Positions 1-64,000 of a stretch of DNA of 64,000 nucleotides are shown piece after piece. The position numbers and the translations under genes are program-made. The notes under the pieces were generated by a model. That model was not told where the DNA came from and made no database searches. It worked only from the letters and a program-made list of their open reading frames with translations. Position 1 is the first letter of the stretch; the number at the start of each line of letters is the position of its first letter. The stretch is from contig CAVPCQ010000040.1 in NCBI GenBank assembly GCA_963702425.1, positions 64,001 through 128,000 of the forward strand. Direction: 5' to 3'. This DNA is from an uncultured Acidobacteriota bacterium (GTDB lineage Bacteria; Acidobacteriota; Polarisedimenticolia; J045).

Positions 1-3000
1 ACTCCGACAGCGCTTGACCGCCCTCGTCGCGCAGCGTCAGGACGACCTTCCCATCGCGGCCCATCCGGAACCAGCGCTGCCCGGCGGCGTCGTAGCGGTA
101 CCATTCGCCGGGCACCCCGGCGCTCGTCCAGGGGTCGCCTTCCACGAAGGCCTGCATCCGGTTGTTGGCGTCCCAGCGGGCCCCCACGGCTTGCTGCTGC
201 TGGCCCTTGAAGCGCACCAGGTTGCCGTTGGGGTCGTACGAAAACGCCGCGTCGGTCATCCGGTTGTCGTTGTTCTCCAGCGCCTGCGGGAACGTGTGCG
301 CGAAGTCGTGTCCCGGCGGCTCGGGGACCTGCGTCGTGGACACGAGCGTCTGCGACAGCATGTTCCCGGCGAGGTCGTACACCCAGCTCAGCTGGTCCGG
401 TGTCGTGACCGCCGGAGCCTGCGCCTGCGGCAGCACCTTGGCCCCGACCAGGCGGAATGCGGCGTCGTAGGTGAATCGCTGGCTGCCGATCGCCGTGATG
501 TCGCCCCCACCGTCGAAGGCGTAGGTCCCGCTCTGCCACGGCGCGAGCGTACCGCTCGCGACCGGGGCCGACACCGTCATGCTCACGGGACGGTGAAGTA
601 CGTCGCGCGGGATCGCCAGCGACGTCCAGTTGGCCAGCCCGATCCACGTTGGCTGCCCAGCGGCGTCGTATTCGATCGGCGCGTGGCCGTCCAGGGATGA
701 TAGGAAGTCCGGGCCATGGGCGCCGGCGATTCCGATCAGCGAGCCGCGGCGCCGCTGGAACAAATACCTCCTTTCCTCGGTCGACGAGCGATACGGTGCG
801 TCCAGCGAAGCGACCTGGCCACCGGCTGACCACGCCTGGCGAAGAATGAAATCAGCCCATTCGGCATCCGAGTTCGGCGATGCATAGCCCTTCCAGTCGA
901 GGCGCTGCCGCGCGCCTGAAAGGCGGCCGTTAATTCCCTTGAAGACGAATCGACGCTCGCCGATTAGCCGGCCGCCCTCGTAAGACAGCACGCGCCCCAC
1001 GCGGCCGAGGTATGCGTTGGTACTCTCGTCGCCCCCGCTGCAAGCGTAGGTAGCCTGAAACGACGCGCCACCACATGCGTCGTGATCCCAGACTGTCTCC
1101 GACATGGGATCGAGTGGATCGCGCCCGAGAGCCACATCATCGATCGCGATGCCTTCACCGAGCTCGGAGGATTCACTGTCCCCCTTGTTGAAGGCAAACC
1201 AGAGGTAGACCGCCTGCGTCCCGGTCCACTCCGTCTCGCTGAAAGCATCTGCCAACCGGATCGAGGGGGAGCGCAGCCATTGCCCGAATGATACCTGCTC
1301 CTCATCCAGACGGAACAGGACTCGCCGATTCGGGAACTGCGGTGTGTCCGACTGCCGTGTGACCCAAACCTCGAAGGCATCGTGGTCGCCCCCCGACGGT
1401 GTCTCTCGGACGCGTCGCCAGTACGTGAACGAGAGGCTGTCGAGACGCGACACATCTGGGACCGCCAGGCGTATGACCTCCCAGCGGTTCGAAGCCGAGG
1501 AGTAGGTGCACCCCGAACCCAACCGGAGCGCGCCGGTTCCGCCCCCCGAGGGCGGCGCCGGGAGGGTCGCGCAGTTGCCGTACATCGCCTGTCCCCAGGC
1601 TGTGTCTTGGGTCGAATCGAAATCTCCGGAAGCGCTGATGACGCCCTCATCCCACGCACCGAGGGAGCCGTCGAAATGGCGGCTGTCTCCACCGATGAGG
1701 GTGGCGCCAACGGCCACGGGGGCGTCTGGCGTCCCCAGGCGCTTCCGCGTGACCGTGGGGCGTCCCGCTGCATCATTTAGCGTCTCGAAGAAGTACTCTT
1801 GAGTGAGCGTCTTTCCTTTCTCGTCCTGCCACGCCAGCAGATTGCCCCACACGTCGTACCGCGCGAACGACTCGCTCCCCTTCTCCGGGTTGAACGACTC
1901 GCGCAGCCGGCCGAGGGCGTCGTGCTCGAACGTCCGGGTCTGGCCGGCCGGCGCCCAACTGGGGTTCACCCAACTCCCGAACGGGTCGCCCGGGAGCTGG
2001 CTCACGAGCGTCACCTTCTCGAGCTTCCCTCGGGGGTCATACCGATAGACCGCGTCGGCTCCGTCCCCGACGCCATCCGGCGCCTCGGCGTCGGTGTCGA
2101 CCATCGCCAGCCGACCCAGGCCATCCCGATAAAGCCGCGTCGTGACGTATTCCGTGGCCGCTGCGGTCCCATCGCCGTTCGCGTCGACGCCGTAGACCCG
2201 CGTCTCCTCGTGCGGCCCGCAGTAGCGCTTGTCGGTCCGCGCGCCGTCCGCCAACTCGATGCGCCGCGCTCGCCCGAGCGGGTCGGGCGTGACGTCGAGC
2301 GGGTTCGCACCGCCGCCGTTCGGCACGCCGTAGAAGGTCACCGTCCCGCGCGGTCGGCTGCCGGCCCCTCCGACGAGTGGGATCCCGGTCACGCTGTAGG
2401 AGTTGTCAGCCGTTCCGTCGTTATCCCAGCTCCAGGTCGCCTTCGAGGCCGCCGTGTACTCGCTTTCCTTCATCCACTCCGAGACGAAGATCTCGCGGCC
2501 CCGGGTGTCGTAGCGCACGATCTGGACCGCCATCTCGTTGGACTGCGGCATCGCGCGCCGCCGTTTGACGACGCGGCCGAGGCCGTCGTACTCCTCGTCG
2601 CTGTATTCCTGCTGGGTGTTGCCGCCGTCGTAGGCTGTCTCGCCCCCCGGCGACCGGATGACCCGCGCCTCGCGCAGCGTCGGATAGACGATGCGGGTCG
2701 CGTGCTCGTCGGACCCGGCGGGGTCGATCGTCGTCAGGCGTCCGAGAGTGTCGAAATCGAAGAGCGTCGTGAACCCGTTCGGATCGCTGCTGGAGTCCAC
2801 CTGGCCCCCGACGTCCGCGCCGATCGACTGGCTGTCGTAGGAGAGCGGCGAGATCCGCGCCGTCACCGCCCGGCCGAGGTTCCAGGTGTAGTTGACGGTG
2901 TAGGCCGCCCGGCCTCCGCCGACCCGCAGGTCCCCGCCGCTGTAGTTCGCGGTTTCGAGGTTCCCGCGGCCGCTGTATCCCAGGTCCGAGACGAGGTCGC

Positions 3001-5135
3001 GGTCCGAGGTCGGCCCGGGACTCGCCGTGCCGGTGGGAGCGAACCCTGCAGCCTGCCAGGCCTGAAGCGCGCGAAGTCGGGTCATCTGGCCGGTGCATCC
3101 GGTCGTCCCGCTGTCCCCGGAGTGGGCCAACTGGACCTCGTAGCGGCGGCCGTCGGAAGCCGTCCCCTCCTCCACGAAGGCGAAGGCGGCCCGGCTGAGG
3201 ATGTGTGCCGTCTTGCGGCAGGCCGGTGCCGGGACGGACGAGCCGGGGGCGCTCCCGTCCTCGTCGTAGTGGACATAGGTCAGCCGCCGCCGCGACAGGA
3301 GCGAATTCCCGGTGGCCGGGCGGTCGAGGACGGAGACCCGCCACTCGTTCCAGCCCGTCCTTTGGTAGTTATTCTCCGCGATCTTCTTCGGCCAACTGGA
3401 CGAGCTCTCGAAGCAGGTCGCCCCCTCGTGGTGGAAGGTCGTCTCCACCTCACTTTCCATCGGCGCGGTCGCGTAACATCGTAGGGGACCATCGCACTGT
3501 TCCGTGTAGTCATATGCGTGACTCTCAATGCGGACAGGCGTCACACCGTCGGACGCAAGGATCTTCCGAGTCGCCAAGTGGCCGGAGGCCGAGGCGTTTG
3601 GGTACTCAGCGTCTATCATGTTTGGGCAGGGGTGCCCGTGGAACGTCGACTCACTCACCAGATCATCTGGGCCGATCTCGCGAAACCGATTGACTATCTG
3701 AGTCCATGGTTCACAGATCTGCAACTCGTTTGGATCTAGCCGGAAGGCCCTCTCCCACCTCCACACGCTCCTGGGCTGCCCAGAACCGTCGCCGCCCGCC
3801 CCGAGCCCTTCTGGAAAGAGGATCCTCTTCGCAACCCCCTGGCAGAGGCGCGGTAGTGCCCCATTGACGTCCTCATTGGTGATTCTCATACCGCATTGCC
3901 AATTAGCATACCGGTAGGTCGAAGCGCCACCCAGCGGATACACGACCCGATCGAGAAGCGCCGCCGACCCCGGGTCGACTCCTCCCCCGAGCATTCCCCG
4001 GCGGTATCCGTACTCGATCGCGCCGGTCGCTGAACCCGGTATCTTCGGTAGGATCACTTTTCGCAGTACGGGGACGTCGACCGTCTGCCCGTCGTCCGTC
4101 TCTGACTCCTTGCCGTACACGAACTTGTATACGACATCCTGTGCTGCGCCTCGTGTTCCCTTGAATCCAGTAGCGTGGATCTCCTTCAGCATCCCGACGA
4201 ACGTCGGGCTCCAGATCTTCTGATCGGACCCGTCGAGAAGCAGGTCGCCGTCATTACTGTCCGCGGCAGTCCACGGCAGCGTCGTGATCTTCACCTCAGT
4301 GTCATTGATCGATCGGATGCCCGTGATCGCCTCCGGGTACGGCCCGGAGCGCTCATATTCGATCTCGACGCCGTTCCCGCGAACATCTTCGATCCGTGTG
4401 GCGTACCACCCGTTGCGATCGTGGTTCCGAATCCAGCCCTTCCCATCCGCCGGTACGTCATCCATGACGATCTGCTCGAGTTGATACTTCGTTCCATCTT
4501 CGGTAGTCACGTCGTAGTGAGCCGGAGTTGTCCCTTGCGCCGGGACGAGCGCATACTTCAACAGGGGGTGGGCCTCCCGTTGGCTGAGCATGTTGTGCTC
4601 CGTCCCCTGAGCGTCGACGAAGAAGAGCTCGCGTCCCTGGTTGTCGAAGACCTCGGGGGCGACGGAACTGTGCACTGCCCGCTTGAATACTCGACCGAGA
4701 TGCATCGTCCAGCCGAACCCGATCCAGCTTCGTCCACTGAGCAGCACCCGAAAATCGTGCTCGAAGTTCGCTTTGTTCTGGTATCGGACGCGATCCCGCC
4801 GGACCCGAAGGCTGTTGTAGGAGCGGACCAAGCCGAACGACCCGCCGCCGTCGAGCGGGTAGCTCGGGCTGCTCGCATGCGTGATCAGGAGGTTGCCGGA
4901 ATACAAGGAAACATTCTCGTTGTTCTCGAAGCCCGCGTAGATCGAATGGTCCGGGACGCCGGGTTCCGACGCGACGACCGCGTTCCGGTCATACGTCGTC
5001 GTGTCGATGTCCGGAGGGGCGGCGAGAGCTGCTCCCGTGAGGTTCGCCGCGGCGACGAGAAAGAGGGCTTCCGCGCACAGCGCGCGGCTTACGCCCCCCC
5101 CCCAACCGGGTTTGGCAGAGTGTTTGCATTGTCAT
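1..5135 (-). CDS. RHS/YD-repeat protein with Sec-type signal peptide; 3' end (toxin tip) lies outside the window; start is out of frame at a G10 tract (5094-5103)
   Basis: Manual minus-strand translation gives YD repeats (WYRYDAAGQR, FSYDPNGNL, RYDVWGNLL, IEYDAAGQP) and an RHS-type N-terminus (ENVSLYSGNL...LVRSYNS...GFGWTMHLG). The antisense shadow ORFs 14..700, 1799..3484 and 4175..5662 share one frame. ATG at 5135 follows a G-rich RBS. It is absent from the ORF track because it has no stop in the window. Confidence 0.88.
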
Positions 5136-5351
5136 GTTGCCCCCTGCGCGGTGTGACTTATCACCAGGCGCAAGGGGACGATACGCGCGATCTGGGCGGC
5201 GAGTCAAGATGGGCGGAGACCGAATCGTGCTTCGGGCCGGCACGGCGGTCGGCCCCTACGGTGGTCGAGGCGACCACGGTATGGACGTCGATCGCGCGGG
5301 GCGAGGCGATCGGGGCAGTCGCGACGATCGAAGCAGGCGCACAGACCGGCC

Positions 5352-7007
5352 TCACCCCGGCGCGTCCCTCAGCCGCTTCACCCGCCCTCGCGTCTTCGCC
5401 CACAGCTCGTCGAACTGCGCGCGCTGCGCCGCGCGGCGCTCGCGCTGCACCTGCACCAGCCCGCCGAGCGCCAGCAGCTCGGCCGCGCTCGTGCGGGACG
5501 CGACGCGCTGCTCGGTCAGCCGCTCCAGCTCGGCCTGCGCGACGACCGCGTCCTGGTGCTCGCCCAGGCAGTCCTGCAGCTCGACCAGCGCGCGGATCAG
5601 CTTGCGCTCGTCCTCCGTCAGCAGCTCGACGAAGAACTCGCAGGTGTAGCGCAGCCCCTTGAAGAGGATCCGCAGCTCGTGCAGGTCCTTCGCCTCCGGC
5701 GGACCGTCCAACCGCTTCTGCCAGCGCAGCACGCGCCGCGCCGCGCGCGCGACCAGGCGCGGGGCGACCTCGGCGGCGGGCGGGGTCGCCGCGAAGCCCG
5801 CGTCGACCCCGGCAACGGCCTCGCTCACCGCCTCGCCGGCACCGCTTTCCGCGGCCGCATCCGCGGGCGGCTCCTCCGTGAACCCCGCCGTCGCCGCCGC
5901 CAGCGCCTCCGGCTCGGGCGCCAGCGTCCGCAGCCCCTCGACGATCGCGCGCGTACGCTCCGACTCCAGCGCCGGCACCAGCTCCGCCCGCGCCGCGTCG
6001 CGCCGCCGGTGCAACAGGCGCAGCAGCTTCTCGACCGCCGCAGGGTCGGCCTCGCAGCGCGCGAGGTCGTGCTCCAGCCGGTCGACGAAGACGTCGAGGT
6101 CGCGCACCGTACCCAGCAGGCCGCCGATCCAGCGCAGCTCCTCGCGCAGCGCCTGGCAGCGCTCGTCGCCGAACCACGGCGCGAGCAGGCGCAGCGCGAA
6201 GCGCGCGCGGCGGGTCGCGACGCGCAGGTCGTGCAGGAACTCGGGGTCCAGGTCGAGCAGCGTCCCCTCGGTGTTGGCCCACATCTTGTAGGCCTGCCGC
6301 GCGAACACCTTGCGACCGGCGCGCACGATGTCGTCCGACGGGAAGAGCTTCAATTCCGGCGGGACGGGCGCGCCGGGCAGCGGCCGCCCCAGCGCGACGA
6401 GCCCCGCAACGAGCGGGTCGGGCGGCCCCGGCATCGGGCCCGCCAGGTGGCTCAGCGCGGCGGTGAGGCGGAACGCCGGCTCGCCGTCCTCGGCCTCGAC
6501 GACGAGCAGACGCGGGCCCTTCGCGGTGCCGCGGCGGTGCGGGCTGCGGAACGACCAGGTCGCGATCGCCAGCCGCGCCCGCTCACCGGCCGGCCCGGTC
6601 AGCTCCCACGCGCGCTCCTTCGCCTCGACGATCAGGACCGAGAGCAGCTTCGCGCCACCCTGCACCGCCAGCACGCGGTCGGCGAGCGGGCCCGACGCCG
6701 GCAGCGCGGCGACACCGGCGGCCTCGCTCTCTGCGATCAGCTGCCCCTCTTCGAAGAGCTGCAGCCGCCCGTCGTCGATCCGCCGCGCGAGCCGCAGTCC
6801 TTCCTCGAACAGGCAGCCGTCATGGGTATCGAGGTAGATCCGCGTGGCCTCGTCCGCCGCCGCCTCGCCGGCCGTGAACCCGGCCTTGGCGACGGCCGCC
6901 AGCAGCCGCGCCTCCGGCAGCCCGTGCGGCAGCGGGAAGGCGTGCACGCGGCGCAGCGGCGCCGCGCCGGGATCGTTCCCCTGCCCGACGCCGTCGGCTG
7001 CGCCCAC
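5352..7007 (-). CDS. CYTH-like/CHAD domain polyphosphate-binding protein
   Basis: CHAD motifs LHDLRVATRR, LHELRILFKGLRY and LQDCLGEHQD; N-terminal IYLDTHDG CYTH-like segment; lies next to ppx. Confidence 0.9.
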   Translation of the reverse strand: MGAADGVGQGNDPGAAPLRRVHAFPLPHGLPEARLLAAVAKAGFTAGEAAADEATRIYLDTHDGCLFEEGLRLARRIDDGRLQLFEEGQLIAESEAAGVAALPASGPLADRVLAVQGGAKLLSVLIVEAKERAWELTGPAGERARLAIATWSFRSPHRRGTAKGPRLLVVEAEDGEPAFRLTAALSHLAGPMPGPPDPLVAGLVALGRPLPGAPVPPELKLFPSDDIVRAGRKVFARQAYKMWANTEGTLLDLDPEFLHDLRVATRRARFALRLLAPWFGDERCQALREELRWIGGLLGTVRDLDVFVDRLEHDLARCEADPAAVEKLLRLLHRRRDAARAELVPALESERTRAIVEGLRTLAPEPEALAAATAGFTEEPPADAAAESGAGEAVSEAVAGVDAGFAATPPAAEVAPRLVARAARRVLRWQKRLDGPPEAKDLHELRILFKGLRYTCEFFVELLTEDERKLIRALVELQDCLGEHQDAVVAQAELERLTEQRVASRTSAAELLALGGLVQVQRERRAAQRAQFDELWAKTRGRVKRLRDAPG

Positions 7008-7010
7008 GCG

Positions 7011-7529
7011 CTACGCCTTCGCTTCGGGGGCGGGCGGCTTCGCCGCGACCGTCCCGGCTCCGGCCTTGGCCTTCGCTTTCACCTTGGCCTTCGCTTTCGC
7101 CTTGGGCTTCGCTTTCACCTTGGGCTTCGCCGCGACCGTCCCGGCTCCGGCCATGTCCTTGTCCTTCTCTTTCGGCGCCCCGCCGTCGAGCAGCTCCTCG
7201 ACTTCGCAGAGCAGCTTCTCGACGCGCCCCAGGTCCTTCGCGCGCCCGCGCGGCGGCTTGAGCTTCGCTTGCAACTTGTCGAGCGCGCGGGTCAGCCGCG
7301 CCGTGTCGGCCTCCGCCAGCCCGCTCCCCTTCCCGCCCAGCCGCGCCTCGAGCGCGGCCAGCACGGCGTCGGACTGGTCGAGGTAGACCTCGAGCGTCTT
7401 CACGATGTCGGCCCGCAGCGCGAGCACCCGTCCGGCAAGGCCGGCGGGCCCGGCGGGCACCTTCTTCGAGGCTGCCGCTGCGGGTGCCCTGCGGACCGTC
7501 TTCTTCGCTTTCGCCTTCGCCTTCGCCAT
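7011..7529 (-). CDS. Lys/Ala-rich histone H1-like basic protein
   Basis: AKAKAK tails at both ends around a helical core; duplicated AGAGTVAAKP; tightly packed between ppx (1-bp gap) and CHAD (3-bp gap). Confidence 0.75.
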   Translation of the reverse strand: MAKAKAKAKKTVRRAPAAAASKKVPAGPAGLAGRVLALRADIVKTLEVYLDQSDAVLAALEARLGGKGSGLAEADTARLTRALDKLQAKLKPPRGRAKDLGRVEKLLCEVEELLDGGAPKEKDKDMAGAGTVAAKPKVKAKPKAKAKAKVKAKAKAGAGTVAAKPPAPEAKA

Positions 7530-7530
7530 G

Positions 7531-9183
7531 TCAGCTCCCCGTCACGCCGCGAAAGGCCACCTTGGCCCCGAACGCCTTCGCGAACAGCGGCGCCTTGCGC
7601 TTGAGCGCCCAGTGCTCGAGCAGGAGGTCCCCGTCCCCCTCGAACCGGATCGCCAGCTGGTTGCGTTTCTTTTCGACGATGCGCACGCTGCGCACCTTCT
7701 GCCGATGCTCGCGGTCCATCGCGTCGGCCAGGCGCAGGATCGACGCCAGTTTCCTCACCCGCTCGCGGTCCGCCGGCGGCAGGCGGACGAACTGCTCGTG
7801 GTGCGCGGCCGGCTCGCCCCGCCGGTGATAGCGCGCGACGTTCGCGACCAGCAGGATCTCGCGCGGCGCGAACCCCGGCAGCTCGGACTGCGAGACCAGG
7901 TAGAGCGTGTGCTTGTGGTGCCGCTTGGAGCTGACGAACGAGCCGATGTCGTGCAGCACCGCCGCCGCCAGCAGGACCCGCCGGTCGTCGTCGCTCAGCC
8001 CGTGGCGCTCCTTGAGCTGGTCGAAGATCGACGAGGCCAGCCGCGCGACGTGCGTCGCGTGCCCCTCGTCGAACAGGTAGCGCCGGCCGAGCGCGATCGC
8101 CCCCTCGTAGGCGAGCTGCGTCGCGCGGTCCTCGTGGGCGCGGTGGGTCGCGAGGTCGTCCACCAGGTCGAGAACGATCCCCTCCTTGATCCCGACGAAC
8201 GGCACCAGGATCTCGCGCGCGTCGGCCAGCAGCGCCAGCCGCTCGTAGAGCAGCGCCGCCGGCAGGATGATGTCGGCCCGGTCCTCGCGCAGCCCGAGCT
8301 GCTCGATCCGATCGCGGAACGACAGCCGCGAGAGGGTCTCGATCGTGCGCCGCAGGTCCTTCAGCGGCAGCGCCGCCACCCCGTCCAGGCGCGACGCTGC
8401 GCCGGCCAGCTTCGCCAGCGCCTCGATGTTGCCGCCGGTGGCGATGAACGCCGACGGGCGCTTGCCCGCGCCGAAGCTCGGCAGCCGAAGCGTGGCGATG
8501 TACTCCGTGAGCAGGCGCGAGAAGCGTCCCGGCTCCTCGCCCGCACCGGCCAGCTCCTCCAGCAGCCGCACCGAGCCCATCGTGTGCGACTCGATCCAGC
8601 GGATCCCGCGGTCGTCGACCAGCGCCACCTCGACGCTGCCGCCGCCGAGGTCGACCAGCAGCGAGCCCTCCGGCCCGAGCGAGACGCGGTTCTTGACCGC
8701 GAGATAGAAGAGCCGCGCCTCCTCGGAACCGGTGATCGGCTCCAACTCGATCCCGGCCTGGCGCTTCACCCGCGCCAGGAACTCCTCGCCGTTCTCGCTC
8801 TCGCGCACCGCGCTGGTCGCCAGCGCCCGGTAGCGCGTGACGCCGAGCCGCTTCATCGCGTCGCGGAAGCCCTTGAAGGCCGCGATCGCCGCGTCCATCG
8901 ACTGCGGCAGCAGGCGCCCGGAGAGGAAGACGCCGTGGCCGAGGCGGATCGGGATGCGCTCGCTGACCAGCGGCACGAAGCGACCGGGGGACTGGAACTC
9001 CGCCACGAAGAAGCGGATCGCCGACGAGCCGACGTCGATCGCCGCGACGCGCAGCGGGAATGCCGGCGCCCCGTCCTTCCGGCGACGCGCCGGAGCGGCC
9101 TTCCTGCGCGGCGCACGCTTCGCCGCCGCCGCGCGCGACGGCGTGGCCTTGGTGGAGCGACTGCTGGGCTTCGCGCGAGGCAT
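7531..9183 (-). CDS. ppx: Exopolyphosphatase Ppx/GppA with C-terminal HD domain
   Basis: AAIDVGSSAIR, ATSAVRE, ITGSEEARL, VDLGGGSVE, REDRADII, LHDIG, ILRLADAMD. Start placed at MPRAKPS (9183) rather than 9651. Confidence 0.95.
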   Translation of the reverse strand: MPRAKPSSRSTKATPSRAAAAKRAPRRKAAPARRRKDGAPAFPLRVAAIDVGSSAIRFFVAEFQSPGRFVPLVSERIPIRLGHGVFLSGRLLPQSMDAAIAAFKGFRDAMKRLGVTRYRALATSAVRESENGEEFLARVKRQAGIELEPITGSEEARLFYLAVKNRVSLGPEGSLLVDLGGGSVEVALVDDRGIRWIESHTMGSVRLLEELAGAGEEPGRFSRLLTEYIATLRLPSFGAGKRPSAFIATGGNIEALAKLAGAASRLDGVAALPLKDLRRTIETLSRLSFRDRIEQLGLREDRADIILPAALLYERLALLADAREILVPFVGIKEGIVLDLVDDLATHRAHEDRATQLAYEGAIALGRRYLFDEGHATHVARLASSIFDQLKERHGLSDDDRRVLLAAAVLHDIGSFVSSKRHHKHTLYLVSQSELPGFAPREILLVANVARYHRRGEPAAHHEQFVRLPPADRERVRKLASILRLADAMDREHRQKVRSVRIVEKKRNQLAIRFEGDGDLLLEHWALKRKAPLFAKAFGAKVAFRGVTGS

Positions 9184-9264
9184 CAGTGGGCACGGCGGCG
9201 CGCCGAAAGCGCGCCGGGCGAAGTGTACCACCGCGGTGTGACGATTCCGGCCCCGGGACGGGGC

Positions 9265-9397
9265 GCGGCGCGAGCGGCGCAGGCGGCGCAGCGGCGCGAG
9301 CGGCGCAGGCGGCGCGAGCGGCGCAGGCGGCGTCGGCGGCGCGACCGGCGCAGGCGGCGCGAGCGGCGCAGGCGGCGCGAGCGGCGCAGGCGGCGCG
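9265..9397. repeat. Imperfect 9/18-bp GC-rich tandem repeat (GCGGCGCGA/GCGGCGCAG)
   Basis: About 14 consecutive 9-mer units directly visible upstream of ppx. Confidence 0.85.
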
Positions 9398-9599
9398 GCA
9401 GTCCCGCCGGCAGGCGTCGGCTTCTCCCGCTGCGTGACACGGGGGCCCTGCCGCCCGATTCCGAGAACGCGAGGACCGGGTCCCTCTCTGGCTCCTACCC
9501 CCACGGCCCGGAGCGTGATCTGTTCCGGGAGCACGCCTTCCGCAACGGCGTGCCATCGGTCTGGCGCGCGTTGCGCCCGCGGGACGCCGAGGTGCGGTA

Positions 9600-9654
9600 C
9601 TTTCTTTTGTAGCATGGTGGATTTTTGTGTGTCATGTGATATGATGATCACATG
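9600..9654 (+). promoter_or_regulatory. AT-rich extended -10 promoter (TGaTATGAT) overlapped by the inverted repeat CATGTGAT-N6-ATCACATG; probably leaderless
   Basis: TG at 9637-9638, TATGAT at 9640-9645, ATG at 9652. Perfect 8-bp dyad at 9633-9640 and 9647-9654. Confidence 0.55.
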
Positions 9655-12357
9655 TCAGCGGGAATCCTCATCGACTGGTCGGGGGCGGTCGGCCGCAGGC
9701 GGTGGGACCTGCTGCTGCCGGGCTACCCGACCGCTCCCGTGCGCCCGGCCGATCGCCGCGGCACCGGCGACGACGGCGCAGGCAGCGGCAGCCGCGCCGT
9801 CCGTAGCGGGAGCGGGAGCAGCGGCAAGCTCTGCGACGTGCTCGGCGACAGCCGCAGCAGCGGCGTGCTCGGCGACAGCCGCAGCAGCGGCGTGCTCGGC
9901 GACAGCCGCCACATCGACAGCGAGGCGGTCGTGCGCTTCCCGGCGCCCCCCGCCCGGCTCCTGCGGCTCGACCGGCTGGCCCTCGAGCTGCGCGTCGCGC
10001 ACGACCGCCTCGCGCGGCCGCTGGCCCGCGCCGCGGCGGCGTTCCTGGCCGCGAGAGCGTGGCGCGCCTGCGGCGCGGCCCGGCTCGAGGACCACGCCCG
10101 CGAACGGTTCGGCCGCACGGCGCGCTGGGTCCGGCAGTGGGCAGACCTCGGCGGCGCGCTCGCGCGCTGTCCGGAGCTGGCGTGCGCGCTCACAGGGGAC
10201 GACGGCGGGGTGCCGCTCGGCGCCGAAGCGGCGCGGCTGGTGGCGCGGGTGGTGGCTGCGGACGCCGACGGGGATTGCGACGCCCTGCTCGCGCGGTGGA
10301 TCGCGCGGGCCCGGGAGGTGCCGCTGCGCGTCCTGCGGGCCGAGGTGCGGGCCGCACTCGCGCGCGATGCAGGCGATGCGATCGTCGCAGTGGAAGGCGA
10401 AGCGGATGGTGCGGCCGAGGGCGGCTTCCCCAAGGTCGCCGCGAGCGCCGGCCACGTCGCCGGCGACCCCGAGCTCGACGACGAGCCGCGCTGCCTCGTC
10501 GAGTTCCGGCTCCCGGCCGCGATCCGCGCCGCCTTCGACGAGGTCGTCGACCTGCACCGCGCGCTCGCCGGGCGCGACGGATCGCTGGCCGAGGCGATCG
10601 ACGCGCTGCTCGCGGAATCCATGTCGGGGAGCCTGGCGCTCCCGGACGAGGGCCGGTTCGGCACGCCCGGCGTGTTCGGCGCGACCGGCGTGGTGGGCGC
10701 GCCTGGTGCGCCTCGGCGCGGTCGGCGCGGTCGGTGTGCTTGGCGCGCCTGGCGTGGTTGGCGCGGTTGGCGTGGTTGGCGCACCGGGTGCGGTCGGTGC
10801 GGTCGGTGTGGTTGGCGCGGTCGGCACGCCCGGGACACCGCGTGCGGCGACCGCGCATCGCGGCGGGAGCGACGCGCTGGGCCTCGCGTGGCGCCCGGCC
10901 GGGCGCCTTCACGCACGTGATTCCAAGCGGGAAGCGCGACTCGAGCGGGCTACCGCTCGCTGGGCCGCCCTGCCGCCTCTGACTCCCTCCGAGTTCACAC
11001 CCCGGCTCGACGACCTGTTGCGCCGCGCCGAGGCCTCGCTCGCCGAGTTCCGGCAGCTCGAAGCCTGTGCCGGCTACGGCGGCCCGCTTGCGCTCGATGA
11101 CCAGCTCTGCCGGCTCGTCCTGCTCGAGGACGCCCTGATGCGGCGCCTCGGCGAGATCGTGCGGGAGTTCTCCCGCCGCGGTGCGTGGGCCACGCTCGGC
11201 TTCGCCGGCATCGGCCACTACGCCGAGCGCCGGCTGGGCCTGCCGGCGACCGTCGTCGAAGACCGCGTCGCCGTCGCGCGCCGCCTCGCCCGCTTCCCGC
11301 TCCTGCGCGACGCCTACGAGCGCGGCGCGCTCGGGCTCGACGCCCTGCTCGTCGTCCTGCGCACGCTCGGCCGCGGGCCCGTCCCGGACGACGTGGAACG
11401 CGCCTGGCTCGCCCGCGCCCGCGAGGCCACCGTCAAGCGGCTGCGCGACGAGGCCCGGGCGCTCGCGCGGCGCGATCTCGAGCTGGCGCCGGAGGCCGCG
11501 GATGGGTCGCCTTGCCCGGACAGCGTGGTGGCCGCGGATGGGTCGCCTTGCACCTGGACAGCGTGGTGGCCGCGGACGGTGCACTGCCAGCGGATTGTGC
11601 TGTGCTCGCAGGCAGTCGAACATCCGCGGACGCGCGTCCGCTTGCGGACGGTCCTCTGCCCGCGGAGCGCGGCGCACCACCGCGCCCCCTTTCCGACACC
11701 GCCTGGGCCGCTTCGCTGCGCCGCGCTCCCGGCCTTGCGCGCCGCCGCGTGCTCCAGGCCGGACTGCTGGCACTCGAGCCCAGCCCGGACGTTTTCCTCC
11801 AGCTCCGCCTGCCGGAGTCGCTCGCCGACGACCTGCTCGCCGCGGTCGAGGCCGCACGGCGCGGCCTGACCGCGCTGGCCGACAGCGTCCCGTGGCAGCT
11901 GCCGTGGCCCGACGACGCAGCCCTCCCCTCCGTCCGTGCCGCCCGGATGTTTTCCGTCCGCGCCCGGCGCGCCCCGGCCTGGGTCGGGCTGCTCGCGCTC
12001 CTGGAGGAAGCCGCCTTCGCCTGGGACGACCCACGCGCTTTCCCCGAACGCGCCGCCGACCCGATCTACCGCCGCGACGGCTTCCGCTGCACGGCTCCCG
12101 GCTGCACCGCCCGCGCGACGATCGAAGAGCACCACGTCGTCTTCCGCTCGCGTGGCGGCAGCGACGACCCCGCCAACCGCGTCGCGCTCTGCGCCGCCCA
12201 CCACGCCGCGCTCCACGAGCACGGCACGCTCGCCGTCGCCGGAAGGGCACCGCTGGGGCTCACCTGGACCGCGGGTTCAGGGCTGGCGGCCCGGCGCTAC
12301 CGCTGCGAGCGGCGCCTGGCGGCCGCTACCCCAGCGCGCGCAGCTGCCCCGGCGTGA
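9652..12357 (+). CDS. Large DUF222-like/HNH endonuclease protein (about 900 aa; two frameshifts near 10710 and 11552)
   Basis: Joins ORFs 9652.., 9434..11869 (middle part) and 11185..12357 (C-terminus). C-terminal YRRDGFRCTAPGC...EEHHVVFRSRGGSDDPANRVALCAAHHAALH is a classic HNH. Two repeated helical domains resemble DUF222. Confidence 0.8.
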
Positions 12358-12829
12358 GGAACCACTGCAGCACGCCGGCCCCTTCCTTCGGCGCCCCGCC
12401 GAACTCGATCAGCGCCGCGCCCCCCTTCTTGAACCCGAGGAAGTGCCCCGCATAGCCGCAGAGCCAGAAGGCTGCGGCCTCTCCCAGGTCCGGCTCGTGG
12501 CCGACCAGCGCCACCGTCTCGGCGGTCCGCTGCCGGGCGAGCCATGCGCTCAGCGTCGCGGGGGTCCCGGACTGCGCCAGCAGAGGCGTCTCGACCGGTT
12601 CGAGCCCGCCCCACGCGCGCGCCAGGATCTCCGCGGTCTCGCGCGCCCGGACGAGCGGGCTCGTGGCCAGCAGCGTGACCTGCGGCTCGAGTGTCACCAG
12701 CCCGCGCGTCACGCGCTTCATCTTGTCGCGGCCGTCGGCGGTCAGCGGCCGCAGCCCGTCGTCGTCCGAGCGCTTGGCCCAGACCGCACGGTCCTCGGCG
12801 ATCGCGTGGCGGACCAGGATCAGCTTCAT
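12326..12829 (-). CDS. sixA: Phosphohistidine phosphatase SixA
   Basis: LVRHAIAE, RPLTADG, TSPLVRARETA, VGHEPDL, FKKGG motifs. Confidence 0.93.
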   Translation of the reverse strand: MKLILVRHAIAEDRAVWAKRSDDDGLRPLTADGRDKMKRVTRGLVTLEPQVTLLATSPLVRARETAEILARAWGGLEPVETPLLAQSGTPATLSAWLARQRTAETVALVGHEPDLGEAAAFWLCGYAGHFLGFKKGGAALIEFGGAPKEGAGVLQWFLTPGQLRALG

Positions 12830-12866
12830 CGCGTCGTTCTCCCGCGCCGGTCGGTGACGTCCGGCG

Positions 12867-14810
12867 TCAGTTGGCCTTCTTGCCGGACAGGACCTTTTGC
12901 GCTTCGATCCCCTCCGCCGAGGCGGGAGCCATCTGCACCACCTGTTGCAGATGGGAACGCCCCTCGTCGGTCCGACCCATGGCGATCAGTTCCATCCCCA
13001 GGCGCAGGTGGGCCTTGGGGTAGCGCGGGTTGATCTGGATCGCGCGCTGGAGCTGCGCGACTCCCTCGCCGTAGACGCGCTGCGCGTCCTCCATCCGGCC
13101 GTCGCGGCGCGCCTGCTGCGCCAGGTAGAGCGAGGCCAGCGCCCAGTTGTAGTAGGGCGTCGCGTACTCCGGGTCCTGCTCGAGCGCTCCCTTGAAGTGC
13201 TCGATCGCATCCTCGTAGCGGCCCAGACGGAGGTAGGCCGAGCCCAGGTTGTTGTGCGCCTTGGCCCGCCCCTCGCGGTCGTCGTAGTACTTCAGCGCCA
13301 GCGTGTACTCCTCGACCGAGGCCTCCGTCTTCCCCTGCGTCGCATAGGCGATTCCGAGGTGCAGGTGCGGGATCCCCTGCTCCGGCGACTTGACCACCGC
13401 GTCCTGCCAGAACGCGAGATCGCTCTGCCAGACCTCGGCCCGCTTGACCGTCGCCGCCGCGGCCGGGACCGCGATCAGCAGCGCCGCCCCGGCGACCAGC
13501 CCCTGCTGCAGCACGGGCTTCGCGTTCGGCAGCAGCCGTGCGGCCGCCCGCTCGCCGAGGAAGCCGAGCAGCAGCAGCGCCCCGGCGCTGGGGATGTAGA
13601 GGTAGCGCTCGGCGAGCGGCGTTTCGGAGATCGAGAAGAGCGCGATCGCCAGCGAAGGCGCCAGCGCGGCGTAGAACAGCCCGAGCGCGATCCCTTCGCG
13701 GCCCCAGCCCGCCTTCCGATTCCACAGCCAGAGCAGGAACACCGACACCGCGCCGATCGCGAGCCCGGCGAGGATCGCCGGCCAGCCCGGCATCTCGGCC
13801 ACGAAGGCCGACTGCGGCGGCGGCCAGAACAGCTTCTGGACGTACCAGCCGAGCGCGGCCGGCAGAGCCTCCGGGCCACCCGAGCCTTTCGACTGGAACG
13901 GGCTGCCCGAGGCGGCCAGCGCGCTGTTGCGGACGATCAGGTAGAGCGCGCCGACGGCCCAGAAGACTCCCCAGCGGACGAGGACCGCACCGAACCCATC
14001 GGACACCGCTGACGGCGCGCCTCCCTTGCCCCCCTTGCCGCCGCGGCCCGCCTTGGTACCCTTCGCCGCGGTGCGCTGCTCGAAGCGCCGCTCGGCACGC
14101 GTCTTGACCGCCGCCTCGCCGCTCAGTCCCTCCCCCGGTCGCGTGAAGAGGTCGATCAGCGGCACCAGCAGCAGCAGCCCGACGCCCGTCTCCTTCGCCA
14201 GCATCGCGCCGAACGCCGCCGCGCCGGCGGCCAGCAGCCAGCCCAGCTTGAGCGACGCGCGGTGCAGCAGGTAGCAGAGGATCGCGGCCAGGAAGAAGAC
14301 CGCGCAGACCACGTCGGACCGGCCCGCCATCCAGGCCACCGACTCGGTGTGGATCGGGTGGACCGCGAAGAGCAGCGCCGCGGCCGCGGAGCCCGCCAGC
14401 CCCGCCACCCCTTCAAACCCGGGTGGCCCCGGCCGGCCGGCGACCTTCGTCAGCACCACCCCCAGCAGGAACACCAGCACCGTCGCCACAGCGTGCCAGA
14501 GGATCGGCGTCGTGTGGTAGACGATCCGGCGCGCGTCGTCGCGCTTCTCGAGCGGCCAGAACGACGCTGCGACCTTCTCGTCGAGCTGGTAGGTCACGAT
14601 GATCAGCGGCCGATAGTAGTTTTCCCCGAACTGCGGGATCCCCCGGGGTGGGAAGAAGACGTTGCTGAAGCTGTCGAAGTACGGCAGCTGCTGCTGGAAG
14701 ACGATCGGATCGTCCCAGACGAACTCGTTGTCGCGCGCTCCCCAGAAGACGGCGACGGCCACCAGCGCCAGGACGAGCGCGACGAGCGTGACGAGCGCGG
14801 ACGGCTTCAC
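12867..14810 (-). CDS. TMTC-like multi-pass GT-C (protein O-mannosyltransferase-like) protein with C-terminal TPRs
   Basis: NEFVWDD, YYRPL, LFAVHPIHTESVAWMAGRSD, LAKETG, AERYLYIPS motifs followed by TPRs. GTG start at 14810 overlaps the upstream stop. Confidence 0.88.
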   Translation of the reverse strand: MKPSALVTLVALVLALVAVAVFWGARDNEFVWDDPIVFQQQLPYFDSFSNVFFPPRGIPQFGENYYRPLIIVTYQLDEKVAASFWPLEKRDDARRIVYHTTPILWHAVATVLVFLLGVVLTKVAGRPGPPGFEGVAGLAGSAAAALLFAVHPIHTESVAWMAGRSDVVCAVFFLAAILCYLLHRASLKLGWLLAAGAAAFGAMLAKETGVGLLLLVPLIDLFTRPGEGLSGEAAVKTRAERRFEQRTAAKGTKAGRGGKGGKGGAPSAVSDGFGAVLVRWGVFWAVGALYLIVRNSALAASGSPFQSKGSGGPEALPAALGWYVQKLFWPPPQSAFVAEMPGWPAILAGLAIGAVSVFLLWLWNRKAGWGREGIALGLFYAALAPSLAIALFSISETPLAERYLYIPSAGALLLLGFLGERAAARLLPNAKPVLQQGLVAGAALLIAVPAAAATVKRAEVWQSDLAFWQDAVVKSPEQGIPHLHLGIAYATQGKTEASVEEYTLALKYYDDREGRAKAHNNLGSAYLRLGRYEDAIEHFKGALEQDPEYATPYYNWALASLYLAQQARRDGRMEDAQRVYGEGVAQLQRAIQINPRYPKAHLRLGMELIAMGRTDEGRSHLQQVVQMAPASAEGIEAQKVLSGKKAN

Positions 14811-15619
14811 GGGCGGCCCTCCGGCCCGCGCGGGCGGCGGGCCACGACGATCAGGTTCTCGCCCCAGCCGGCCGGAATCAGCGGCCGCGCGAGAAGCACG
14901 GTGGCGATCGTCGGCAGGCTGAAGATCGCGTATTGCGGCAGCTTCGGCATCCACTTGAGGTACGGCATGTCCCAGGGCCCATCGGAGAAGGCGCGCTCCA
15001 CGGAAAGCCCGGCCGCGCGCGTCAGCCGCAGCCAGTCGCCGGCCTCGAGCAGCGAGACGTGCGTCTCGTCCTTGAAGGCGTACCACTCCGGACCGCGAAA
15101 GCGCCGGCCCGGCGAGCGCAGCTCCGGCACCGAGTAGAGCACGGCACCACCCGGTGCGAGCAGGCCGGCGATCCGCGCCAGCGCCTGGTCCGGCCGCGGC
15201 AGGTGCTCCAGCACGTACTTCGCCAGCACCAGGTCGAAGCCGCCCGCGGCGACCTCCGGCGGCAGCTCCCCCAAGACGTCGGCCACGAAGGTCCGCGAGC
15301 GCGGGGCGTTCTCTTTCGCGCGCCCGACGGCGTAGTCGGAGATGTCCACGCCAACCGTCTCGAACTCCCGCTCGAGCCAGGCCAGCGTGTAGCCGTGCGC
15401 GCAGCCGATCTCGAGCAGGCGCCGGCCGCCGGCCCGGCGCAGCAGGCGCCGCGCGAGCAGCGCGTAGTAGCGCACCGACCACCAGTGCAGGTTGAAGCGC
15501 TTCAGCTCGTCCAGCCCGAACTCGCGCTGGTAGTAGTCCTGCCCGAAGCGGCCCGGGCCCGCGCCAGGTCCCGGATCCGCGCCCGCGCCCGCGCCGGGAC
15601 CGCCAGCCGGCGCGTTCAC
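14807..15619 (-). CDS. Class I SAM-dependent methyltransferase
   Basis: LLEIGCAHG, GVDISDYA, FDLVLAKYVLEHL, LAPGG motifs; GTGA overlaps at both ends. Confidence 0.88.
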   Translation of the reverse strand: MNAPAGGPGAGAGADPGPGAGPGRFGQDYYQREFGLDELKRFNLHWWSVRYYALLARRLLRRAGGRRLLEIGCAHGYTLAWLEREFETVGVDISDYAVGRAKENAPRSRTFVADVLGELPPEVAAGGFDLVLAKYVLEHLPRPDQALARIAGLLAPGGAVLYSVPELRSPGRRFRGPEWYAFKDETHVSLLEAGDWLRLTRAAGLSVERAFSDGPWDMPYLKWMPKLPQYAIFSLPTIATVLLARPLIPAGWGENLIVVARRPRGPEGRP

Positions 15620-16832
15620 GGCCGCACCGCTGCGCGCGGTACGCGTCCCGCGACCTCGAGCTGGGCCAGCACCTCGCGCACCACGCGCTCCGGCTCGATC
15701 CGCAGCATGCAGACGTTCCCCTGGTTGCAGGGCGGCGTGTAGCCGTAGACCGTGCACGGCGAGCAGGGGGCGTCGGCGGCGATGCTGCGGAAGCGGTGGC
15801 CGGGCGGGCCCCACTTCGACAGAACGCCCGGTCCGAAAAGATGGACCGTGCGGGTCCCGACCGCGTAGGCCAGGTGCAGCACGCCGGTGTCGGCCGAAAC
15901 GTAGACGTCCACTTTCGACACGATGGCCGCGGCCTGGGCCAGCGTGCTCCTGCCGGCGACGTCGACGACCAGCTGCCCGGCGAGACGCGCGGCGACGACC
16001 GCAGCCGCCTTCACGTCCTCCCGCCCGCCGAGCACCGCAATCCCGACCCCCTCGCCGGCGAGGCGCGCGGCAACCTCGGCGTAGCGCTCGGGCGGCCAGC
16101 GCCGCTCGGGGATCGAAGCCCCGGGGTGGATCGCGACCAGCGGCCGGTCGCCGAGCGGTGCGAGCGCCTGGTCGGCGAAGCGGACCGCCTCCGTGTCGAG
16201 CGGCAGGAAGGGCTGCTCGGGATCCCAGTGCGGTTCGCGGCCCGTCGCCCGCCGCGCCAGTTCCAGGAACGAGCGCGCCTCGTAGATCGACTGGTCGTAG
16301 GGGAGCGGGTCGGTCAGCAGCCGGCGGCGAATGTTGGTGCCAAAGCCGATCCGCCGCGGTGCCCCGGTCAGGAACGCTACGATCGCCGACGCGCGGTGGT
16401 ACTGCTCGGTGTCGATGACGATGTCGTAGCGGGTGGCCAGCGCGCGCGGCAGGTCGCCCGGGAAGCGGTCGTAGAGCAGCACGCGGTCGACGAGGCCGAG
16501 GCCGCGCACCACGCCCGCGTTGCGCTTCTCGACCAGCAGGTCGATCTCGGCCTGGGGCCAGGCGCGCCGCAGCTCGGCCAGCATCGGGAGGAACAGCACG
16601 GCGTCGCCGATCCCGCCGGGGCGGATGACGAGCGCCCGGCGCGGCGGCGGGGGGGCGGTGCCGGCCTCTTCCACCTCCGGCCCCGGCGCCGGCCCCCGCC
16701 CCCGCCCGGCCCCCGCGCCGACTCCGGCAGCGGCACCGGCGCGCCGCGGCGCGCGAACGGGGCCAGCAGGGCCGCGATCGGCCAGCCGACGAGAGCGTCG
16801 CCGACCTTGAGGATGTCCGCCTTGAGACCCAT
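15616..16832 (-). CDS. Glycosyltransferase family 9 (heptosyltransferase-like); frameshift in the GC-rich linker near 16690-16720
   Basis: IRPGGIGDAV, HPGAS..RRWP, VSADTGVLHLA, LFGP. The N-terminus MGLKADILKVGDALVG (16832) is typical of GT9 but in another frame. Confidence 0.88.
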
Positions 16833-16951
16833 GCCGGCGCGCAGTTTACTGCGGCCGCCGGGGGGGCGCCCCGAATTGACCGATCGGTGGTCAGGGGGTA
16901 TCTAAGACTGGTGCGCGCGAGGCTGTTCACTCCCTTCCGGAGGCCCCTCTC

Positions 16952-18477
16952 ATGAGAAAGCTTCTCTCGGCTGCTGTCGCCCTCGTCCTCTCCGTGACCT
17001 TCTCCGCGACCCTCTCCGCCGCCGGCGACGACTCGGCCCGCCGCTACCGGCCGCAGCCGACACCCGCCCTGGTGTCGACCGCCGCCGTGCCGAAGTCGGT
17101 TCCCAACTCGAAGGGGCTGAAGACGAAGGACAACAACGTCTTCATCAACAGCAACGGCCCCAACGGCGACGCCGCGATCTGGTTCTGCGAACGACAGCAT
17201 GACCGGCGCTTCGATCTACTGGGACGCGGCCAGCACGCGCCTGGAGTGCAGCCACGCGATGGTCGCGATCAGCGGCGACGTCGGCGTGGAAGGCTACGGC
17301 AACACCTCGGGTGGCTACTTCGAGGACAACGACAACAGCGGCTACGCCTACGTCGCGGCCGGCGAGATGGGCATCGAAGGCTACGGCGCGGACGCCGGTG
17401 GCTTCTTCGCCGAGACCGGCAGCGGCAACCTCGACGGCTACGCCTACCTCGGCACGGTCGACACCGAGGGGCGCTACTTCGGGACGATCGCGTCGGGCAC
17501 CGGGGCGGGCGGCTACTTCATGGACCCGGACGGGGGCGGCGAGGCGTTCGTCGGCGTCGACGACACCGGGATCCTGGGGTTCGGTCCCTACGCCGGCGGG
17601 TCGTTCGAGACCTGGGACCTCGACGGCGACGGCTTCCCCTACGGCGACGCGCAGCTCGGGTACACCGAGGAGTACCAGGAGGGGCCGGCCTACTTCGGCA
17701 TCCGGGCCGGAGGTACCTCCGCGGGCGGCTATTTCGAGGACTACGACTCCGCAGCCTTCGCCGCGGTCGGGATCGATACCTACAAGGTCCAGGGGAGCGG
17801 CCAGGTGTCGTTCGTGCAGAACCACCCCGATCGAGAAGAACAAGGTCATCGTCTACACCGCGCCCGAGGGGGGCGAGGTCGCGACCTACACCCGCGGCAG
17901 CGGGAAGCTGGTCGACGGCGTCGCGCGCATCGCACTCGACCCGACCTTCGCGCTGGTGACGCACCCGGAGATCGGCCTGACCGCGCACGTCACCCCGCGC
18001 GGCGCCTGGAACGACCTCTACGTCGAGTCGCTGTCGACCGGCGAGATCGTCGTGAAGAGCCGCGACGCGGCGGCGAGCGGCGCGTTCGACTTCCTCGTCT
18101 ACGGCCTCCGGATCGGCTTCGAGGAGACGGCGGTCGTGCAGCCCAAGCGCGCCGAGGCGCCGATTCCGTCGATGGCCAGCCACCGGCGGATGCTCGAGCA
18201 GGAGCCCGCCCTCCGCAGCCAGACCGCGGCCGCGCGGTTCGCGGCGGCGCAGGGTCCGCTCGGCCTGGCCAAGGCGCAGGGCGCGGCGACGCCCGGGGCC
18301 GACGCGTTGCGGGCGGCGATCGGCGAGGGCAGCGCGAAGTCGAGCGCGGCCTCCCGCGCCGGGCAGCCGGCGCGCCCGGCGCGCCCCGTGGCAGCGGCGA
18401 CGGCGGCCAAGAGCGCGACGGCGGCCCAGCCGCGGCGCGGCGCGGCGCCGCCGGAGCGGGACGTGGCCCCCGAGTAG
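16952..18477 (+). CDS. Secreted Gly-rich beta-repeat fibre-like protein (frameshifts near 17186 and 17830)
   Basis: Signal peptide MRKLLSAAVALVLSV; GxxGYF-type repeats in ORF 17199; C-terminal SFVQNHP..VYTAPEGGEVATYTRGSGKLVDG domain in ORF 17311. Confidence 0.65.
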
Positions 18478-18483
18478 CCGACC

Positions 18484-19161
18484 TCAGATCCCGAGCAGCC
18501 CCGGCAGCTCCGCCAGGCTGGCGATGCGCACCGCGTCGCCGACATCGGCGTGGATCCCCCACGGGTCGAGCAGCACCGCGGGGATCCCCGCCGCGCGCGC
18601 GCCGGCGACGTCGTAGGCCGGCACGTCGCCGACGTAGAGCGCCTGCTCCGCGCCGGCGCCGAGCCGCTCGAGCGCGATCGCGAAGATCCGCGGGTCGGGC
18701 TTGGCGACGCCGACGAGGTGCGAGTCGACGACCGTCTCGAGGTAGGCGCCGAACCCCGCGGCGGCGAGGTCCTGCTCGACCTGCCCTTCGGCGTTGCTGA
18801 CCACCGCCAGCCGCCGGCCCGCGGCGTGCAGGCGCGCGACGACCTCCAGCGCCCCCGGGATCGGCCGCCGCCACAGCCCGCGCTCGTGGTGCGCGCGCCA
18901 CAGCGCGTCGAGTGCCGCGGTGTGCCCCGCCTCCGGCACGCCGACCTCGCCGAGAATCCGCCCGAAGTAGCCGTCCCACAGCGCGCGGCCCGCCACGCCG
19001 CGCCCCGCCGCCGCGGCGCCCCAGACGCGCGCGCGTCCCTCGGCCGCGTCGAGCGTGCTGTCGGCCGGAGCGGCATCGCCTGAGGCACCGGCGGCCGGCA
19101 GGTGCCGGCGGAGCTCGTCGTAGTCGAGCGTGATCAGCGTGCCGCCGGCGTCGAGCAGCAC
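18484..19161 (-). CDS. HAD-superfamily hydrolase
   Basis: LLDAGGTL, VVSNA, KPDPRIF, YVGD...DV motifs; the true start may be slightly upstream. Confidence 0.9.
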   Translation of the reverse strand: MLLDAGGTLITLDYDELRRHLPAAGASGDAAPADSTLDAAEGRARVWGAAAAGRGVAGRALWDGYFGRILGEVGVPEAGHTAALDALWRAHHERGLWRRPIPGALEVVARLHAAGRRLAVVSNAEGQVEQDLAAAGFGAYLETVVDSHLVGVAKPDPRIFAIALERLGAGAEQALYVGDVPAYDVAGARAAGIPAVLLDPWGIHADVGDAVRIASLAELPGLLGI

Positions 19162-19235
19162 GACCTCCCGGCGCGTGAGATCCGCGCGCGCTGGGGCGCC
19201 GCGGCGCTCACGGTGCGGTACTCACGGCGCTGGAT

Positions 19236-20723
19236 TCACGGCGCAGCGCTGACGGTGAGCTTCGCGTCGCCGGAGAGCTTGGCCTCGGCATAGGTCGTGC
19301 CGGCCCGCACCGCCGAGCGCGTCGCCTGCATCCGGCTCGTGCCCTTCGGCGCGATCTCGCAGCCGCTGGCGCTGACCCCCGGCGGCGGCGCCCCCGACTC
19401 GTCGACCCCCTCGGTCATCACCATGCACGGCGAGGGCAGCACGAGCCGCATCGCGGCCCGTCCGTCGAGCGTCAGCTGCGGGTGCATGCCCCGCGTCAGC
19501 ACCCGCAGGTCGATCTCGGTGTCGGTCGCCTTCAGCTCCGCCTTCCCGGTGACACCGCCGACCGCGATCTTGCCGCCGTTGGCCTTCGCGTCGAACGTGT
19601 CCAGCCCCTCGGCGGAGAACGCGCTCTGGTCGAGCTTGAGCGTCGTGCCGCGCCCGATCGACTTGACCTTCGCGTTGCTCGACTCCTCCAGCGTCAGGTC
19701 GAGGGCGTCCTTGACCCCCTCGATCTCGACCTCGGCGCCGTCGCGCGCGACGACCTTGGCCCGCCCGGTCAGTCCCTTCACGGACAGCGATCCGCCCTGG
19801 AGCTCGGCCGACAGCCCGCCGGGCAGCTCCTCGACGATCACTTCGCTCGACTCGCCCTTGAAGAAGAGCAGCGCGTTCTCGGTGCCGCTGCGGCGCGCCT
19901 CGAGCCGCGCGGAGACGCCGCTCAGCTGCACCGTCCCCTGCCATCCCTCGAGCGCGACGTTGGCGCTCTCGGCCTCGCCCTGCAGGCTGCCGCGGCCGCC
20001 GTTCACGGTCAGCGTCCCGCCGTCCATCGTGAAGCGCAGCGCGCCGTCGAGCTCGGCGACCTCGACGTCGCCGCCGTCGCCCTTGAAGCGCACGAGGCCG
20101 TGGTGCCGGCTCGCGACGAGCCGGGCGGAGTTCAGCTCGGCGAGCAGCGGCCCGCTGCAGTCCTCGAAGGTGAAGCGCGAGCCGCGCCCGGCCAGCGAGG
20201 CGCCGCTCGCACGGCTGACCCGCACGTCGGAGTCGTCGACCGCGATCCGCAGCTGCGCGGCCGCCGGGGCGATCGCCGCCTCGTCGAACATCGCGCCCGC
20301 GGCCGGGGCCTTGGCGGGATCTGCCTCCACCCGCCCCTCGACCGTCACCTCCAGCGACTCGCCGTTGATCGTCAGGACCAGGCCCGGCCGCGCGATGATC
20401 TTGATCGCGAGCCGCGGCGCGACGCTCTCCTCGCCGTGCGGCTGGGTGATCGTCAGGACGTTGTCGGCGCGCTCGAGCGTCACGAACCCTTCGGTGGCCG
20501 CGCCGTGCTCGAGGTCCTCGATCAGCAGCTGCGGTTCTTCCTCGGGGTCGAGCACCACCTCGATCCGCCCGCTCCGGATCTGGATCGTCAGCTTGGTGGT
20601 GTCGAGCTCGGCGTCGACGGGAAGCTCGACCCCCTCCCCCCGGGCGGCCGGGAGGGCGAGCAGGAGGGACAGGACGGCCAGGACGGCCGGCACGGCTGGT
20701 CTGGAGAGGTTCGGGCGGCGCAT
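19236..20723 (-). CDS. Secreted DUF4097-like beta-strand repeat protein
   Basis: Signal peptide followed by repeating short beta-strand/Gly units. Confidence 0.6.
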   Translation of the reverse strand: MRRPNLSRPAVPAVLAVLSLLLALPAARGEGVELPVDAELDTTKLTIQIRSGRIEVVLDPEEEPQLLIEDLEHGAATEGFVTLERADNVLTITQPHGEESVAPRLAIKIIARPGLVLTINGESLEVTVEGRVEADPAKAPAAGAMFDEAAIAPAAAQLRIAVDDSDVRVSRASGASLAGRGSRFTFEDCSGPLLAELNSARLVASRHHGLVRFKGDGGDVEVAELDGALRFTMDGGTLTVNGGRGSLQGEAESANVALEGWQGTVQLSGVSARLEARRSGTENALLFFKGESSEVIVEELPGGLSAELQGGSLSVKGLTGRAKVVARDGAEVEIEGVKDALDLTLEESSNAKVKSIGRGTTLKLDQSAFSAEGLDTFDAKANGGKIAVGGVTGKAELKATDTEIDLRVLTRGMHPQLTLDGRAAMRLVLPSPCMVMTEGVDESGAPPPGVSASGCEIAPKGTSRMQATRSAVRAGTTYAEAKLSGDAKLTVSAAP

Positions 20724-20777
20724 GGGCGGAAAGATACCGTCCCCCGGCTTGGGCCGCCCCCCGGAGGGGGTCGGATC

Positions 20778-21400
20778 CTACGAACGCTGGGTGTACTCCT
20801 GCTCGATCGCGACCACCCGGCGCCGGAACCCCTGGAAGAGCCGCCAGGTCAGGAGGACGCCGACCACGATCAGCAGCACGGCGACGAGCGTCGCGACGAC
20901 CGCCAGCACCGAGCCGACCAGCGCCAGGAGGTCCTCGAGGATCGAGAGGAAAGGAGACGCGAGGCCGGCCGTGCTGATCGTCGAGGCCAGCCGGATTTTC
21001 GCCTTGGCCGCGTGAACCCCCGCCGCGACCGGGGAGCCGACGAGCAGTCCGACGATCGTCGCGCTCATCGGCGACAGGCTCTCGAGCGACACGGCCATCA
21101 CGAGCAGCCCGGCCAGCGGCCGGACGAAGGTCTGCATCAGGTCGAGCAGGTGATCGACGACCGGGATTTGTCCGCCAGCAGCTCGACGACGACCGCCGTC
21201 CCGAAGACGATCAGCGCAGGGGTCGACCCGATCCAGGCGAAGCCGGAGTTGGGCAGGAAGTGCTCGCCCAGCACGAACTGCGCGACCTCGAACCGCGCCG
21301 CCAGGCCGGCGATGAACAGCGGCACGAAGGCCCGCAGCCCCGCGCACGCGGCGAGCGCGATGCCGGCAAGGACCTGCAGCGGTAGGGCGAGCGACTCCAT
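20778..21400 (-). CDS. DUF4126 family membrane protein (frameshift near 21168)
   Basis: GIALAACAGLRAFVPL...VELLADK then IPVVDHLLD...RP.AG...LSILED. Confidence 0.85.
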
Positions 21401-21629
21401 CCGGGGCCTCCGGGAGACCCCTGATTATAGGTCGCCGGTCTCCCGGGCAGCCGCCACCGGGGGCCGAGGGGGGGCGCTCCCCCCCGGGGGGGAGGGGGGG
21501 CGCCCGGCGGGGCCTCCGGAACAAGCCCGAGAAGGGGACGGGTAAGGCGGCCTTCCGGTGTCAAGGTCCCCCCCGGGGGGCCGAAGAGAGTCCGGGGGAC
21601 GGGCTGCCCGTCCCGCGGAGTCGTTCCCG

Positions 21630-22406
21630 ATGAGCAAGTCCCTCGAGATCGGAACCGTGGCCGGCCTGGTGGTCGGCTGCCTGTCGATCTTCGGCTCGTT
21701 CCTGCTCGAAGGCGGGACGATGGACAAGCTGATCCTGATCCCCGCGATGATGATCGTCTTCGGCGGCACGGCGGCGACGGCGATGATCGGCGTCTCGCTC
21801 AAGCAGTTCCTGGCGATCCCCAAGTTCGCGATGATCGCCTTCTTCGCCCCCAAGGAAGACGTGCGCAAGCTGATCGACGAGATCGGCGAGATCGCCAAGC
21901 AGGTGCGGCGTCAGTCGCTGCTGGCGATGGAGAAGGAACTCCCCAAGATTCAGAACCCGTTCCTGAAGCGGCTGCTGGGCCTGGCGATCGACGGGATGGA
22001 CCCGGGCAGCCTGCGCACGGTCGCAGAATCGGAGATGAACTACGTCGCCGAGCGCCACAACGCCAACGCCAGCGTCTTCGCCAAGATGGGCGGCTACGCG
22101 CCGACGATGGGGATCATCGGGACGGTCATGGGGCTGATCGCCACGCTGTCGCACGCCGGCGGCGAGCCCACCGAGCTGATCAAGGGGATCGCGACCGCCT
22201 TCATCGCGACGCTGTGGGGCGTCTTCACCGCCAACATCATCTTCCTGCCGCTGTCCGACAAGCTGAAGAACATCCACGCCGAGGAGAGCATGGCGATGGA
22301 GGTGGTGCTCGAGGGGGTGCTCTCGATCCAGGCCGGCGAGGCGCCGGGGATCACGAAGGCCAAGCTGCAGTCGATGCTGCCGGGCGCGCAGCAGGAAGGC
22401 CGCTGA
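21630..22406 (+). CDS. motA: Flagellar stator-type MotA
   Basis: IVFGGT, GLAIDG, GGYAPTMGIIGTVMGLI, AFIATLWG, ANIIFLP motifs. Confidence 0.92.
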   Translation: MSKSLEIGTVAGLVVGCLSIFGSFLLEGGTMDKLILIPAMMIVFGGTAATAMIGVSLKQFLAIPKFAMIAFFAPKEDVRKLIDEIGEIAKQVRRQSLLAMEKELPKIQNPFLKRLLGLAIDGMDPGSLRTVAESEMNYVAERHNANASVFAKMGGYAPTMGIIGTVMGLIATLSHAGGEPTELIKGIATAFIATLWGVFTANIIFLPLSDKLKNIHAEESMAMEVVLEGVLSIQAGEAPGITKAKLQSMLPGAQQEGR

Positions 22407-22409
22407 TCC

Positions 22410-23090
22410 ATGGGCCGGAAGAAGCGCCACGAGGGCGAGCACGACAGCTCCGAGCGCTGGCTGCTGACCTACGCCGACCTGATCACGCTGCTGCTGGGCC
22501 TGTTCGTCATCCTCTACGCCGGCTCGCAGGTCGACGCGAAGAAGTTCGAGGAGGTGATGTCGGCCTTCTCACAGATCTTCGGCGGCGGTGCCGGGATCCT
22601 CGACGGCCAGGCCGGTGCGCTCTCCGCCCCGGTCCTGCCGAAGGAGCAGGAAGAGAAGCTGCGCGAGATGGTCAAGGAGTCGCTGGGGGACGCGCTGGAA
22701 AACGCGCAGATCGCCCTCTCCGAGTCCGAGCGCGGCGTGACCGTCTCGGTCGCCGACGTGCTGCTCTTCGACCCGGCTCAGGCGGCGCTCCGGCCGGAGG
22801 CGCTGCCGGTGCTGGAGAAGATCGCGCGCACGGTGTCGTCGGTCCCCAACGAGATCCGCGTCGAGGGGCACACCGACAACGCGCCGATCCGGACCGGCGA
22901 CTACCCCTCCAACTGGCACCTCTCGGTCGCCCGCTCGCTGAACGTCGCCTACTACCTGCTGGAGCACGGCGCGATCGACCCGTCGCGGATGGCGATCACC
23001 GGCTTCGGCGAGTTCCGGCCGGTCGCGCCCAACGAGACGCCGGAGGGACGCGCGCGCAACCGCCGCGTGGACATCGTCCTCGTCAAGTGA
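22410..23090 (+). CDS. motB: Flagellar stator-type MotB (OmpA-like peptidoglycan-binding domain)
   Basis: WLLTYADLITLLL with the conserved Asp; VEGHTD, NWHLS..R, NRRVDI. Confidence 0.93.
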   Translation: MGRKKRHEGEHDSSERWLLTYADLITLLLGLFVILYAGSQVDAKKFEEVMSAFSQIFGGGAGILDGQAGALSAPVLPKEQEEKLREMVKESLGDALENAQIALSESERGVTVSVADVLLFDPAQAALRPEALPVLEKIARTVSSVPNEIRVEGHTDNAPIRTGDYPSNWHLSVARSLNVAYYLLEHGAIDPSRMAITGFGEFRPVAPNETPEGRARNRRVDIVLVK

Positions 23091-23205
23091 CGTAGGGGCC
23101 GGCCTCCGTGCCGGCCCGCAGCGCCCTCCGCCGCTTGAAACACCCAGTTACTTCGACGCCCCCCGCCGTCCGGCGTACCTTCCAGCAGCGCGTGGGGGTG
23201 GTTCG

Positions 23206-26200
23206 ATGCTTCATCCGGAGCTTCGTCTTGCACGGCGGGCGGCGGCCGCGACGGCGCTGCTCTGCGCGTGCCTCGCCGCGACGGCGCAGGACTTCGTACC
23301 CTCGCCGAACGGCCACCGCGCGTCGAACGCCGAGCAGCCGATGACGATCGAGGCCGTCGACGCGGGGGTCCGCGTCGCGGCGCTCGACCCCGTGCGCCCC
23401 GGGCTCGACGCCACGCTTTCCCTGGTCGCGGCGGGACCTGCGGACGCGGTCGTCCCGGTTCGCCGGACCTCGCCGCGCGTCACCGGATCGCGCGCGGAGT
23501 TCTCGCGCGGCGGCTTCGTCGAGTGGTACGTCAACACCCCGCGGGGCCTCGAGCTGGGCCTGACCGTCGACGGGCCGCTTCCGGGACCGCTCGTGTTCGA
23601 GTACGCCACGGGCGGCGCGCTGGCGCCGAAGCTCGCCGAGGACGGGCGCTCGTTCGAGTACCGGCTGGACGACAGCGCGCCGGTCTTCGTCTACGGCCAG
23701 CTCAACGCGCACGACGACGCGGGGCGCGAGATCCCGGCGTCGTGGGAGCCGATCCTCGACGCGACGGGAGCAGTCGCCGGCCTGCGGCTGACGCTGGGGA
23801 TCGACGGTCACGCTCCCCCGTATCACGTCGCCGGGCTGATCACCCGCGGCGACCTGGAGTCGAGGAGCGAGCCGAAGGGTGAGCCGAAGCCGGTCCCGTC
23901 GCCCGCGGCCCCGGACGCCGCGCCCGGGACGGACGCCCCACCGACCAACGACCTCTGCGCCGGCGCCGAGAACGTCCCGACCGCCGGCCCCTTCCCCTAC
24001 CTCACCGGGATCTACGACATCACCGACGCGACGAGCACCGGCGATCCGCCGCTGCCGAGCTGCCAGGCGAGCGTCGTGCGCAGCGTCTGGTTCACCTTTA
24101 CGCCGGGGACGAGCGGCCCGCACACGCTGTCCCTGTGCGCCGACGGGCCGACGGCAACGACCGTCGACGACACCATCCTGGCGGTCTACACCTCGTCCAA
24201 CGGCGGCTGCACTGGCACCTTCACGCAGGTCGCGGGCGGCTGCGACGACGACGGCTGCACCGTGGAAGCCGTGCAGTCGGCGATTGCCAACCTGGCCCTG
24301 ACCGCGGGCACGAAGTACTTCGTCGTGGCCTACACCTACTCCGGGCTCCTGCCGATCCCGGGCAGCACCGACATCCAGCTGCGCGTCACCGCCCCGGCGG
24401 CCGCGCCGCCCAACGACCAGTGCGCGGGGGCCGAGGCGATCCCGGCCGGGTCCTACCCGGTCAGCGGCTCGCTCGCGCCGGACATCACCAACGCCACCTC
24501 GACCGGCGATCCGGGTGCGCCGTCGTGCCAGGCGATCGTCTCGCGCAGCGTCTGGTACACCTTCACGCCGGATCAGACAGCGGCCTACGAGATCTCGACC
24601 TGCGCCGGCGCGCCGACCGGCACGACCGTCGACGACACGGTGCTCGCCCTCTACACCTCGTCGAACGGGACCTGCAGCGGGACCTTCACGCCGGTCGGCA
24701 GCGCCTGCGACGACAACGGCTGCGACAACGAGGTCAGCCAGGCCGTCCTCCCGTCGATCGGCCTGACCGCGGGAACGAAGTACTACCTCCTCATCCATCA
24801 GTCCGGGACGACGGCCCCGACCGCCGGCAACACCGCCGTCCAGGTGCGGATCGCGAGGAATGCGCCGCCGCCCGGCAACGACCAGTGCCCCGGGGCCGAG
24901 GTGATCCCCGCCGGCCCCTATCCGGCCCTGAGCTCGGTCACGGCCGACATCACGGCCGCGACCACGACCGGCGACCCCCCGACGCCGTCCTGCCAGGCCA
25001 ATGTCTCCCGCAGCCTCTGGTACCGTTTCACGCCGGCGGAGAGCGGCAGCTACGAGGTCTCGACCTGCGCCGACTCGCCGACCGGAACCACGGTCGACGA
25101 CACCGTGCTCGCGGTCTACACCTCGTCGAACGGCAACTGCGGCGGGGCGCTCACGCAGGTCTCCGGGGCCTGCGACGACAACGCGTGCGTCAGCGAGACC
25201 AGCCAGGCGCTGATTAGTGTGGTCAGCCTGAGCGCGGGAACCCCGTACTACATCCTGGTCCACAAGTTCGGCACGACGCCTCCGACGGCCGGAAACACGG
25301 CGGTCCAGGTCCTGGTGAACCGCAACCCAACGCCACCGGCGAACGACCTCTGCTCCGGGGCGGAGGTCGTCCCGCCGGCCGGGCCCTTCCCCTACCTCAC
25401 CTCGCTCGACCCGAACATCACGTACGCCACCGACGCGGGCGACCCGCCGTCCAAGCCCTCGTGCCAGCCCAACGTCTCGCGCGGCACGTGGTACGCCTTC
25501 ACGCCGTCGGTGACCGGGAGCTACAACCTCTCGCTCTGCGCCGACGCCCCGACCGGGACGACCGTCGACGACACGGTCCTCGCGGTCTACACCTCGTCGA
25601 ACGGAACCTGCGCGGGGACGTTCACCCAGGTCGGCGGCGCGTGCGACGACGATTCCTGCACGAACGAGGGGAGCCAGTCGGTCCTGAACGGCCTGAACCT
25701 GGCGGCGGGGACGACCTACTACATCCTCGCCTACAAGTACAGCAACGTCGCGCCGACGGCGGGGAATACCGCGGTCCAGCTGCGCGTCGACTACAACGCG
25801 CCGCCGGCGAACGACACCTGCGGGGCGGCCACGCCGCTCGCGCTCGACACGCCGCTCGCCGGGAAGAACCAGTTCGGCGCGAACAACACCGAGCTTCCGG
25901 CCGGCAGCCCGTGCTTCACGGGCCTCGGCCAGACGGCTTCGACGGCGATCGGCCGCGACGTCGTCTACTCGTTCACCGCCCCTTCGGCCGGCCTCTACTC
26001 GTTCCGCATCACGGGGTTCTCGACCTCCCTCAACCCGGTGCTCTACCTGGCCGGCGACTGCCCGGCGGCCGCCCCGCCGGCGAACGTCACGGGGTGCCTC
26101 GAGGCGGCCAACCGCAACACCGGCAACGGCGCCGAGGAGACGGACTGCGTCGCGCTCTCCTCCGGGCAGGCGGTCTACCTCTATGTCGACGAGAACACCT

Positions 26201-27815
26201 TCAGCAGCGGGAGCCCCTTCACGGTCGAGGTCAACCGCTGCACCCGCGAGACGGAGCCGAACGGGACCCCCGCCACCGCCAACGAACCGGCGTGCGGCAT
26301 CGAGGGCTCGATCGGCACCGCTTCCGAGGCCGACTTCTTCCGGCTCGGCGTGCCGGCCGCCAGCGCGCGCGTCTTCGCCCTCGCCGACGGCGTGGCCGCG
26401 AACTCGACCGACTTCGACCTGCGCGTGACCACATCGACCGACACGCTCGAGTACGACGACCAGAACAACGACGCGCCCTTCGGCGCGCTGGCCCCGAACG
26501 TCGCCGGGACGATCGCGCCGGCAGCGGCGGCGTACGTCCGGGTCTCCCCCTTCAGCGTCTCGGCCGTCAGCGAGCCGTACCGGCTGTACGCGGTGATCCA
26601 GCCGCCGTCGTCCGGCGCAACGCCGGAGATCGAGCCGAACGATGCGGTCGCACAGGCGACGGCCGGCGCCAACGAGTACTTCTCCGGCGCGCTGGCGTCG
26701 ACCGCCGACGTCGACCTCTTCGCCCTGACGGCGAGTGCCGGCGAGCTGCTCGTGGTCGGGCTCGACCCCGACCCCACGCGCAACAACACCCCCTTCAACC
26801 CGACCCTCGCGCTGCTCGACCCGGCCGGCGTGACGCTGCGCTCGGTCAACGACACCGGCTCGCTCTCGACCACCGCCTCCGGCGCCGGGAACCTCGAGTC
26901 GACCACGCCGAACTCGCCGGCGGAAGGGCTCATCTGGCGGGTGCGCGCGAGCGGCACGCACTACGTGCGCGTCGGCTGGTCGAGTGGGCCGGCCGGCGAC
27001 TACCTGGTCTCGATCGCCCACGACTGCCGGGTCAAGCCGGCAACCGACCTCGCCGTGACGCAGGTGGACGCGCCGGACCCGGTCGCCCCGGGCGCGAACG
27101 TCACCTACACCGTGACGGTGTCGAACGCCGGCGCCCACCCGGCATCCGTCGTCACGCTGCGCGACGACCTGTCGGCCAACGCGACGCTCGTCTCGGCGAC
27201 GCCGAGCCAGGGCTCGTGCGGCGCCACCGTGCCCGTGACCTGCGACCTCGGGACGATCGGAAGCGGCGGCGCGGCGACGGTGACGGTCGTCGCCGGTGCG
27301 CCGGGCACGGCCCCCGCTACGATCACGAACACCGCGCGCGTCACGAGCGCCACGCTCGACGTCGTCCCGGGCAACGACGCGTCGACGGCGACGACTGCGG
27401 TCGCCGGCGGCCCCGACGGCGACGGCGACGGCGTGCCGGACGCCGGCGACTGCGCGCCCGCCGACAACACCGCGTGGGCTCTCCCCTCGCCCGCGCTCGA
27501 CCTCGTCTTCCCGAGCGTCCTCGACCGCACGCTGCTCGGCTGGTCCCCGCCCGCCGCCCCCGGCGGGACGGCGGTACGCTACGACCTCCTGCGCAGCCCC
27601 GCGGCGAACAACTTCTCGACGCCGTTCTGTCTCGCGAAGAACGGGACCGCGCTGACGGGTTCTGTGTCGCGAAGAACGTGAGCGCGCTGACCGCGCACGA
27701 CGGCGCGATCCCGGCCGCCGCGTTCTTCTACGTCGCGCGCAGCCGGAACGCCTGCGGCGCCAACGCCGGGACCGACTCCGCCGGGACGCCGCGCATCGCG
27801 GGGGCCTGCCCGTAG
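23206..27815 (+). CDS. Large secreted Cys-rich repeat protein (4-5 PPNDxC repeats, PPC-like domains, DUF11, TSP3-like motif, C-terminal domain); frameshift near 27660
   Basis: Four near-identical units of about 155 aa (PxNDxC...WYxFTP...TTVDDTVLAVYTSSNG.C...CDD); DLAVTQVDAPDPVAPG DUF11; DGDGDGVPDAGDC. The true C-terminus FFYVARSRNACG...GACP is in ORF ..27815. Confidence 0.82.
27624..27691 (+). repeat. 35-bp imperfect tandem duplication causing the frameshift in the secreted protein
   Basis: gttctgtctcgcgaagaacgggaccgcgctgac versus gttctgtgtcgcgaagaacgtgagcgcgctgac, period 35. Confidence 0.85.
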
Positions 27816-27906
27816 GCGGCACCGGCCGACGGGCGCGACACCCCGTAGCCTTCGCCGCGTCGCGGCATCACACTGTCCCACCCGCCCGGATCGTCCATCG
27901 AGGCCC

Positions 27907-30286
27907 GTGTTCCACCGTCGCCGCTGCCGCCGGCTTACGCCTCGCGAGACGGTCGTTTTCTCCGTCCTCGCCGCGCTGGCCCTGTCCGCCCACCCGGCGA
28001 TTGCGATCTCCGGCCCCGAGTTCGGCGCCGTGCCGCGCGCGGAGGGCCCGGTGAAGATCGACGGCGTCCTCGACGAAGCCGCGTGGCAGCAGGCGCTCGC
28101 GATCCCGCTCCCGTACGAGGTCTACCCCGGCGACAACTCGCCGGCCCCGGTCTCGACGACCGCGCTCCTGCTCTTCGACGACGCCAACCTCTACGTCGGC
28201 TTCCGCGCCGAGGACCCCGCCCCCGGACCGGATCCGCGCGCACTACACCGACCGCGACACCGCCTACCGCAACGACCTCGTCGGCGTGCTGCTCGACCCG
28301 TTCGACGACCAGCGCCACGGCTACCTGTTCGCGGCCAACCCCTACGGGGTGCAGATGGACTCGCGCGCCCAGCAGGACGGCGAGGGGCGGGGGTTCAACG
28401 TCGCCGGGCGCTCCGGCCGAGGACGGCAGCTGGGACGAGCTCTGGGAGTCCGCCGGGCGGGTCGGTCCCGAAGGCTTCACGGTCGAGCTCGCGATCCCCT
28501 TCAGGTCGCTGCGCTACCCGCGCGGCGGCGGCCCCCAGTCCTGGGGGTTCGTCGCCTTCCGGCAGCGGCCGCGCACCGAGCGCGTCCGGACCCAGTCCTC
28601 TCCCGTCGACCGCGACGACAACTGCTGGTTCTGCCAGCTCGGACGGATCGCGCTGCCCGAGGCGCCGCGGCCGGGCCCGGCGATCGAGCTGCTTCCGACC
28701 CTGACCTGGCTGCGCAGCGAGGCCCGCGCCGACGGCCCGTCCGGCCTGCCGGCGTCCGAGCGCGACCTCGAGGTTCGAGCAGAACGAGGTCGACGCCGGG
28801 CTCTCGGCGCGCTGGGGCTTCACCCCCAACTCGAGCCTCAATCTCGCGCTCAACCCCGACTTCTCGCAGATCGAGGCCGACGCGCTCCAGCTCGACGTCA
28901 ACAACCGCTTCGCGCTCTTCTACCCCGAAAAGCGCCCGCTCTTCCTCGAGGGGGCCGACCTGTTCGCCACGCCGATCGGCGTGGTCTACACCCGCACGAT
29001 CGTCGACCCTTCCGCCGTCGCCAAGATCACGATGCGCGAGGGGCGCAACAGCCTCGGCGCCTTCGTGGCCCGGGACGAGCCGACCGCCTTCGTGCTCCCC
29101 TTCCCCGACGGTTCGTTCGGCACCGGTTTCCCGGGCGCGAACACGACCGGCGTGCTGCGCTACCGCCGCGACATCGGCAGCGGCTCTTCGCTCGGGGCGA
29201 TCGCCACCCTGCGCGACGGGGAAGCCGACGCCGACCTCGATCCGGACGACACCGCGGAGCCGGTCGATCGCGGCTACCGGAACTTCGCCGGCGGCCTGGA
29301 CGGCGTCCTCCGCCTCTCCCCTGCCGACGTGGTGACCGCGCAGTGGCTGACCACCTCGACCGACTATCCGGACGCCTTCGCCCGCGCGTTCGAGCAGCCG
29401 ATCGGACGTTCTCGGGTACCGGCTGGACCGCGGACTACGCCCACGAGGCCCGCTTCTGGAGCTGGTACGCCGGGGCCGGCACGCGCTCCCCCGGCTTCCG
29501 CGCCGACGCCGGCTTCATCCCGCGGATCGATCTCCGCTCGGCCTACCTCTCCGGCGGGCGCAGCTTCTACGCCGCACCCGGGTCGTGGTGGACGCGTCTG
29601 CGGATCTTCGCCGAGTGGGAGCGCGCCGAGAACACCGCCGGCGAGTTGCTCGAGGACGAGTGGGCGGTCGAGCTGAACTACAGCGGCCCCTACCAGTCGT
29701 CGGCCAGCTCCGACCGATGCGGGTCCGCGAGTCGTTCCGGGGGACGGTCTACGACCAGCGCGGGATCCGGTTCTTCGGCAACGTGCGGCCGACGGGAGAC
29801 TTCACGACCTCGCTCTCCGCCTTCTACGGCGACGGCATCGACTACGTGAACAACCGTCCCGGGCGGCAGCTCGTGATCGAGCCGGGCCTGACCTGGAACG
29901 CCGGCCGGCACTTCTACCTGCAGCTGGACGACGAGTACGAGCGCTTCGACGAGGCCGGCGGCCGCCTCTACACCGCGAACCAGGCCAACGCCCGCCTGAT
30001 CTACCAGTTCGACGTGCGGACCTTCGTCCGGCTGGTCGTCCAGTGGACCGCCATCGACCGCAACCTCGACCTGTACGGCGCGGGCGCCGGCGGCGGCGAG
30101 GACGACGGCCTCCCCCTCGCCCGCGAGCGCCGGCTCCTGGGCCAGTTCCTCTTCGCCTACAAGCTCGGCCCCCAGACCGTCTTCTTCGCCGGCTTCGACG
30201 AGCGGTCTTTCGAGTCGGAGGCCGTCCCGCTCCACCTCACCGACCGGACCGTTTTCCTGAAGATCGGGTACGACTGGCGGCCCTGA
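27907..30286 (+). CDS. CBM9-like/DUF5916 outer-membrane beta-barrel protein (several frameshifts)
   Basis: KIDGVLDE..W, LLFDDANLYVGF, LDPFDD..GYLF.ANPYGVQ.D, ELAIPFRSLRY, NPDFSQIEAD, FYPEKRPLFLEG, and C-terminal FLKIGYDW, distributed over several frames. Confidence 0.8.
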
Positions 30287-30294
30287 GGCCGGCA

Positions 30295-30360
30295 CCGGCA
30301 AGGCGAATACAAGGCGAATATATTGCCGGAAGATACTAACTAACAATGCCGCTTGCCTAG
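30295..30360 (+). promoter_or_regulatory. AT-rich regulatory region of the redox operon, with tandem 11-bp repeat CAAGGCGAATA x2 inside a CCGGCAA/TTGCCGG dyad
   Basis: Repeats at 30299-30309 and 30310-30320; dyad arms at 30295-30301 and 30323-30329; local drop in GC. Confidence 0.5.
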
Positions 30361-30561
30361 CTCTTTCCCGGCGCGTAAGGTTGGATCGAGCCGGGGCATT
30401 CAGGGATAGCTCCCGCCCCCCACGGCGTCGGGTCTGCCCGTTTCGGAGTGCGGCCGAGTATCGCCGCCGCCGGGCGTGTTTTCTCGGCGCGCTGCCGGCG
30501 GCGGCTCCGGTCGAACCACCCCCTCGCGCCGGGGACGCCGCGCGCACCCGGGAGGCCCGTG

Positions 30562-30963
30562 ATGAGCCAGCACCTCTTGATTCTCGAGATGGAGTGCCCC
30601 GCCTGCCGGGCGATCCTGACGGAGGGGGCGACGGTCCACCTCGACGCCCATGTCGACGAGCAGAACCAGGACGGCGCCGTCTTCCTGAGCGCGGTCTTCG
30701 GCGACCACGGCATCACGACCGACCTGGCGATCCGAGAGGGGGCGACGGTCGAGTTCCGGTGCCCGCACTGCGACGCGTCGCTGATGCTGCGCCACCCCTG
30801 CACGCTCTGCGGCGCGCCGATGGCGTCGATCAACATCACGAGCGGCGGCTACCTCGAGTTCTGCTCGCGACGTGGCTGCCGCGGGCACGCACTCGGCGGC
30901 TTCGGCGACGTCGACCAGATGATGTCGCTCGTCAATCGCATGCTCAAGACACCGCACGACTGA
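30562..30963 (+). CDS. Small double Zn-ribbon/Fe-S-like protein heading the operon
   Basis: CPAC, CPHC, CTLC, CSRRGC; GGAGG RBS upstream. Confidence 0.8.
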   Translation: MSQHLLILEMECPACRAILTEGATVHLDAHVDEQNQDGAVFLSAVFGDHGITTDLAIREGATVEFRCPHCDASLMLRHPCTLCGAPMASINITSGGYLEFCSRRGCRGHALGGFGDVDQMMSLVNRMLKTPHD

Positions 30964-30978
30964 GCGGAGACCGCAGCG

Positions 30979-31449
30979 ATGTCCTCGCACCGGAAGTACG
31001 ACTTCAAGAACCAGAGCTTCGCCGGCGAGCAGGGCCGGCTGATCCCGCTGCTCCAGCAGGCGCAGGAGCAGGAGGGCTACCTCAGCCGCGACGGCCTGCT
31101 GCGGATCCAGCGCGAGTCCGGGATCCCGCTGTCGCAGATCTACGGCGTCGCCACCTTCTACGCCCAGTTCCGGCTCAAGCCGGTCGGCAAGCACCTGGTG
31201 CGCGTCTGCCACGGCACCGCCTGCCACGTCAGCGGCGCAATCGAGGTGACGCAGGCGATCGGCAAGCACCTCGGGATCGCCAACGGCGAGACGACGCCCG
31301 ACCGGAAGTTCACGCTGGAGACCGTGTCCTGCCTGGGCTGCTGCAGCCTGGCGCCGGCTCTGATGATCGGCAGCACCACCTACGGGAACCTCAGCCCGTC
31401 CTCGGTGGTCAAGCTGGTGAAGAAGTTCCAGAAGGAGGACCACTCGTGA
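30979..31449 (+). CDS. NuoE/HydC-like [2Fe-2S] subunit (StnA-like)
   Basis: YGVATFYAQF, VCHGTACH, CLGCC motifs. Confidence 0.95.
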   Translation: MSSHRKYDFKNQSFAGEQGRLIPLLQQAQEQEGYLSRDGLLRIQRESGIPLSQIYGVATFYAQFRLKPVGKHLVRVCHGTACHVSGAIEVTQAIGKHLGIANGETTPDRKFTLETVSCLGCCSLAPALMIGSTTYGNLSPSSVVKLVKKFQKEDHS

Positions 31450-33212
31450 CCCGCGTGCTGGTCGGCCTCGGCACCTGCGGCATCGCGGCCGGCGCGGAGG
31501 AGACGCTGCGCGCCGTCACGGCCAAGCTGGCTGCGGCGCCCGACGGCGTCGAGCTCGCGCGCGCCGGCTGCATCGGGATGTGCTACCGGGAGCCGCTCGT
31601 CGAGATCCGTCACGACGACGGGGCGCGCTTCCTCTACGGCCCGATCGGCGCGGACCGCGTCGAGCGCCTGCTCGACGAGCACGTCGGGCAGGGCAAGCCG
31701 GTCGCCGAGTGGCTGGTCTGGTCGAGCGCCGGCGAGGGGAGCGAGAAGTCGTTCCTCGACCGCCAGCAGCGGATCGTCCTCCGGAACTGCGGCGTGATCG
31801 ACCCCGAGGTCATCGACGACTACGTCGCGCGCGACGGCTACAAGGCGCAGGCCAGGGTCCTGGCCGATGGCGATCCCGACGGGCTGATCAACGTCATCGT
31901 CGAGTCCGGCCTGCGCGGCCGCGGCGGCGCCGGCTTCCTGACCGGGATGAAGTGGCGCTTCACGCGGCTCGCGCCCGGCCCGCACAAGTACATCATCTGC
32001 AACGCCGACGAGGGCGACCCCGGGGCGTTCATGGACCGCTCCGTGCTGGAGAGCGATCCCCACTCCGTACTCGAGGGGATGACGATCGCCGGCTACGCGA
32101 TCGGCGCCGACCACGGCTACATCTACGTCCGCGCCGAGTATCCCAAGGCGATCGAGCGGCTCAACATCGCGATCCGGCAGGCCGAGGAGCGCCGCTTCCT
32201 GGGCGACGGGATCCAGGGCTCGAACTTCTCGTTCCACGTCAAGCTCAAGGAGGGCGCCGGCGCCTTCGTCTGCGGCGAGGAGACGGCGCTGATCGCCTCG
32301 ATCGAGGGCCGCCGCGGCATGCCGCGGGTCCGTCCCCCCTTCCCCGCCACCAAGGGGCTGTGGGACTGCCCGACCTCGATCAACAACGTCGAGACCTTCG
32401 CCAACGTCCCGTGGATCGTCCAGAACGGCGCCGCGGCCTTCAACCGCCTCGGCACGAAGGACAGCAAGGGGACCAAGGTCTTCGCGATGGCGGGCAAGGT
32501 CAAGGACGGCGGCCTGGTCGAGGTCCCGATGGGGATCTCGATCAAGGAGATCGTCTTCGACGTCTGCGGCGGAATCAAGGGCGACCGCAAGTTCAAGGCG
32601 GTCCAGATGGGCGGCCCCTCCGGCGGCTGCATCCCGGCCGAGCTGCAGAACACCGTCATCGACTACGAGTCGATCAACAAGACCGGCGCGATCATGGGCT
32701 CGGGCGGACTCGTCGTGATGGACGAGACGACCTGCATGGTCGACATCGCCCGCTTCTTCCTCGAGTTCACGCAGCGCGAGTCGTGCGGCAAGTGCACCTT
32801 CTGCCGCGTCGGCACCAAGCGGATGCTGGAGATCCTGACCCGCATCACCGAGGGCAAGGGGCAGGAGGGTGACATCGACCTGCTGGCCGACCTGGCCCAG
32901 CAGGTCCGGAACAGCTCGCTGTGCGGCCTGGGACAGACGGCGCCCAACCCCGTCCTCACGACGATCAAGTACTTCCGCTCGGAGTACGAGGCCCACATCG
33001 CGAACCGGAAGTGCCCGGCCCACCACTGCGCCAAGCTGCTCACCTTCACCATCACCGACGACTGCAACGGCTGCACGCTCTGCCTCAAGGCCTGCCCGAC
33101 CGAGGCGATCACGGGCAGCCGGAAGGTCATGCACGTGATCGACCAGGAGCTCTGCATCGTCTGCGGCGAGTGCTACAACGCCTGCCGCTTCGACGCCATC
33201 GTCAGGGACTGA
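31446..33212 (+). CDS. NuoF/HydB-like FMN/NAD-binding bifurcating subunit (StnB-like)
   Basis: N-terminal thioredoxin-like ferredoxin (GTCG..GCIGMC), GLRGRGGAGF, NADEGDPGAFMDR, AFVCGEETAL, GGPSGG, ESCGKCTFCR, CPAHHC, and a C-terminal 2x[4Fe-4S] domain. Confidence 0.95.
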   Translation: MTRVLVGLGTCGIAAGAEETLRAVTAKLAAAPDGVELARAGCIGMCYREPLVEIRHDDGARFLYGPIGADRVERLLDEHVGQGKPVAEWLVWSSAGEGSEKSFLDRQQRIVLRNCGVIDPEVIDDYVARDGYKAQARVLADGDPDGLINVIVESGLRGRGGAGFLTGMKWRFTRLAPGPHKYIICNADEGDPGAFMDRSVLESDPHSVLEGMTIAGYAIGADHGYIYVRAEYPKAIERLNIAIRQAEERRFLGDGIQGSNFSFHVKLKEGAGAFVCGEETALIASIEGRRGMPRVRPPFPATKGLWDCPTSINNVETFANVPWIVQNGAAAFNRLGTKDSKGTKVFAMAGKVKDGGLVEVPMGISIKEIVFDVCGGIKGDRKFKAVQMGGPSGGCIPAELQNTVIDYESINKTGAIMGSGGLVVMDETTCMVDIARFFLEFTQRESCGKCTFCRVGTKRMLEILTRITEGKGQEGDIDLLADLAQQVRNSSLCGLGQTAPNPVLTTIKYFRSEYEAHIANRKCPAHHCAKLLTFTITDDCNGCTLCLKACPTEAITGSRKVMHVIDQELCIVCGECYNACRFDAIVRD

Positions 33213-33239
33213 CCGTGAGGGACTGACCGGAGGTACTCG

Positions 33240-36200
33240 ATGGGTCTGGTCAAGCTGGAAATCGACGGCAAGCGGGTCATTGCCGAGTCGGGGCAGACGA
33301 TCCTGGAAGCCGCGCGCGACAACGGGATCGACACCATCCCCACGCTGTGCCACGACCGCCAGCTCGAGCCGTTCTCTTCCTGCTATGTCTGCGTCGTCAA
33401 GGTGAAGGGCGCGCGCACGCTGCTCCCGGCTTGCTCGACCAAGGTCGCGGCCGGGATGAGCGTCGAGACCGGGAGCGACGAGGTCCGTCGCTCGCGCAAG
33501 GCGGCGCTCGAGCTGATGCTGTCCAACCACTACGCCGACTGCATCGGGCCCTGCCAGCTCGCCTGCCCGGCCGGGATCGACATCCAGGGCTACATCGCGC
33601 TGGCGGCACTGGGCAAGTACCACGACGCGATCCGCCTGATCAAGGACCGGAACCCGCTCCCCGCGATCTGCGGGCGGGTCTGCACGCGGCCGTGCGAGGT
33701 CTCGGGCTGCCGCCGCAACCTGCTCGACCAGGCGGTAGGAATCGATTACATCAAGCGCTACCTCGCGGATCTCGACCTGGGACGGACGGATTCCGTGGTC
33801 CCGACGATCCCTGCGCCCAACGGGCACCGCGTCGCCGTGGTCGGTGCCGGCCCGGCCGGCCTGTCCTGCGCCTACTACCTCGCGCTCCGCGGGTTCTCGG
33901 TGCAGATGTTCGAGAAGATGCCCGAGGCCGGCGGCATGCTGCGCTACGGGATCCCGGAGTACCGCCTGCCGAAGGAGATCCTGGACCTCGAGGTCAACCA
34001 GATCCTGGACCTCGGCGTGAAACTCTCCACCAACGTCGCGCTGGGCGCCGACTTCACGGTCCGGAGCCTGCGGGAGGATGACGGGTTCGACGCGGTCTTC
34101 CTGGGGATCGGCGCCTGGGACAGCACCGAGATGCGGGTGCAGAACGAGCGCACGGAGCGCGTGCTGTCGGGGATCGAGTTCCTGAAGAACTTCGGCCTGC
34201 GGCGCGCGCCGAAACTGCACGGCCGGGTGATCGTCGTCGGAGGCGGCAACACGGCGGTCGACTGCGCGCGCACCGCGCTGCGCGTCGGCGCCGCCAACGT
34301 GACGATCCTCTACCGCCGCACCCGGGCCGAGATGCCCGCCAACGAGGTCGAGATCGTCGAGGCCGGCCACGAGGGCGTGACGATGGAGTTCCTCGCCGCC
34401 CCGGTGCGCGTGCTCGAGAAGGACGGGCGCGTGGCGGGGCTCGAGTGCATCCGGATGGAGCTGGGGGAGCCGGACGCCTCCGGACGCCGCAGCCCCAAGC
34501 CGTTGCGCGGCTCGGAGTACGTCGAGGAGTGCGACTTCGTGATCGCCGCGATCGGCCAGGCCACCACGGTGAGCGAGCTGATCGGCGGCCGGGTCCCGAA
34601 TTTCCTGCCGCAGGGGGAGATGCTCAACCTGACGCGCTGGAAGACCATCCAGGTCAACGAGCAGACCTTCGAGACCTCGGTCGAGGGGGTCTTCTCCGGC
34701 GGCGACGTCGTCACCGGCGCGGCGACCGCGATCGAGGCGATCGCCGCCGGCCGCAAGGCCGCGCACGCGATCGACGCCTACCTGACTCGGGGCAAGGCGG
34801 AACCCGAGCCGTGGGAGTTCTTCAGCCGCAGGGACACTTTCGGCAAGGTCACGGTCGCCGACCTGCCGAACCGCACCACCCCCGCCGCGCGGCCGATGCC
34901 GCTGATCTCGATCGAGGAGCGGAAGAACAGCTTCACCGAGGTCGAGACCGGCTTCACTCTGGAGGACGTCCTCGCCGAGTCGCACCGTTGCCTGGAGTGC
35001 GGCTGCGACGCGCTCTTCACCTGCGACCTCCGGAAGTACGCCACCGAGTACGGCGTCGACATCACCTCGTTCGTCGGCGAAGCGCTTCACCACGAGGTGG
35101 ACCGGTCGCACCCGCTGATGACACTCGACCCGAACAAGTGCATCCTCTGCGGCCGTTGCGTGAGGATGTGCGGTGAAGTCGTCGGCGTCTCGGCCTACGG
35201 CTTCGTCAACCGCGGTTTCGCCACGGTGGTCCGCCCGGCGCTCGGCGGGAGCCTGCTCGAGACCGACTGCGTCAGCTGCGGACTGTGCATCGGCACCTGT
35301 CCCACCGGTGCGATCGCGGCAGTGTCGCACCTCGACAAGCCGGGACCGTGGAAGAGCGAGCGCGTCCCGACGGTCTGCCACTTCTGTGGAGTCGGCTGCC
35401 GGCTCAACTACGAGTACTACGGCGAGACGCTGCTCGACGCCTCGCGCGCCGAGGACAGCGCCGTGACCTGCGGCAACTACTGCCGCAAGGGCCGATTCGG
35501 GTTCCGCTGGGTCCAGGATCGGGAGCGCCTCGTCGTGCCGCGGATCCGCGGCGGCCGCGAACAGCAGCCGACTTCGCTCGACGACGCGCTGACCTTCACC
35601 GCGAGCCGCCTCAAGGACCTCAAGCGGCGCATCCCGGGCCGCGAGATCGCGGTCTTCGTCTCGCCGCGCCTCTCCAACGAGGAGATCTTCCTGGCCCAGA
35701 AGTTCGCGCGGGTTGCGCTGGGAACCCACAACGTGACGACCTTCGCGTCGCTGGCCAACCCCGATCTCTTCTGCCCGGACGTGGTCTCGACCGGCTCCTA
35801 TCGCGACCTGCTCGACGCGCAGGCGATCGTCGTCGTCAATTCCCGGACCGACGACGAGCACTTCGTCGCCGATCTCCTGGCCAAGCGCGCGATCCGCCAG
35901 GGGACGAAGCTGATCTACGTCGGCGCCGGCGAGAACCGGACCTCGAGCCTGGCCGAGGTCTGGCTCCCTTGCCGGCCGGGAACGGAAGCCGAGGTGCTCG
36001 TCGCGCTCGCCGCCGCCGCGGCGGGCGACGGGGACGCCTTCGAGTCGCACCCGGCGCTGGCCGAGGCCGCCCGCGGTCTGTCGACCGCGACGCTCGCGGA
36101 GCGCGCGGGGATCGACCCCTCCGACTTCGACGAAGCGGCGCGGATCCTGGCCAAGAGCGTGCTGAAGGTCGTCGTCTTCAACAAGGACTTCCGCGGCCCG

Positions 36201-37010
36201 CGGGTCGCCGGCGACGAGCGGATCTTCGCCGCCGCGGCCGACGCGCTGGGCGCCAGCTTCCTCGCGCTGCGCGAGAAGTCGAACATGCAGGGGCTGCTCG
36301 ACATGGGTGCGCACCCGTCCTGGTTCCCGGGGTACCAGAAGACCGACGACGCGGCGGCAATCGAGGCGCTCGAGAGGGAGTGGTGCGTGACGCTGCTCGA
36401 CCTCGACCGCGAGTGCGCCGACGTGGCCGACCTCTTGCGGCGCAAGGCGATCAAGGTCGCGGTGGTGCTGGGCGAGGACCCCTTCGGCACGCCCGACCTC
36501 CCGGAGGAGCTGCGGGCCGGGCTCGAGGCGGTCGATCTGCTCGTCGTGGCCGACGTCGTGGACACCGCGACCACCCGCGCGGCCGACGTCGTCCTGCCGC
36601 TCTCGGCCCCGGCCGAGACCTCCGGGACCTTCACGAACCAGGAGCGGCGGGTCCAGCGCTTCCGCCGCGCGGTCGCGCCCCGCTCGGGGATCGAGACCTG
36701 GCAGCTGCTCTGCGAGCTGACGGCGCGCCTCGGGCTGCGCTTCAAGATGAAGTACGCCGGCGTCGACGCGGTGACCGAGGAGATCCGGCGGATCGTGCCG
36801 ATCTACCGGGACGTCGTGGTGGACAGTCCCGACGCCGACGGGACGTGGGACCTGGCCCGCTTCCCGCTGCCGCGGCGCCCGGCCGACTCCACCGGCCTGG
36901 GCCGCGCGGATGTCCCCGCCGCGACCCTCCCTCTCGACGCCCTCGAGGCTCGCTTCGCAAGCTGGTTCGAGAAGACGATCGCCGAAGCCCAGAAGGCCCT
37001 GACTGGATAG
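33240..37010 (+). CDS. NuoG-N [2Fe-2S] + GltD/NfnB-like FAD/NADPH + 2x[4Fe-4S] + Mo-cofactor-less FdhF-like fusion (StnC-like)
   Basis: IPTLCH..C..C; PCQLACP, ICGRVC; GAGPAG; GGGNTAVD; CILCGRCVRMC, CVSCGLCIGTCP; CHFCGVGC..C.KGRFG. HNVTTFASL lacks the Mo-ligating Cys/Sec, and no C-terminal molybdopterin dinucleotide-binding domain is evident. Confidence 0.9.
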   Translation: MGLVKLEIDGKRVIAESGQTILEAARDNGIDTIPTLCHDRQLEPFSSCYVCVVKVKGARTLLPACSTKVAAGMSVETGSDEVRRSRKAALELMLSNHYADCIGPCQLACPAGIDIQGYIALAALGKYHDAIRLIKDRNPLPAICGRVCTRPCEVSGCRRNLLDQAVGIDYIKRYLADLDLGRTDSVVPTIPAPNGHRVAVVGAGPAGLSCAYYLALRGFSVQMFEKMPEAGGMLRYGIPEYRLPKEILDLEVNQILDLGVKLSTNVALGADFTVRSLREDDGFDAVFLGIGAWDSTEMRVQNERTERVLSGIEFLKNFGLRRAPKLHGRVIVVGGGNTAVDCARTALRVGAANVTILYRRTRAEMPANEVEIVEAGHEGVTMEFLAAPVRVLEKDGRVAGLECIRMELGEPDASGRRSPKPLRGSEYVEECDFVIAAIGQATTVSELIGGRVPNFLPQGEMLNLTRWKTIQVNEQTFETSVEGVFSGGDVVTGAATAIEAIAAGRKAAHAIDAYLTRGKAEPEPWEFFSRRDTFGKVTVADLPNRTTPAARPMPLISIEERKNSFTEVETGFTLEDVLAESHRCLECGCDALFTCDLRKYATEYGVDITSFVGEALHHEVDRSHPLMTLDPNKCILCGRCVRMCGEVVGVSAYGFVNRGFATVVRPALGGSLLETDCVSCGLCIGTCPTGAIAAVSHLDKPGPWKSERVPTVCHFCGVGCRLNYEYYGETLLDASRAEDSAVTCGNYCRKGRFGFRWVQDRERLVVPRIRGGREQQPTSLDDALTFTASRLKDLKRRIPGREIAVFVSPRLSNEEIFLAQKFARVALGTHNVTTFASLANPDLFCPDVVSTGSYRDLLDAQAIVVVNSRTDDEHFVADLLAKRAIRQGTKLIYVGAGENRTSSLAEVWLPCRPGTEAEVLVALAAAAAGDGDAFESHPALAEAARGLSTATLAERAGIDPSDFDEAARILAKSVLKVVVFNKDFRGPRVAGDERIFAAAADALGASFLALREKSNMQGLLDMGAHPSWFPGYQKTDDAAAIEALEREWCVTLLDLDRECADVADLLRRKAIKVAVVLGEDPFGTPDLPEELRAGLEAVDLLVVADVVDTATTRAADVVLPLSAPAETSGTFTNQERRVQRFRRAVAPRSGIETWQLLCELTARLGLRFKMKYAGVDAVTEEIRRIVPIYRDVVVDSPDADGTWDLARFPLPRRPADSTGLGRADVPAATLPLDALEARFASWFEKTIAEAQKALTG

Positions 37011-37041
37011 ACTGTCGCCGCTTCCCCGCGGAGGGCGCGCC

Positions 37042-39442
37042 TTGTACCGCATCGTCAAGCGCGAGCAGTTCGGCCCGGTGACATTCCTCTGGGACGTGGA
37101 GGCGCCGGCCCTCGCCCGCGCCGCACGGCCGGGCCACTTCCTGATGGTCCGCATCGACGAGACCGGAGAGCGGATCCCGCTGACGGTCGCCGATTTCGAC
37201 CGCGAGCGCGGGACGGTGACCGTCGTGATCCAGACGGTCGGCAAGACGACCCGGCAGATGATGGAGCTTCCCGAGGGGGCCCAGCTGCTGGACTTCGTCG
37301 GGCCGCTCGGGCTGCCCAGCCACATCGGAACGCCCGGCAAGACGGTGCTCGTCGGCGGCGGACTCGGCGTGGCGCCGGTCTTCCCCCAGCTCCGCGCCTA
37401 CAAGGAGATGGGCAACCCGACGATCGCGATCATCGGGTTCCGCAACAAGGACCTGATGTTCTGGGACGACAGGTTCCGGAGGTATTCGGACGAGCTGGTG
37501 GTCACGACCGACGACGGCTCGTTCGGGATGAAGGGGTTCGTCACCCACGCGTTGCAGCAGGTGCTCGACGCGCACCCGGACGTGAAAGAGGTCGTCGCAA
37601 TCGGGCCGCTCGTCATGATGCGGGCCTGCGCCGAGGTGACGCGGCCGCGCGGGATCCACACGCTCGTCAGCCTGAACTCGATCATGGTCGACGGGACCGG
37701 GATGTGCGGCTCCTGCCGCGTGACGATCGACGACCAGATGGCGTTCGCCTGTGTCGACGGCCCGGACTTCGACGGCCACAAGGTCAACTTCGACGAGCTG
37801 ATGCTGCGGCAGAAGCGCTTCGAATGGGAAGAGCGCGAGGCGCTCGAACGCTACGCCCGGGAGACCCAGCGGGTCGCCTCGCTCCGGCTCCCGTCGAGCG
37901 ATCCGCCGGCGGTGGCCGCCGTCGAGTCGATCGTCAAGCCGCCCGTCCCGGAACCGCTCCCGCCGCCGGCCCCCGGCGCGCCGCCCGTCGTCAAGACGAT
38001 GCGCACGGTCCGGCCGACCCGCACGCCGATGCCCGAGCAGCCGGCCGGCGTCCGGGCGCACAACTTCGAGGAGGTCACCCTCGGGTTCTCGCTCGACGAC
38101 GCGCTGGGCGAGGCCGACCGCTGCCTGGGGTGCAAGAAGCCGCGCTGCGTGCCCGGGTGCCCGGTCGGGATCGACATCCCGGGCTTCATCGGCGCCCTCG
38201 CGCGCCACGATCTGCGGGAGTCGTACCGGATCCTGAAGGCCTCGAACGCGCTCCCGTCGGTCTGCGGCCGCGTCTGCCCGCAGGAGAGCCAGTGCGAGGC
38301 GCCGTGCATCCTGAGCGGGCGGATGGAGCCGGTCGCGATCGGGCGTCTCGAGCGCTTCGTCGCCGATTTCGGACTCGGCAGGGGTTGGGACGAAACACCC
38401 AGCGCCCCGAAGACCGGGCAAGAAGGCCGCGATCATCGGCTCCGGCCCCGCCGGGCTCGCCTGTGCCGGTGACCTGATCAAGCACGGCCTGGAGGTCACC
38501 GTCTTCGAGGCCCTGCACGTCGCGGGCGGCGTACTCAAGTACGGCATCCCGGAGTTCCGGCTGCCGAACTACATCATCGACGTCGAGGTCGACAACCTGC
38601 GGAAGCTCGGCGTGAAGATCGAGCTGGACGCGGTGATCGGGAAGCTCCACACCATCCCCGAGCTGATGACCGAGATGGGCTACGGCGCCGTCTTCATCAG
38701 CACCGGCGCCGGCTCGCCGCGGTTCATGAACATCCCGGGCGAGGCGTTCAACGGCGTCTTCTCGGCCAACGAGTTCCTCACGCGCGTCAACCTGATGCGC
38801 GGCAACGAGCGCCCGCTGTACGACACCCCGGTCGGGATGGGCCGCCGGGTCGCGGTCGTCGGCGCCGGCAACACCGCGATGGACGCCGCGCGCGTCGCGC
38901 TGCGGCTGGGCGCCGAGCGGGTGATGGTCGTCTACCGCCGCAGCGAGGCCGAGTCGCCGGCGCGCGTCGAGGAGCTGCACCACGCCCAGGAGGAGGGCGT
39001 GGAGTTCATGTGGCTCACCAACCCGGTGCGGATCCTCGGCAGCGACGAGGGCTGGGTCTCCGGGATGGAATGCGTCGAGATGACGCTGGGCGAGCCGGAC
39101 GCCTCCGGCCGCCGGCGGCCGATCCCGAAGGAAGGGAGCGAGCGGCTGATCGACGTCGACACCGTGATCTGCGCGCTGGGAACGTCGTCCAACCCGATCA
39201 TCGCGCAGACCACGCCCGGGCTGAAGACCAACAAGTGGGGCTACATCGAGATCGACGAGGCGACCGGCGCGACCTCACTGCCGGGCGTCTACGCGGGCGG
39301 CGACATCGTGACCGGCGCCGCGACCGTCATCCTGGCGATGGGCGCCGGCCGCAAGGCCGCCGCCGGCATGCTGCAGCACCTGGGGCTGGCTCCGAAGCCG
39401 CCCAGCGAGTTCACCGAGGCCACCGAGTTCGAGGAGGAGTGA
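37042..39442 (+). CDS. Fused NfnA-NfnB (SudB-SudA-like) NADH-dependent ferredoxin:NADP+ oxidoreductase; frameshift near 38417
   Basis: NfnA: ERIPLT, GGGLG, MVDGTGMCGSCRV, CVDGPDFD. Pro-rich linker. NfnB: RCLGCKKPRCVPGCPV, CGRVCPQESQC, (KK)AAIIGSGPAGL after the shift, GAGNTAMD, GGDIVTGAATVILAMGAG. Confidence 0.92.
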
Positions 39443-39447
39443 GAGCG

Positions 39448-40083
39448 ATGCCTTCCACCTGTCCCAAGTGCCGCCAGGTCGTGGCCGAGGACATCGTCTG
39501 CTGCGCCGAGCTGCGCTACACCTGGAAGTGCACGAGTTGTCACAAGCTCTCGACCGGCTTCGCGCTTCCGTTCGGGCGCTGCTTCCTCTGCGGCGGGACG
39601 GTCGCGGTGGTCGCGGGGCGCGAGATCGAAGACCCGATGCGGGTCCGCCCGATCCGCGACGCCGTACAGTTCGAGCTGAACACCTACCACTTCTACCGCC
39701 TGGCGATGGCGAAGGCGACCGACCCGACGCTCAAGGCGATCCTCGAGCAGCTCTTCCTGCACGAGAAGGACCACCTACACGCGCTGCAGGAGAAGTACCA
39801 CACCCACATGGACGACACCGTGCTGAACCTCCGGCCCGATGCCGACGCGCTGCTGGCCGACGAGCTGTTCGCCGGGATCGACTTCCGGGACCCGCGGGGC
39901 GGGCCGCTCGGCCTGTACGACAAGGCGATCGAGATCGAGCGCCGCAACCGCGACTACTTCAAGTCGATGGCGGCCTCGCTGCCGGCCGGACCCGAGCAGG
40001 AGATCTGCCTCGAGCTGGGCGCCGAGGAAGACGAGCACATGGCGATTCTGGAAACAGAGCGCGAGCAGTTCGTGAAATCGTAG
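39448..40083 (+). CDS. Zn-ribbon plus rubrerythrin-like (ferritin-fold diiron) protein
   Basis: CPKC, CC, CTSC, CFLC followed by E..YHFY, EKDH, E.....YF, EEDEH. Confidence 0.8.
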   Translation: MPSTCPKCRQVVAEDIVCCAELRYTWKCTSCHKLSTGFALPFGRCFLCGGTVAVVAGREIEDPMRVRPIRDAVQFELNTYHFYRLAMAKATDPTLKAILEQLFLHEKDHLHALQEKYHTHMDDTVLNLRPDADALLADELFAGIDFRDPRGGPLGLYDKAIEIERRNRDYFKSMAASLPAGPEQEICLELGAEEDEHMAILETEREQFVKS

Positions 40084-40097
40084 GGGGCAGACGGACC

Positions 40098-40637
40098 ATG
40101 ACCGGCCAACCCGCGCCACTGCGCTACCAGATGGTCAACGTGCAGAACGGCTACGTGATCATCGAGAAGGAGGTCTTCAGCGGTGCCGCGCGCGCCTACT
40201 TCTCGACCGAGCCGGTTCCTCCGAAAGAGGAGTACCGCGAGGGAGCCAGGATCTGGAAGTACGGCGGGATGGCGCAGTCCTTCCAGTTCGACGTTCTGGA
40301 CCGCGAGACCGGAACGATCACCCCCTTCCGCGAGATGCTGGGGCTGATGTACTACGGCTGCGCCCGGCCGGGCACGGACCTGCGCCGCCTCGGCGAGCTG
40401 GCCCACGAGGACCGGATCTCGATCTACGTCGCTCTCGCCTACGAGGGCCCGGACGGGTCTCCGCGGCAGATGCCGCTCGAGAAGCTGTCGATCCTCAACC
40501 GGGCCTTCAACGAGCGACTGCGGTCGGCGGAGAAGAAGATCCTGATCGTCCCGGACTGCTTCGGGCTGTACAAGGACATGTCGCACGGCGAGGTCATGAT
40601 CGATTTCGGCTTGACTACGATGGAAGAGGAAGCCTGA
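40098..40637 (+). CDS. Hypothetical protein (179 aa) in the redox operon
   Basis: Genome-like codon usage, operon-tight spacing, non-biased composition; no family recognised. Confidence 0.7.
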   Translation: MTGQPAPLRYQMVNVQNGYVIIEKEVFSGAARAYFSTEPVPPKEEYREGARIWKYGGMAQSFQFDVLDRETGTITPFREMLGLMYYGCARPGTDLRRLGELAHEDRISIYVALAYEGPDGSPRQMPLEKLSILNRAFNERLRSAEKKILIVPDCFGLYKDMSHGEVMIDFGLTTMEEEA

Positions 40638-40659
40638 GCGGCAGGCGGAGAGGGACACG

Positions 40660-40992
40660 ATGAAACTGCGGGAGATCGCCGAAAAGCTGGAACTGAAGCC
40701 CCTGACCAAAGACCTCTACGACAAGGACGTGACCGGGGTCTATATTTCCGACATGGTCAGCGACGTGATCGCCAACGCGCACGCCGGGAGCCTGCTCGTG
40801 ACGGCCCAGATCCACAACAACGTGATCGCCGCGGCCAACCTGGTGGACGTCGCCGCGATCATCGTGGCCCAGGGCAAGACCCCGGCCGAGGACGTGGTGA
40901 AGATGGCGGACAAGGCCGAGCTGGCGCTGTTCGCGACACCGCTCAGTCGCTGGCAGGTCGCCACGCGCCTCTACGAGGTCGGCCTCCGGTGA
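40660..40992 (+). CDS. DRTGG domain protein
   Basis: YISDMVSDVI, LLVT.Q.H.NVIAAA pattern typical of hydrogenase-cluster DRTGG proteins. Confidence 0.85.
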   Translation: MKLREIAEKLELKPLTKDLYDKDVTGVYISDMVSDVIANAHAGSLLVTAQIHNNVIAAANLVDVAAIIVAQGKTPAEDVVKMADKAELALFATPLSRWQVATRLYEVGLR

Positions 40993-41393
40993 GCACCCGC
41001 GGGAGCCATCCCCCGGCCGATCCCGCTGCCCGGAAACCGCTCCGGATGGCGGATCTGCTGGAGCTCCTGCGCTGCGAAGTGATCTCCGGCAGCGACCAGC
41101 TCGACGGTTTCGAGCCGACCGGCTTCTTCGCGGCCGACCTGATGAGCGACGTGCTGGCCTTCGCCCACCCGGGCAACGTGCTCCTGACCGGCCTGACCAG
41201 CCTGCAGGCGGTCCACACCGCGGACGTGGCCGAGATGCCCGCGATCGTCTTCGTCGACGGCAAGCGCCCGATCGACGACGTCCGCGAGACGGCGGAGCGC
41301 CGCGGCATCCCGCTGCTCGCCACCCGCTTCGACATGTTCGAGGCCTGCGGCCGGCTCTACGAAGCGGGCCACGTCGCGAGGCGCAAGCCATGA
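40989..41393 (+). CDS. DRTGG domain protein
   Basis: FAADLMSDVLAF, LLTGL....VHTA, IVFVDGK.P, MFEACGRLY. Confidence 0.85.
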   Translation: MSTRGSHPPADPAARKPLRMADLLELLRCEVISGSDQLDGFEPTGFFAADLMSDVLAFAHPGNVLLTGLTSLQAVHTADVAEMPAIVFVDGKRPIDDVRETAERRGIPLLATRFDMFEACGRLYEAGHVARRKP

Positions 41394-41830
41394 GCCCGGA
41401 CGTGCTCTACCGCGAGTCGTTCGCCGTCGAGGGGAACGACTTCGAGCACGGCGGCAACGTCGCCACCGCGATCAAGGCCACGCTGCGCGAGCTGGGGATC
41501 GCGGCCGACGCGATCCGCCGCCTGTCGATCGCCAATTTCGAAGCCGAGATGAACGTCATCATGTACGCCCGCCGCGCAGAGTTCGTGTTCACGATCACAC
41601 CCGAACTCATCAGCGTCGTCGCCGCCGACGAGGGCCCGGGCATCCCCGACATCGAGTGGGCGATGCAGGAGGGCCACTCGACGGCCACTCCCGAGATGCG
41701 CGAGCGCGGCTTCGGTGCCGGCCTCGGCCTTCCCAACATCCGCAAGAACTCCGACGAGTTCGCGATCGAGTCGATCGTCGGCTCCGGCACGACGCTGCGC
41801 TACGCCGTGCGGCTCGACCAGGGCGCCTGA
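41390..41830 (+). CDS. RsbT/RsbW-like GHKL Ser/Thr kinase (anti-sigma regulatory factor type)
   Basis: FEAEMNVIMYA, DEGPGIPDI..AMQEGHST, GFGAGLGLPNI, IES..GSGT. Confidence 0.9.
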   Translation: MSPDVLYRESFAVEGNDFEHGGNVATAIKATLRELGIAADAIRRLSIANFEAEMNVIMYARRAEFVFTITPELISVVAADEGPGIPDIEWAMQEGHSTATPEMRERGFGAGLGLPNIRKNSDEFAIESIVGSGTTLRYAVRLDQGA

Positions 41831-41837
41831 GGCAGCC

Positions 41838-43160
41838 ATGACGGAAGCGGCCCGTTCCATCATCGTCGACATCGCGCGCTGCACCGGCTGCGTGGCCTGC
41901 TCCAAGGCCTGCCCCACCAAGGCGATCCGCGTCCGCGACAACCTGGCCCAGGTGAACCACGAGCTGTGCATCGACTGCGGCGAGTGCGCCCGCGTCTGCC
42001 CGCACGAGGCCGCCCGCTCGGTGACGACCCCGCCGTCGGACCTGGGCAAGTTCAAGGTGACGGTCGCGATCCCCTCGATCACGCTCTACGCGCAGTTCGG
42101 CAAGGACGTCCACCCGGGCCAGGTGCTCAAGGCGCTCGAGCGGATCGGCTTCGACCGGGCCTACGACCTGTCCTGGATGTGTGAGCTGGTGGCCGGCGCG
42201 ACCGACGCCTTCCTGGCCGAGAGCCGCGGCCCCTGGCCCGCGATCTCGGTCACCTGCCCCGCGATCACGCGGATCGTCCAGCTGCGCTACCCCGACCTGC
42301 TCGATCACCTGGTCCCGGTCGAGTCGGCCCGCGAGCTGGCCGCCAAGATGCTGCGCCGCAAGCTGGCCGCAGAGCTGTCGGTCGAGCCGCACGAGATCGG
42401 CCTCTTCTTCATCACCCCCTGCGTCGCGATCATGCATTCGATCCTCAGCCCGGTCGGACTCGAGCAGTCGTACTTCGACGGCGCGATCTCGATCGCCGAG
42501 CTCTACGGCCCGCTGCTGCACGCGATCAAGGAGGCCCCGGAGGACGACATCCGGACGCACGAGGTCAGCCCGCAGGGGCTGCTCTGGGCGATGTCGGGCG
42601 GCGAGATCGCCGGGCTCCGGGCCTCGAGCACGCTCACGATCCGCGGGGTCGAGGACGTCCAGCACGTCTTCGACCGGATCGAGTCCGGGACGCTCCGCAG
42701 CGTCGACTTCATCGAGGCCTACATCTGCCCCGACGGCTGCATCTCGGGCGGCCTGACGGTCGAGGGTCGCTACCGCGCCGCGCGCACCATCCAGCACCTC
42801 TCGCGCCAGCTGGCGGGCCAGCGCCCGGTCAAGGAAGAGACGCTGCGGACCCTCCTGCGCCAGAACTTCTTCGACTTCGAAAAGGAGATCGAGGCCCGCC
42901 CGGTCCGGCCGCTGGCCTCGAGCCTGCGGGAGGCGATCGCCCTGCGCCACCAGCGCGACGCGCTGCTCGAGCGGTTGCCCGGCAAGAACTGCGCGGCCTG
43001 CGGCGCTCCCGACTGCGAGACCTTCGCCGAGGACATCCTGCGCGGTGAGTCGGTCGTGGGCGACTGCGTCTTCGTCCGCATCGAGCAGCTCGAGCGGGCC
43101 GTTCGAGAGCAGCCCGCTGCTCCGCTCACCACCTTACCGCCACGCGGTAGCTCAGCTTGA
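41838..43160 (+). CDS. Sensory-type [FeFe]-hydrogenase-like Fe-S protein with degenerate H-cluster motifs
   Basis: N-terminal 2x[4Fe-4S]; L1 ISVTCP, L2 TPCVAI, L3 EAYICPDGCISGG; C-terminal LPGKNCAACG.PDC...C Fe-S domain. Confidence 0.85.
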   Translation: MTEAARSIIVDIARCTGCVACSKACPTKAIRVRDNLAQVNHELCIDCGECARVCPHEAARSVTTPPSDLGKFKVTVAIPSITLYAQFGKDVHPGQVLKALERIGFDRAYDLSWMCELVAGATDAFLAESRGPWPAISVTCPAITRIVQLRYPDLLDHLVPVESARELAAKMLRRKLAAELSVEPHEIGLFFITPCVAIMHSILSPVGLEQSYFDGAISIAELYGPLLHAIKEAPEDDIRTHEVSPQGLLWAMSGGEIAGLRASSTLTIRGVEDVQHVFDRIESGTLRSVDFIEAYICPDGCISGGLTVEGRYRAARTIQHLSRQLAGQRPVKEETLRTLLRQNFFDFEKEIEARPVRPLASSLREAIALRHQRDALLERLPGKNCAACGAPDCETFAEDILRGESVVGDCVFVRIEQLERAVREQPAAPLTTLPPRGSSA

Positions 43161-43230
43161 CCTCCTGCCCCTTCGGCACCGGCACCTCGAACTCCAGCGT
43201 GCCGGCGTCGAGCTTCTTCCCGGGGAGGCT
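43125..43230. repeat. Left copy of a 106-bp direct repeat (duplicated 3' end of the DUF4139 gene)
   Basis: Matches 46185-46290 with one mismatch (43219 C versus 46279 T). Confidence 0.97.
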
Positions 43231-43367
43231 CGACCGAACCGCTCGTATTCCCAGCATGGCGACACTCCTCCGGCGCAGATTCGACCAGTTGCAGTGACGT
43301 GCTAGACTTGCGTGGTAAGCAATCTCCCTGCGAATATTGGTCGGAAGCAAGCCGGAGTGATCAGAGG

Positions 43368-44693
43368 ATGAGCGGCGCAATGTCAGGGAAGAGTAGTGGT
43401 TCGCGCCTCCGCCAACCCCGTTTGCGTGCGGCAGCGCCATCCGAAGCGCACGACGCGATGCCCTCGCTCCGCCGCGGCTTGTCGGCCTTTGGCCTCTTCG
43501 CTGGGATTGGCGGATTCGAACTCGGGTTGCAGCGGGCGGGACACCAAGCGGTGGGTTTCTGTGACATCGACGAGGGGGCGTGCGCGGTGCTGCGCGCTCG
43601 CTTTCCTGGCGATCCCATCCATTCAGATGTACGTGAGATTCGTCGCCTACCCGCAGACGTCGAGCTCCTAACCGCGGGATTCCCCTGCCAGGACCTCAGT
43701 CAGGCGGGTCGGACCACGGGAATCACCGGCAAGCAGTCAGGCCTCGTCGAGGAGGTCTTTCGCCTGTTGGCTGAAGGCCCGGTACCGTGGCTCCTCATCG
43801 AGAACGTCTCTTTCATGCTTCACCTCCAAGCCGGCCGCGCGCTCGCATTGGTTCTCGATAGCCTCGAGAGGCTCGGATACCGCTGGGCCTATCGCGTGGT
43901 GGACTCCCGAGCGTTTGGGCTGCCTCAGCGCAGGCAACGGGTGTTCATCCTCGCGTCCCTGGTCGGTGATCCACGCGACGTGCTCCTGTCCGACGATGCC
44001 GAGGAACCATCCGGCGGTCCGGATCCGATGACCGTCGCTTGTGGGTTCTATTGGACGGAGGGGGTCCGCGGGCTGGGCTGGGCCGTCGACGCCGTGCCTA
44101 CGCTCAAGGGCGGATCCACGATCGGAATCCCGTCTCCGCCAGCGATCCTCCTCCCCGATGGCCGCATCGTGACGCCCAACATTTTGGATGCGGAGCGGTT
44201 TCAAGGATTCCCAGCGGACTGGACCCTGCCCGCCGCAGCAGCCGCTCGCTCTTCTCATCGCTGGAAACTCGTCGGTAATGCCGTCACCGTCGACGTTGCC
44301 GAGTGGATTGGCATGCGGCTTCGGTCGCCGCGTCCTTACGAGGATTCCATGGACATGCCGCTGATTGCGGCGGCACGCTGGCCTCTCGCGGCCTGGGGCG
44401 ACCGCAGCGGGCGCTTCGCTGCATCCGTCTCCATGTGGCCTCAACGCGTCTCTGGCCCAGGATTGGAGTCGTACCTAGTACACGAGCCCGCCCCACTCTC
44501 AGTGAAAGCGACCTCGGGCTTCCTGTCACGAACCCGTCGAAGCACACTTCGCTTTCCGGACGGCTTCTTGACGCGAGTCGAGAATCACCTTCGGCGAATG
44601 GTCGCGATCTCGGAGTCTCGCCCAGTGTCCAACGATGCTCTGCCTTCCGAGGCTCTTTCTCGCCGCGCAGTCTCCAATGCTCGTCGTCGATGA
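43368..44693 (+). CDS. dcm: DNA (cytosine-5)-methyltransferase
   Basis: LFAGIGG (motif I), GFPCQD (IV), ENV (VI), QRRQRVF (VIII), RFQGFP (IX), GNAV (X). Start could be 43458. Confidence 0.95.
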   Translation: MSGAMSGKSSGSRLRQPRLRAAAPSEAHDAMPSLRRGLSAFGLFAGIGGFELGLQRAGHQAVGFCDIDEGACAVLRARFPGDPIHSDVREIRRLPADVELLTAGFPCQDLSQAGRTTGITGKQSGLVEEVFRLLAEGPVPWLLIENVSFMLHLQAGRALALVLDSLERLGYRWAYRVVDSRAFGLPQRRQRVFILASLVGDPRDVLLSDDAEEPSGGPDPMTVACGFYWTEGVRGLGWAVDAVPTLKGGSTIGIPSPPAILLPDGRIVTPNILDAERFQGFPADWTLPAAAAARSSHRWKLVGNAVTVDVAEWIGMRLRSPRPYEDSMDMPLIAAARWPLAAWGDRSGRFAASVSMWPQRVSGPGLESYLVHEPAPLSVKATSGFLSRTRRSTLRFPDGFLTRVENHLRRMVAISESRPVSNDALPSEALSRRAVSNARRR

Positions 44694-45084
44694 GGTTACC
44701 TCTCGACGACTAGGCTCCGTTCGGCAGCGCGGGACGACACCGGAGCTCGTCGTCCGACGCGTGGTCTCCGAACTCGGACATCGGTATCGGGTCGAGAATC
44801 GTGACCTTCCTGGCTCACCTGATCTTGCGAATCGGTCCCGCCGTTGGGCCATCTTCGTGCACGGGTGCTTCTGGCACGCTCATGCCGGATGCCACCGCGC
44901 TACGATCCCGCGCCGCAATGCGGATTTCTGGAGCAGGAAGTTTGCCGACAATCGCTCGAGAGACGCCCGAGTGCTCGGCCGGTTGACCGAAGCGGGGTTC
45001 CGCACACTGGTCGTATGGGAGTGCGAGCTAGTTCACCCGAAAGGCGTGCGCCGCAGAGTCGAGCGCTTCCTTGGGGATCGCTGA
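44677..45084 (+). CDS. vsr: Very-short-patch repair endonuclease
   Basis: TTPE..VRR, LPGSPD, IFVHGCFWH.H, N..FW..K..N..RD, VVWEC. Confidence 0.95.
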   Translation: MLVVDEVTSRRLGSVRQRGTTPELVVRRVVSELGHRYRVENRDLPGSPDLANRSRRWAIFVHGCFWHAHAGCHRATIPRRNADFWSRKFADNRSRDARVLGRLTEAGFRTLVVWECELVHPKGVRRRVERFLGDR

Positions 45085-45096
45085 GACTCGTGAGCT

Positions 45097-45993
45097 TCAG
45101 GGGTGGTGATCCCCCTCGTCACTCTCGGACAGCTCCGAGGGGGTCGGGTCGAGCTGCGGAACCGATGTGTCGCTCTCGTCCGCCCACTCGATGTAGCGCC
45201 GGTTCCGGATTCCGTAGATCTTGACGATCTCCCAAATGACCTGATCCAAGGATGCGAGCCCTCGCCTCGCCACCTCGTGAGAGTCGGGACGCCCTCGACG
45301 CGGCGGTCGCGCGAGCACGTCAAAATACGAGACCTCCCCCCGGCGCTCGCCCTCTGGTTCATAAAGGCCGATGTACATCGCCTCGAACTTCTGGGCCGGA
45401 TCCGAGGGCTCCTGCCGTCCAGATCGCGCACGAAACGTCATGACTGCATGTGCGAAGGAGGACTTGTCGGATTCGCCGTCATCGCAAGCCGTGATGGGCA
45501 GGAAGAACAGCGCAACCAAGACCGCATACGGATGGCGCTCATGGTGGTCCATCGCTTCGGCTCGCAACTCATGGTCGTTCCGCACCATGTTCTTCGTGTA
45601 GCGGCCGAGAACAACTGTGCCACCCTTCCTCGACATGTCCCGATAGTTGAGTGTCTTGATCGAAACGAGCAATTCGAGGCCCGTATCCCGCGATCCGAAT
45701 CGGACGTCGGTCTTCTTGAGCTTGCCGTGTGCGCCGCTACTCGCCTTCGACTCCTGACCCGTACCGTCAGCGCTCGGGAGAACGCCGGGGAACTGGCCAG
45801 TCTCCCGAAGCTTGTTGGCAATGAGGAGCGCAATGCTGCTCGACAGGCGTTGGGCGTAGTTCTTCTTCTCGTCGCGATCCGCAGTTTCGATCGGCCTTGG
45901 CTCGGCATGGTCCAAAGCGCTGAGGAAGGTCTTGATGGTGCCCGGCGAACCTCTCGTCGCGCCGCCGTTTCCTGACTTGGTCCCCTTCCCCAT
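45097..45993 (-). CDS. Putative type II restriction endonuclease (PD-(D/E)XK fold)
   Basis: KKTDV...LVSIKT...KN..R..ELRAEA.D.H...P pattern; convergent with dcm-vsr within the islet. Confidence 0.7.
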   Translation of the reverse strand: MGKGTKSGNGGATRGSPGTIKTFLSALDHAEPRPIETADRDEKKNYAQRLSSSIALLIANKLRETGQFPGVLPSADGTGQESKASSGAHGKLKKTDVRFGSRDTGLELLVSIKTLNYRDMSRKGGTVVLGRYTKNMVRNDHELRAEAMDHHERHPYAVLVALFFLPITACDDGESDKSSFAHAVMTFRARSGRQEPSDPAQKFEAMYIGLYEPEGERRGEVSYFDVLARPPRRGRPDSHEVARRGLASLDQVIWEIVKIYGIRNRRYIEWADESDTSVPQLDPTPSELSESDEGDHHP

Positions 45994-46184
45994 CGCTTCT
46001 CACTCCCCGCCGCTGGACGGCGAAAGGAACCGAGTCTGGGTCCCGTCATTCGGGAATGTCAACCGGCGGCTGCGTCGTGCCGCGGTCCGTCTTCCCGCGC
46101 TCGCATGCTGCACGTGGGCGACGATCGGTCCCGGGGTAGGACCGCTCGAAATCCGTTCCATTGCTGCAAGTTCCGGCGAATCGA

Positions 46185-46290
46185 CTCACCACCTTACCGC
46201 CACGCGGTAGCTCAGCTTGACCTCCTGCCCCTTCGGCACCGGCACCTCGAACTCCAGCGTGCCGGCGTCGAGCTTCTTTCCGGGGAGGCT
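46185..46290. repeat. Right copy of the 106-bp direct repeat (3' end of the intact DUF4139 gene)
   Basis: Matches 43125-43230. Confidence 0.97.
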
Positions 46291-47631
46291 GGAGGAGACC
46301 AGCGTCCAGTCGCCGCCGACCGGCTCGCGCACGGTGACCACGACGTCCTGCTCCTTGCGGTTCCGAATCGAGATCACGTAGGCCGACTCGTTCTGCCGCG
46401 GGCTGACGGCGCGATACTCGGTCTGGGTGCGATCGGCCACGACATCGAAGGCGTCGCCGACGTGGAGCTTGATCGTCTCGTCCTTCGGCGTGTGGTCGAT
46501 CGCGTCCTCGCCGACGAACTGCTCGGCGCCCGAGCGGTCCTGCTTGTAGACGCGGACGATCCCCTTGGGCAGCGGCATCCCGAGGCCGGCCTCCTTTGCG
46601 TTCCGGATCTCCAGCACGACGGCCACCTTCTGGTCCTGCGTCAGCGTGCCGCCCTGCTGGCTGCGGTACCACCAGGGCTGGCCGACGAGCAGCAGCTTCT
46701 TGACCACCGGGATCCCGGATCCCTGGAGCAGGCTGATCTGCTTGGTCTGGTTGTCCTTGATCGTGGTCGGTCGCTCGAGCGTGTAGAGGTGATACTCGAA
46801 GAACGACTCCTCCTGGAACTGCGGCGGCGCGGCGGCCATCACGACCTCCTTGCGCATCGCGTCCTGCATCGGCATCCCCTGCGGCAGCTGGCGCCGCACG
46901 TCGCCCGCGACCAGCTTGAGCGTCGCGTCCCTGAACCCCGCGCCGGAGCGGTTGTCGATCGTCACCCAGCCGGTCAGGTCGGCGGCCTTGTCGTCGGCGT
47001 CGACGACCGCGACGTAGTCGGCGGACCAGGTCATCCCGTCGGTCAGGTACGAGGCCTCGATCTCCTGCGGTCCCGCTTTCGCCGCGTTGACCGTCCAGAC
47101 CAGCGTCGGGCGCGAGACGAGGTCGGCCGGCACTTCGGGCAGCGTCACCTTCCCGGTCTGGTTGAGCACGATTCGGTCGCCGATCCGGTAGACCGGGGCA
47201 CCGTTGACGGAGAGCAGCGTCGCGGGGACGCTGCGCGTCGTCAGGTCCTCGGCCTGCTCGACGATCTCGACCGGCTTGCCGACGTACTTCTCCAGCAGCT
47301 TCTCGGGCGAGATCAGGTCGAACTCGTAGTTCTGCTCGAGCACGGTCAGGCCGCCGGGCGCGGTGAGCGATTTCAGGTGGACGGTCCGCGGGTTGATCGC
47401 CGAGGGGACGTCCATGAACCGCAGCGTCGCTGTCCCGGTCCGGGGGGCATCGAGCGTGCGGGTCTCGCGGACCAGCGCGAGGTTGACGTTGTAGACCGTC
47501 ACCGAGACACCGGTGCGATCGGCGGCGGTGCTGTCGGGGAGGGCCGGGAGCTCGGCCGCGGCGGCGCCGAGCGCGGCGGCGAAGGCGAGCGCGACGGAAA
47601 CGGAACTCAGCAGTTGGACGACGGGACGCAT
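46186..47631 (-). CDS. DUF4139 domain secreted protein
   Basis: Signal peptide; SVTVYN.NLALVRETR, LEQNYEFDL, YLTDGMTWSADY, FEYHLY, TIKDNQTKQ, GEDAIDHTP. Confidence 0.9.
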   Translation of the reverse strand: MRPVVQLLSSVSVALAFAAALGAAAAELPALPDSTAADRTGVSVTVYNVNLALVRETRTLDAPRTGTATLRFMDVPSAINPRTVHLKSLTAPGGLTVLEQNYEFDLISPEKLLEKYVGKPVEIVEQAEDLTTRSVPATLLSVNGAPVYRIGDRIVLNQTGKVTLPEVPADLVSRPTLVWTVNAAKAGPQEIEASYLTDGMTWSADYVAVVDADDKAADLTGWVTIDNRSGAGFRDATLKLVAGDVRRQLPQGMPMQDAMRKEVVMAAAPPQFQEESFFEYHLYTLERPTTIKDNQTKQISLLQGSGIPVVKKLLLVGQPWWYRSQQGGTLTQDQKVAVVLEIRNAKEAGLGMPLPKGIVRVYKQDRSGAEQFVGEDAIDHTPKDETIKLHVGDAFDVVADRTQTEYRAVSPRQNESAYVISIRNRKEQDVVVTVREPVGGDWTLVSSSLPGKKLDAGTLEFEVPVPKGQEVKLSYRVAVRW

Positions 47632-47811
47632 GAGGGCACCTCCGGGGCGGCGCCGTGTCGTGCCGCCCGCCGGGTCAGACCGGTCCGGGACCGGGAAGTT
47701 CCCGACCATGGTAGTCCGGTTGGACGGGGCGGCGGGACGGGCGGCCGGGGCCCTCTCCTCGGAGGCCCCCGCCGCCCTCAGGTCGGCGGCACGCTCAGGT
47801 CGCTTTCGCGC

Positions 47812-49250
47812 TCAGAACATGTTCCAGAGGAACTGGTTGGTCACCTCGTGGTGGAACTGCACCTCCCCCGCCTTGACGATCGTGCCGAGCAGCTTGGGGC
47901 TGCGCTCCGCCGCTGCCAGCTTGATCGCAGCGTACTTCTCGTGGACGTCCTCGCCCAGGAGCTCCGCCGCGTAGCGGCTGGCCTTGAACAGGCGGATCGC
48001 GTCGAGCGCGTTGTCCGGGAGAAAACGCGTGCGAGCGCGCTTGCTGTCGTCGCTGGCGTCGGGATCCGGGCCCTCGAGGCCGGTCCGGAAGAGCGCGTAG
48101 ATCGCCAAGTAGGGGTTGGCGTCGGGGGCGATCGAGCGGACCTCGATCCGCGCCGAGCGCTCGTTCCCGAGCGGGATCCGGACCATCGAGCCGCGGTCGA
48201 TGGCCGAGGCCTTGATCTGGTTCGGCGCCTCGAAGTGCGGGTCCAGCCGGCGGTAGGAGTTGACCGAGGAGTTGAGGATCAGGCAGAGGTCGTTGCCCGA
48301 CTTCAGGATCCGCTCGATGAACTCCCAGCCCAGCTTGGACAGCCCGTCCTGCCCCCCTTCGCGTAGAAGAGGTTCTTGCCGTCCTTGGTGATCGACATGT
48401 TGGTGTGCATGCCGTTGCCGTTGACGCCGGTCACCGGCTTGGGCAGGAACGACGCGGTGCAGTCCAGGCGCGCCGCCACCTGGCGGCACAGCAGCTTGTA
48501 GAGCTGCACCTGGTCGGCGGCGACGACCGCCTCGGTGTAACCGTAGTTCATCTCGAACTGCGAGGGGGCGACCTCGGGATGGTCCTTCTCGTTACCGAAC
48601 CCCATCGCGCGCTGCACTTCGGCCGCGGTGTCGATGAACTGGCGCAGCGTGTCGCCGGGCAGCGAGTGGTAGTAGCCGCCGGTCGAGATGAACTCGAACC
48701 CCCTGCCCTCGTGGTAGTGGCGCTCGGCGTCGCGGCCCTTGAACAGGAAGCCCTCGATCTCGTTCGCAACGTGGCAGGTGAAGCCCTTCCTGGCGTGGAG
48801 CGCCTCGGCGTAACGCTTGAGCTTGCTGCGCATGTCGGCGGCGTAGGGCGACCCGTCGCGCTCCCTGACCTCGCCGAAAACCAGCACCTTGCCCGGTCCG
48901 AAGACGTCGGCCGGCAGCCAGTAGAAGGCCGGCCAGTCGATCGCCAGGCGCAGGTCCGACTCCTGCTGCTGCGAGAAGCCCCGGATCGATGAGCCGTCGA
49001 AAGTCAGGTTGTCGGCCGCCTTGAGCAGGAACTTCTTGTCGTAGTCCAGCATGTGGAACCGGCCCTCGAGGTCGGTGAAGCAGACCGTGACGGCCTTGAT
49101 CCGCTTCTCGTCCGTGAGGTACTTCACCCGCTGTTCCTGGACCTTCTCGGCCGGCTTGCGGTCGAGCCGGACCTGCTTGGCCTCGAGGTTCATCTCCTCG
49201 AGCCTGTCGTACGGGATCTCCAGGAACTCGCGCAGGCCGGGGTACTCCAT
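47812..49250 (-). CDS. glnA: Glutamine synthetase (GlnA family); frameshift near 48355
   Basis: FDGSSIRGF, EIEGFLF, HPEVAPSQFE, FLPKPVTGVNGNGMHTN, NSYRRL.P.FEAP, RIEVRS..PDANPYL. Confidence 0.92.
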
Positions 49251-49289
49251 CAGGGGTCCTCCAGGAGCGGCCCCCTCGGGGCCGCGGCA

Positions 49290-49385
49290 GGGTAAGTTAT
49301 AGCGTATTTAGTATAAAAACACAAGAGGCTATTATAAAATACCACATTTTTATCATAACCCGATATTGCAAACGACTAAGTACGG
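49290..49385 (-). promoter_or_regulatory. Very AT-rich glnA promoter region
   Basis: Sharp AT island in a high-GC genome; TATAAT on the minus strand (complement of attata at 49331-49336). Confidence 0.55.
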
Positions 49386-49441
49386 TCAGCGCGGCCGGAG
49401 CCGGGCGGATGCCCCGGCGCCGGCGGACACCTCGGCGCCGG

Positions 49442-52141
49442 TCACTTCGAAGGCGGGCCCTCGAGCACGTCGAGCGCCAGCATCTCGCCATTCCTGTTGA
49501 AGACGACCGACTGCGCCTCCTCAGGCATCTTGAATTTGAAGGGCGTGACCTCCCCCTCGACGACGATCGGGACCGCCGCCTCGCGGCCGCCCCGGAACGT
49601 CACCGTGAGCGGCACCTTGCCGCGGAAGAAGACGCCGTCCACGGCGTGCTTCTTCAGCCCGACGACGGTGCGCTGGTGGATCGTCCCTTCGATCAACCAC
49701 TTCCCGTCCTCGGTCGCCCGCTGCTTCCACTCGACCCGGTACTCGGGGAGGCCGATCCCGCGGACCCACTGGTCGAAGAACCAGTCCATCCGGCCGCCGT
49801 AGACCTTCTCGGCCACCTTCTGCAGCTCGCGCGTCGTGACTTCCTTGCCGGCGAGCTGCTGCGCCATCTCGCGCAGGTAGAGCTTCATCTTCTCGTCGCC
49901 GAACGTCATGCGCAGGACGTGGAAGGCGTACGGGCCCTTGTTGTAGACCGCCGTCTGGTAGCCGCGCCAGCCGTCTCCGCTCCAGAGCGTGCTCGCGTCC
50001 TGGACACTGCTCATCAAGTCGGTCTCGAGCACGGCGCGGCGCCAGGACTCGACGTGGTCATCGTAGACCTTCCTGCCGTACTTGGCCTCCATGAACAGTG
50101 CCGACGAGAATTCGGCGAGGCTCTCGATGAACCAGTAGCTGCGGTCGTTGGCGTTGGCGATCAGCGAGCCCCACCACTGGTGCGCCACCTCGTGCGGCAC
50201 GACCGATTTGACGAAATAGGTGATGCCGGCGCCGCCCATCGTGCCGAGCGTCCCCTCGCCGCGGAAGACGCCGCTGCCGAGGTAGACGATCGAGCTGGGC
50301 GCCTGGCCGTAGAACGAGCCGAACGGGTCGTTGACGAGATCGAGCTTGGAATAGGGGTAGTCGACGCCGTAGACGTCGCGGTAGAAGTTGAGCGACTCCG
50401 CGGCCTGGTCCGCGAGGGGCTGGAGCTGCTTGGGGCGGATCTCCCAGTCGGTGATCGAGTTCTTGTCGACGAAGATCCGGACCGGGATCTTCGTCCCGTC
50501 CAGCCGGGTGGCCTGGACCGACGACTCCGCCTGCTCGTAGATCCCGAAGATGACGGTCGGGAACTCGACCGGGGCCTGGGCCCGGTAACGCGTGATCGAA
50601 ACCCCGTCCTCGACCTTCGACTCGACCGCCCGGCAGATGCCGAGCGTCGTGTACTTCGCCGGGACCTTCACCGTGAGGTCGAAGTCCGGGATCATGTCGC
50701 CGAAGCGGACGAGCGGCAGCCACCCGCCGCGCGCCACGTACGAGAACGACCAGTTGTAGTTGTAGATCGAGCGCTTGGCGTCGAACTGGATCCGCAGCGT
50801 CAGGTCCGACCCCGCCGGCACCTTGCGACCGAGCAGCACGAGGCCCGACATCGGCCCGGTCTTGGCCCAGGTCAGCTCGCGCCCGTCGCCGTCCTGCAGG
50901 GAGTTGATGATCAGGGTCGGGCTCTTCAGGTCCTTCGCTTCGGTCTGGGCGCGCAGCCGGACGATGAAGACCGGCAGCCGCTCGATCTCGCGCTTGATCT
51001 TCAGCCGGTAGGTGAGGTCTCCCGACGTGTCCTGGGGGTCGACGAGGGCCAGCTCGACCGTCCCGGAGAGCCCTTCGATCTGGAAGTCGCGGGAGGCGGC
51101 GTCGTCCCGGCGTTCGAGGTCCCACGGGGTGACGCCGGCGGCACGCGTCGCCTCGCTCGGGTAGGCGTAGAGAACGCCGCGCCCGACGACGCCGAAGCTC
51201 ACCTCGAGCGGGTCCCACTCGTCGTAGCCGAGCCAGGCCCAGTGCTCGCCCGTCGAACGCCGCACGGACGCGGTCCAGTAGCGGTGCCCCGGCTCCGGCA
51301 GCACCCGGAAGAAGGAGAAGGGGTCCTCGCGCAGCCGCTGGTCGCGCTCGCGGCGGGCCTCGTCGAGGAACTTCGTCAGGGTGGCGGACGCAGCGTCCTT
51401 CTCGATCGGCCGCGAACCCGTGAACGCCGCGTCGAGGATCTCCTTGCAGGAGGCGGGATCGCACCCGATCCGGACCATGGTCGGAGTGAAGACGATGTCG
51501 TCCTCGTGGATCGTCTTGACGATCTCGTGGACGCGCGGGAAGGGGCCCCATCCGGCAGGCGGCTCGTAGGCGTACTCGATCGCCTCGGCCGCGATCGTGA
51601 TCGAGGACAGCTCGCCGTGCAGGAGGTCCTTGTAGGCGGTCCCCTTCGCAGCTCTCAGGCGCATCCCCTCGCGCTCGAAGACGAACATGTCGAACGCGAA
51701 GTAGACCTCGTCCCCGATGTCGCCGCGATGCAGGCCGGTCCAGCTGTCGTCAACCTTCTCGGCGGTCACCTTGAAGCCGTCGCCGCCGGGCGCGGGCCCC
51801 AGGGTGAGGAGCAGCCGCTCGGTGCGCAGCGAGTTCCCCTCGATCGTATCGCGGTGGTAGGTCACCTGAAACGTCCCGTCACCGACCGGCCGGAACGAAC
51901 GCGAATGGGTGCCGCGCTTGCTCGGCTTCTCGTCCGCGTTCTGGACCTTGACGAGCTGCTCGGTGTAGGCCTGCACCGCCTTCTCGAGCCGCTGCTGCGT
52001 CTCCTTCGGGATCGCGGCCGGCGCGGCGGTCTCAGCCGCGAGGGCCGCCCCGAGAGCGGCCACCCCGAGCATGAGAGCGCACGCCGCGACGCACCAGCGG
52101 GCCAGATCGGGCAAACGGCGCGTGGGACGGACGATGCTCAT
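49442..52141 (-). CDS. Secreted M1 family zinc aminopeptidase
   Basis: PHEVAHQWWG...WFIESLAEF (HEXXH-X18-E), YNKG, FFDQWV; signal peptide. Confidence 0.9.
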   Translation of the reverse strand: MSIVRPTRRLPDLARWCVAACALMLGVAALGAALAAETAAPAAIPKETQQRLEKAVQAYTEQLVKVQNADEKPSKRGTHSRSFRPVGDGTFQVTYHRDTIEGNSLRTERLLLTLGPAPGGDGFKVTAEKVDDSWTGLHRGDIGDEVYFAFDMFVFEREGMRLRAAKGTAYKDLLHGELSSITIAAEAIEYAYEPPAGWGPFPRVHEIVKTIHEDDIVFTPTMVRIGCDPASCKEILDAAFTGSRPIEKDAASATLTKFLDEARRERDQRLREDPFSFFRVLPEPGHRYWTASVRRSTGEHWAWLGYDEWDPLEVSFGVVGRGVLYAYPSEATRAAGVTPWDLERRDDAASRDFQIEGLSGTVELALVDPQDTSGDLTYRLKIKREIERLPVFIVRLRAQTEAKDLKSPTLIINSLQDGDGRELTWAKTGPMSGLVLLGRKVPAGSDLTLRIQFDAKRSIYNYNWSFSYVARGGWLPLVRFGDMIPDFDLTVKVPAKYTTLGICRAVESKVEDGVSITRYRAQAPVEFPTVIFGIYEQAESSVQATRLDGTKIPVRIFVDKNSITDWEIRPKQLQPLADQAAESLNFYRDVYGVDYPYSKLDLVNDPFGSFYGQAPSSIVYLGSGVFRGEGTLGTMGGAGITYFVKSVVPHEVAHQWWGSLIANANDRSYWFIESLAEFSSALFMEAKYGRKVYDDHVESWRRAVLETDLMSSVQDASTLWSGDGWRGYQTAVYNKGPYAFHVLRMTFGDEKMKLYLREMAQQLAGKEVTTRELQKVAEKVYGGRMDWFFDQWVRGIGLPEYRVEWKQRATEDGKWLIEGTIHQRTVVGLKKHAVDGVFFRGKVPLTVTFRGGREAAVPIVVEGEVTPFKFKMPEEAQSVVFNRNGEMLALDVLEGPPSK

Positions 52142-52327
52142 CGCGGGACCTCCCCACGGGAAGCCGCAGGCTCGACCCGGCACCGGCCGCGGTGCGATCC
52201 GCGAGCTCCCCGGCTTGTTCGTTGCCATTCTACGCCCGGGACTATGGGGCGCTGTCAGGGGCGACGGCAAGGCCGCGGCGACTGGCCGGCACCGCCGCTC
52301 GGGGACGGCGTCAAGAAGGTCGACAGG

Positions 52328-52415
52328 AAACGGCGCCGCGTTGCGGCAACATCAAGAAGAAAGGGCGCCGCGATGCGGCAACATCAAGAAAAAAGGGCGC
52401 CGCGTTGCGGCGCCC
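52328..52415. repeat. About 2.7 tandem copies of a 32-bp hairpin-containing unit
   Basis: aaaSggcgccgcgWtgcggcaacatcaagaaR units starting at 52328, 52360 and 52392. Confidence 0.85.
52389..52415 (-). terminator. Rho-independent terminator of the cold-shock gene
   Basis: Minus strand GGGCGCCGC-AAC-GCGGCGCCC-TTTTTT, 27 nt after the stop codon. Confidence 0.85.
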
Positions 52416-52442
52416 TGGGGTGTGCTTGGTTGGGAAGCCGGC

Positions 52443-52646
52443 TCAGCCGAGCTTCTTGACCTGGCTGGCCTGCGGGCCCTTCTGGCCCTGCGTGATCGTG
52501 AACTCGACCTTCTCGCCCTCGGAGAGCGAGCGGAAGCCGGAGCCAACGATCTCGGTGTGGTGGACGAAGAGGTCCGGGCCGTTCTCCTGCGTGATGAACC
52601 CGTAACCCTTCGCGTCGTTGAACCACTTTACGGTACCGGTAGGCAT
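52443..52646 (-). CDS. cspA: Cold-shock protein (CspA family)
   Basis: [27 protein letters not shown]; AGGAG RBS. Confidence 0.97.
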
Positions 52647-52863
52647 CTTTACTGCTCCTGTCTCTGATCGCGGAGCGCCTCGGGCGCAACCGCCGGTCTA
52701 TTGGCGGACCCTCGCGTTACCCGGAAGCGCACTATGCAACCACCGGTGGTGTTTGGGACTGCCACATACCTGCAAAGTATGAACGAATCCTGGCCCCGGC
52801 GCCATCCCCGGAAAGTGTTACCCTTCCGCGGGGCCGGTTTCTGCCCCCCCGAGGCCCCCCAGG

Positions 52864-53985
52864 ATGACTGCCGGACCCGCCCCCGCCGCCCCCGGAACAG
52901 ACCCCCCCCGTCCGCTGAAGTTCGCGCCCCCCGCGGGGTTTCACGCGGAACTGAGGGCCCGGGCGGCCGAGTATTTCGCCCGGGCCGGGCGGGCCCCCCG
53001 CGGCGGGTTCCGGATGTACCTGGACGCCGCGGTGGTCGCCGCTTGGGCTGCCGGGTCCTACCTGGGCCTGGTCTTCCTGGCCGGCAGCTGGTGGCAGGTC
53101 GTCCTCGCCGCCCTCTCGCTGGCCTGCGCGGTCGCCGCGATCGGCTTCAAGATCCAGCACGACGGCGGACACGGCGCCTTCTCGGAACTGAAGTGGGTGA
53201 ACCGCCTGACCGCGATGACGCTCGACGCGATCGGCGGCAGCTCGTACGTCTGGCGCTTCAAGCACAACATCCTGCACCACAGCTACACCAATCTCGCCGG
53301 CGTTGACGACGACATCGACCTGGGCGTGCTCGGCCGGCTCTCGCCGGCGCATCGCCGCCTCTGGTTCCACCGGTTCCAGCACCTCTACATCTGGCCGCTC
53401 TACACGACCGTCGCTCTGAAGTGGCAGCTCGTTGACGATTTCGTCCGCATCGCCCGCGGCCGGATCGGACCCCAGCGTTTCCCGCGCCCGCGCGGCTGGG
53501 ACCTGGTCGGCGTCATCGGCGGCAAGACCTTCGCGATCTCGCTCGCGCTCGTCGTTCCGGCGCTCTTCCATCCGCTCTGGATCGTGCTGGTCGTCTATCT
53601 CGCGACGATGATGGCGATCGGGTTCCTGCTGGCAGTCGTGTTCCAGCTGGCCCACAGCGTGAGGGAGGCGGCGCATCCCGCCCCGCCGCCGGACGCAGAG
53701 CGTATCGACACCGAGTGGGCCGTGCACCAGGTCCAGACGACCGTGGACTTCGCGCGCGCCAATCCCGTGCTGACGTGGCTCCTTGGCGGCCTCAACTTCC
53801 AGGTCGTGCATCACCTCTTCCCGCGGGTCTCCCACGTGCACTATCCCGCGCTGGCGCGAATCGTCGAGGAGGTCAGCGCGCGGCACGGCGTGCGCTACGT
53901 GGCGCACCGCTCCTTCCTGGGAGCCATCGCGTCGCACTTCCTCTTTCTGCGGGAGATGGGGCGCTCGCCGTCCGCGGCCGCCTGA
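52864..53985 (+). CDS. Membrane fatty acid (acyl-CoA, delta-6-like) desaturase
   Basis: His boxes HDGGH, HNILHH and QVVHH; HQVQTT, GGLNFQ. Confidence 0.93.
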   Translation: MTAGPAPAAPGTDPPRPLKFAPPAGFHAELRARAAEYFARAGRAPRGGFRMYLDAAVVAAWAAGSYLGLVFLAGSWWQVVLAALSLACAVAAIGFKIQHDGGHGAFSELKWVNRLTAMTLDAIGGSSYVWRFKHNILHHSYTNLAGVDDDIDLGVLGRLSPAHRRLWFHRFQHLYIWPLYTTVALKWQLVDDFVRIARGRIGPQRFPRPRGWDLVGVIGGKTFAISLALVVPALFHPLWIVLVVYLATMMAIGFLLAVVFQLAHSVREAAHPAPPPDAERIDTEWAVHQVQTTVDFARANPVLTWLLGGLNFQVVHHLFPRVSHVHYPALARIVEEVSARHGVRYVAHRSFLGAIASHFLFLREMGRSPSAAA

Positions 53986-53995
53986 AGCGCGGCGG

Positions 53996-54241
53996 TCACT
54001 TGCGGCGCATGCCGCGCGTGTAGACCTTCCCCTGGATGATCTTGTGCGCCGGAGCGCCGCCGACCATCCGGGGCCGTGCGAACTCCTGGCCGCAGCCGGG
54101 GCATCGCATGTCGCCTTCCGTGTGATCTTCCGCGATCCGCTCGACGAGACACTTGACGAGGCCACCGCTACCCCCCTTCCGGTAGCGGTAGATCAGCGCG
54201 CCGCAGGCGCGGCAGTGGATCGCTATCGTCCGGAAGTCCAC
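53996..54241 (-). CDS. Small Zn-ribbon protein
   Basis: CRAC..YRYRKGGSGGLVKC...CPGC. Confidence 0.7.
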   Translation of the reverse strand: MDFRTIAIHCRACGALIYRYRKGGSGGLVKCLVERIAEDHTEGDMRCPGCGQEFARPRMVGGAPAHKIIQGKVYTRGMRRK

Positions 54242-54260
54242 GTCCGCCGGGCCGGTCCGT

Positions 54261-55112
54261 TCATGACGATCCGGTCCGGGCGGGCGATGACGGTGCGTCG
54301 GGACCGGCGGCCGGCGCCGCGCTGGCCTTGGCGTAGCGCTCGACGACGGCGACGGCGATCAGGCTGTCGAGGTGCAGGACCTCGCTGGCCCCCGCGTGCC
54401 TGAACCACTTGTCCCCGCCCGACGCGGGCGAGAGGACCGAGATGTAGAGGTTCGGCCCGAGGGCGCGGGCCATCAGCGTCATGGACAGACGGCGACCGAT
54501 CTCTCCCGGCTCGGCAACCTCGATCAGCATCGCTTTCGCCGAGTCGACCCGCGCCGCCTGAAGGGTCTCCTCGTGCTCCGCCATGCCCCGCACGACGAGA
54601 AAGCCGGCGGCGGCGGCCGACTCCGCAGCCTCCTCTCCGTCGTCGACAATCAGCACGGTCTCGCCCCGTTCCCGGAGCTGGCCGGCCACCAGAGCGCCGA
54701 TCGCCCCGAACCCCGCCACGATCACGTGCCCGGAGAGCTGGTCCAGTCTCTTTTCCATTCTTCGGTTCTCCCGGAACGTGACCACTTCCGGCGACGAGAG
54801 GATGCCGGCGAGGCTCGAGACGGAGTAAGTGCCGACGGCGAGGAGCACGATCATGAAGACCATGAGGAAGAACTTCTGTCGCAGGTCCAGGTCGGTATAG
54901 TCGCCCATCGTCGTGAGCGTGTTGACGGTGTTCCAGAGCGCATTGGTCACGCGGTGGAAGGTCGACTGCGATTGGTCGTCCAGCAGGTAGAGGCCCACGG
55001 TGGCGAACGCAGCGACCGTCAGGAGCAGCCCCGCCACGTTCTTCACCGTGCGGATCAGTTGGCCGTAGCGCTCGGGCCCGCCCTGGGTGGCGAAGACGCG
55101 ATAGATCGGCAT
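54261..55112 (-). CDS. 2TM/P ion channel with TrkA-N (RCK) domain and non-canonical filter TTMGDY
   Basis: TM1, pore helix ALWNTVNTLTTMGDY, TM2, then HVIVAGFGAIG Rossmann fold. Confidence 0.85.
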   Translation of the reverse strand: MPIYRVFATQGGPERYGQLIRTVKNVAGLLLTVAAFATVGLYLLDDQSQSTFHRVTNALWNTVNTLTTMGDYTDLDLRQKFFLMVFMIVLLAVGTYSVSSLAGILSSPEVVTFRENRRMEKRLDQLSGHVIVAGFGAIGALVAGQLRERGETVLIVDDGEEAAESAAAAGFLVVRGMAEHEETLQAARVDSAKAMLIEVAEPGEIGRRLSMTLMARALGPNLYISVLSPASGGDKWFRHAGASEVLHLDSLIAVAVVERYAKASAAPAAGPDAPSSPARTGSS

Positions 55113-55225
55113 GGCGCCATTCTGGGGCGGGCCGCATCGCCGTGTCGACGGGTTCTGGCGCGCCGGCCAGCCCCCCGTATCATGGCGTCTCCGCACCGGG
55201 CCGACCCGGCGGGAAGAGGGCGTCC

Positions 55226-55699
55226 GTGACGAAACTCCGCCGAGGATCCCGCCCGCAGGCTGCTGCCCGGACCATCCGGGCGGCTTCCGTCCTGCTCGGC
55301 CTGCTGCCGGCCCTGCTGTTCGCCTTCGCCTGCGGACCGGAGATCCCCGACTTCCCGCATCCCCAGTCGCTCGCGGAAGCGAAGACCGACGCCGCAGCGC
55401 GCGGGGTCCCGATCCTGATCGACTTCTACACACCCGGGTGAGGCGCCTGCAAGTCGTTCACCCGTGAGGTGAGCCACAACGAAGCCCTGCGCGACGCGCT
55501 GCAGAACAAGGTCGCCTTCGTCAAGGTCAACGCGAACACGCGCGATGGCGGCCCGGTGGCGATGTCCTACGGAGCGTCCGGCGTCCCCTTCTTCGTGCTG
55601 GCCGACGCAGCAGGCAAACCGCTCGCCTCATGGAGCGGCTACATCGGGCCGAAGCGCTTCACCGAGCAGCTCGAGAAGGGTCTGGCGCGGGCGCGCTGA
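55226..55699 (+). CDS. Thioredoxin-like lipoprotein with UxxC motif (probable selenoprotein; UGA at 55439-55441)
   Basis: ORFs 55142..55441 and 55469..55699 are in the same frame and read ILIDFYTPG-U-GAC-KSF...VKVN...GVPFFV across a single TGA. Lipobox FAFA-C. Confidence 0.85.
55456..55474 (+). other. Candidate bacterial SECIS hairpin
   Basis: Stem GUUCACC/GGUGAGC with loop CGUGA; the loop begins 21 nt after the UGA, with G at loop position 2. Confidence 0.65.
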
Positions 55700-55779
55700 C
55701 TAACTCGGCCCGCACTTCGGGTGAACGCTCCCCTCGTGTACGCTCGCGCGGTCCTCCCCCCCTGGAAGGAGACCGCGCG

Positions 55780-56358
55780 ATGCCCGAGATCTGCGGTACC
55801 GAAACCGAGAAGAACCTGCTCAAGGCCTTCGCCGGCGAGTCGCAGGCGAGGAACCGCTACACGATGTTCGCCAAGGCCGCGATCAAGGAAGGATACGAGC
55901 AGATCGGCGCGATCTTCCTCGAGACCGCGGACAACGAGCGGGTCCACGCCCGGCTCTTCTTCGACCACCTGAAGAGCGGCGAGGACCTCGAGATCACGGC
56001 CGCCTACCCGGCCGGCCGTGTCGGAACCACCGCCGAGAACCTGCTGGCCGCGGCAGCCGGGGAGAAGCTGGAGTGGAGCGCCCTCTATCCCGGCTTCGCC
56101 GACATCGCCGAGCGCGAGGGCTTCCCCGCCGTGGCCGGCACCTTCCGCGAGGTGAGCCAGGTCGAGGCCTGGCATGAGACGCGCTACCGCCGCCTTGCCG
56201 CCCGCGTGCAGGAGGGGACGGTCTTCCTGCGCACGGCGCCCCAGCGCTGGAAGTGCCGCGAGTGCGGCTACGTCCACGAGGGGACCGAGCCGCCGAAGGT
56301 CTGCCCGTGCTGCAAGCACGCGCGGGCTTTCTACGAGATCTACGCCGAGAACTACTGA
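55780..56358 (+). CDS. rbr: Rubrerythrin
   Basis: NLLKAFAGESQARNRY, ETADNERVHA, AAAGE, VEAWH, WKCRECGY...CPCC. Confidence 0.97.
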   Translation: MPEICGTETEKNLLKAFAGESQARNRYTMFAKAAIKEGYEQIGAIFLETADNERVHARLFFDHLKSGEDLEITAAYPAGRVGTTAENLLAAAAGEKLEWSALYPGFADIAEREGFPAVAGTFREVSQVEAWHETRYRRLAARVQEGTVFLRTAPQRWKCRECGYVHEGTEPPKVCPCCKHARAFYEIYAENY

Positions 56359-56425
56359 GGCACCGAATTGCGAGGGTGGGGACGGCCCGGCCGCGGGCCG
56401 CCCCCTGCCAGTCCGACCCCTCCCG

Positions 56426-59400
56426 CTACCGCAGGATCCCTCCGTTGGCGACGTTGTTCGACTCGTTGGTCTCCGCGACCGAGTCCGCGGGGTCGACGAC
56501 TCCCAGCAGGTAGAGGCCGGCCGCGGTGTACCCCGTGGGGACCTTGAAGTTCAGCTTGAATGCCTTCTTCGCCCGCGGCTTGAGCGCGCTGACGGAGAAG
56601 CTGCTGATCCGGATGTCGTCGCCCGAGGGCGCGCTGTCGACCGACACCAGGGCCCATGCCTGGGTCGAACTCGAGTTCACCGTACCGTTGTTCACGACGG
56701 TGAACTTGCCGGTGATCGTGCAGCGCGTGACCCCCTTCTTGGTCTTGCAGACCTGCCTGGCACCGCGCCACGAGCCGACGAGGTCCGGCCCGGACGTCAG
56801 GCGGATCTCGACTGGGAGCGTCGCCGACCAGCCCGATTCGACGGCTGTGTTCGTCGCCGAGCGGGCCTTGGTGCGCACGCCGTAGGAGCCGCGCGCTCCC
56901 CAGGCGTGCGACGCGCCCGTCGTGCCGACGGGCAGCCAGCCCGAGTTCGTGCCGTCGATCCAATCGAAGAAGTACTGCACCGGGTTCCCCTGGCTGGACG
57001 CGGCGCCGCCCGTCGTGTACGCGAGGGACTGCCCCGGCGCACCGGTGAGAGGCCCAGCGAGCGACGTCGGCGCGGAGACCGTCTCCACCGCCGCCGAGAT
57101 CGTGACGTTCAGTGTCCCCGACCAGTCGGAGACGACGGTCTGAGTCACCGCGCAGCGCGCGCGCACCCTGACCGGATAGCCGCCGGCCGCCGCCCAAGCG
57201 TGCTGCGTCACGACGTCGCCGGCGCCGCCGCCGGAGAGCGCGGCCGCAGCCTGGTCGACACGGATCCGCGGGCGGGTCAGGCCGTTCCGCCCGTCGGTGA
57301 TCGACACGCCCGTGCTCGTGAACGCTGCCAGGACCTCGTCGACCGTCGCGGTGGGTTTCTTCGACTTGAGGACGGCCCACGCCCCGGCGACGTGCGGCGT
57401 CGCCATGGACGTGCCGTCCTTGACGCCGAACCCGCCGCCGGTGACCGACGAGTTGATGTCCGATCCCGGCGCGAGCAACTCGAGCATCGACGCCGAGTTC
57501 GAGAAGCTGGAGACGCCGTCGAATTTCGTCGTCGAGCCGACCGCCACCGCGCTCGAGATGCAGGCCGGGTGGCTGATCGAATCCGTGTAGTAGTTGTTGC
57601 CCGTCGCGATCGCCGTCGCGATGCCGGCCGCGCGCAGATTGTCGATCGCCTGCTTCATCGCCGGGCTCTCGCCGTCGCAGTAGGTGTAGAAGCGCTCGCT
57701 GCCCAGGCTCAAGTTGACGGAAGCGATGGCGAACGCATTCCGCTGGCCGTAGACCCACTCCAGGCCGGCGATGTCGTCGCTGGGGTAGCTGCCCGTTCCG
57801 CCGCCGTTCAGGAGCGAGAAGACCTGGACGGCGATGATCGAAGCCTCCCTGGCGACGCCGGAGAAGGTCGTCCCCTTTCCGGCGGCGATCCCCGCGCAGT
57901 GGGTCCCATGGTCGCACGTCGGATCACTGCACGGCGTCGCGGCCCCGACGCCGATCTGCGTCGCCTGGCCGTTGGGGCAGGCGCTGGTCGTCCCCTGGGC
58001 GGTCGTCGAGAAGCAGGCTTCGGCGACGACCTTGCCGGCCAGGAACGGGTGGTTCCGCTCGACCCCCGTGTCGAGGATGGCGACGGCCTGGCCCGCGCCG
58101 GTGGCACCCGCGGCCCACGCGGCCGGCGCCCCGATCAGCGGCACGCTCTGCTCGAGCGTCATCTCGTGCAGCCGGTCCTCTTCGATCCGCGCGACCTCGG
58201 GGCTGCCGGCCAGCCGTTCCAGCGCGCGCGCGTCGGCCTCGAGCGCCAGCGCCGCCACGAACCGGTAGCGCCGGTGGACCGCGAACGTCTCGCCGGCCAG
58301 GCGCGCGAGCAGCGCCTCCTGCGCCTGCGCGATCCGGTCCTGCTGGGCCAGCGCGGAGGCCGGCGCCATCAGCCCCTCGGGCGCGAACGGCTCGCGGAGC
58401 GTGACGATCACGCGCACGCGCCCCTTCTGGCGCACGATTGGCACGAGCCGCTCGAGATCGGCGCGCGGGTTGCCCGCGGTCTCGACCGGCATGGCCGATC
58501 CGGGCGCGGCCGCGGATGCGAGCAGCCCGTCCGCTCCCGCCAGTCCCGCCGGCGTGATCCAGGTCGACATCGTGCCGTCGCCCCAGTCGAACTGGTACTG
58601 CGACGCCTCGCCCAGGCTGCAGGTGGCGCCACCCGAGCGGTACTCGTAGGCCGTCGCCGGGACGCCGGCGGCCGGGCCGGCCGGCGCACGCGGCGTGGTG
58701 ATCGTGCCGCCCCCGCCGCCGGTGATCGTGACCGTGAGCGATCCCGAGTCGCCGGAGACCTTGGCGGTGTCGGACGCGCAGCGCGCGCGGGCCTTGACCG
58801 GATAGGACCCGTTGTTCGTCCAGGCGTGGCTGGCGGTCACGGTGTTGCCGCCGCCCCCGCCGGTGATCGTGAAGGTCTGCGCGGCGGATGTCCCGCCGCC
58901 CGGCGCCGGCGTGAAGACCGTGACCTGCGCGGTCCCGGCCGTCGCGACGTCGGCCGCGGCGATGATCGCCGTCAGCTGCACGGCGCTGACGAAGCTGGTC
59001 GGCTGGTCGGCGCCGTTCCAGCGCACGACCGAGCCGTTGATGAAGCCGCTGCCGTTCGCTGTGAGGGTGAAGCCCAGCGAGCCGGCCGGTGCGCTCGACG
59101 GCGCGATCCCGGTCAGCACCGGCACCGGATTGCCGCCGCCGCCGCCCGAGGCGAGAACCGCTGCGCGGGCGTCGATTCGACCGGTCCCGGTCTTGTCGTC
59201 CTCACCCGGCGCCCCGATGTCGTCAGCCGTCTGGCGCAGGATCGACTTCACCTCGGCGGGGGTCAGGCTCGGGTTCTTCGAGAGCATCAGCGCGACGATG
59301 CCCGCGGCCTTGGGCGTGGAGGACGAGGTTCCGCCGAACTGGTACTCGTAGTTCGGGTCGACCCCGGTGGCGGCCTGGTCCTGGTTGTAGCCTGCGCTGC

Positions 59401-62400
59401 CGAGCCGATCGGTGGTGTAGCTCCACGGACCCGGCGCGACGACGTCCGGGCCGGCACCGATGTAGCTCGAGCCCCAGGTCGTCAGCCCATCGGACGACGA
59501 GGCGCTCTTGTGCTCGTCGGTCGGGCTCGAGGCGCCGACGCAGATGACCGCCATCTGCGCGGTCAGGTTGCAGGGGAATGCGGTCTCGTAGGACCACGGC
59601 GGCCGGTCCGGTCCGTTGCCGGCGGCGATGACGACCGAGCGGCCGGCGGCGAGCGCGTTCTGAAAGGCGGTCGTGATCGCGTTGCTCGGCGCATCGACCC
59701 AGCCCCAGGAGTTCGAAAGCACTGAGGCCCCGTGGGAGACCGCGATGCTGATCCCGTTGGCCATGCCGGCCTCGCTGCCCGCATGGTTGACCGGCATGAT
59801 CTTCACGCCCGGCGCGGTCCCCGCGACGCCGATCCCGTTGTCGCGGATCGCACCGACGTTGCCCGCACACGCGGTGCCGTGGTTGGAGTTCGCGTCGCGT
59901 GGCGCACCTCCGACCGCCCCGGTATCGCCGTCGTAGCCGGTGACCAGGTTCAGGTCGGGATGCCCCGGCTCCACGCCGTCGTCGATCACCGCGACGACGA
60001 CGCCCGGCGAGACGGTGACCTCGTTCCAGGCTTCGACGACGTTGAGATCGTTGTCGTCGTTCCCGAGCCCGGCGATCTGCCCGACGTTCTTCAGCTCGTA
60101 CTGCCGGCCGCCGTAGGGATCGTTCCCGATCGACTCGGTGTCGACGTTGGGGGTGCCGACGATCCGAAGCTCATCGATGTAGAGCCCTTCGTCGCTGACG
60201 CCGGCGTCGCTGATGAACTCGAACACGATCCGGAAGGCCGTCGTGTGGAACGCGGGCGGCACGCGCAGCAGCATCCGCCGCCAGCCATTGATCGCCGTGC
60301 GATCATCCGCAAGCTTGCCGGTGAACGGCACCGCGAGGAGTTGGGCGACCTGGGAAGCCTGGGTATTGGCGTCGAAGAACCAGACCTTGCCGTAGTCGTA
60401 GAGCGTGACCTGCCCGCTGCCCGGGTCGAGGTATGGGTTCTCGAACCTCGCCCAGAACCAGAACTCGACGTAGGCCTCCTCGAACGCGGCGAGATTGACG
60501 ATCGGCGAGTAGGCAAAGACGTCCACGTTGCCCGGGTAGGGTCCGGGCGGCGGGATGCCCTGCGCTCCGTTGCCGGTCATGTAGATCGACTGCGCGCTGG
60601 TGCGCACCCGCGCGTTCGTGTACACCGGTCCGGCTTCGGTCGTCATGTCGGCGTTGTAGACCTCCCACCCGGTGACCGCGGTGTCGAAGTTGTCGAAGAG
60701 CACGGTCGACCAGGTCGGGGCTGTCATCGGGTGGGCCGGCGGGACCCGCGGCGACGGGTCGGCGGCAGCCTCCGGCACGAGCGGCCGGAGCGGCGCAGTG
60801 AGCACCGGGAGCCGTCCCTCGGCGGGGCGTAGGGACTGCGGACCGTCGGGCTCGAAGACCAGCACGTGATTCGGCTCGGCGAACAGGACCTCCGGCAGGC
60901 GCGCCAGGGCGCGCGACACGGCGTAGGCCCGACCGCCCGCCGCGGAAGCAATCCGCACCATGAAGAGATCGCCGAAGAGCGCCCGCGTGTCGACCAGGCC
61001 CAGGCTCGCCGCATGCCGCTCGACGAAGCGCTGCGCGGCGTCGGGCGGCGTCGGGGAGCGGAAGCCGACGATCACCTCGTCGGAGGCGATCTTCGTCGCC
61101 CCGCCGAGCTCGAAGACCGGCTGCGCCGGCAAACCGTCGGCCAAGGCCCGCTCGAGCGCCGTCGGGCCGGCGGCCTGCGGCGCAGCGGCCCCCTTGCCCG
61201 CGCCCATCGACGGCGCGCGGAACAGGGCCAGGCCGCGGCTGGCAAGCGCGTCGCGCTCGCTGCGCGGATCGTGCGACCAGGACTCCCGCTCCACGACCGT
61301 GCCGCGCAGCGCAGCGGCTGCACCCGGACCCTCGTCGACGGCGACGAGGTACGGGCTGGGCTCCAGCACGACGAGCCGCCCCTGGTAATAGTAAGAGAAC
61401 GGCGGCTCGCTCCCGACCGTCACCGACTCGATCGGCGCGCCGCTCGTCGGCGAGACCGGACCGGCCCCTTCGAGCCCTGTCGCACCGGCTGCAGACGACG
61501 CCCCGGAAAGAGCGCCTGCTGCGACCGCGGCCCCCTCGTCCGGCCCGCCGGGCGCAAGCGTCGGCGTCAACCAGCCCGAGGTCGTCCCGTCACCCCAGTC
61601 GAACTGGTACTCGACCCCGCCCCCGCTGGCGCAGATCGATCCGCCCGTCGTGTAGTTGTAGCTCGTGCCGACGGTCCCCGCCGCCTGTCCCGTGGGCGTC
61701 GTCGGCGCGGTCACGTCGTCAGTCCCGCCGCCGTCGCCGAGGACGATGCGGTAGATGCTGCGACCGTGTGTCGCCGCCGCGAGCCGGCGCGTTCCATCCG
61801 GGTGGCGCGTCAGGTCGAGGTCGTAGATCGCGAGCAGCGGCATCCCCTCGTTGAACGGCTCCCAGCTCGCGCCGTCGTTCAGCGTCCGGTAGACGCCCAG
61901 GTCGGTCCCGACGTAGAGCACGCCCGTCTCGTCGCGATCGACCGCCAGCGCGGTCACCGGCAGGTCGGGTAGGCCGCCCGCCAGGCCGGTGCGGGAGATG
62001 TCGGTCCAGTTCGTCCCACCGTTGGTCGTCCTGAAGACGTGGCCGGTCGCTCCCGGGGTATTGGCCCCGAATCCGGAGAAGGCGGCGTAGTAGATCGACG
62101 AGTCGTAGGCGAAGACGTCGGAGACGAAGCGGTTCGGCAGCGTCGCCCCGGTCAGGTCGGTCCAGCTTCCGCCGCCGTTCCGCGTGACCTGGACCTTCCC
62201 GTCCCCCGTTCCGACCACGATCGTGTTCGAGTCGCCGCGCCGCACCGAGACCGCGGAAATCGCGGAGAAGCGCGATGAGGCCCGCGTCAGGTCGGTCGAG
62301 ATGGCGGTGAAGGAGTCGCCCCGGTTGTCGCTGCGATAGAGCCGCGAGGTCGCCCAGTAGACCCGTCCGACGACGTTCGGGTCGACGACCAGCGGCGCGT

Positions 62401-64000
62401 AGAAGAGAACGTTGTCGTTGAGGTCGACACCCGAGCTGTCGCCGATCTTGCCCGGCCACTCGGCGACCGCGGCGGAGCCGTTGTTGTCGTTGCGCTGGAA
62501 CTGCATCGGCCCGCCTTTGAGCGAGTAGCGCGTGCCGTACCAGGTGCGCGTGTCGAACGGGTCGATCGCCGAAAAGCCGCCGTCGCCGGCGTCGAGCCCG
62601 ACCCAGGTCGCCCCGCCGTCGGTGGTCTTGGCCTTCGCGTTGTCCTGCATCCCCCCGAACAGGACGTTCGGGTCGGTCGGGTGCTGGGTGATCGACTGGA
62701 ACTGCAGCGTGGAGAGGTTGCCGTTCCGGTCGGCCCAGCTCGCGCCGCCGTCGGTCGAGCGGTAGATCCCGCCGTCGTTGGCGATCCAGATCGTGGTCGG
62801 GTTCTGCGGGTCGAAGGCGATGCTGTGCAGATCAGGGTGCGAGGTCCTGTCGAGCGCGAGGCCGTCGTGCGTCGTGAAGGTCGTTCCGGCGTCGCGGGTG
62901 ATGAAGATCGTCCCGTCCCAGCCGTTGCTGTACATCGCGGCGCCGCCCGCCGCGAGGACGTTGGCGTCGGTCGGGTGCACGGCGAGCACGTTGTCGTAGC
63001 TGCACTGCTGGCCGCAGTAGCTGACCTCCTGGAAGTATCCCTGCGGGATCAGGGTCAGCGGGTCCCAGAACTGTCCGCCGGTACTGCTGCGGAACAGTAC
63101 CCCCGAGACCCCCTGCACGCCCTCCGGGCGGATCGTCTGGATGCCCGCCCAGACCCGCTGCGGGTCGCTCGGGCTGACGAGCACCTCAACCCGGCCCGCG
63201 TCGCCGAGCCACGGGAACCACTTCCCCTGCGCCGCCGCTGCCGGCCCGAGGATGGCGTCCCACGTGCTTCCACCGTTGGTCGTCTTGAAGACCCCGAGGC
63301 CGTCGAACCCGGCGTAGATCACGCTCGGATTGTTCTTCTCCATCGAGATCGCGGAGACGTTGGCGCAGACGCGCGGGTTGGCGCCGTCGCAGATCTTGAC
63401 CGCCTGCGGCCAGGTCGCGCCGCCGTCGGTCGAGCGGTAGATTCCCGGCTCCGCCAGCCCCGGCTTGACGTCGACCAGTCCGCCCACGCGCGTCGAGACG
63501 CCGACCCAGAGCTGCTGCGGGTTCTGCGGGTCGACGACGACCGCGGAGATCGCCCGCCCCGAGAAGACGTCGGCCCCCAGGACGGTCCAGCTCCCGCCGC
63601 CGTTCGTGGTCTTCAGGAGGCCGGCGCCGTAGTGGCTGTCGCTGCCGTGCGGCTCGCCGGTCCCGACGTAGAGGATGTCCGGGTCCGTGGGATCGAATGC
63701 CATGAACCCGGTCGCCTGCGACGGCGCAGTCGCGGTCAGCGGCGTCCAGCTCGTGCCGCCGTCGGTCGTCTTCCAGACCCCGCCCTGCGCGGCCCCGGCA
63801 TAGACGACGTTCGAGTTCCGCGGGTCGACCAGCACGGCCGTGGCCCGCCCGCTGCAGTTCCTACGCATCCACTCCTGGCCATGGTTCTCGCCGATGATCG
63901 GCGACGGCCCGACGGGCGACCAGGTCGGGAGCGCGGCGACCGCGCTGGGTGCCATCAGCGCGCGCTGCGCGGCGAAGTGGGCTCTCGCCGTCTCGACTGC
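56426..64000 (-). CDS. Giant secreted protein (over 2500 aa, 5' end outside the window): BNR/Vps10 beta-propeller, two S8 subtilase modules, jelly-roll, IPT/TIG, 3 PKD-like domains, CARDB
   Basis: Many (S/T)xDGGxTW BNR repeats. Triad 1: [20 protein letters not shown]. Triad 2: [22 protein letters not shown](G/I)DG PKD motifs; C-terminal [15 protein letters not shown]. The frame stays open to 64000. Confidence 0.93.

Follow-up and report, generated by a model that had tools for sequence, protein, structure and literature searches.

The question raised by this locus is why a single operon should encode two enzymes for the same NADPH/NADH/ferredoxin exchange. Stn and Nfn have been described as nearly mutually exclusive: PMC7483475 reports both in 2 of 48 acetogens, and PMC12018979 describes Thermococcales as typically carrying either Stn or Nfn. 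One operon with both would provide a direct test of why one reaction has two enzymes. This study analyzed a 64-kb window, the whole stretch spanning positions 64,001-128,000 of contig CAVPCQ010000040.1 (assembly GCA_963702425.1). In this window, 11 genes lie on one strand (+) from 30562 to 43160 with intergenic gaps of -4 to +31 bases, and the tightly spaced same-strand cluster described in an initial annotation of this DNA is therefore real; the Pfam and NCBIfam domain calls also agreed with its gene list. The cluster combines mostly known parts in a new way, and its two transhydrogenases are unrelated enzymes. We consider the best explanation of the whole, with a probability of approximately 0.55, to be two cassettes, namely a Stn operon with its own signaling module as the core and an optional cassette of fused NfnAB and Zn-ferritin.

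A candidate sigma-70-type promoter (30353..30381, + strand), comprising two hexamers with a 17-base spacer, was predicted, with an AT-rich conserved block immediately 5' of it (30335-30348). The hexamers were the same in the closest locus (L001), in which the spacer had diverged; the candidate has only 7 of 12 consensus matches and fell below the listing of the promoter scan. No Rfam family was detected in 28000-46000, no Rex-like site was found, and no common motif was shared by 11 upstream regions. Our literature search, outside which most subscription papers lay, yielded no account of co-operonic Stn and NfnAB or of Stn with a DRTGG/kinase/group D module.

Genes 2-4 are, as judged from their sequences, StnABC, a Bfu-type Nfn (Type 1 Nfn-Bfu). 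Gene 2 (30979..31449) encodes the NuoE-like StnA/BfuC (PF01257, E=4e-48) with [2Fe-2S] cysteines at 77/82/118/122. Gene 3 (31446..33212) encodes the NuoF-like StnB/BfuB, which has an FMN/NAD site, the B1, B3, and B4 clusters (cysteines 447/450/453/493, 540-550, and 570-580), and a B2 site (C430/H517/C523/C528). The best PDB matches of StnB were 8oh5_B (826 bits), 9bov_B (814), and 9n5u_B (800), followed by NiFe/FeFe HydB (721-602 bits) and then by formate dehydrogenase (FDH) beta subunits (at most 439). The motifs ADEGDPGAFM (187), AFVCGEET (273), and GGPSG (389), which the initial annotation had listed for this subunit, were all found. The bifurcation signatures of BfuB (A/E232, M234, F367, and GGPSG; PMC7311640) are represented in StnB by A194, M196, F274, and GGPSG at 389-393.

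Gene 4 (33240..37010) encodes the 1256-aa StnC/Nfn-BfuA, a NuoG/GltD/FdhF fusion in which a GltD-like FAD/NADPH domain is inserted in NuoG and the tail is FdhF-like and Mo-less. Its best PDB matches were 9bov_A (847 bits), 8oh5_C (737), and 9n5u_A (647), with FDH at no more than 297. K172 and R242, which correspond to K170, located at the FAD-proximal cluster, and R239 of the reference StnC, were invariant in 39 of 39 aligned sequences, and an NADP(H)-type GxGxxA motif (GGGNTA) was present at 334. The only tested Stn signature missing was C114 of the reference StnC, which is Ile in gene 4; this cysteine is not strictly conserved and is V/I in some homologues (PMC10482914). A function as formate dehydrogenase was considered and rejected for gene 4; the positions of the Mo-ligand Cys/His are A839/N840, with Cys in 0 of 39 sequences. 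Alignments to FdhF chains (674-743 aa) stopped near residue 510-515 of those chains, and the C-terminal cofactor-binding domain of FDH was not found. Both the lack of a Mo ligand in the large subunit and the assignment of the trimer to Stn and the Bfu-family Nfn enzymes, as first annotated, were thus upheld by the PDB matches and conserved residues, and the large subunit is not a true Mo formate dehydrogenase.

The enzymes of 8oh5 and 9bov, whose published chain lengths of 1172 and 1178 point to Sporomusa ovata StnABC and Caldicellulosiruptor saccharolyticus NfnABC, share with genes 2-4 the three-gene order, domain layout, FMN/NAD motifs, cluster cysteines, K170/R239, and an inactive FdhF tail. 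In contrast to both, gene 4 encodes a StnC that is approximately 80 aa longer and has the Ile at C114, and the locus also contains a gene for an 8-Cys protein upstream of the trimer, a sensory module, and a linked NfnAB. The nearest relatives come mostly from Acidobacteriota and Eisenbacteria bins, not from Firmicutes acetogens. On the basis of homology and the conserved residues, this StnABC would couple 2 NADPH to NAD+ and ferredoxin via FAD, an FeS chain, and an FMN/FeS bifurcating site, a reaction demonstrated with the enzymes of S. ovata and C. saccharolyticus.

Gene 5 (37042..39442), which starts 31 bases past stnC, encodes a fused NfnA-NfnB in the pattern B order. The NfnA part contains an FAD/NAD/[2Fe-2S] domain and is closer to NfnI (5jca_S, 331 bits) than to 5vj7_B (167 bits); the NfnB part (4ylf_B, 407 bits) contains two [4Fe-4S] clusters, a Glu ligand, and an Arg at the FAD N5. 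The Asp+3Cys [2Fe-2S] motif, the Glu437 cluster-ligand motif, and the Arg equivalent to R201 of the P. furiosus enzyme are shared with T. maritima NfnAB (4ylf) and P. furiosus NfnI (5jca). Every bifurcation residue checked was kept, and gene 5 encodes a canonical fused NfnAB whose bifurcating activity is putative; homologues of the NfnII type lack this activity, and function is not tellable from sequence alone (PMC6405883). The NfnA-then-NfnB fusion is that of pattern B (Liang et al. 2019) and of PRK12775, whereas an approximately 50-aa Pro-rich linker, the position inside a stn operon, and a frameshift in this assembly distinguish gene 5 from known NfnAB. The next gene, gene 6 (39448..40083), encodes a ferritin/rubrerythrin-like domain with a Cys-rich N-terminus (8 Cys). 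It matched positions 798-998 of the 1006-aa NfnA-NfnB-ferritin model PRK12775 (E=4e-40), in which the ferritin part is fused rather than encoded by a separate gene as here, and it appears by sequence to be the companion of the NfnAB type of gene 5.

We surveyed 80 stn loci with 10-kb flanks and examined the 10 closest in detail. A core unit of Stn, the Zn protein, the unknown protein, two DRTGG proteins, the kinase, and the group-D-like protein was found in 7 of these 10, in the order unknown-DRTGG-DRTGG-kinase-HydS-like-Zn-A-B-C. The seven loci came from Acidobacteriota, Eisenbacteria, and Chloroflexota bins and fell in the StnC tree within a 35-row clade (100% SH-aLRT). nfnAB was not in view at any of them, including all six full-module loci with at least 4.5 kb upstream and at least 3 kb downstream, and a homologue of gene 6 was absent from all 80 loci surveyed. 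The conserved unit is therefore Stn with the sensory module, not Stn with Nfn, and the NfnAB/Zn-ferritin pair is an optional second cassette in some lineages. The survey covers flanks, and nfnAB may lie elsewhere in the genomes of L002-L008.

The linkage of stn and nfnAB in relatives was judged from equal-sized contigs, which show location on the same contig and, only in a 5,912-bp case, adjacency. Five pairs had equal sizes (P0002/P0122, P0063/P0138, P0124/P0242, P0158/P0322, and P0170/P0274); each nfn pairing (alpha-nfn and nfn-gene 7) gave three equal-size matches, compared with 0.36 and 0.27 expected by chance, and the partner trees of the pairs were congruent. These results suggest that the linkage recurs in approximately five relatives and is not unique to this assembly. 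A sixth match, P0115/P0171, was set aside as probable chance; its two members come from different sources, and nfnAB is absent from the sister locus L008.

Against this background, three other accounts of the second cassette were weighed. That nfnAB is a decaying pseudogene in the source organism, or that its junction with stnC is a misassembly, seems very unlikely. The ORF starting at 37042 does end at 38472, with a frame shift that lies between 38399 and 38424 when it is compared with intact relatives of 793-809 aa (intact relatives range overall from 783 to 861 aa), and L001 stops at the 3' end of stnC, so that none of the locus DNA examined shows the junction directly. However, both pieces of gene 5 match an intact 799-aa relative at 92-95% identity, the top matches P0002 and P0122 are both on contigs of 246,652 bp, and P0063 and P0138 together occupy 5,748 of 5,912 bp. 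The frameshift is probably a sequencing or assembly error because other genes in this indel-prone window are also broken, including the glutamine synthetase gene, which is split, and the gene upstream of the cluster, which lies in five segments over three frames compared with an intact copy in L001. Of the initial description of gene 5, the fused NfnAB identity thus stands, and the single open frame does not in this assembly.

The proposal that StnABC assembles with NfnAB into a single supercomplex, or that the two are an obligate pair working in opposite directions, is similarly unlikely. The tight spacing and the recurring linkage favor it, as does another nfnAB lineage beside stn, divergently oriented in L020, L021, and L025 and on the same strand in L064. 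Nevertheless, that lineage was found in only 4 of 80 loci, the six well-flanked full-module loci lack nfnAB, and PMC7483475 and PMC10482914 indicate that each enzyme is self-sufficient when purified in other organisms. Opposite directions, also put forward in the initial annotation, are unsupported on thermodynamic grounds because two enzymes that catalyze the same reversible reaction within one compartment would share a driving force. Different ferredoxins or activity at different times would be exceptions to this argument. It is also unlikely, though less so, that the NfnAB cassette is not redundant with Stn and chiefly feeds electrons to the adjacent diiron protein for peroxide or O2 defense. 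Gene 6 starts 5 bases past nfnAB, is fused to it in the PRK12775 family, and carries two ExxH motifs; a fatty acid desaturase and a rubrerythrin are also encoded in the window, and Bfu enzymes with rubrerythrin partners have been proposed for H2O2 reduction (PMC9304861). The likeness of gene 6 to rubrerythrin is weak, however (Pfam E=0.007; PDB E=0.08), and NfnAB retains the bifurcation residues and its proximity to NfnI. In the preferred two-cassette reading, NfnAB and Zn-ferritin would be co-transcribed as a separate enzyme system for the same exchange, and NfnAB would add capacity or cover other conditions.

Gene 11 (41838..43160) encodes a group D (M2e) [FeFe]-hydrogenase-like FeS protein, as indicated by domain calls and alignment. 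Its N-terminal 2x[4Fe-4S] region, H-domain, C-terminal Cx2Cx4Cx16C motif (C385/388/393/410), and lack of a PAS domain constitute the M2e layout, and the four cubane cysteines (Cys 140/195/297/301) are kept. Gene 11 is not the generic FeFe-hydrogenase-like protein of the initial annotation; it has the group D M2e layout without the L2 lysine. Equivalence to TamHydS residues was assigned by reading motifs by eye in the coding sequence from the supplement of PMC13104023. Of the group D H-cluster pocket, with its L2 lysine and its proton path (E252/E289/S249/D265), only a part was found in gene 11: the Glu pair E252/E289 is kept as E256 and E293, whereas the L2 lysine, which TamHydS itself carries, is replaced by Ile198. 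This lysine is I/V/M in 8 of 8 Stn-linked copies; among the wider group-D-like relatives, it is kept in 92 of 134 and missing in 42. The D265 equivalent is R/K/S/A in all eight copies and Asp in 85 of 131 relatives. The Stn-linked copies formed a 10-row clade (100%) amid Lys-bearing relatives. Loss of the lysine is not unique to these copies and may be tolerated. Mutagenesis of CpI K358 and CrHydA1 reportedly indicates that this residue is needed for holding the diiron site. A structure model built from 8 sequences had a mean pLDDT of 45, too low for use.

No catalytic HydA was detected in the window by tblastn with a HydA H-domain (no match at E<1e-3), no L1-L2-L3 motif set was found by a motif scan, no hydrogenase or maturase family occurred among the 50 other long window ORFs, and no HydA lay within the flanks of L002-L008. 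The absence of a hydrogenase claimed in the initial annotation thus holds within the 64-kb window, and its genome-wide form goes beyond this range. Gene 11 could be a genuine group D H2 sensor, with HydEFG encoded elsewhere and the module tuning Stn to H2 pressure. The full M2e layout with its four cubane cysteines (PMC8163306 and PMC10407848) and the retained Glu pair are consistent with this idea, and maturases may sit beyond the 64-kb window and 10-kb flanks in view. We regard it as improbable, given the lysine replacement in 8 of 8 copies despite its presence in TamHydS and the lack of a nearby hydA. Because the L2 lysine is absent from all eight Stn-linked copies, the sequence of gene 11 favors a role in FeS-based redox sensing over one in H2 sensing.

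The remaining genes encode accessory and signaling proteins. Gene 1 (30562..30963; 133 aa) has eight invariant Cys in four pairs and His109, which form two putative Zn sites conserved without exception in the 10 aligned copies. In 9 of the 10 closest loci, stnA follows it directly, and its Atlas cluster (score 0.97) comprises 77 hypothetical proteins. Gene 7 (40098..40637), a 179-aa conserved protein with 125 homologues, is the first gene of the sensory module in L002-L008. It gave no Pfam or NCBIfam match, none in plasmids, and Atlas scores of at most 0.84; its model (pLDDT 83) gave no Foldseek match at E<=0.001, with a best Z of 5.0 over 60 residues, and these model-based searches establish neither a new fold nor a relative. 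Gene 8 (40660..40992) encodes a stand-alone DRTGG-domain protein (PF07085, E=7e-08) with an invariant S30-D31-x-x-S34-D35, and gene 9 (40989..41393) a second one (E=2e-05, marginally below the curated cut-off) with an invariant D-L-M-S (n=10 for both alignments). Gene 10 (41390..41830) encodes a SpoIIAB/RsbT-type Ser/Thr kinase-like HATPase (PF13581, E=4e-08; TIGR01925) whose N, G1, and G2 boxes are intact in the alignment and which matches SpoIIAB structures; no cognate STAS anti-anti-sigma or sigma factor was found among the 11 genes or the 50 other long window ORFs. A predicted complex of the kinase, both DRTGG proteins, and ATP scored 0.36, and one control scored 0.38.

Accessory genes of the type that accompanies bifurcating hydrogenases, as first proposed, were supported by the TamHydS neighborhood; according to PMC8163306, TamHydS has an HATPase as a neighbor and a trimeric group A hydrogenase downstream of it. 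TamHydS and gene 11 share the M2e layout and the Glu pair and are both adjacent to an HATPase and a BfuABC-type enzyme; gene 11 differs in the loss of the L2 lysine and D265 equivalent and in its partner, which is Stn rather than HydABC. That the locus was rewired from HydABC is plausible, with no direction of change established.

In the preferred reading, gene 11 would derive from group D sensory hydrogenases, probably with FeS clusters only and no diiron H-cluster site, and would most likely report the cellular redox or ferredoxin/O2 state, not H2. The adjacent kinase would most likely relay the signal through phosphorylation, for which invariant serines in both DRTGG proteins are candidate targets, and the amount or activity of Stn may be adjusted as a result. 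A more far-reaching version, to which we give little credence, is that an H-site-less sensor reads ferredoxin or O2 and, via the kinase and DRTGG proteins, switches electron flow between the two bifurcating transhydrogenases, which differ in mechanism, or that NfnAB serves a diiron O2/peroxide sink, with genes 1 and 7 as new Stn accessory factors. If this is true, Stn would be a regulated enzyme here, and the module would provide a natural model of the group D signaling pathway without an H-cluster. The signaling mode and partners of group D sensory hydrogenases are stated as an open question in PMC13104023; this compact conserved module names the kinase, the two DRTGG proteins, and gene 7 as candidate partners and separates signaling from H2 chemistry. 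Genome surveys may mistake gene-11-like genes for hydrogenases and StnC, which often carries a formate dehydrogenase label, for FDH.

The operon consists of 11 genes on one strand, from 30562 to 43160, with intergenic gaps of -4 to +31 bases, as the initial annotation had described. Pfam and NCBIfam assigned genes 1 to 4 to a Zn-ribbon-like protein (weak match), NuoE, NuoF, and a NuoG/GltD/molybdopterin fusion; genes 5 and 6 to NfnA plus NfnB and to rubrerythrin (weak match); and genes 8 to 11 to two DRTGG proteins, a HATPase_c_2 kinase, and an Fe_hyd_lg_C-containing FeS protein. Gene 7 matched no Pfam or NCBIfam family. A non-coding block at 30335-30381, retained in the related stn locus L001, contains an AT-rich stretch followed by a hexamer pair with 17-base spacing and is a candidate promoter or operator. 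Every catalytic part of the locus belongs to a known family. In the main text of open-access papers, we found neither the Stn/NfnAB/sensor combination, nor a group D clade that is linked to Stn and apparently devoid of the H-cluster, nor the accessory proteins of genes 1 and 7, which are conserved, uncharacterized members of the core.

We scanned GTDB genomes for stn loci and analyzed the top 80 among 592 confirmed candidates; the trimer was present in 65/80 and full length in 53/80, and 38 loci had at least 4.5 kb of upstream and 3 kb of downstream sequence. The ten closest of these 80 (L001-L010, 58-89% identity) fell with the window into one 35-row clade of a quick tree (SH-aLRT 100). Seven of them, L002-L008, have the gene order 7-8-9-10-11-1-2-3-4, a permutation of that in the window; L009 retains only 1-2-3-4, L010 only 2-3-4, and L001 has 1-2-3-4 before the contig ends. 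Neither nfnAB nor gene 6 occurred in any of the ten. L002-L008 thus have Stn and the sensory module (genes 7-11) but no nfnAB, and all except the truncated L004 are well flanked; what is conserved at the core is therefore Stn with its sensory module, to which NfnAB is an optional addition. Searches for HydA in the 64-kb window and the L002-L008 flanks found none, in agreement with the earlier view that the locus lacks a hydrogenase.

Genes 2 to 4 encode an Stn trimer. The best-scoring solved relatives of gene 4 were 9bov_A (847 bits), 8oh5_C (737), and 9n5u_A (647), and the first-ranked structures for gene 3 were 8oh5_B, 9bov_B, and 9n5u_B; of these, the 8oh5 and 9bov enzymes have the FMN/NAD motifs and the StnC K170/R239 equivalents in common with the window genes. 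StnB carries A194, M196, F274, and GGPSG, which PMC7311640 gives as signatures of bifurcating beta subunits, confirming the subunit type first assigned; it also has the cysteines of the B1, B3, and B4 clusters and the His/Cys set of the B2 site, as in PMC9304861. In StnC, K172 and R242 are the counterparts of K170 and R239, residues with roles set out in PMC10482914, and are invariant in 39/39 aligned relatives; all 39 have Ile or Val at the C114 position. Gene 4 was ruled out as a molybdenum formate dehydrogenase: A839-N840 occupies the FdhF Mo-ligand Cys-His position, where 0/39 relatives have Cys, and formate dehydrogenase structures scored at most 297 bits, far below the Stn-type matches. 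Because the Mo ligands are absent and the alignment stops short of the FdhF C-terminal domain, the large subunit does not belong with the true Mo enzymes and is the Mo-less StnC originally recognized. At L056:1884-5008, an apparently frameshifted gene has a StnC-like NuoG/GltD N-terminal scaffold followed by an [FeFe] H-domain in place of the FdhF-like tail, indicating that this tail is exchangeable.

Gene 11 shares with group D (M2e) hydrogenases their layout, including Cx2Cx4Cx16C (PMC8163306), all four cubane cysteines, and the equivalents of E252 and E289, which with D265 belong to the group D proton path (PMC10407848). The D265 equivalent is gone in 8/8 Stn-linked copies; Asp occurs there in 85/131 wider relatives. 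Catalytic hydrogenases carry an L2 lysine that is required for retaining the diiron site. This residue is replaced by Ile, Val, or Met in 8/8 Stn-linked copies, whereas TamHydS, a putative sensory group D hydrogenase, keeps it in the coding sequence of the PMC13104023 supplement, read by eye. The Stn-linked copies group into a 10-row clade with a long stem (FastTree support 100) amid mostly Lys-bearing relatives and, judged by these residues, are apparently H-cluster-less. The clade might instead keep an H2 site and act as an H2 sensor despite the lysine loss; among the best 150 wider relatives listed, 42 of the 134 full-length proteins also lack this lysine and 92/134 keep it.

The gene 10 kinase resembles SpoIIAB and has intact catalytic boxes, and no STAS or sigma gene was found in the locus. 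Both DRTGG proteins contain an invariant serine within an (S/A)D(L/M)(M/V/L)SD stretch, which we propose as a candidate phosphorylation target of the kinase. Two Delongbacteria loci among the best 80 of 592 (L034:4289-13648 and L036:4263-13594) have DRTGG, CBS-kinase, DRTGG, PHP, and HATPase genes before stn and no HydS-like gene, suggesting that kinase and DRTGG proteins travel together and that the sensor is separable. Both clusters also contain a separate thioredoxin-like ferredoxin gene.

Gene 5 encodes a canonical NfnAB. Among solved structures, the small subunit of P. furiosus NfnI is nearest to the N-terminal part (331 bits vs 167 for 5vj7_B) and T. maritima NfnB to the C-terminal part (407 bits); the protein retains Glu437 and the Arg that aligns with R201, and the NfnA-then-NfnB fusion follows pattern B of PMC6405883. 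The NfnA+NfnB identity first assigned was upheld; the single open frame was not. The ORF starting at 37042 ends at 38472, and against intact relatives (793-809 aa) the gene follows frame 1 to ~38424 and frame 2 from ~38399. This could mark a pseudogene, but the assembly is prone to indels: the operon's upstream neighbor (28286-30286, +) matches the intact L001 ORF in five segments over three frames, and a glutamine synthetase (47812-49250, -) is split across two. An error is therefore more likely. In the NfnA-NfnB-ferritin model PRK12775, gene 6 matches the final 200 positions (E=4e-40), so genes 5 and 6 form a known unit by themselves.

The stn-nfnAB linkage is probably not unique to this assembly, arguing against the chimera considered initially. 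We compared longest-contig sizes among 120 StnC, 120 fused NfnAB, and 120 gene 7 relatives, equal sizes indicating indirectly a shared contig; none of the retrieved DNA spanned the stnC-nfnAB junction. Coincidences exceeded chance for StnC-Nfn (3 vs 0.36), Nfn-gene 7 (3 vs 0.27), and StnC-gene 7 (9 vs 0.27). P0002 (StnC) and P0122 (NfnAB) have a common contig size of 246,652 bp, P0063 (N-terminally cut) and P0138 take up 5,748 of 5,912 bp, and the pairs P0124/P0242, P0158/P0322, and P0170/P0274 are congruent in the two trees; P0115/P0171 was dropped as likely chance. On the StnC tree, the nfn-adjacent label (including P0115) required 4 changes, 3 or more of them imposed by starred branches, and 44/500 shuffles were as low. 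An unfused nfnAB of another lineage (44-47% in NfnA) is found near stn in 4/80 loci (best 80 of 592): in three Aminicenantes bins it is divergent from stn and in an Aegiribacteria bin it runs in the same direction, with a receiver-Lrp/AsnC gene in between in each. In acetogens, Stn and Nfn are almost mutually exclusive, both occurring in 2/48 genomes (PMC7483475).

By homology to enzymes for which PMC7483475 and PMC11829005 report such exchange, StnABC would exchange electrons among NADPH, NADH, and ferredoxin, and the sensory module would probably tune it to the redox state. NfnAB would add a second catalyst for the same exchange; PMC12018979 reports that P. furiosus NfnSL has a specific activity of 130 U/mg, vs 20 for T. 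sibiricus NfnABC. Alternatively, NfnAB may feed the diiron protein of gene 6. The two enzymes would not be able to run simultaneously in opposite directions, as suggested earlier, because the reaction is one and reversible, unless their carriers differ.

Among the same best 80 of 592 loci, Glu/Leu/Phe/Val dehydrogenase genes flank stn in nine (L003, L006, L012, L033, L034, L040, L043, L064, and L075), adjoining a receiver-PPDK_N protein in four; this glutamate dehydrogenase family gives a weak hint of amino-acid-derived NADPH. In a sister Stn clade, a receiver-domain/Lrp-AsnC gene lies directly upstream of stnA in 16/80 loci (L015, L016, L019-L023, L025, L029, L031, L032, L046, L064, and L075; partial in L013 and L014), and a PAS histidine kinase and a sigma-54 regulator frequently follow downstream. 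Elsewhere in the window, a C-5 DNA methylase and a Vsr endonuclease (43299-45084) occupy a stretch of lower GC immediately following the operon, an RHS-repeat protein (2-4906, -) is clipped at the edge of the window, and a 2509-aa Vps10/subtilase/PKD protein lies at 56426-63955 (-). A fatty acid desaturase (52864-53985) and a classical rubrerythrin (55630-56358) suggest that the host meets oxygen.

Follow-up and report, generated by a model that had tools for sequence, protein, structure and literature searches.

In the 64,000-nt stretch of an uncultured Acidobacteriota genome analysed here (the window), a minus-strand gene encodes a protein in which two pro-subtilase modules each separate two halves of a PKD domain. 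The halves are complementary, and the arrangement is conserved in relatives. On balance, it is probable that the pro-subtilases are inserted into PKD loops, that the PKD halves refold around them and that the fragments are held together after autoprocessing, possibly fastened by a disulfide.

The ORF (56426..63955) runs for 2509 aa from an internal ATG and is open to the end of the window; on the genome contig, the same gene spans 2654 codons from stop to stop. It comprises ~2,607 codons from the likely start (MSKRL...LLSAC), which lies ~249 nt beyond the window end in an upstream extension of the ORF with MSKRLVVASCLAMLLSAC, and the lipobox is kept in three orthologues. The product would be an N-terminally lipid-anchored protein of ~2,607 residues, located at the surface or in the periplasm. 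The lipobox and the Vps10/BNR propeller are followed by a first composite unit (PKD N-half, linker, prodomain, beta domain, S8, CoaZ and PKD C-half), a second one (PKD N-half, linker, prodomain, S8 and PKD C-half), an intact PKD and CARDB (Table 1). Both S8 domains retain the D, H, S and oxyanion-Asn motifs. The first insert, between N1 and C1, is 913 aa long; in it, a beta domain resembling a jelly-roll lies between the prodomain and S8, and an IPT/TIG-like domain follows S8. The second, between N2 and C2, consists of a prodomain and S8 in 452 aa; an earlier note on this DNA had described the same domains in inserts of about 900 aa and about 445 aa.

Table 1. Features of the gene in the window, from the N- to the C-terminus of the protein
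Feature	Residues and motifs	Position	Strand	Evidence
Lipoprotein signal and Sortilin-Vps10/BNR beta-propeller region (N-terminal part)	1-740 of P0001	61736..64000	-	Pfam Sortilin-Vps10, E 3.6e-26; PSII_BNR, E 1.4e-6
N1, N-terminal half of PKD unit 1	745-795; FDWGDG at 785; Cys775 (61631-61633)	61571..61723	-	Half-HMM match; profile A3 positions 6-57, E 1.4e-16
Low-complexity linker, N1 to prodomain 1	796-849	61409..61570	-	Sequence; pLDDT <50 at P0003 residues 57-93
Prodomain of module 1	~850-1035	60851..61408	-	Pfam Fervidolysin_NPro-like at 956-1029, E 0.0028, below cut-off; homologous prodomains in relatives
All-beta (jelly-roll-like) domain of module 1	~1083-1269	60149..60709	-	AF2 secondary structure all strands at P0003 342-528
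S8 catalytic domain 1	~1306-1603; D1325, H1359, S1544	59147..60040	-	Pfam Peptidase_S8, best stretch 1318-1592; whole protein E 2.6e-79, two stretches
CoaZ repeat / IPT-TIG-like domain	1610-1697	58865..59128	-	NCBIfam NF058597, E 3.1e-31, 107.3 bits (cut-off 30)
C1, C-terminal half of PKD unit 1	1708-1745; Cys1726 (58778-58780)	58721..58834	-	Half-HMM match; profile A3 positions 56-97, E 2.0e-9
N2, N-terminal half of PKD unit 2	1751-1799; Cys1779 (58619-58621)	58559..58705	-	Profile A3 positions 7-57, E 1.3e-15; AF2 pLDDT 84-94; predicted interface with C2
Disordered linker, N2 to prodomain 2	1800-1829	58469..58558	-	pLDDT <50 at P0002 residues 56-77
Subtilisin-type prodomain 2	~1830-1926	58178..58468	-	AF2 alpha/beta prodomain at P0002 83-179; top Foldseek matches are unautoprocessed pro-subtilisins (3whi)
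S8 catalytic domain 2	~1934-2240; D1962, H2016, S2183	57236..58156	-	Second Pfam S8 stretch; VIA Z 41.9 to 9ues_B
C2, C-terminal half of PKD unit 2	2251-2287; Cys2268 (57152-57154)	57095..57205	-	Profile A3 positions 56-97, E 6.7e-10; AF2 pLDDT 77-95; 4xed alignment over model range 1..541
Intact PKD unit 3	2288-2384; Ser in both Cys columns	56804..57094	-	Pfam PKD_4, E 5.2e-7, 30.1 bits (cut-off 27); profile A3 positions 3-97, E 3.1e-33
C-terminal CARDB domain	2409-2503; stop codon 56426-56428	56447..56731	-	Pfam CARDB, E 2.5e-9

The PKD units were compared with profile A3, made of 35 intact PKD units from other organisms, with E-values given per genome. The match ranges show that the halves are exactly complementary and that units 1 and 2 are therefore broken at the same position (57|56). 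Judged by sequence, these matches rule out a chance resemblance of the halves to PKD. That the host domain is a genuine PKD is shown by Pfam PKD_4, which recognises 31 of the 35 family members, and by a match to the ColH PKD at E 3.2e-13. The earlier note had read the protein as three PKD-like units, the third intact and the first two split at the same loop, with one Cys in each half of the split units and Ser at both columns of the intact one; profile A3 agrees with the division, the residues are as described and all motifs were found where it had placed them. The PKDs of 4xed (an M14-like peptidase of Thermoplasmatales) and ColH s2a/s2b share the fold and the motifs YxxEWGDG...W...HxW...GxYxVxAKAxD, but they are continuous domains with Asp rather than Cys at both columns.

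Structure predictions support the refolding of unit 2. Its AF2 model, based on a 60-row alignment, reached a mean pLDDT of 88.7, with 84-94 in the N-half, 77-95 in the C-half and <50 in the linker. VIA-align placed 96 of the 97 residues of the solved PKD 4xed_A on range 1..541 of the model (Z 10.8, rmsd 2.6, 32% identity) and 92 of the 94 residues of 9kvu_A on the same range (Z 8.2); as both alignments extend across the two halves, N2 and C2 together would form one PKD fold. When N2 (1-56) and C2 (496-547) were predicted as two chains, ipSAE was 0.85 (0.86, 0.85 and 0.85 in the runs) against 0.00 for the best of three controls, although this pass may owe something to memory because PKD folds are already solved. 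The runs gave 175-186 contacts with at least 89% contact agreement between them and a partner pLDDT of at least 85, and residues 39-45 paired with 513-520, 21-25 with 505-506 and 15-18 with 537-539. Of 80 solved complexes, 58 pass the mark used here, compared with 2 of 110 mismatched pairs; these counts are only rough because our own alignment was used. In contrast, the unit 1 model (14-row alignment) was poor, with a mean pLDDT of 63.5, a pTM of 0.49 and a pLDDT of 25-57 in N1 and 24-55 in C1, so the case for this unit rests on its sequence and on the co-occurrence of N1 and C1. Thus the proposal of the earlier note that each pair of halves forms one PKD displaying the protease as a loop insert is borne out by prediction for unit 2, and unit 1 probably folds likewise.

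Subtilases cut the bond between their own prodomain and catalytic domain. Each pro-subtilase module appears to be an insertion in the PKD loop that joins the 'FDWGDGxxSxW' strand to the 'HxW' strand, and the two halves of each unit would fold together as one beta-sandwich, as predicted for unit 2 and supposed for unit 1. If the protein were linear, each prodomain cut would free everything N-terminal of it: the first would release the lipid anchor and the propeller, and the second the whole first protease. In the nested form, the fragments should hold together as a three-chain assembly because strands that precede the prodomain interdigitate with strands that follow the catalytic domain. The PKD would presumably serve to retain the fragments after autoprocessing.

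Nesting was surveyed among 324 pro-S8 modules in the fetched proteins, 46 of which have >150 aa upstream. In a classification made in part by reading motifs and by eye, 37 of these 46 are nested in a split beta-sandwich (5 in PKD, 22 in Flg_new_2, 2 in Kre9_KNH and 8 in HYDIN/BACON_2-like domains), many of the Flg_new_2 cases not being independent events because they come from close relatives. Seven are not nested, six following another S8 domain and one separating an M4 propeptide from its catalytic domain, and the remaining two were placed in neither class. An automated junction-spanning test was positive for 14 true cases among the 46 modules with >150 aa upstream, compared with 5 positives among 146 modules with 41-150 aa upstream. 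Within this sample, nesting is strongly enriched among pro-S8 modules with protein upstream, as the retention idea predicts. That nesting occurs so generally in the sample was unexpected.

In these two units, the Cys pair offers a possible additional fastening, a disulfide from the N-half Cys in the B-C loop to the C-half Cys at the end of strand F. In the alignment, the Cys columns correspond to Asp713/Asp754 (s2a) and Asp802/Asp844 (s2b) of the ColH PKD, which bind the same Ca2+ according to the available text of PMC4356367; a disulfide is geometrically plausible because the columns match two Asp that share one Ca2+. The pair is present in nearly all split units, and none of 145 intact units carries the N-half Cys without the C-half Cys. 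On the other side, 14 of the 145 intact units, including one of this genome (contig C38), have the pair as well, the split unit of P0126 lacks it and has Ser at the N-half Cys column, and when the flanks in the other host families were read by eye, uncounted, nothing like this pairing of Cys across the halves was seen. The disulfide lock put forward in the earlier note has partial support, the association of the Cys pair with split units being a tendency with exceptions, and by analogy with ColH the two Cys may be bonded.

An unlikely but not negligible explanation is that the protease cassettes were simply tolerated in a permissive surface loop, the PKD being a passive scaffold and the nesting without function. 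Domain insertion is reported for 20% of multidomain proteins in the available text of PMC13114784, intact units differ in the length of this loop, some P0124 units having extra residues there, and the tree of PKD units does not separate independent origins. Neutral insertion is nevertheless difficult to reconcile with the conservation acting on both halves: the split form is kept down to 34-46% identity in independent proteins, P0011, P0034, P0119, P0239, P0240, P0125, P0331, P0126 and a full orthologue in L002, and both halves and the exact break point persist down to about 35%. The same nesting recurs with unrelated host folds and in different loops, and its association with upstream protein is strong. 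N1 and C1, moreover, are gained or lost jointly: in the relatives they are both present or both absent, and present only where a propeller precedes.

Somewhat less probable is a second alternative, in which nesting was selected to tie the cleaved inhibitory prodomain beside its own protease through the N-half and a 26-50 residue linker, the enzyme staying latent until linker or prodomain is destroyed. Such tethering necessarily follows from the nested topology, and the linker between N-half and prodomain is long and disordered in both units (Table 1). The ~800-aa nested relatives P0011, P0034, P0119, P0239 and P0240, and the N-terminal modules of P0006 and P0008 in BACON-like hosts, have only a signal peptide upstream, which favours this latch and means that nesting must have some reason besides holding on to upstream cargo. 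The latch leaves unexplained, however, why nesting is so much commoner with upstream protein in both the automated and the classified counts, and why module 1 is unwrapped exactly in those relatives where it is N-terminal. In P0125 and P0331, module 1 directly follows the signal peptide without N1 and C1 while the second module is wrapped; homologues of prodomain 1 in these two proteins and in P0332 and P0333 are likewise N-terminal, directly after the signal peptide. The beta domain of module 1, to which the Pfam search of the protein gave no match, is kept in the same four proteins and in the C23 paralogue. The latch and retention ideas are compatible.

That the halves are unpaired, being decayed remnants or, for C1 and the adjacent N2, a circularly permuted domain, is very improbable: only a GGGGG linker separates C1 from N2 and neither N1 nor C1 has a confident fold in the unit 1 model, but in relatives the signal peptide is directly followed by an N-half, with no C-half before it, both halves are under conservation, and for unit 2 the AF2 model, the two-chain test and the superposition on the whole of 4xed contradict it.

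Several known systems resemble this arrangement in part. In plant SBT3 and streptococcal C5a peptidase, a small PA domain is inserted into S8; 3i6s and 7bj3 appear as S8 structures among the VIA-align matches. Domains are likewise nested within the S8 family there, but the polarity of host and insert is reversed, and the PA insert, unlike the inserts here, does not affect whether the chain stays continuous once the prodomain is cleaved. In the complement C3/alpha2-macroglobulin family, both chains contribute to MG6 around the processing site, and CUB hosts the nested TED. An insert with a processing site interrupts a beta-sandwich, and the chains are held by the shared sandwich and a disulfide; these are, however, eukaryotic humoral proteins of an unrelated fold family, cut by a furin-type protease and not by the inserted domain. 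Fragments of a cut chain are also joined by shared beta structure in GAIN, SEA and the insulin-receptor FnIII-2 with its insert domain, the last having a disulfide besides; none is homologous to the split PKD arrangement, and GAIN and SEA are cut inside the domain itself, whereas here the cut would fall in an inserted zymogen hundreds of residues long. The available text of a 2008 survey of prokaryotic S8 proteins catalogues only linear orders such as Subt-PKD-PKD, and in a term search 'inserted', 'nested', 'insertion' and 'discontinuous' were all absent from it (PMC2605481). Like this protein, linear subtilase-PKD proteins carry beta-sandwich accessory domains beside S8, PKD and CARDB among them, but in this one the whole zymogen is inserted into the PKD, which acts as its host.

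The PKD-like units of the window protein (P0001) carry three N-type and three C-type motifs, which lie where the earlier note had placed them and follow the order N1...C1 N2...C2 N3C3, with N1/C1 and N2/C2 as the halves of split units 1 and 2 and N3C3 as the intact unit 3. A profile (A3) was built from 35 intact units of the same PKD subfamily from other phyla and used to search the genome of the window (GCA_963702425.1; E-values per genome). N1 matched A3 positions 6-57 (E 1.4e-16) and C1 positions 56-97 (E 2.0e-9), while N2 matched positions 7-57 (E 1.3e-15) and C2 positions 56-97 (E 6.7e-10); unit 3 matched positions 3-97 (E 3.1e-33). Thus, the halves of each unit complement one another with neither gap nor overlap. 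The break has the same position in units 1 and 2, in the loop that connects 'FDWGDGxxSxW' to 'HxW' and that measures 6-11 residues in intact units. Judged from sequence, the subfamily is a true PKD family, because PKD_4 of Pfam matches 31/35 of the intact members (PKD matches 20/35) and the profile finds both 4xed, an archaeal PKD of solved structure (E 2.3e-10), and the PKD domains of ColH (E 3.2e-13). Insert and host also occur separately: homologues of module 1, the pro-subtilase (S8) insert of unit 1, are free-standing in P0332 and P0333, the type of module 2, the insert of unit 2, stands alone in most of 324 collected pro-S8 modules, and the host is represented by 145 continuous PKD units.

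Domain assignments from Pfam and NCBIfam are listed in the table. Both S8 domains retain the Asp-His-Ser triad in subtilase order and the oxyanion Asn. Module 2 has the subtilisin alpha/beta fold in its model (VIA Z 41.9, rmsd 2.0, 287 residues aligned to 9ues_B), and together with its N-terminal prodomain it is matched best in Foldseek by 3whi, a pro-subtilisin E that has not autoprocessed (E 5.8e-24). The segment homologous to the putative module 1 prodomain comes after the signal peptide in P0125, P0331, P0332 and P0333. Subtilases are made as zymogens and remove their own N-terminal prodomain, and the natural assumption is therefore that anything upstream of the prodomain is lost. By analogy with these established enzymes, we assume that the prodomains of the window protein would likewise be cleaved autocatalytically.

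Domains and catalytic motifs of the window protein (residues counted from the internal ATG; Pfam and NCBIfam assignments)
Feature	Position (aa)	Evidence
Sortilin-Vps10/BNR propeller	22-700	PF15902, E 3.6e-26, 92.4 bits vs cut-off 33, 3 stretches
Fervidolysin_NPro-like, putative module 1 prodomain	956-1029	weak, 18.4 bits, under the 21-bit cut-off
Two S8 domains	modules 1 and 2	PF00082, E 2.6e-79, 2 stretches
Module 1 catalytic motifs	1322, 1359, 1415, 1542	AVIDDG, HGTACAG, NSWG, GTSSSTP
CoaZ repeat	1610-1697	
Module 2 catalytic motifs	1959, 2016, 2081, 2181	AILDTG, HGTHCAG, NLSLG, GTSMATP
PKD_4, unit 3	2295-2370	30.1 bits vs cut-off 27
CARDB	2409-2503	

Counted from an internal ATG, the ORF (56426..63955, minus strand) encodes 2509 aa and runs open to the end of the window; on the contig, its open frame spans 2654 codons. 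A plausible start is first met ~249 nt past the window end and would give a ~2,607-residue protein with a lipoprotein-type signal, MSKRLVVASCLAMLLSAC followed by AVTR. Bacterial lipoprotein signal peptides end in a lipobox, [LVI][ASTVI][GAS]C. Read by eye, the sequence before AVTR agrees with this pattern, and the lipobox is kept in two orthologues, as LCLAC in L002 and LFLAC in P0336, each followed by AVTR.

The fold of unit 2 was predicted by AF2 from its 547 aa segment (P0002) with a 60-row alignment. The mean pLDDT was 88.7, with 84-94 in the N-half, <50 in the linker (56-77) and 77-95 in the C-half. In a VIA-align comparison covering 48,161 PDB representatives, the first 44 entries were S8-clan proteases (S8, S53), followed by 4xed_A, a 97-residue PKD of which 96 residues aligned over the range 1..541 (Z 10.8, rmsd 2.6 A, 32% identity). 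Next came 9kvu_A, with 92/94 residues aligned over 1..541 (Z 8.2). A complete PKD thus superposes on N2 plus C2. Among the listed matches of a Foldseek search of the unit 2 model against the PDB, only subtilisins were found; the PKD match came from the wide VIA-align comparison. When N2 (1-56) and C2 (496-547) were predicted as two chains, the ipSAE was 0.85 (runs 0.86, 0.85, 0.85) vs 0.00 for the best of three controls, a pass that may reflect likeness because PKD folds have already been solved. The mark for such a pass is reached by 58/80 solved complexes and 2/110 mismatched pairs, a calibration that is only rough with a custom alignment. The chains made 175-186 contacts, with interdigitated strand pairs at 39-45/513-520, 21-25/505-506 and 15-18/537-539 (P0002 numbering). 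Hence the refolding proposed in the earlier note is borne out in prediction for unit 2, whose halves are modeled as one PKD beta-sandwich. For unit 1, the complementary A3 coverage of the halves (6-57 and 56-97) stands beside a poor AF2 model of its 1012 aa segment (P0003; mean pLDDT 63.5, halves 24-57), for which the alignment had only 14 rows.

Each split unit has one Cys in either half (Cys775/Cys1726 in unit 1 and Cys1779/Cys2268 in unit 2). To count such pairs, half-domain HMMs were run on all collected proteins and loci, and each N-half was paired with the next C-half. Both Cys were present in 15 of 17 split rows, 4 of the 17 being duplicates of the two units of the window gene. The split unit of P0126 has Ser at the N-half Cys column, and the row of a paralogue on contig C23 is a mispairing, as the true C-half, in another frame, has the Cys. 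The 145 intact units comprised 99 with the C-half Cys only, 32 with neither, 14 with both and 0 with the N-half Cys alone; at the sequence level, this one-sided dependence fits a bonded pair. When the profile is aligned to ColH, the N-half Cys column coincides with the Asp that opens 'DPDG', and the C-half column with the Asp of 'VTD'. According to PMC4356367, ColH Asp713/Asp754 (s2a) and Asp802/Asp844 (s2b) coordinate the same Ca2+ at ~2.4 A each. The two Cys are thus expected to be neighbors, and by analogy with ColH a disulfide in place of the Ca2+ site is plausible. The predicted N2-C2 interface includes Cys32 and the segment containing Cys521 (P0002 numbering). The earlier note had regarded the pair as a lock belonging to the split units; its location at Ca2+-sharing columns is in line with a lock, but the pair is not specific to split units, being present in 14/145 intact ones.

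The genome of the window contains an intact, unsplit PKD of the same subfamily with both Cys (contig C38, ~60020-60295, plus strand), which ends an 892-codon ORF with Kelch-like and Cys-rich repeats and is followed by a CARDB-like tail. The lone C-half Cys in 'ARARC' of the 99/145 intact units (P0124, P0131 and loci L005-L023) has no partner within the unit, and it sits where collagenase PKDs have a homologous Asp that binds Ca2+. P0124, with 5395 aa, gives 104 half-domain HMM matches, i.e. ~50 PKD units.

The nearest genomes are Acidobacteriota MAGs, in which the identity of unit 2 is 79-84%. Both units are split in L002, a full orthologue. Three proteins of ~800 aa that are 44-46% identical to unit 2 (P0011, P0034 and P0119) are ordered as signal peptide, N-half, prodomain, S8, C-half, intact PKD and CARDB; this order recurs in P0239 and P0240, whose identity to P0011 is 34-35%, and P0126 is also of the split form, with a pro-S8-CoaZ insert. 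The most telling relatives are P0125 and P0331, in which module 1 follows the signal peptide directly, with neither N1 nor C1, and the second module is wrapped. The free-standing module 1 homologues P0332 and P0333 lack the halves as well. Thus N1 and C1 are either both present or both absent, and they occur where a propeller precedes. Among 401 sampled Acidobacteriota genomes (at most 12 candidates scored per genome), matches to half of A3 only, as well as full-length unit 1, were confined to the genome of the window and one genome of the same genus, and among 23 loci from genome contigs split units were found only in close relatives. With these queries, no cargo other than S8 was found at the PKD loop in the same genomes and loci. 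In a FastTree tree of 145 PKD units (93 columns, low support), unit 1, unit 2 and the P0125 unit were mutual nearest neighbors; the node joining all split units had a support of 0.33 and spanned 130/145 tips, so that one origin and several are not separable.

The orthologue in the same genus (L025/P0336), from an assembly of 5 contigs, has the same architecture, with interruptions by a TGA and by several changes of frame. The paralogue in the genome of the window (L030, contig C23, ~43008-47342, plus strand) is ordered as signal peptide, beta domain, S8-like domain, CoaZ, PKD N-half with the Cys, prodomain, S8, C-half, PKD and CARDB. Its first S8-like domain is unwrapped and lacks all three catalytic residues and a prodomain. 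Relative to their flanks, the C-half (with ARARC) and the N-half that follows it lie in another frame, which implies two frameshifts, by assembly error or gene decay.

As the flanks of other S8 proteins from the searches looked similar, we located all pro-S8 modules in the collected proteins. Of these 324 modules, 46 had >150 aa upstream. An automated test asked whether the up- and downstream flanks match adjacent positions of one continuous stretch in another protein; it was positive for 15/46 of these internal modules, including one artefact (P0173), and for 5/146 modules with 41-150 aa upstream. An HMM built on the one Flg_new_2-like unit of P0077 that is intact matched 16 proteins, its N-part (model ~2-27, end 25-32) before the prodomain and its C-part (~28-75, start 24-29) right after S8. 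Directly after S8, Pfam shows the distal host part only, for BACON_2 (39-86/94), HYDIN-like Ig (47-91/100), Flg_new_2 (18-70/73) and Kre9_KNH (41-79/94). In P0006 and P0008, a BACON-like domain is split around the pro-S8, with a junction gap of 0 relative to the intact copy in P0150. By these tests and a partly visual motif reading of the flanks, the 46 internal modules were classified as nested in PKD (5), Flg_new_2 (22), Kre9_KNH (2) or HYDIN/BACON_2-like domains (8), possibly nested in CarboxypepD_reg (2), simply following another S8 domain (6), or placed between the propeptide and the catalytic domain of an M4 protease (1). The counts show recurrence across host folds and not the number of independent events, many of the Flg_new_2 cases being closely related.

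Proteins of ~1300 aa (the P0242-P0320 group, P0129, P0161, P0215 and P0226), several of them source-labelled Acidobacteriota, consist of a signal peptide, a CARDB-like domain and an Flg_new_2 (InlB B-repeat-like) domain that holds a complete pro-S8 and is broken between 'PNCxxG' and 'xxYxxGT'. P0127, P0136, P0139, P0150, P0234 and P0329 have an unbroken BACON-like domain after S8; in P0006 and P0008, the initial ~29 residues of this domain precede the prodomain, and only a signal peptide lies upstream of them. In P0056, an un-nested pro-S8 lies between an FTP/PepSY propeptide region and an M4 metalloprotease catalytic domain, an arrangement that looks like a polyprotein.

Domain insertion as such is common (PMC13114784), and S8-PKD combinations have been catalogued in linear orders (PMC2605481). 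The earlier note did not recognize the architecture as one already described, and a literature search that included the accessible parts of these two articles, whose supplements could hold architecture tables, yielded no publication reporting that an S8 zymogen is nested within a PKD or another Ig-like domain. The nested subtilase zymogen may be undescribed so far.

The simplest reading is the clasp proposed in the earlier note, in which the split beta-sandwich would retain the upstream part after autocleavage of the prodomain. In the window protein, the first cut would then leave the lipid anchor and propeller attached, the second cut the entire first protease, and the mature form would be an assembly of three chains. 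In function, the nearest analogues are MG6/CUB-TED of complement C3, the GAIN and SEA domains and the FnIII-2 insert of the insulin receptor. Retention cannot be the only consequence of nesting, because nested proteins exist with nothing upstream. The nested topology would also keep the cleaved prodomain tethered, which could bear on latency. An entirely neutral insertion fits poorly with break points that are conserved, with nesting that recurs in unrelated hosts and with its association with protein sequence upstream of the module.

Returning to the clasp, we tentatively propose, with slightly less than even confidence in the whole, that nesting is a general design rule of bacterial multi-domain S8 proteases and that the window protein is a three-chain, two-protease, lipid-anchored case with two disulfide-bearing PKD clasps. 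By this rule, where a zymogen lies away from the N-terminus, strands that precede the prodomain would join strands that follow the catalytic domain in one Ig-like domain, which in our sample would be PKD, Flg_new_2/InlB-B-repeat, Kre9_KNH, or HYDIN- or BACON-like. Autocleavage would then yield a clasped multi-chain machine rather than release the upstream part, and in each PKD clasp of the window protein a disulfide would replace the ancestral Ca2+ site. If the clasp works as proposed, it would explain N-terminally anchored or multi-enzyme subtilase proteins in bacteria and offer a natural scaffold for the display of self-processing enzymes on a carrier. Annotators would then have grounds to look for 'half domains' beside S8 modules, for which Pfam gives partial matches only. 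The Cys pair at the former Ca2+ site would be a small case of a metal site exchanged for a disulfide.

The neighboring genes encode rubrerythrin, a TrkA_N protein, a fatty-acid desaturase, an M1 peptidase and glutamine synthetase, and suggest no operon or functional link to the window protein. At window positions 49442-52270 (minus strand), a 942-aa ORF with an M1 peptidase domain is overlapped by a longer 1016-aa ORF on the opposite strand with no Pfam match, which is a typical shadow-ORF ambiguity of high-GC DNA.
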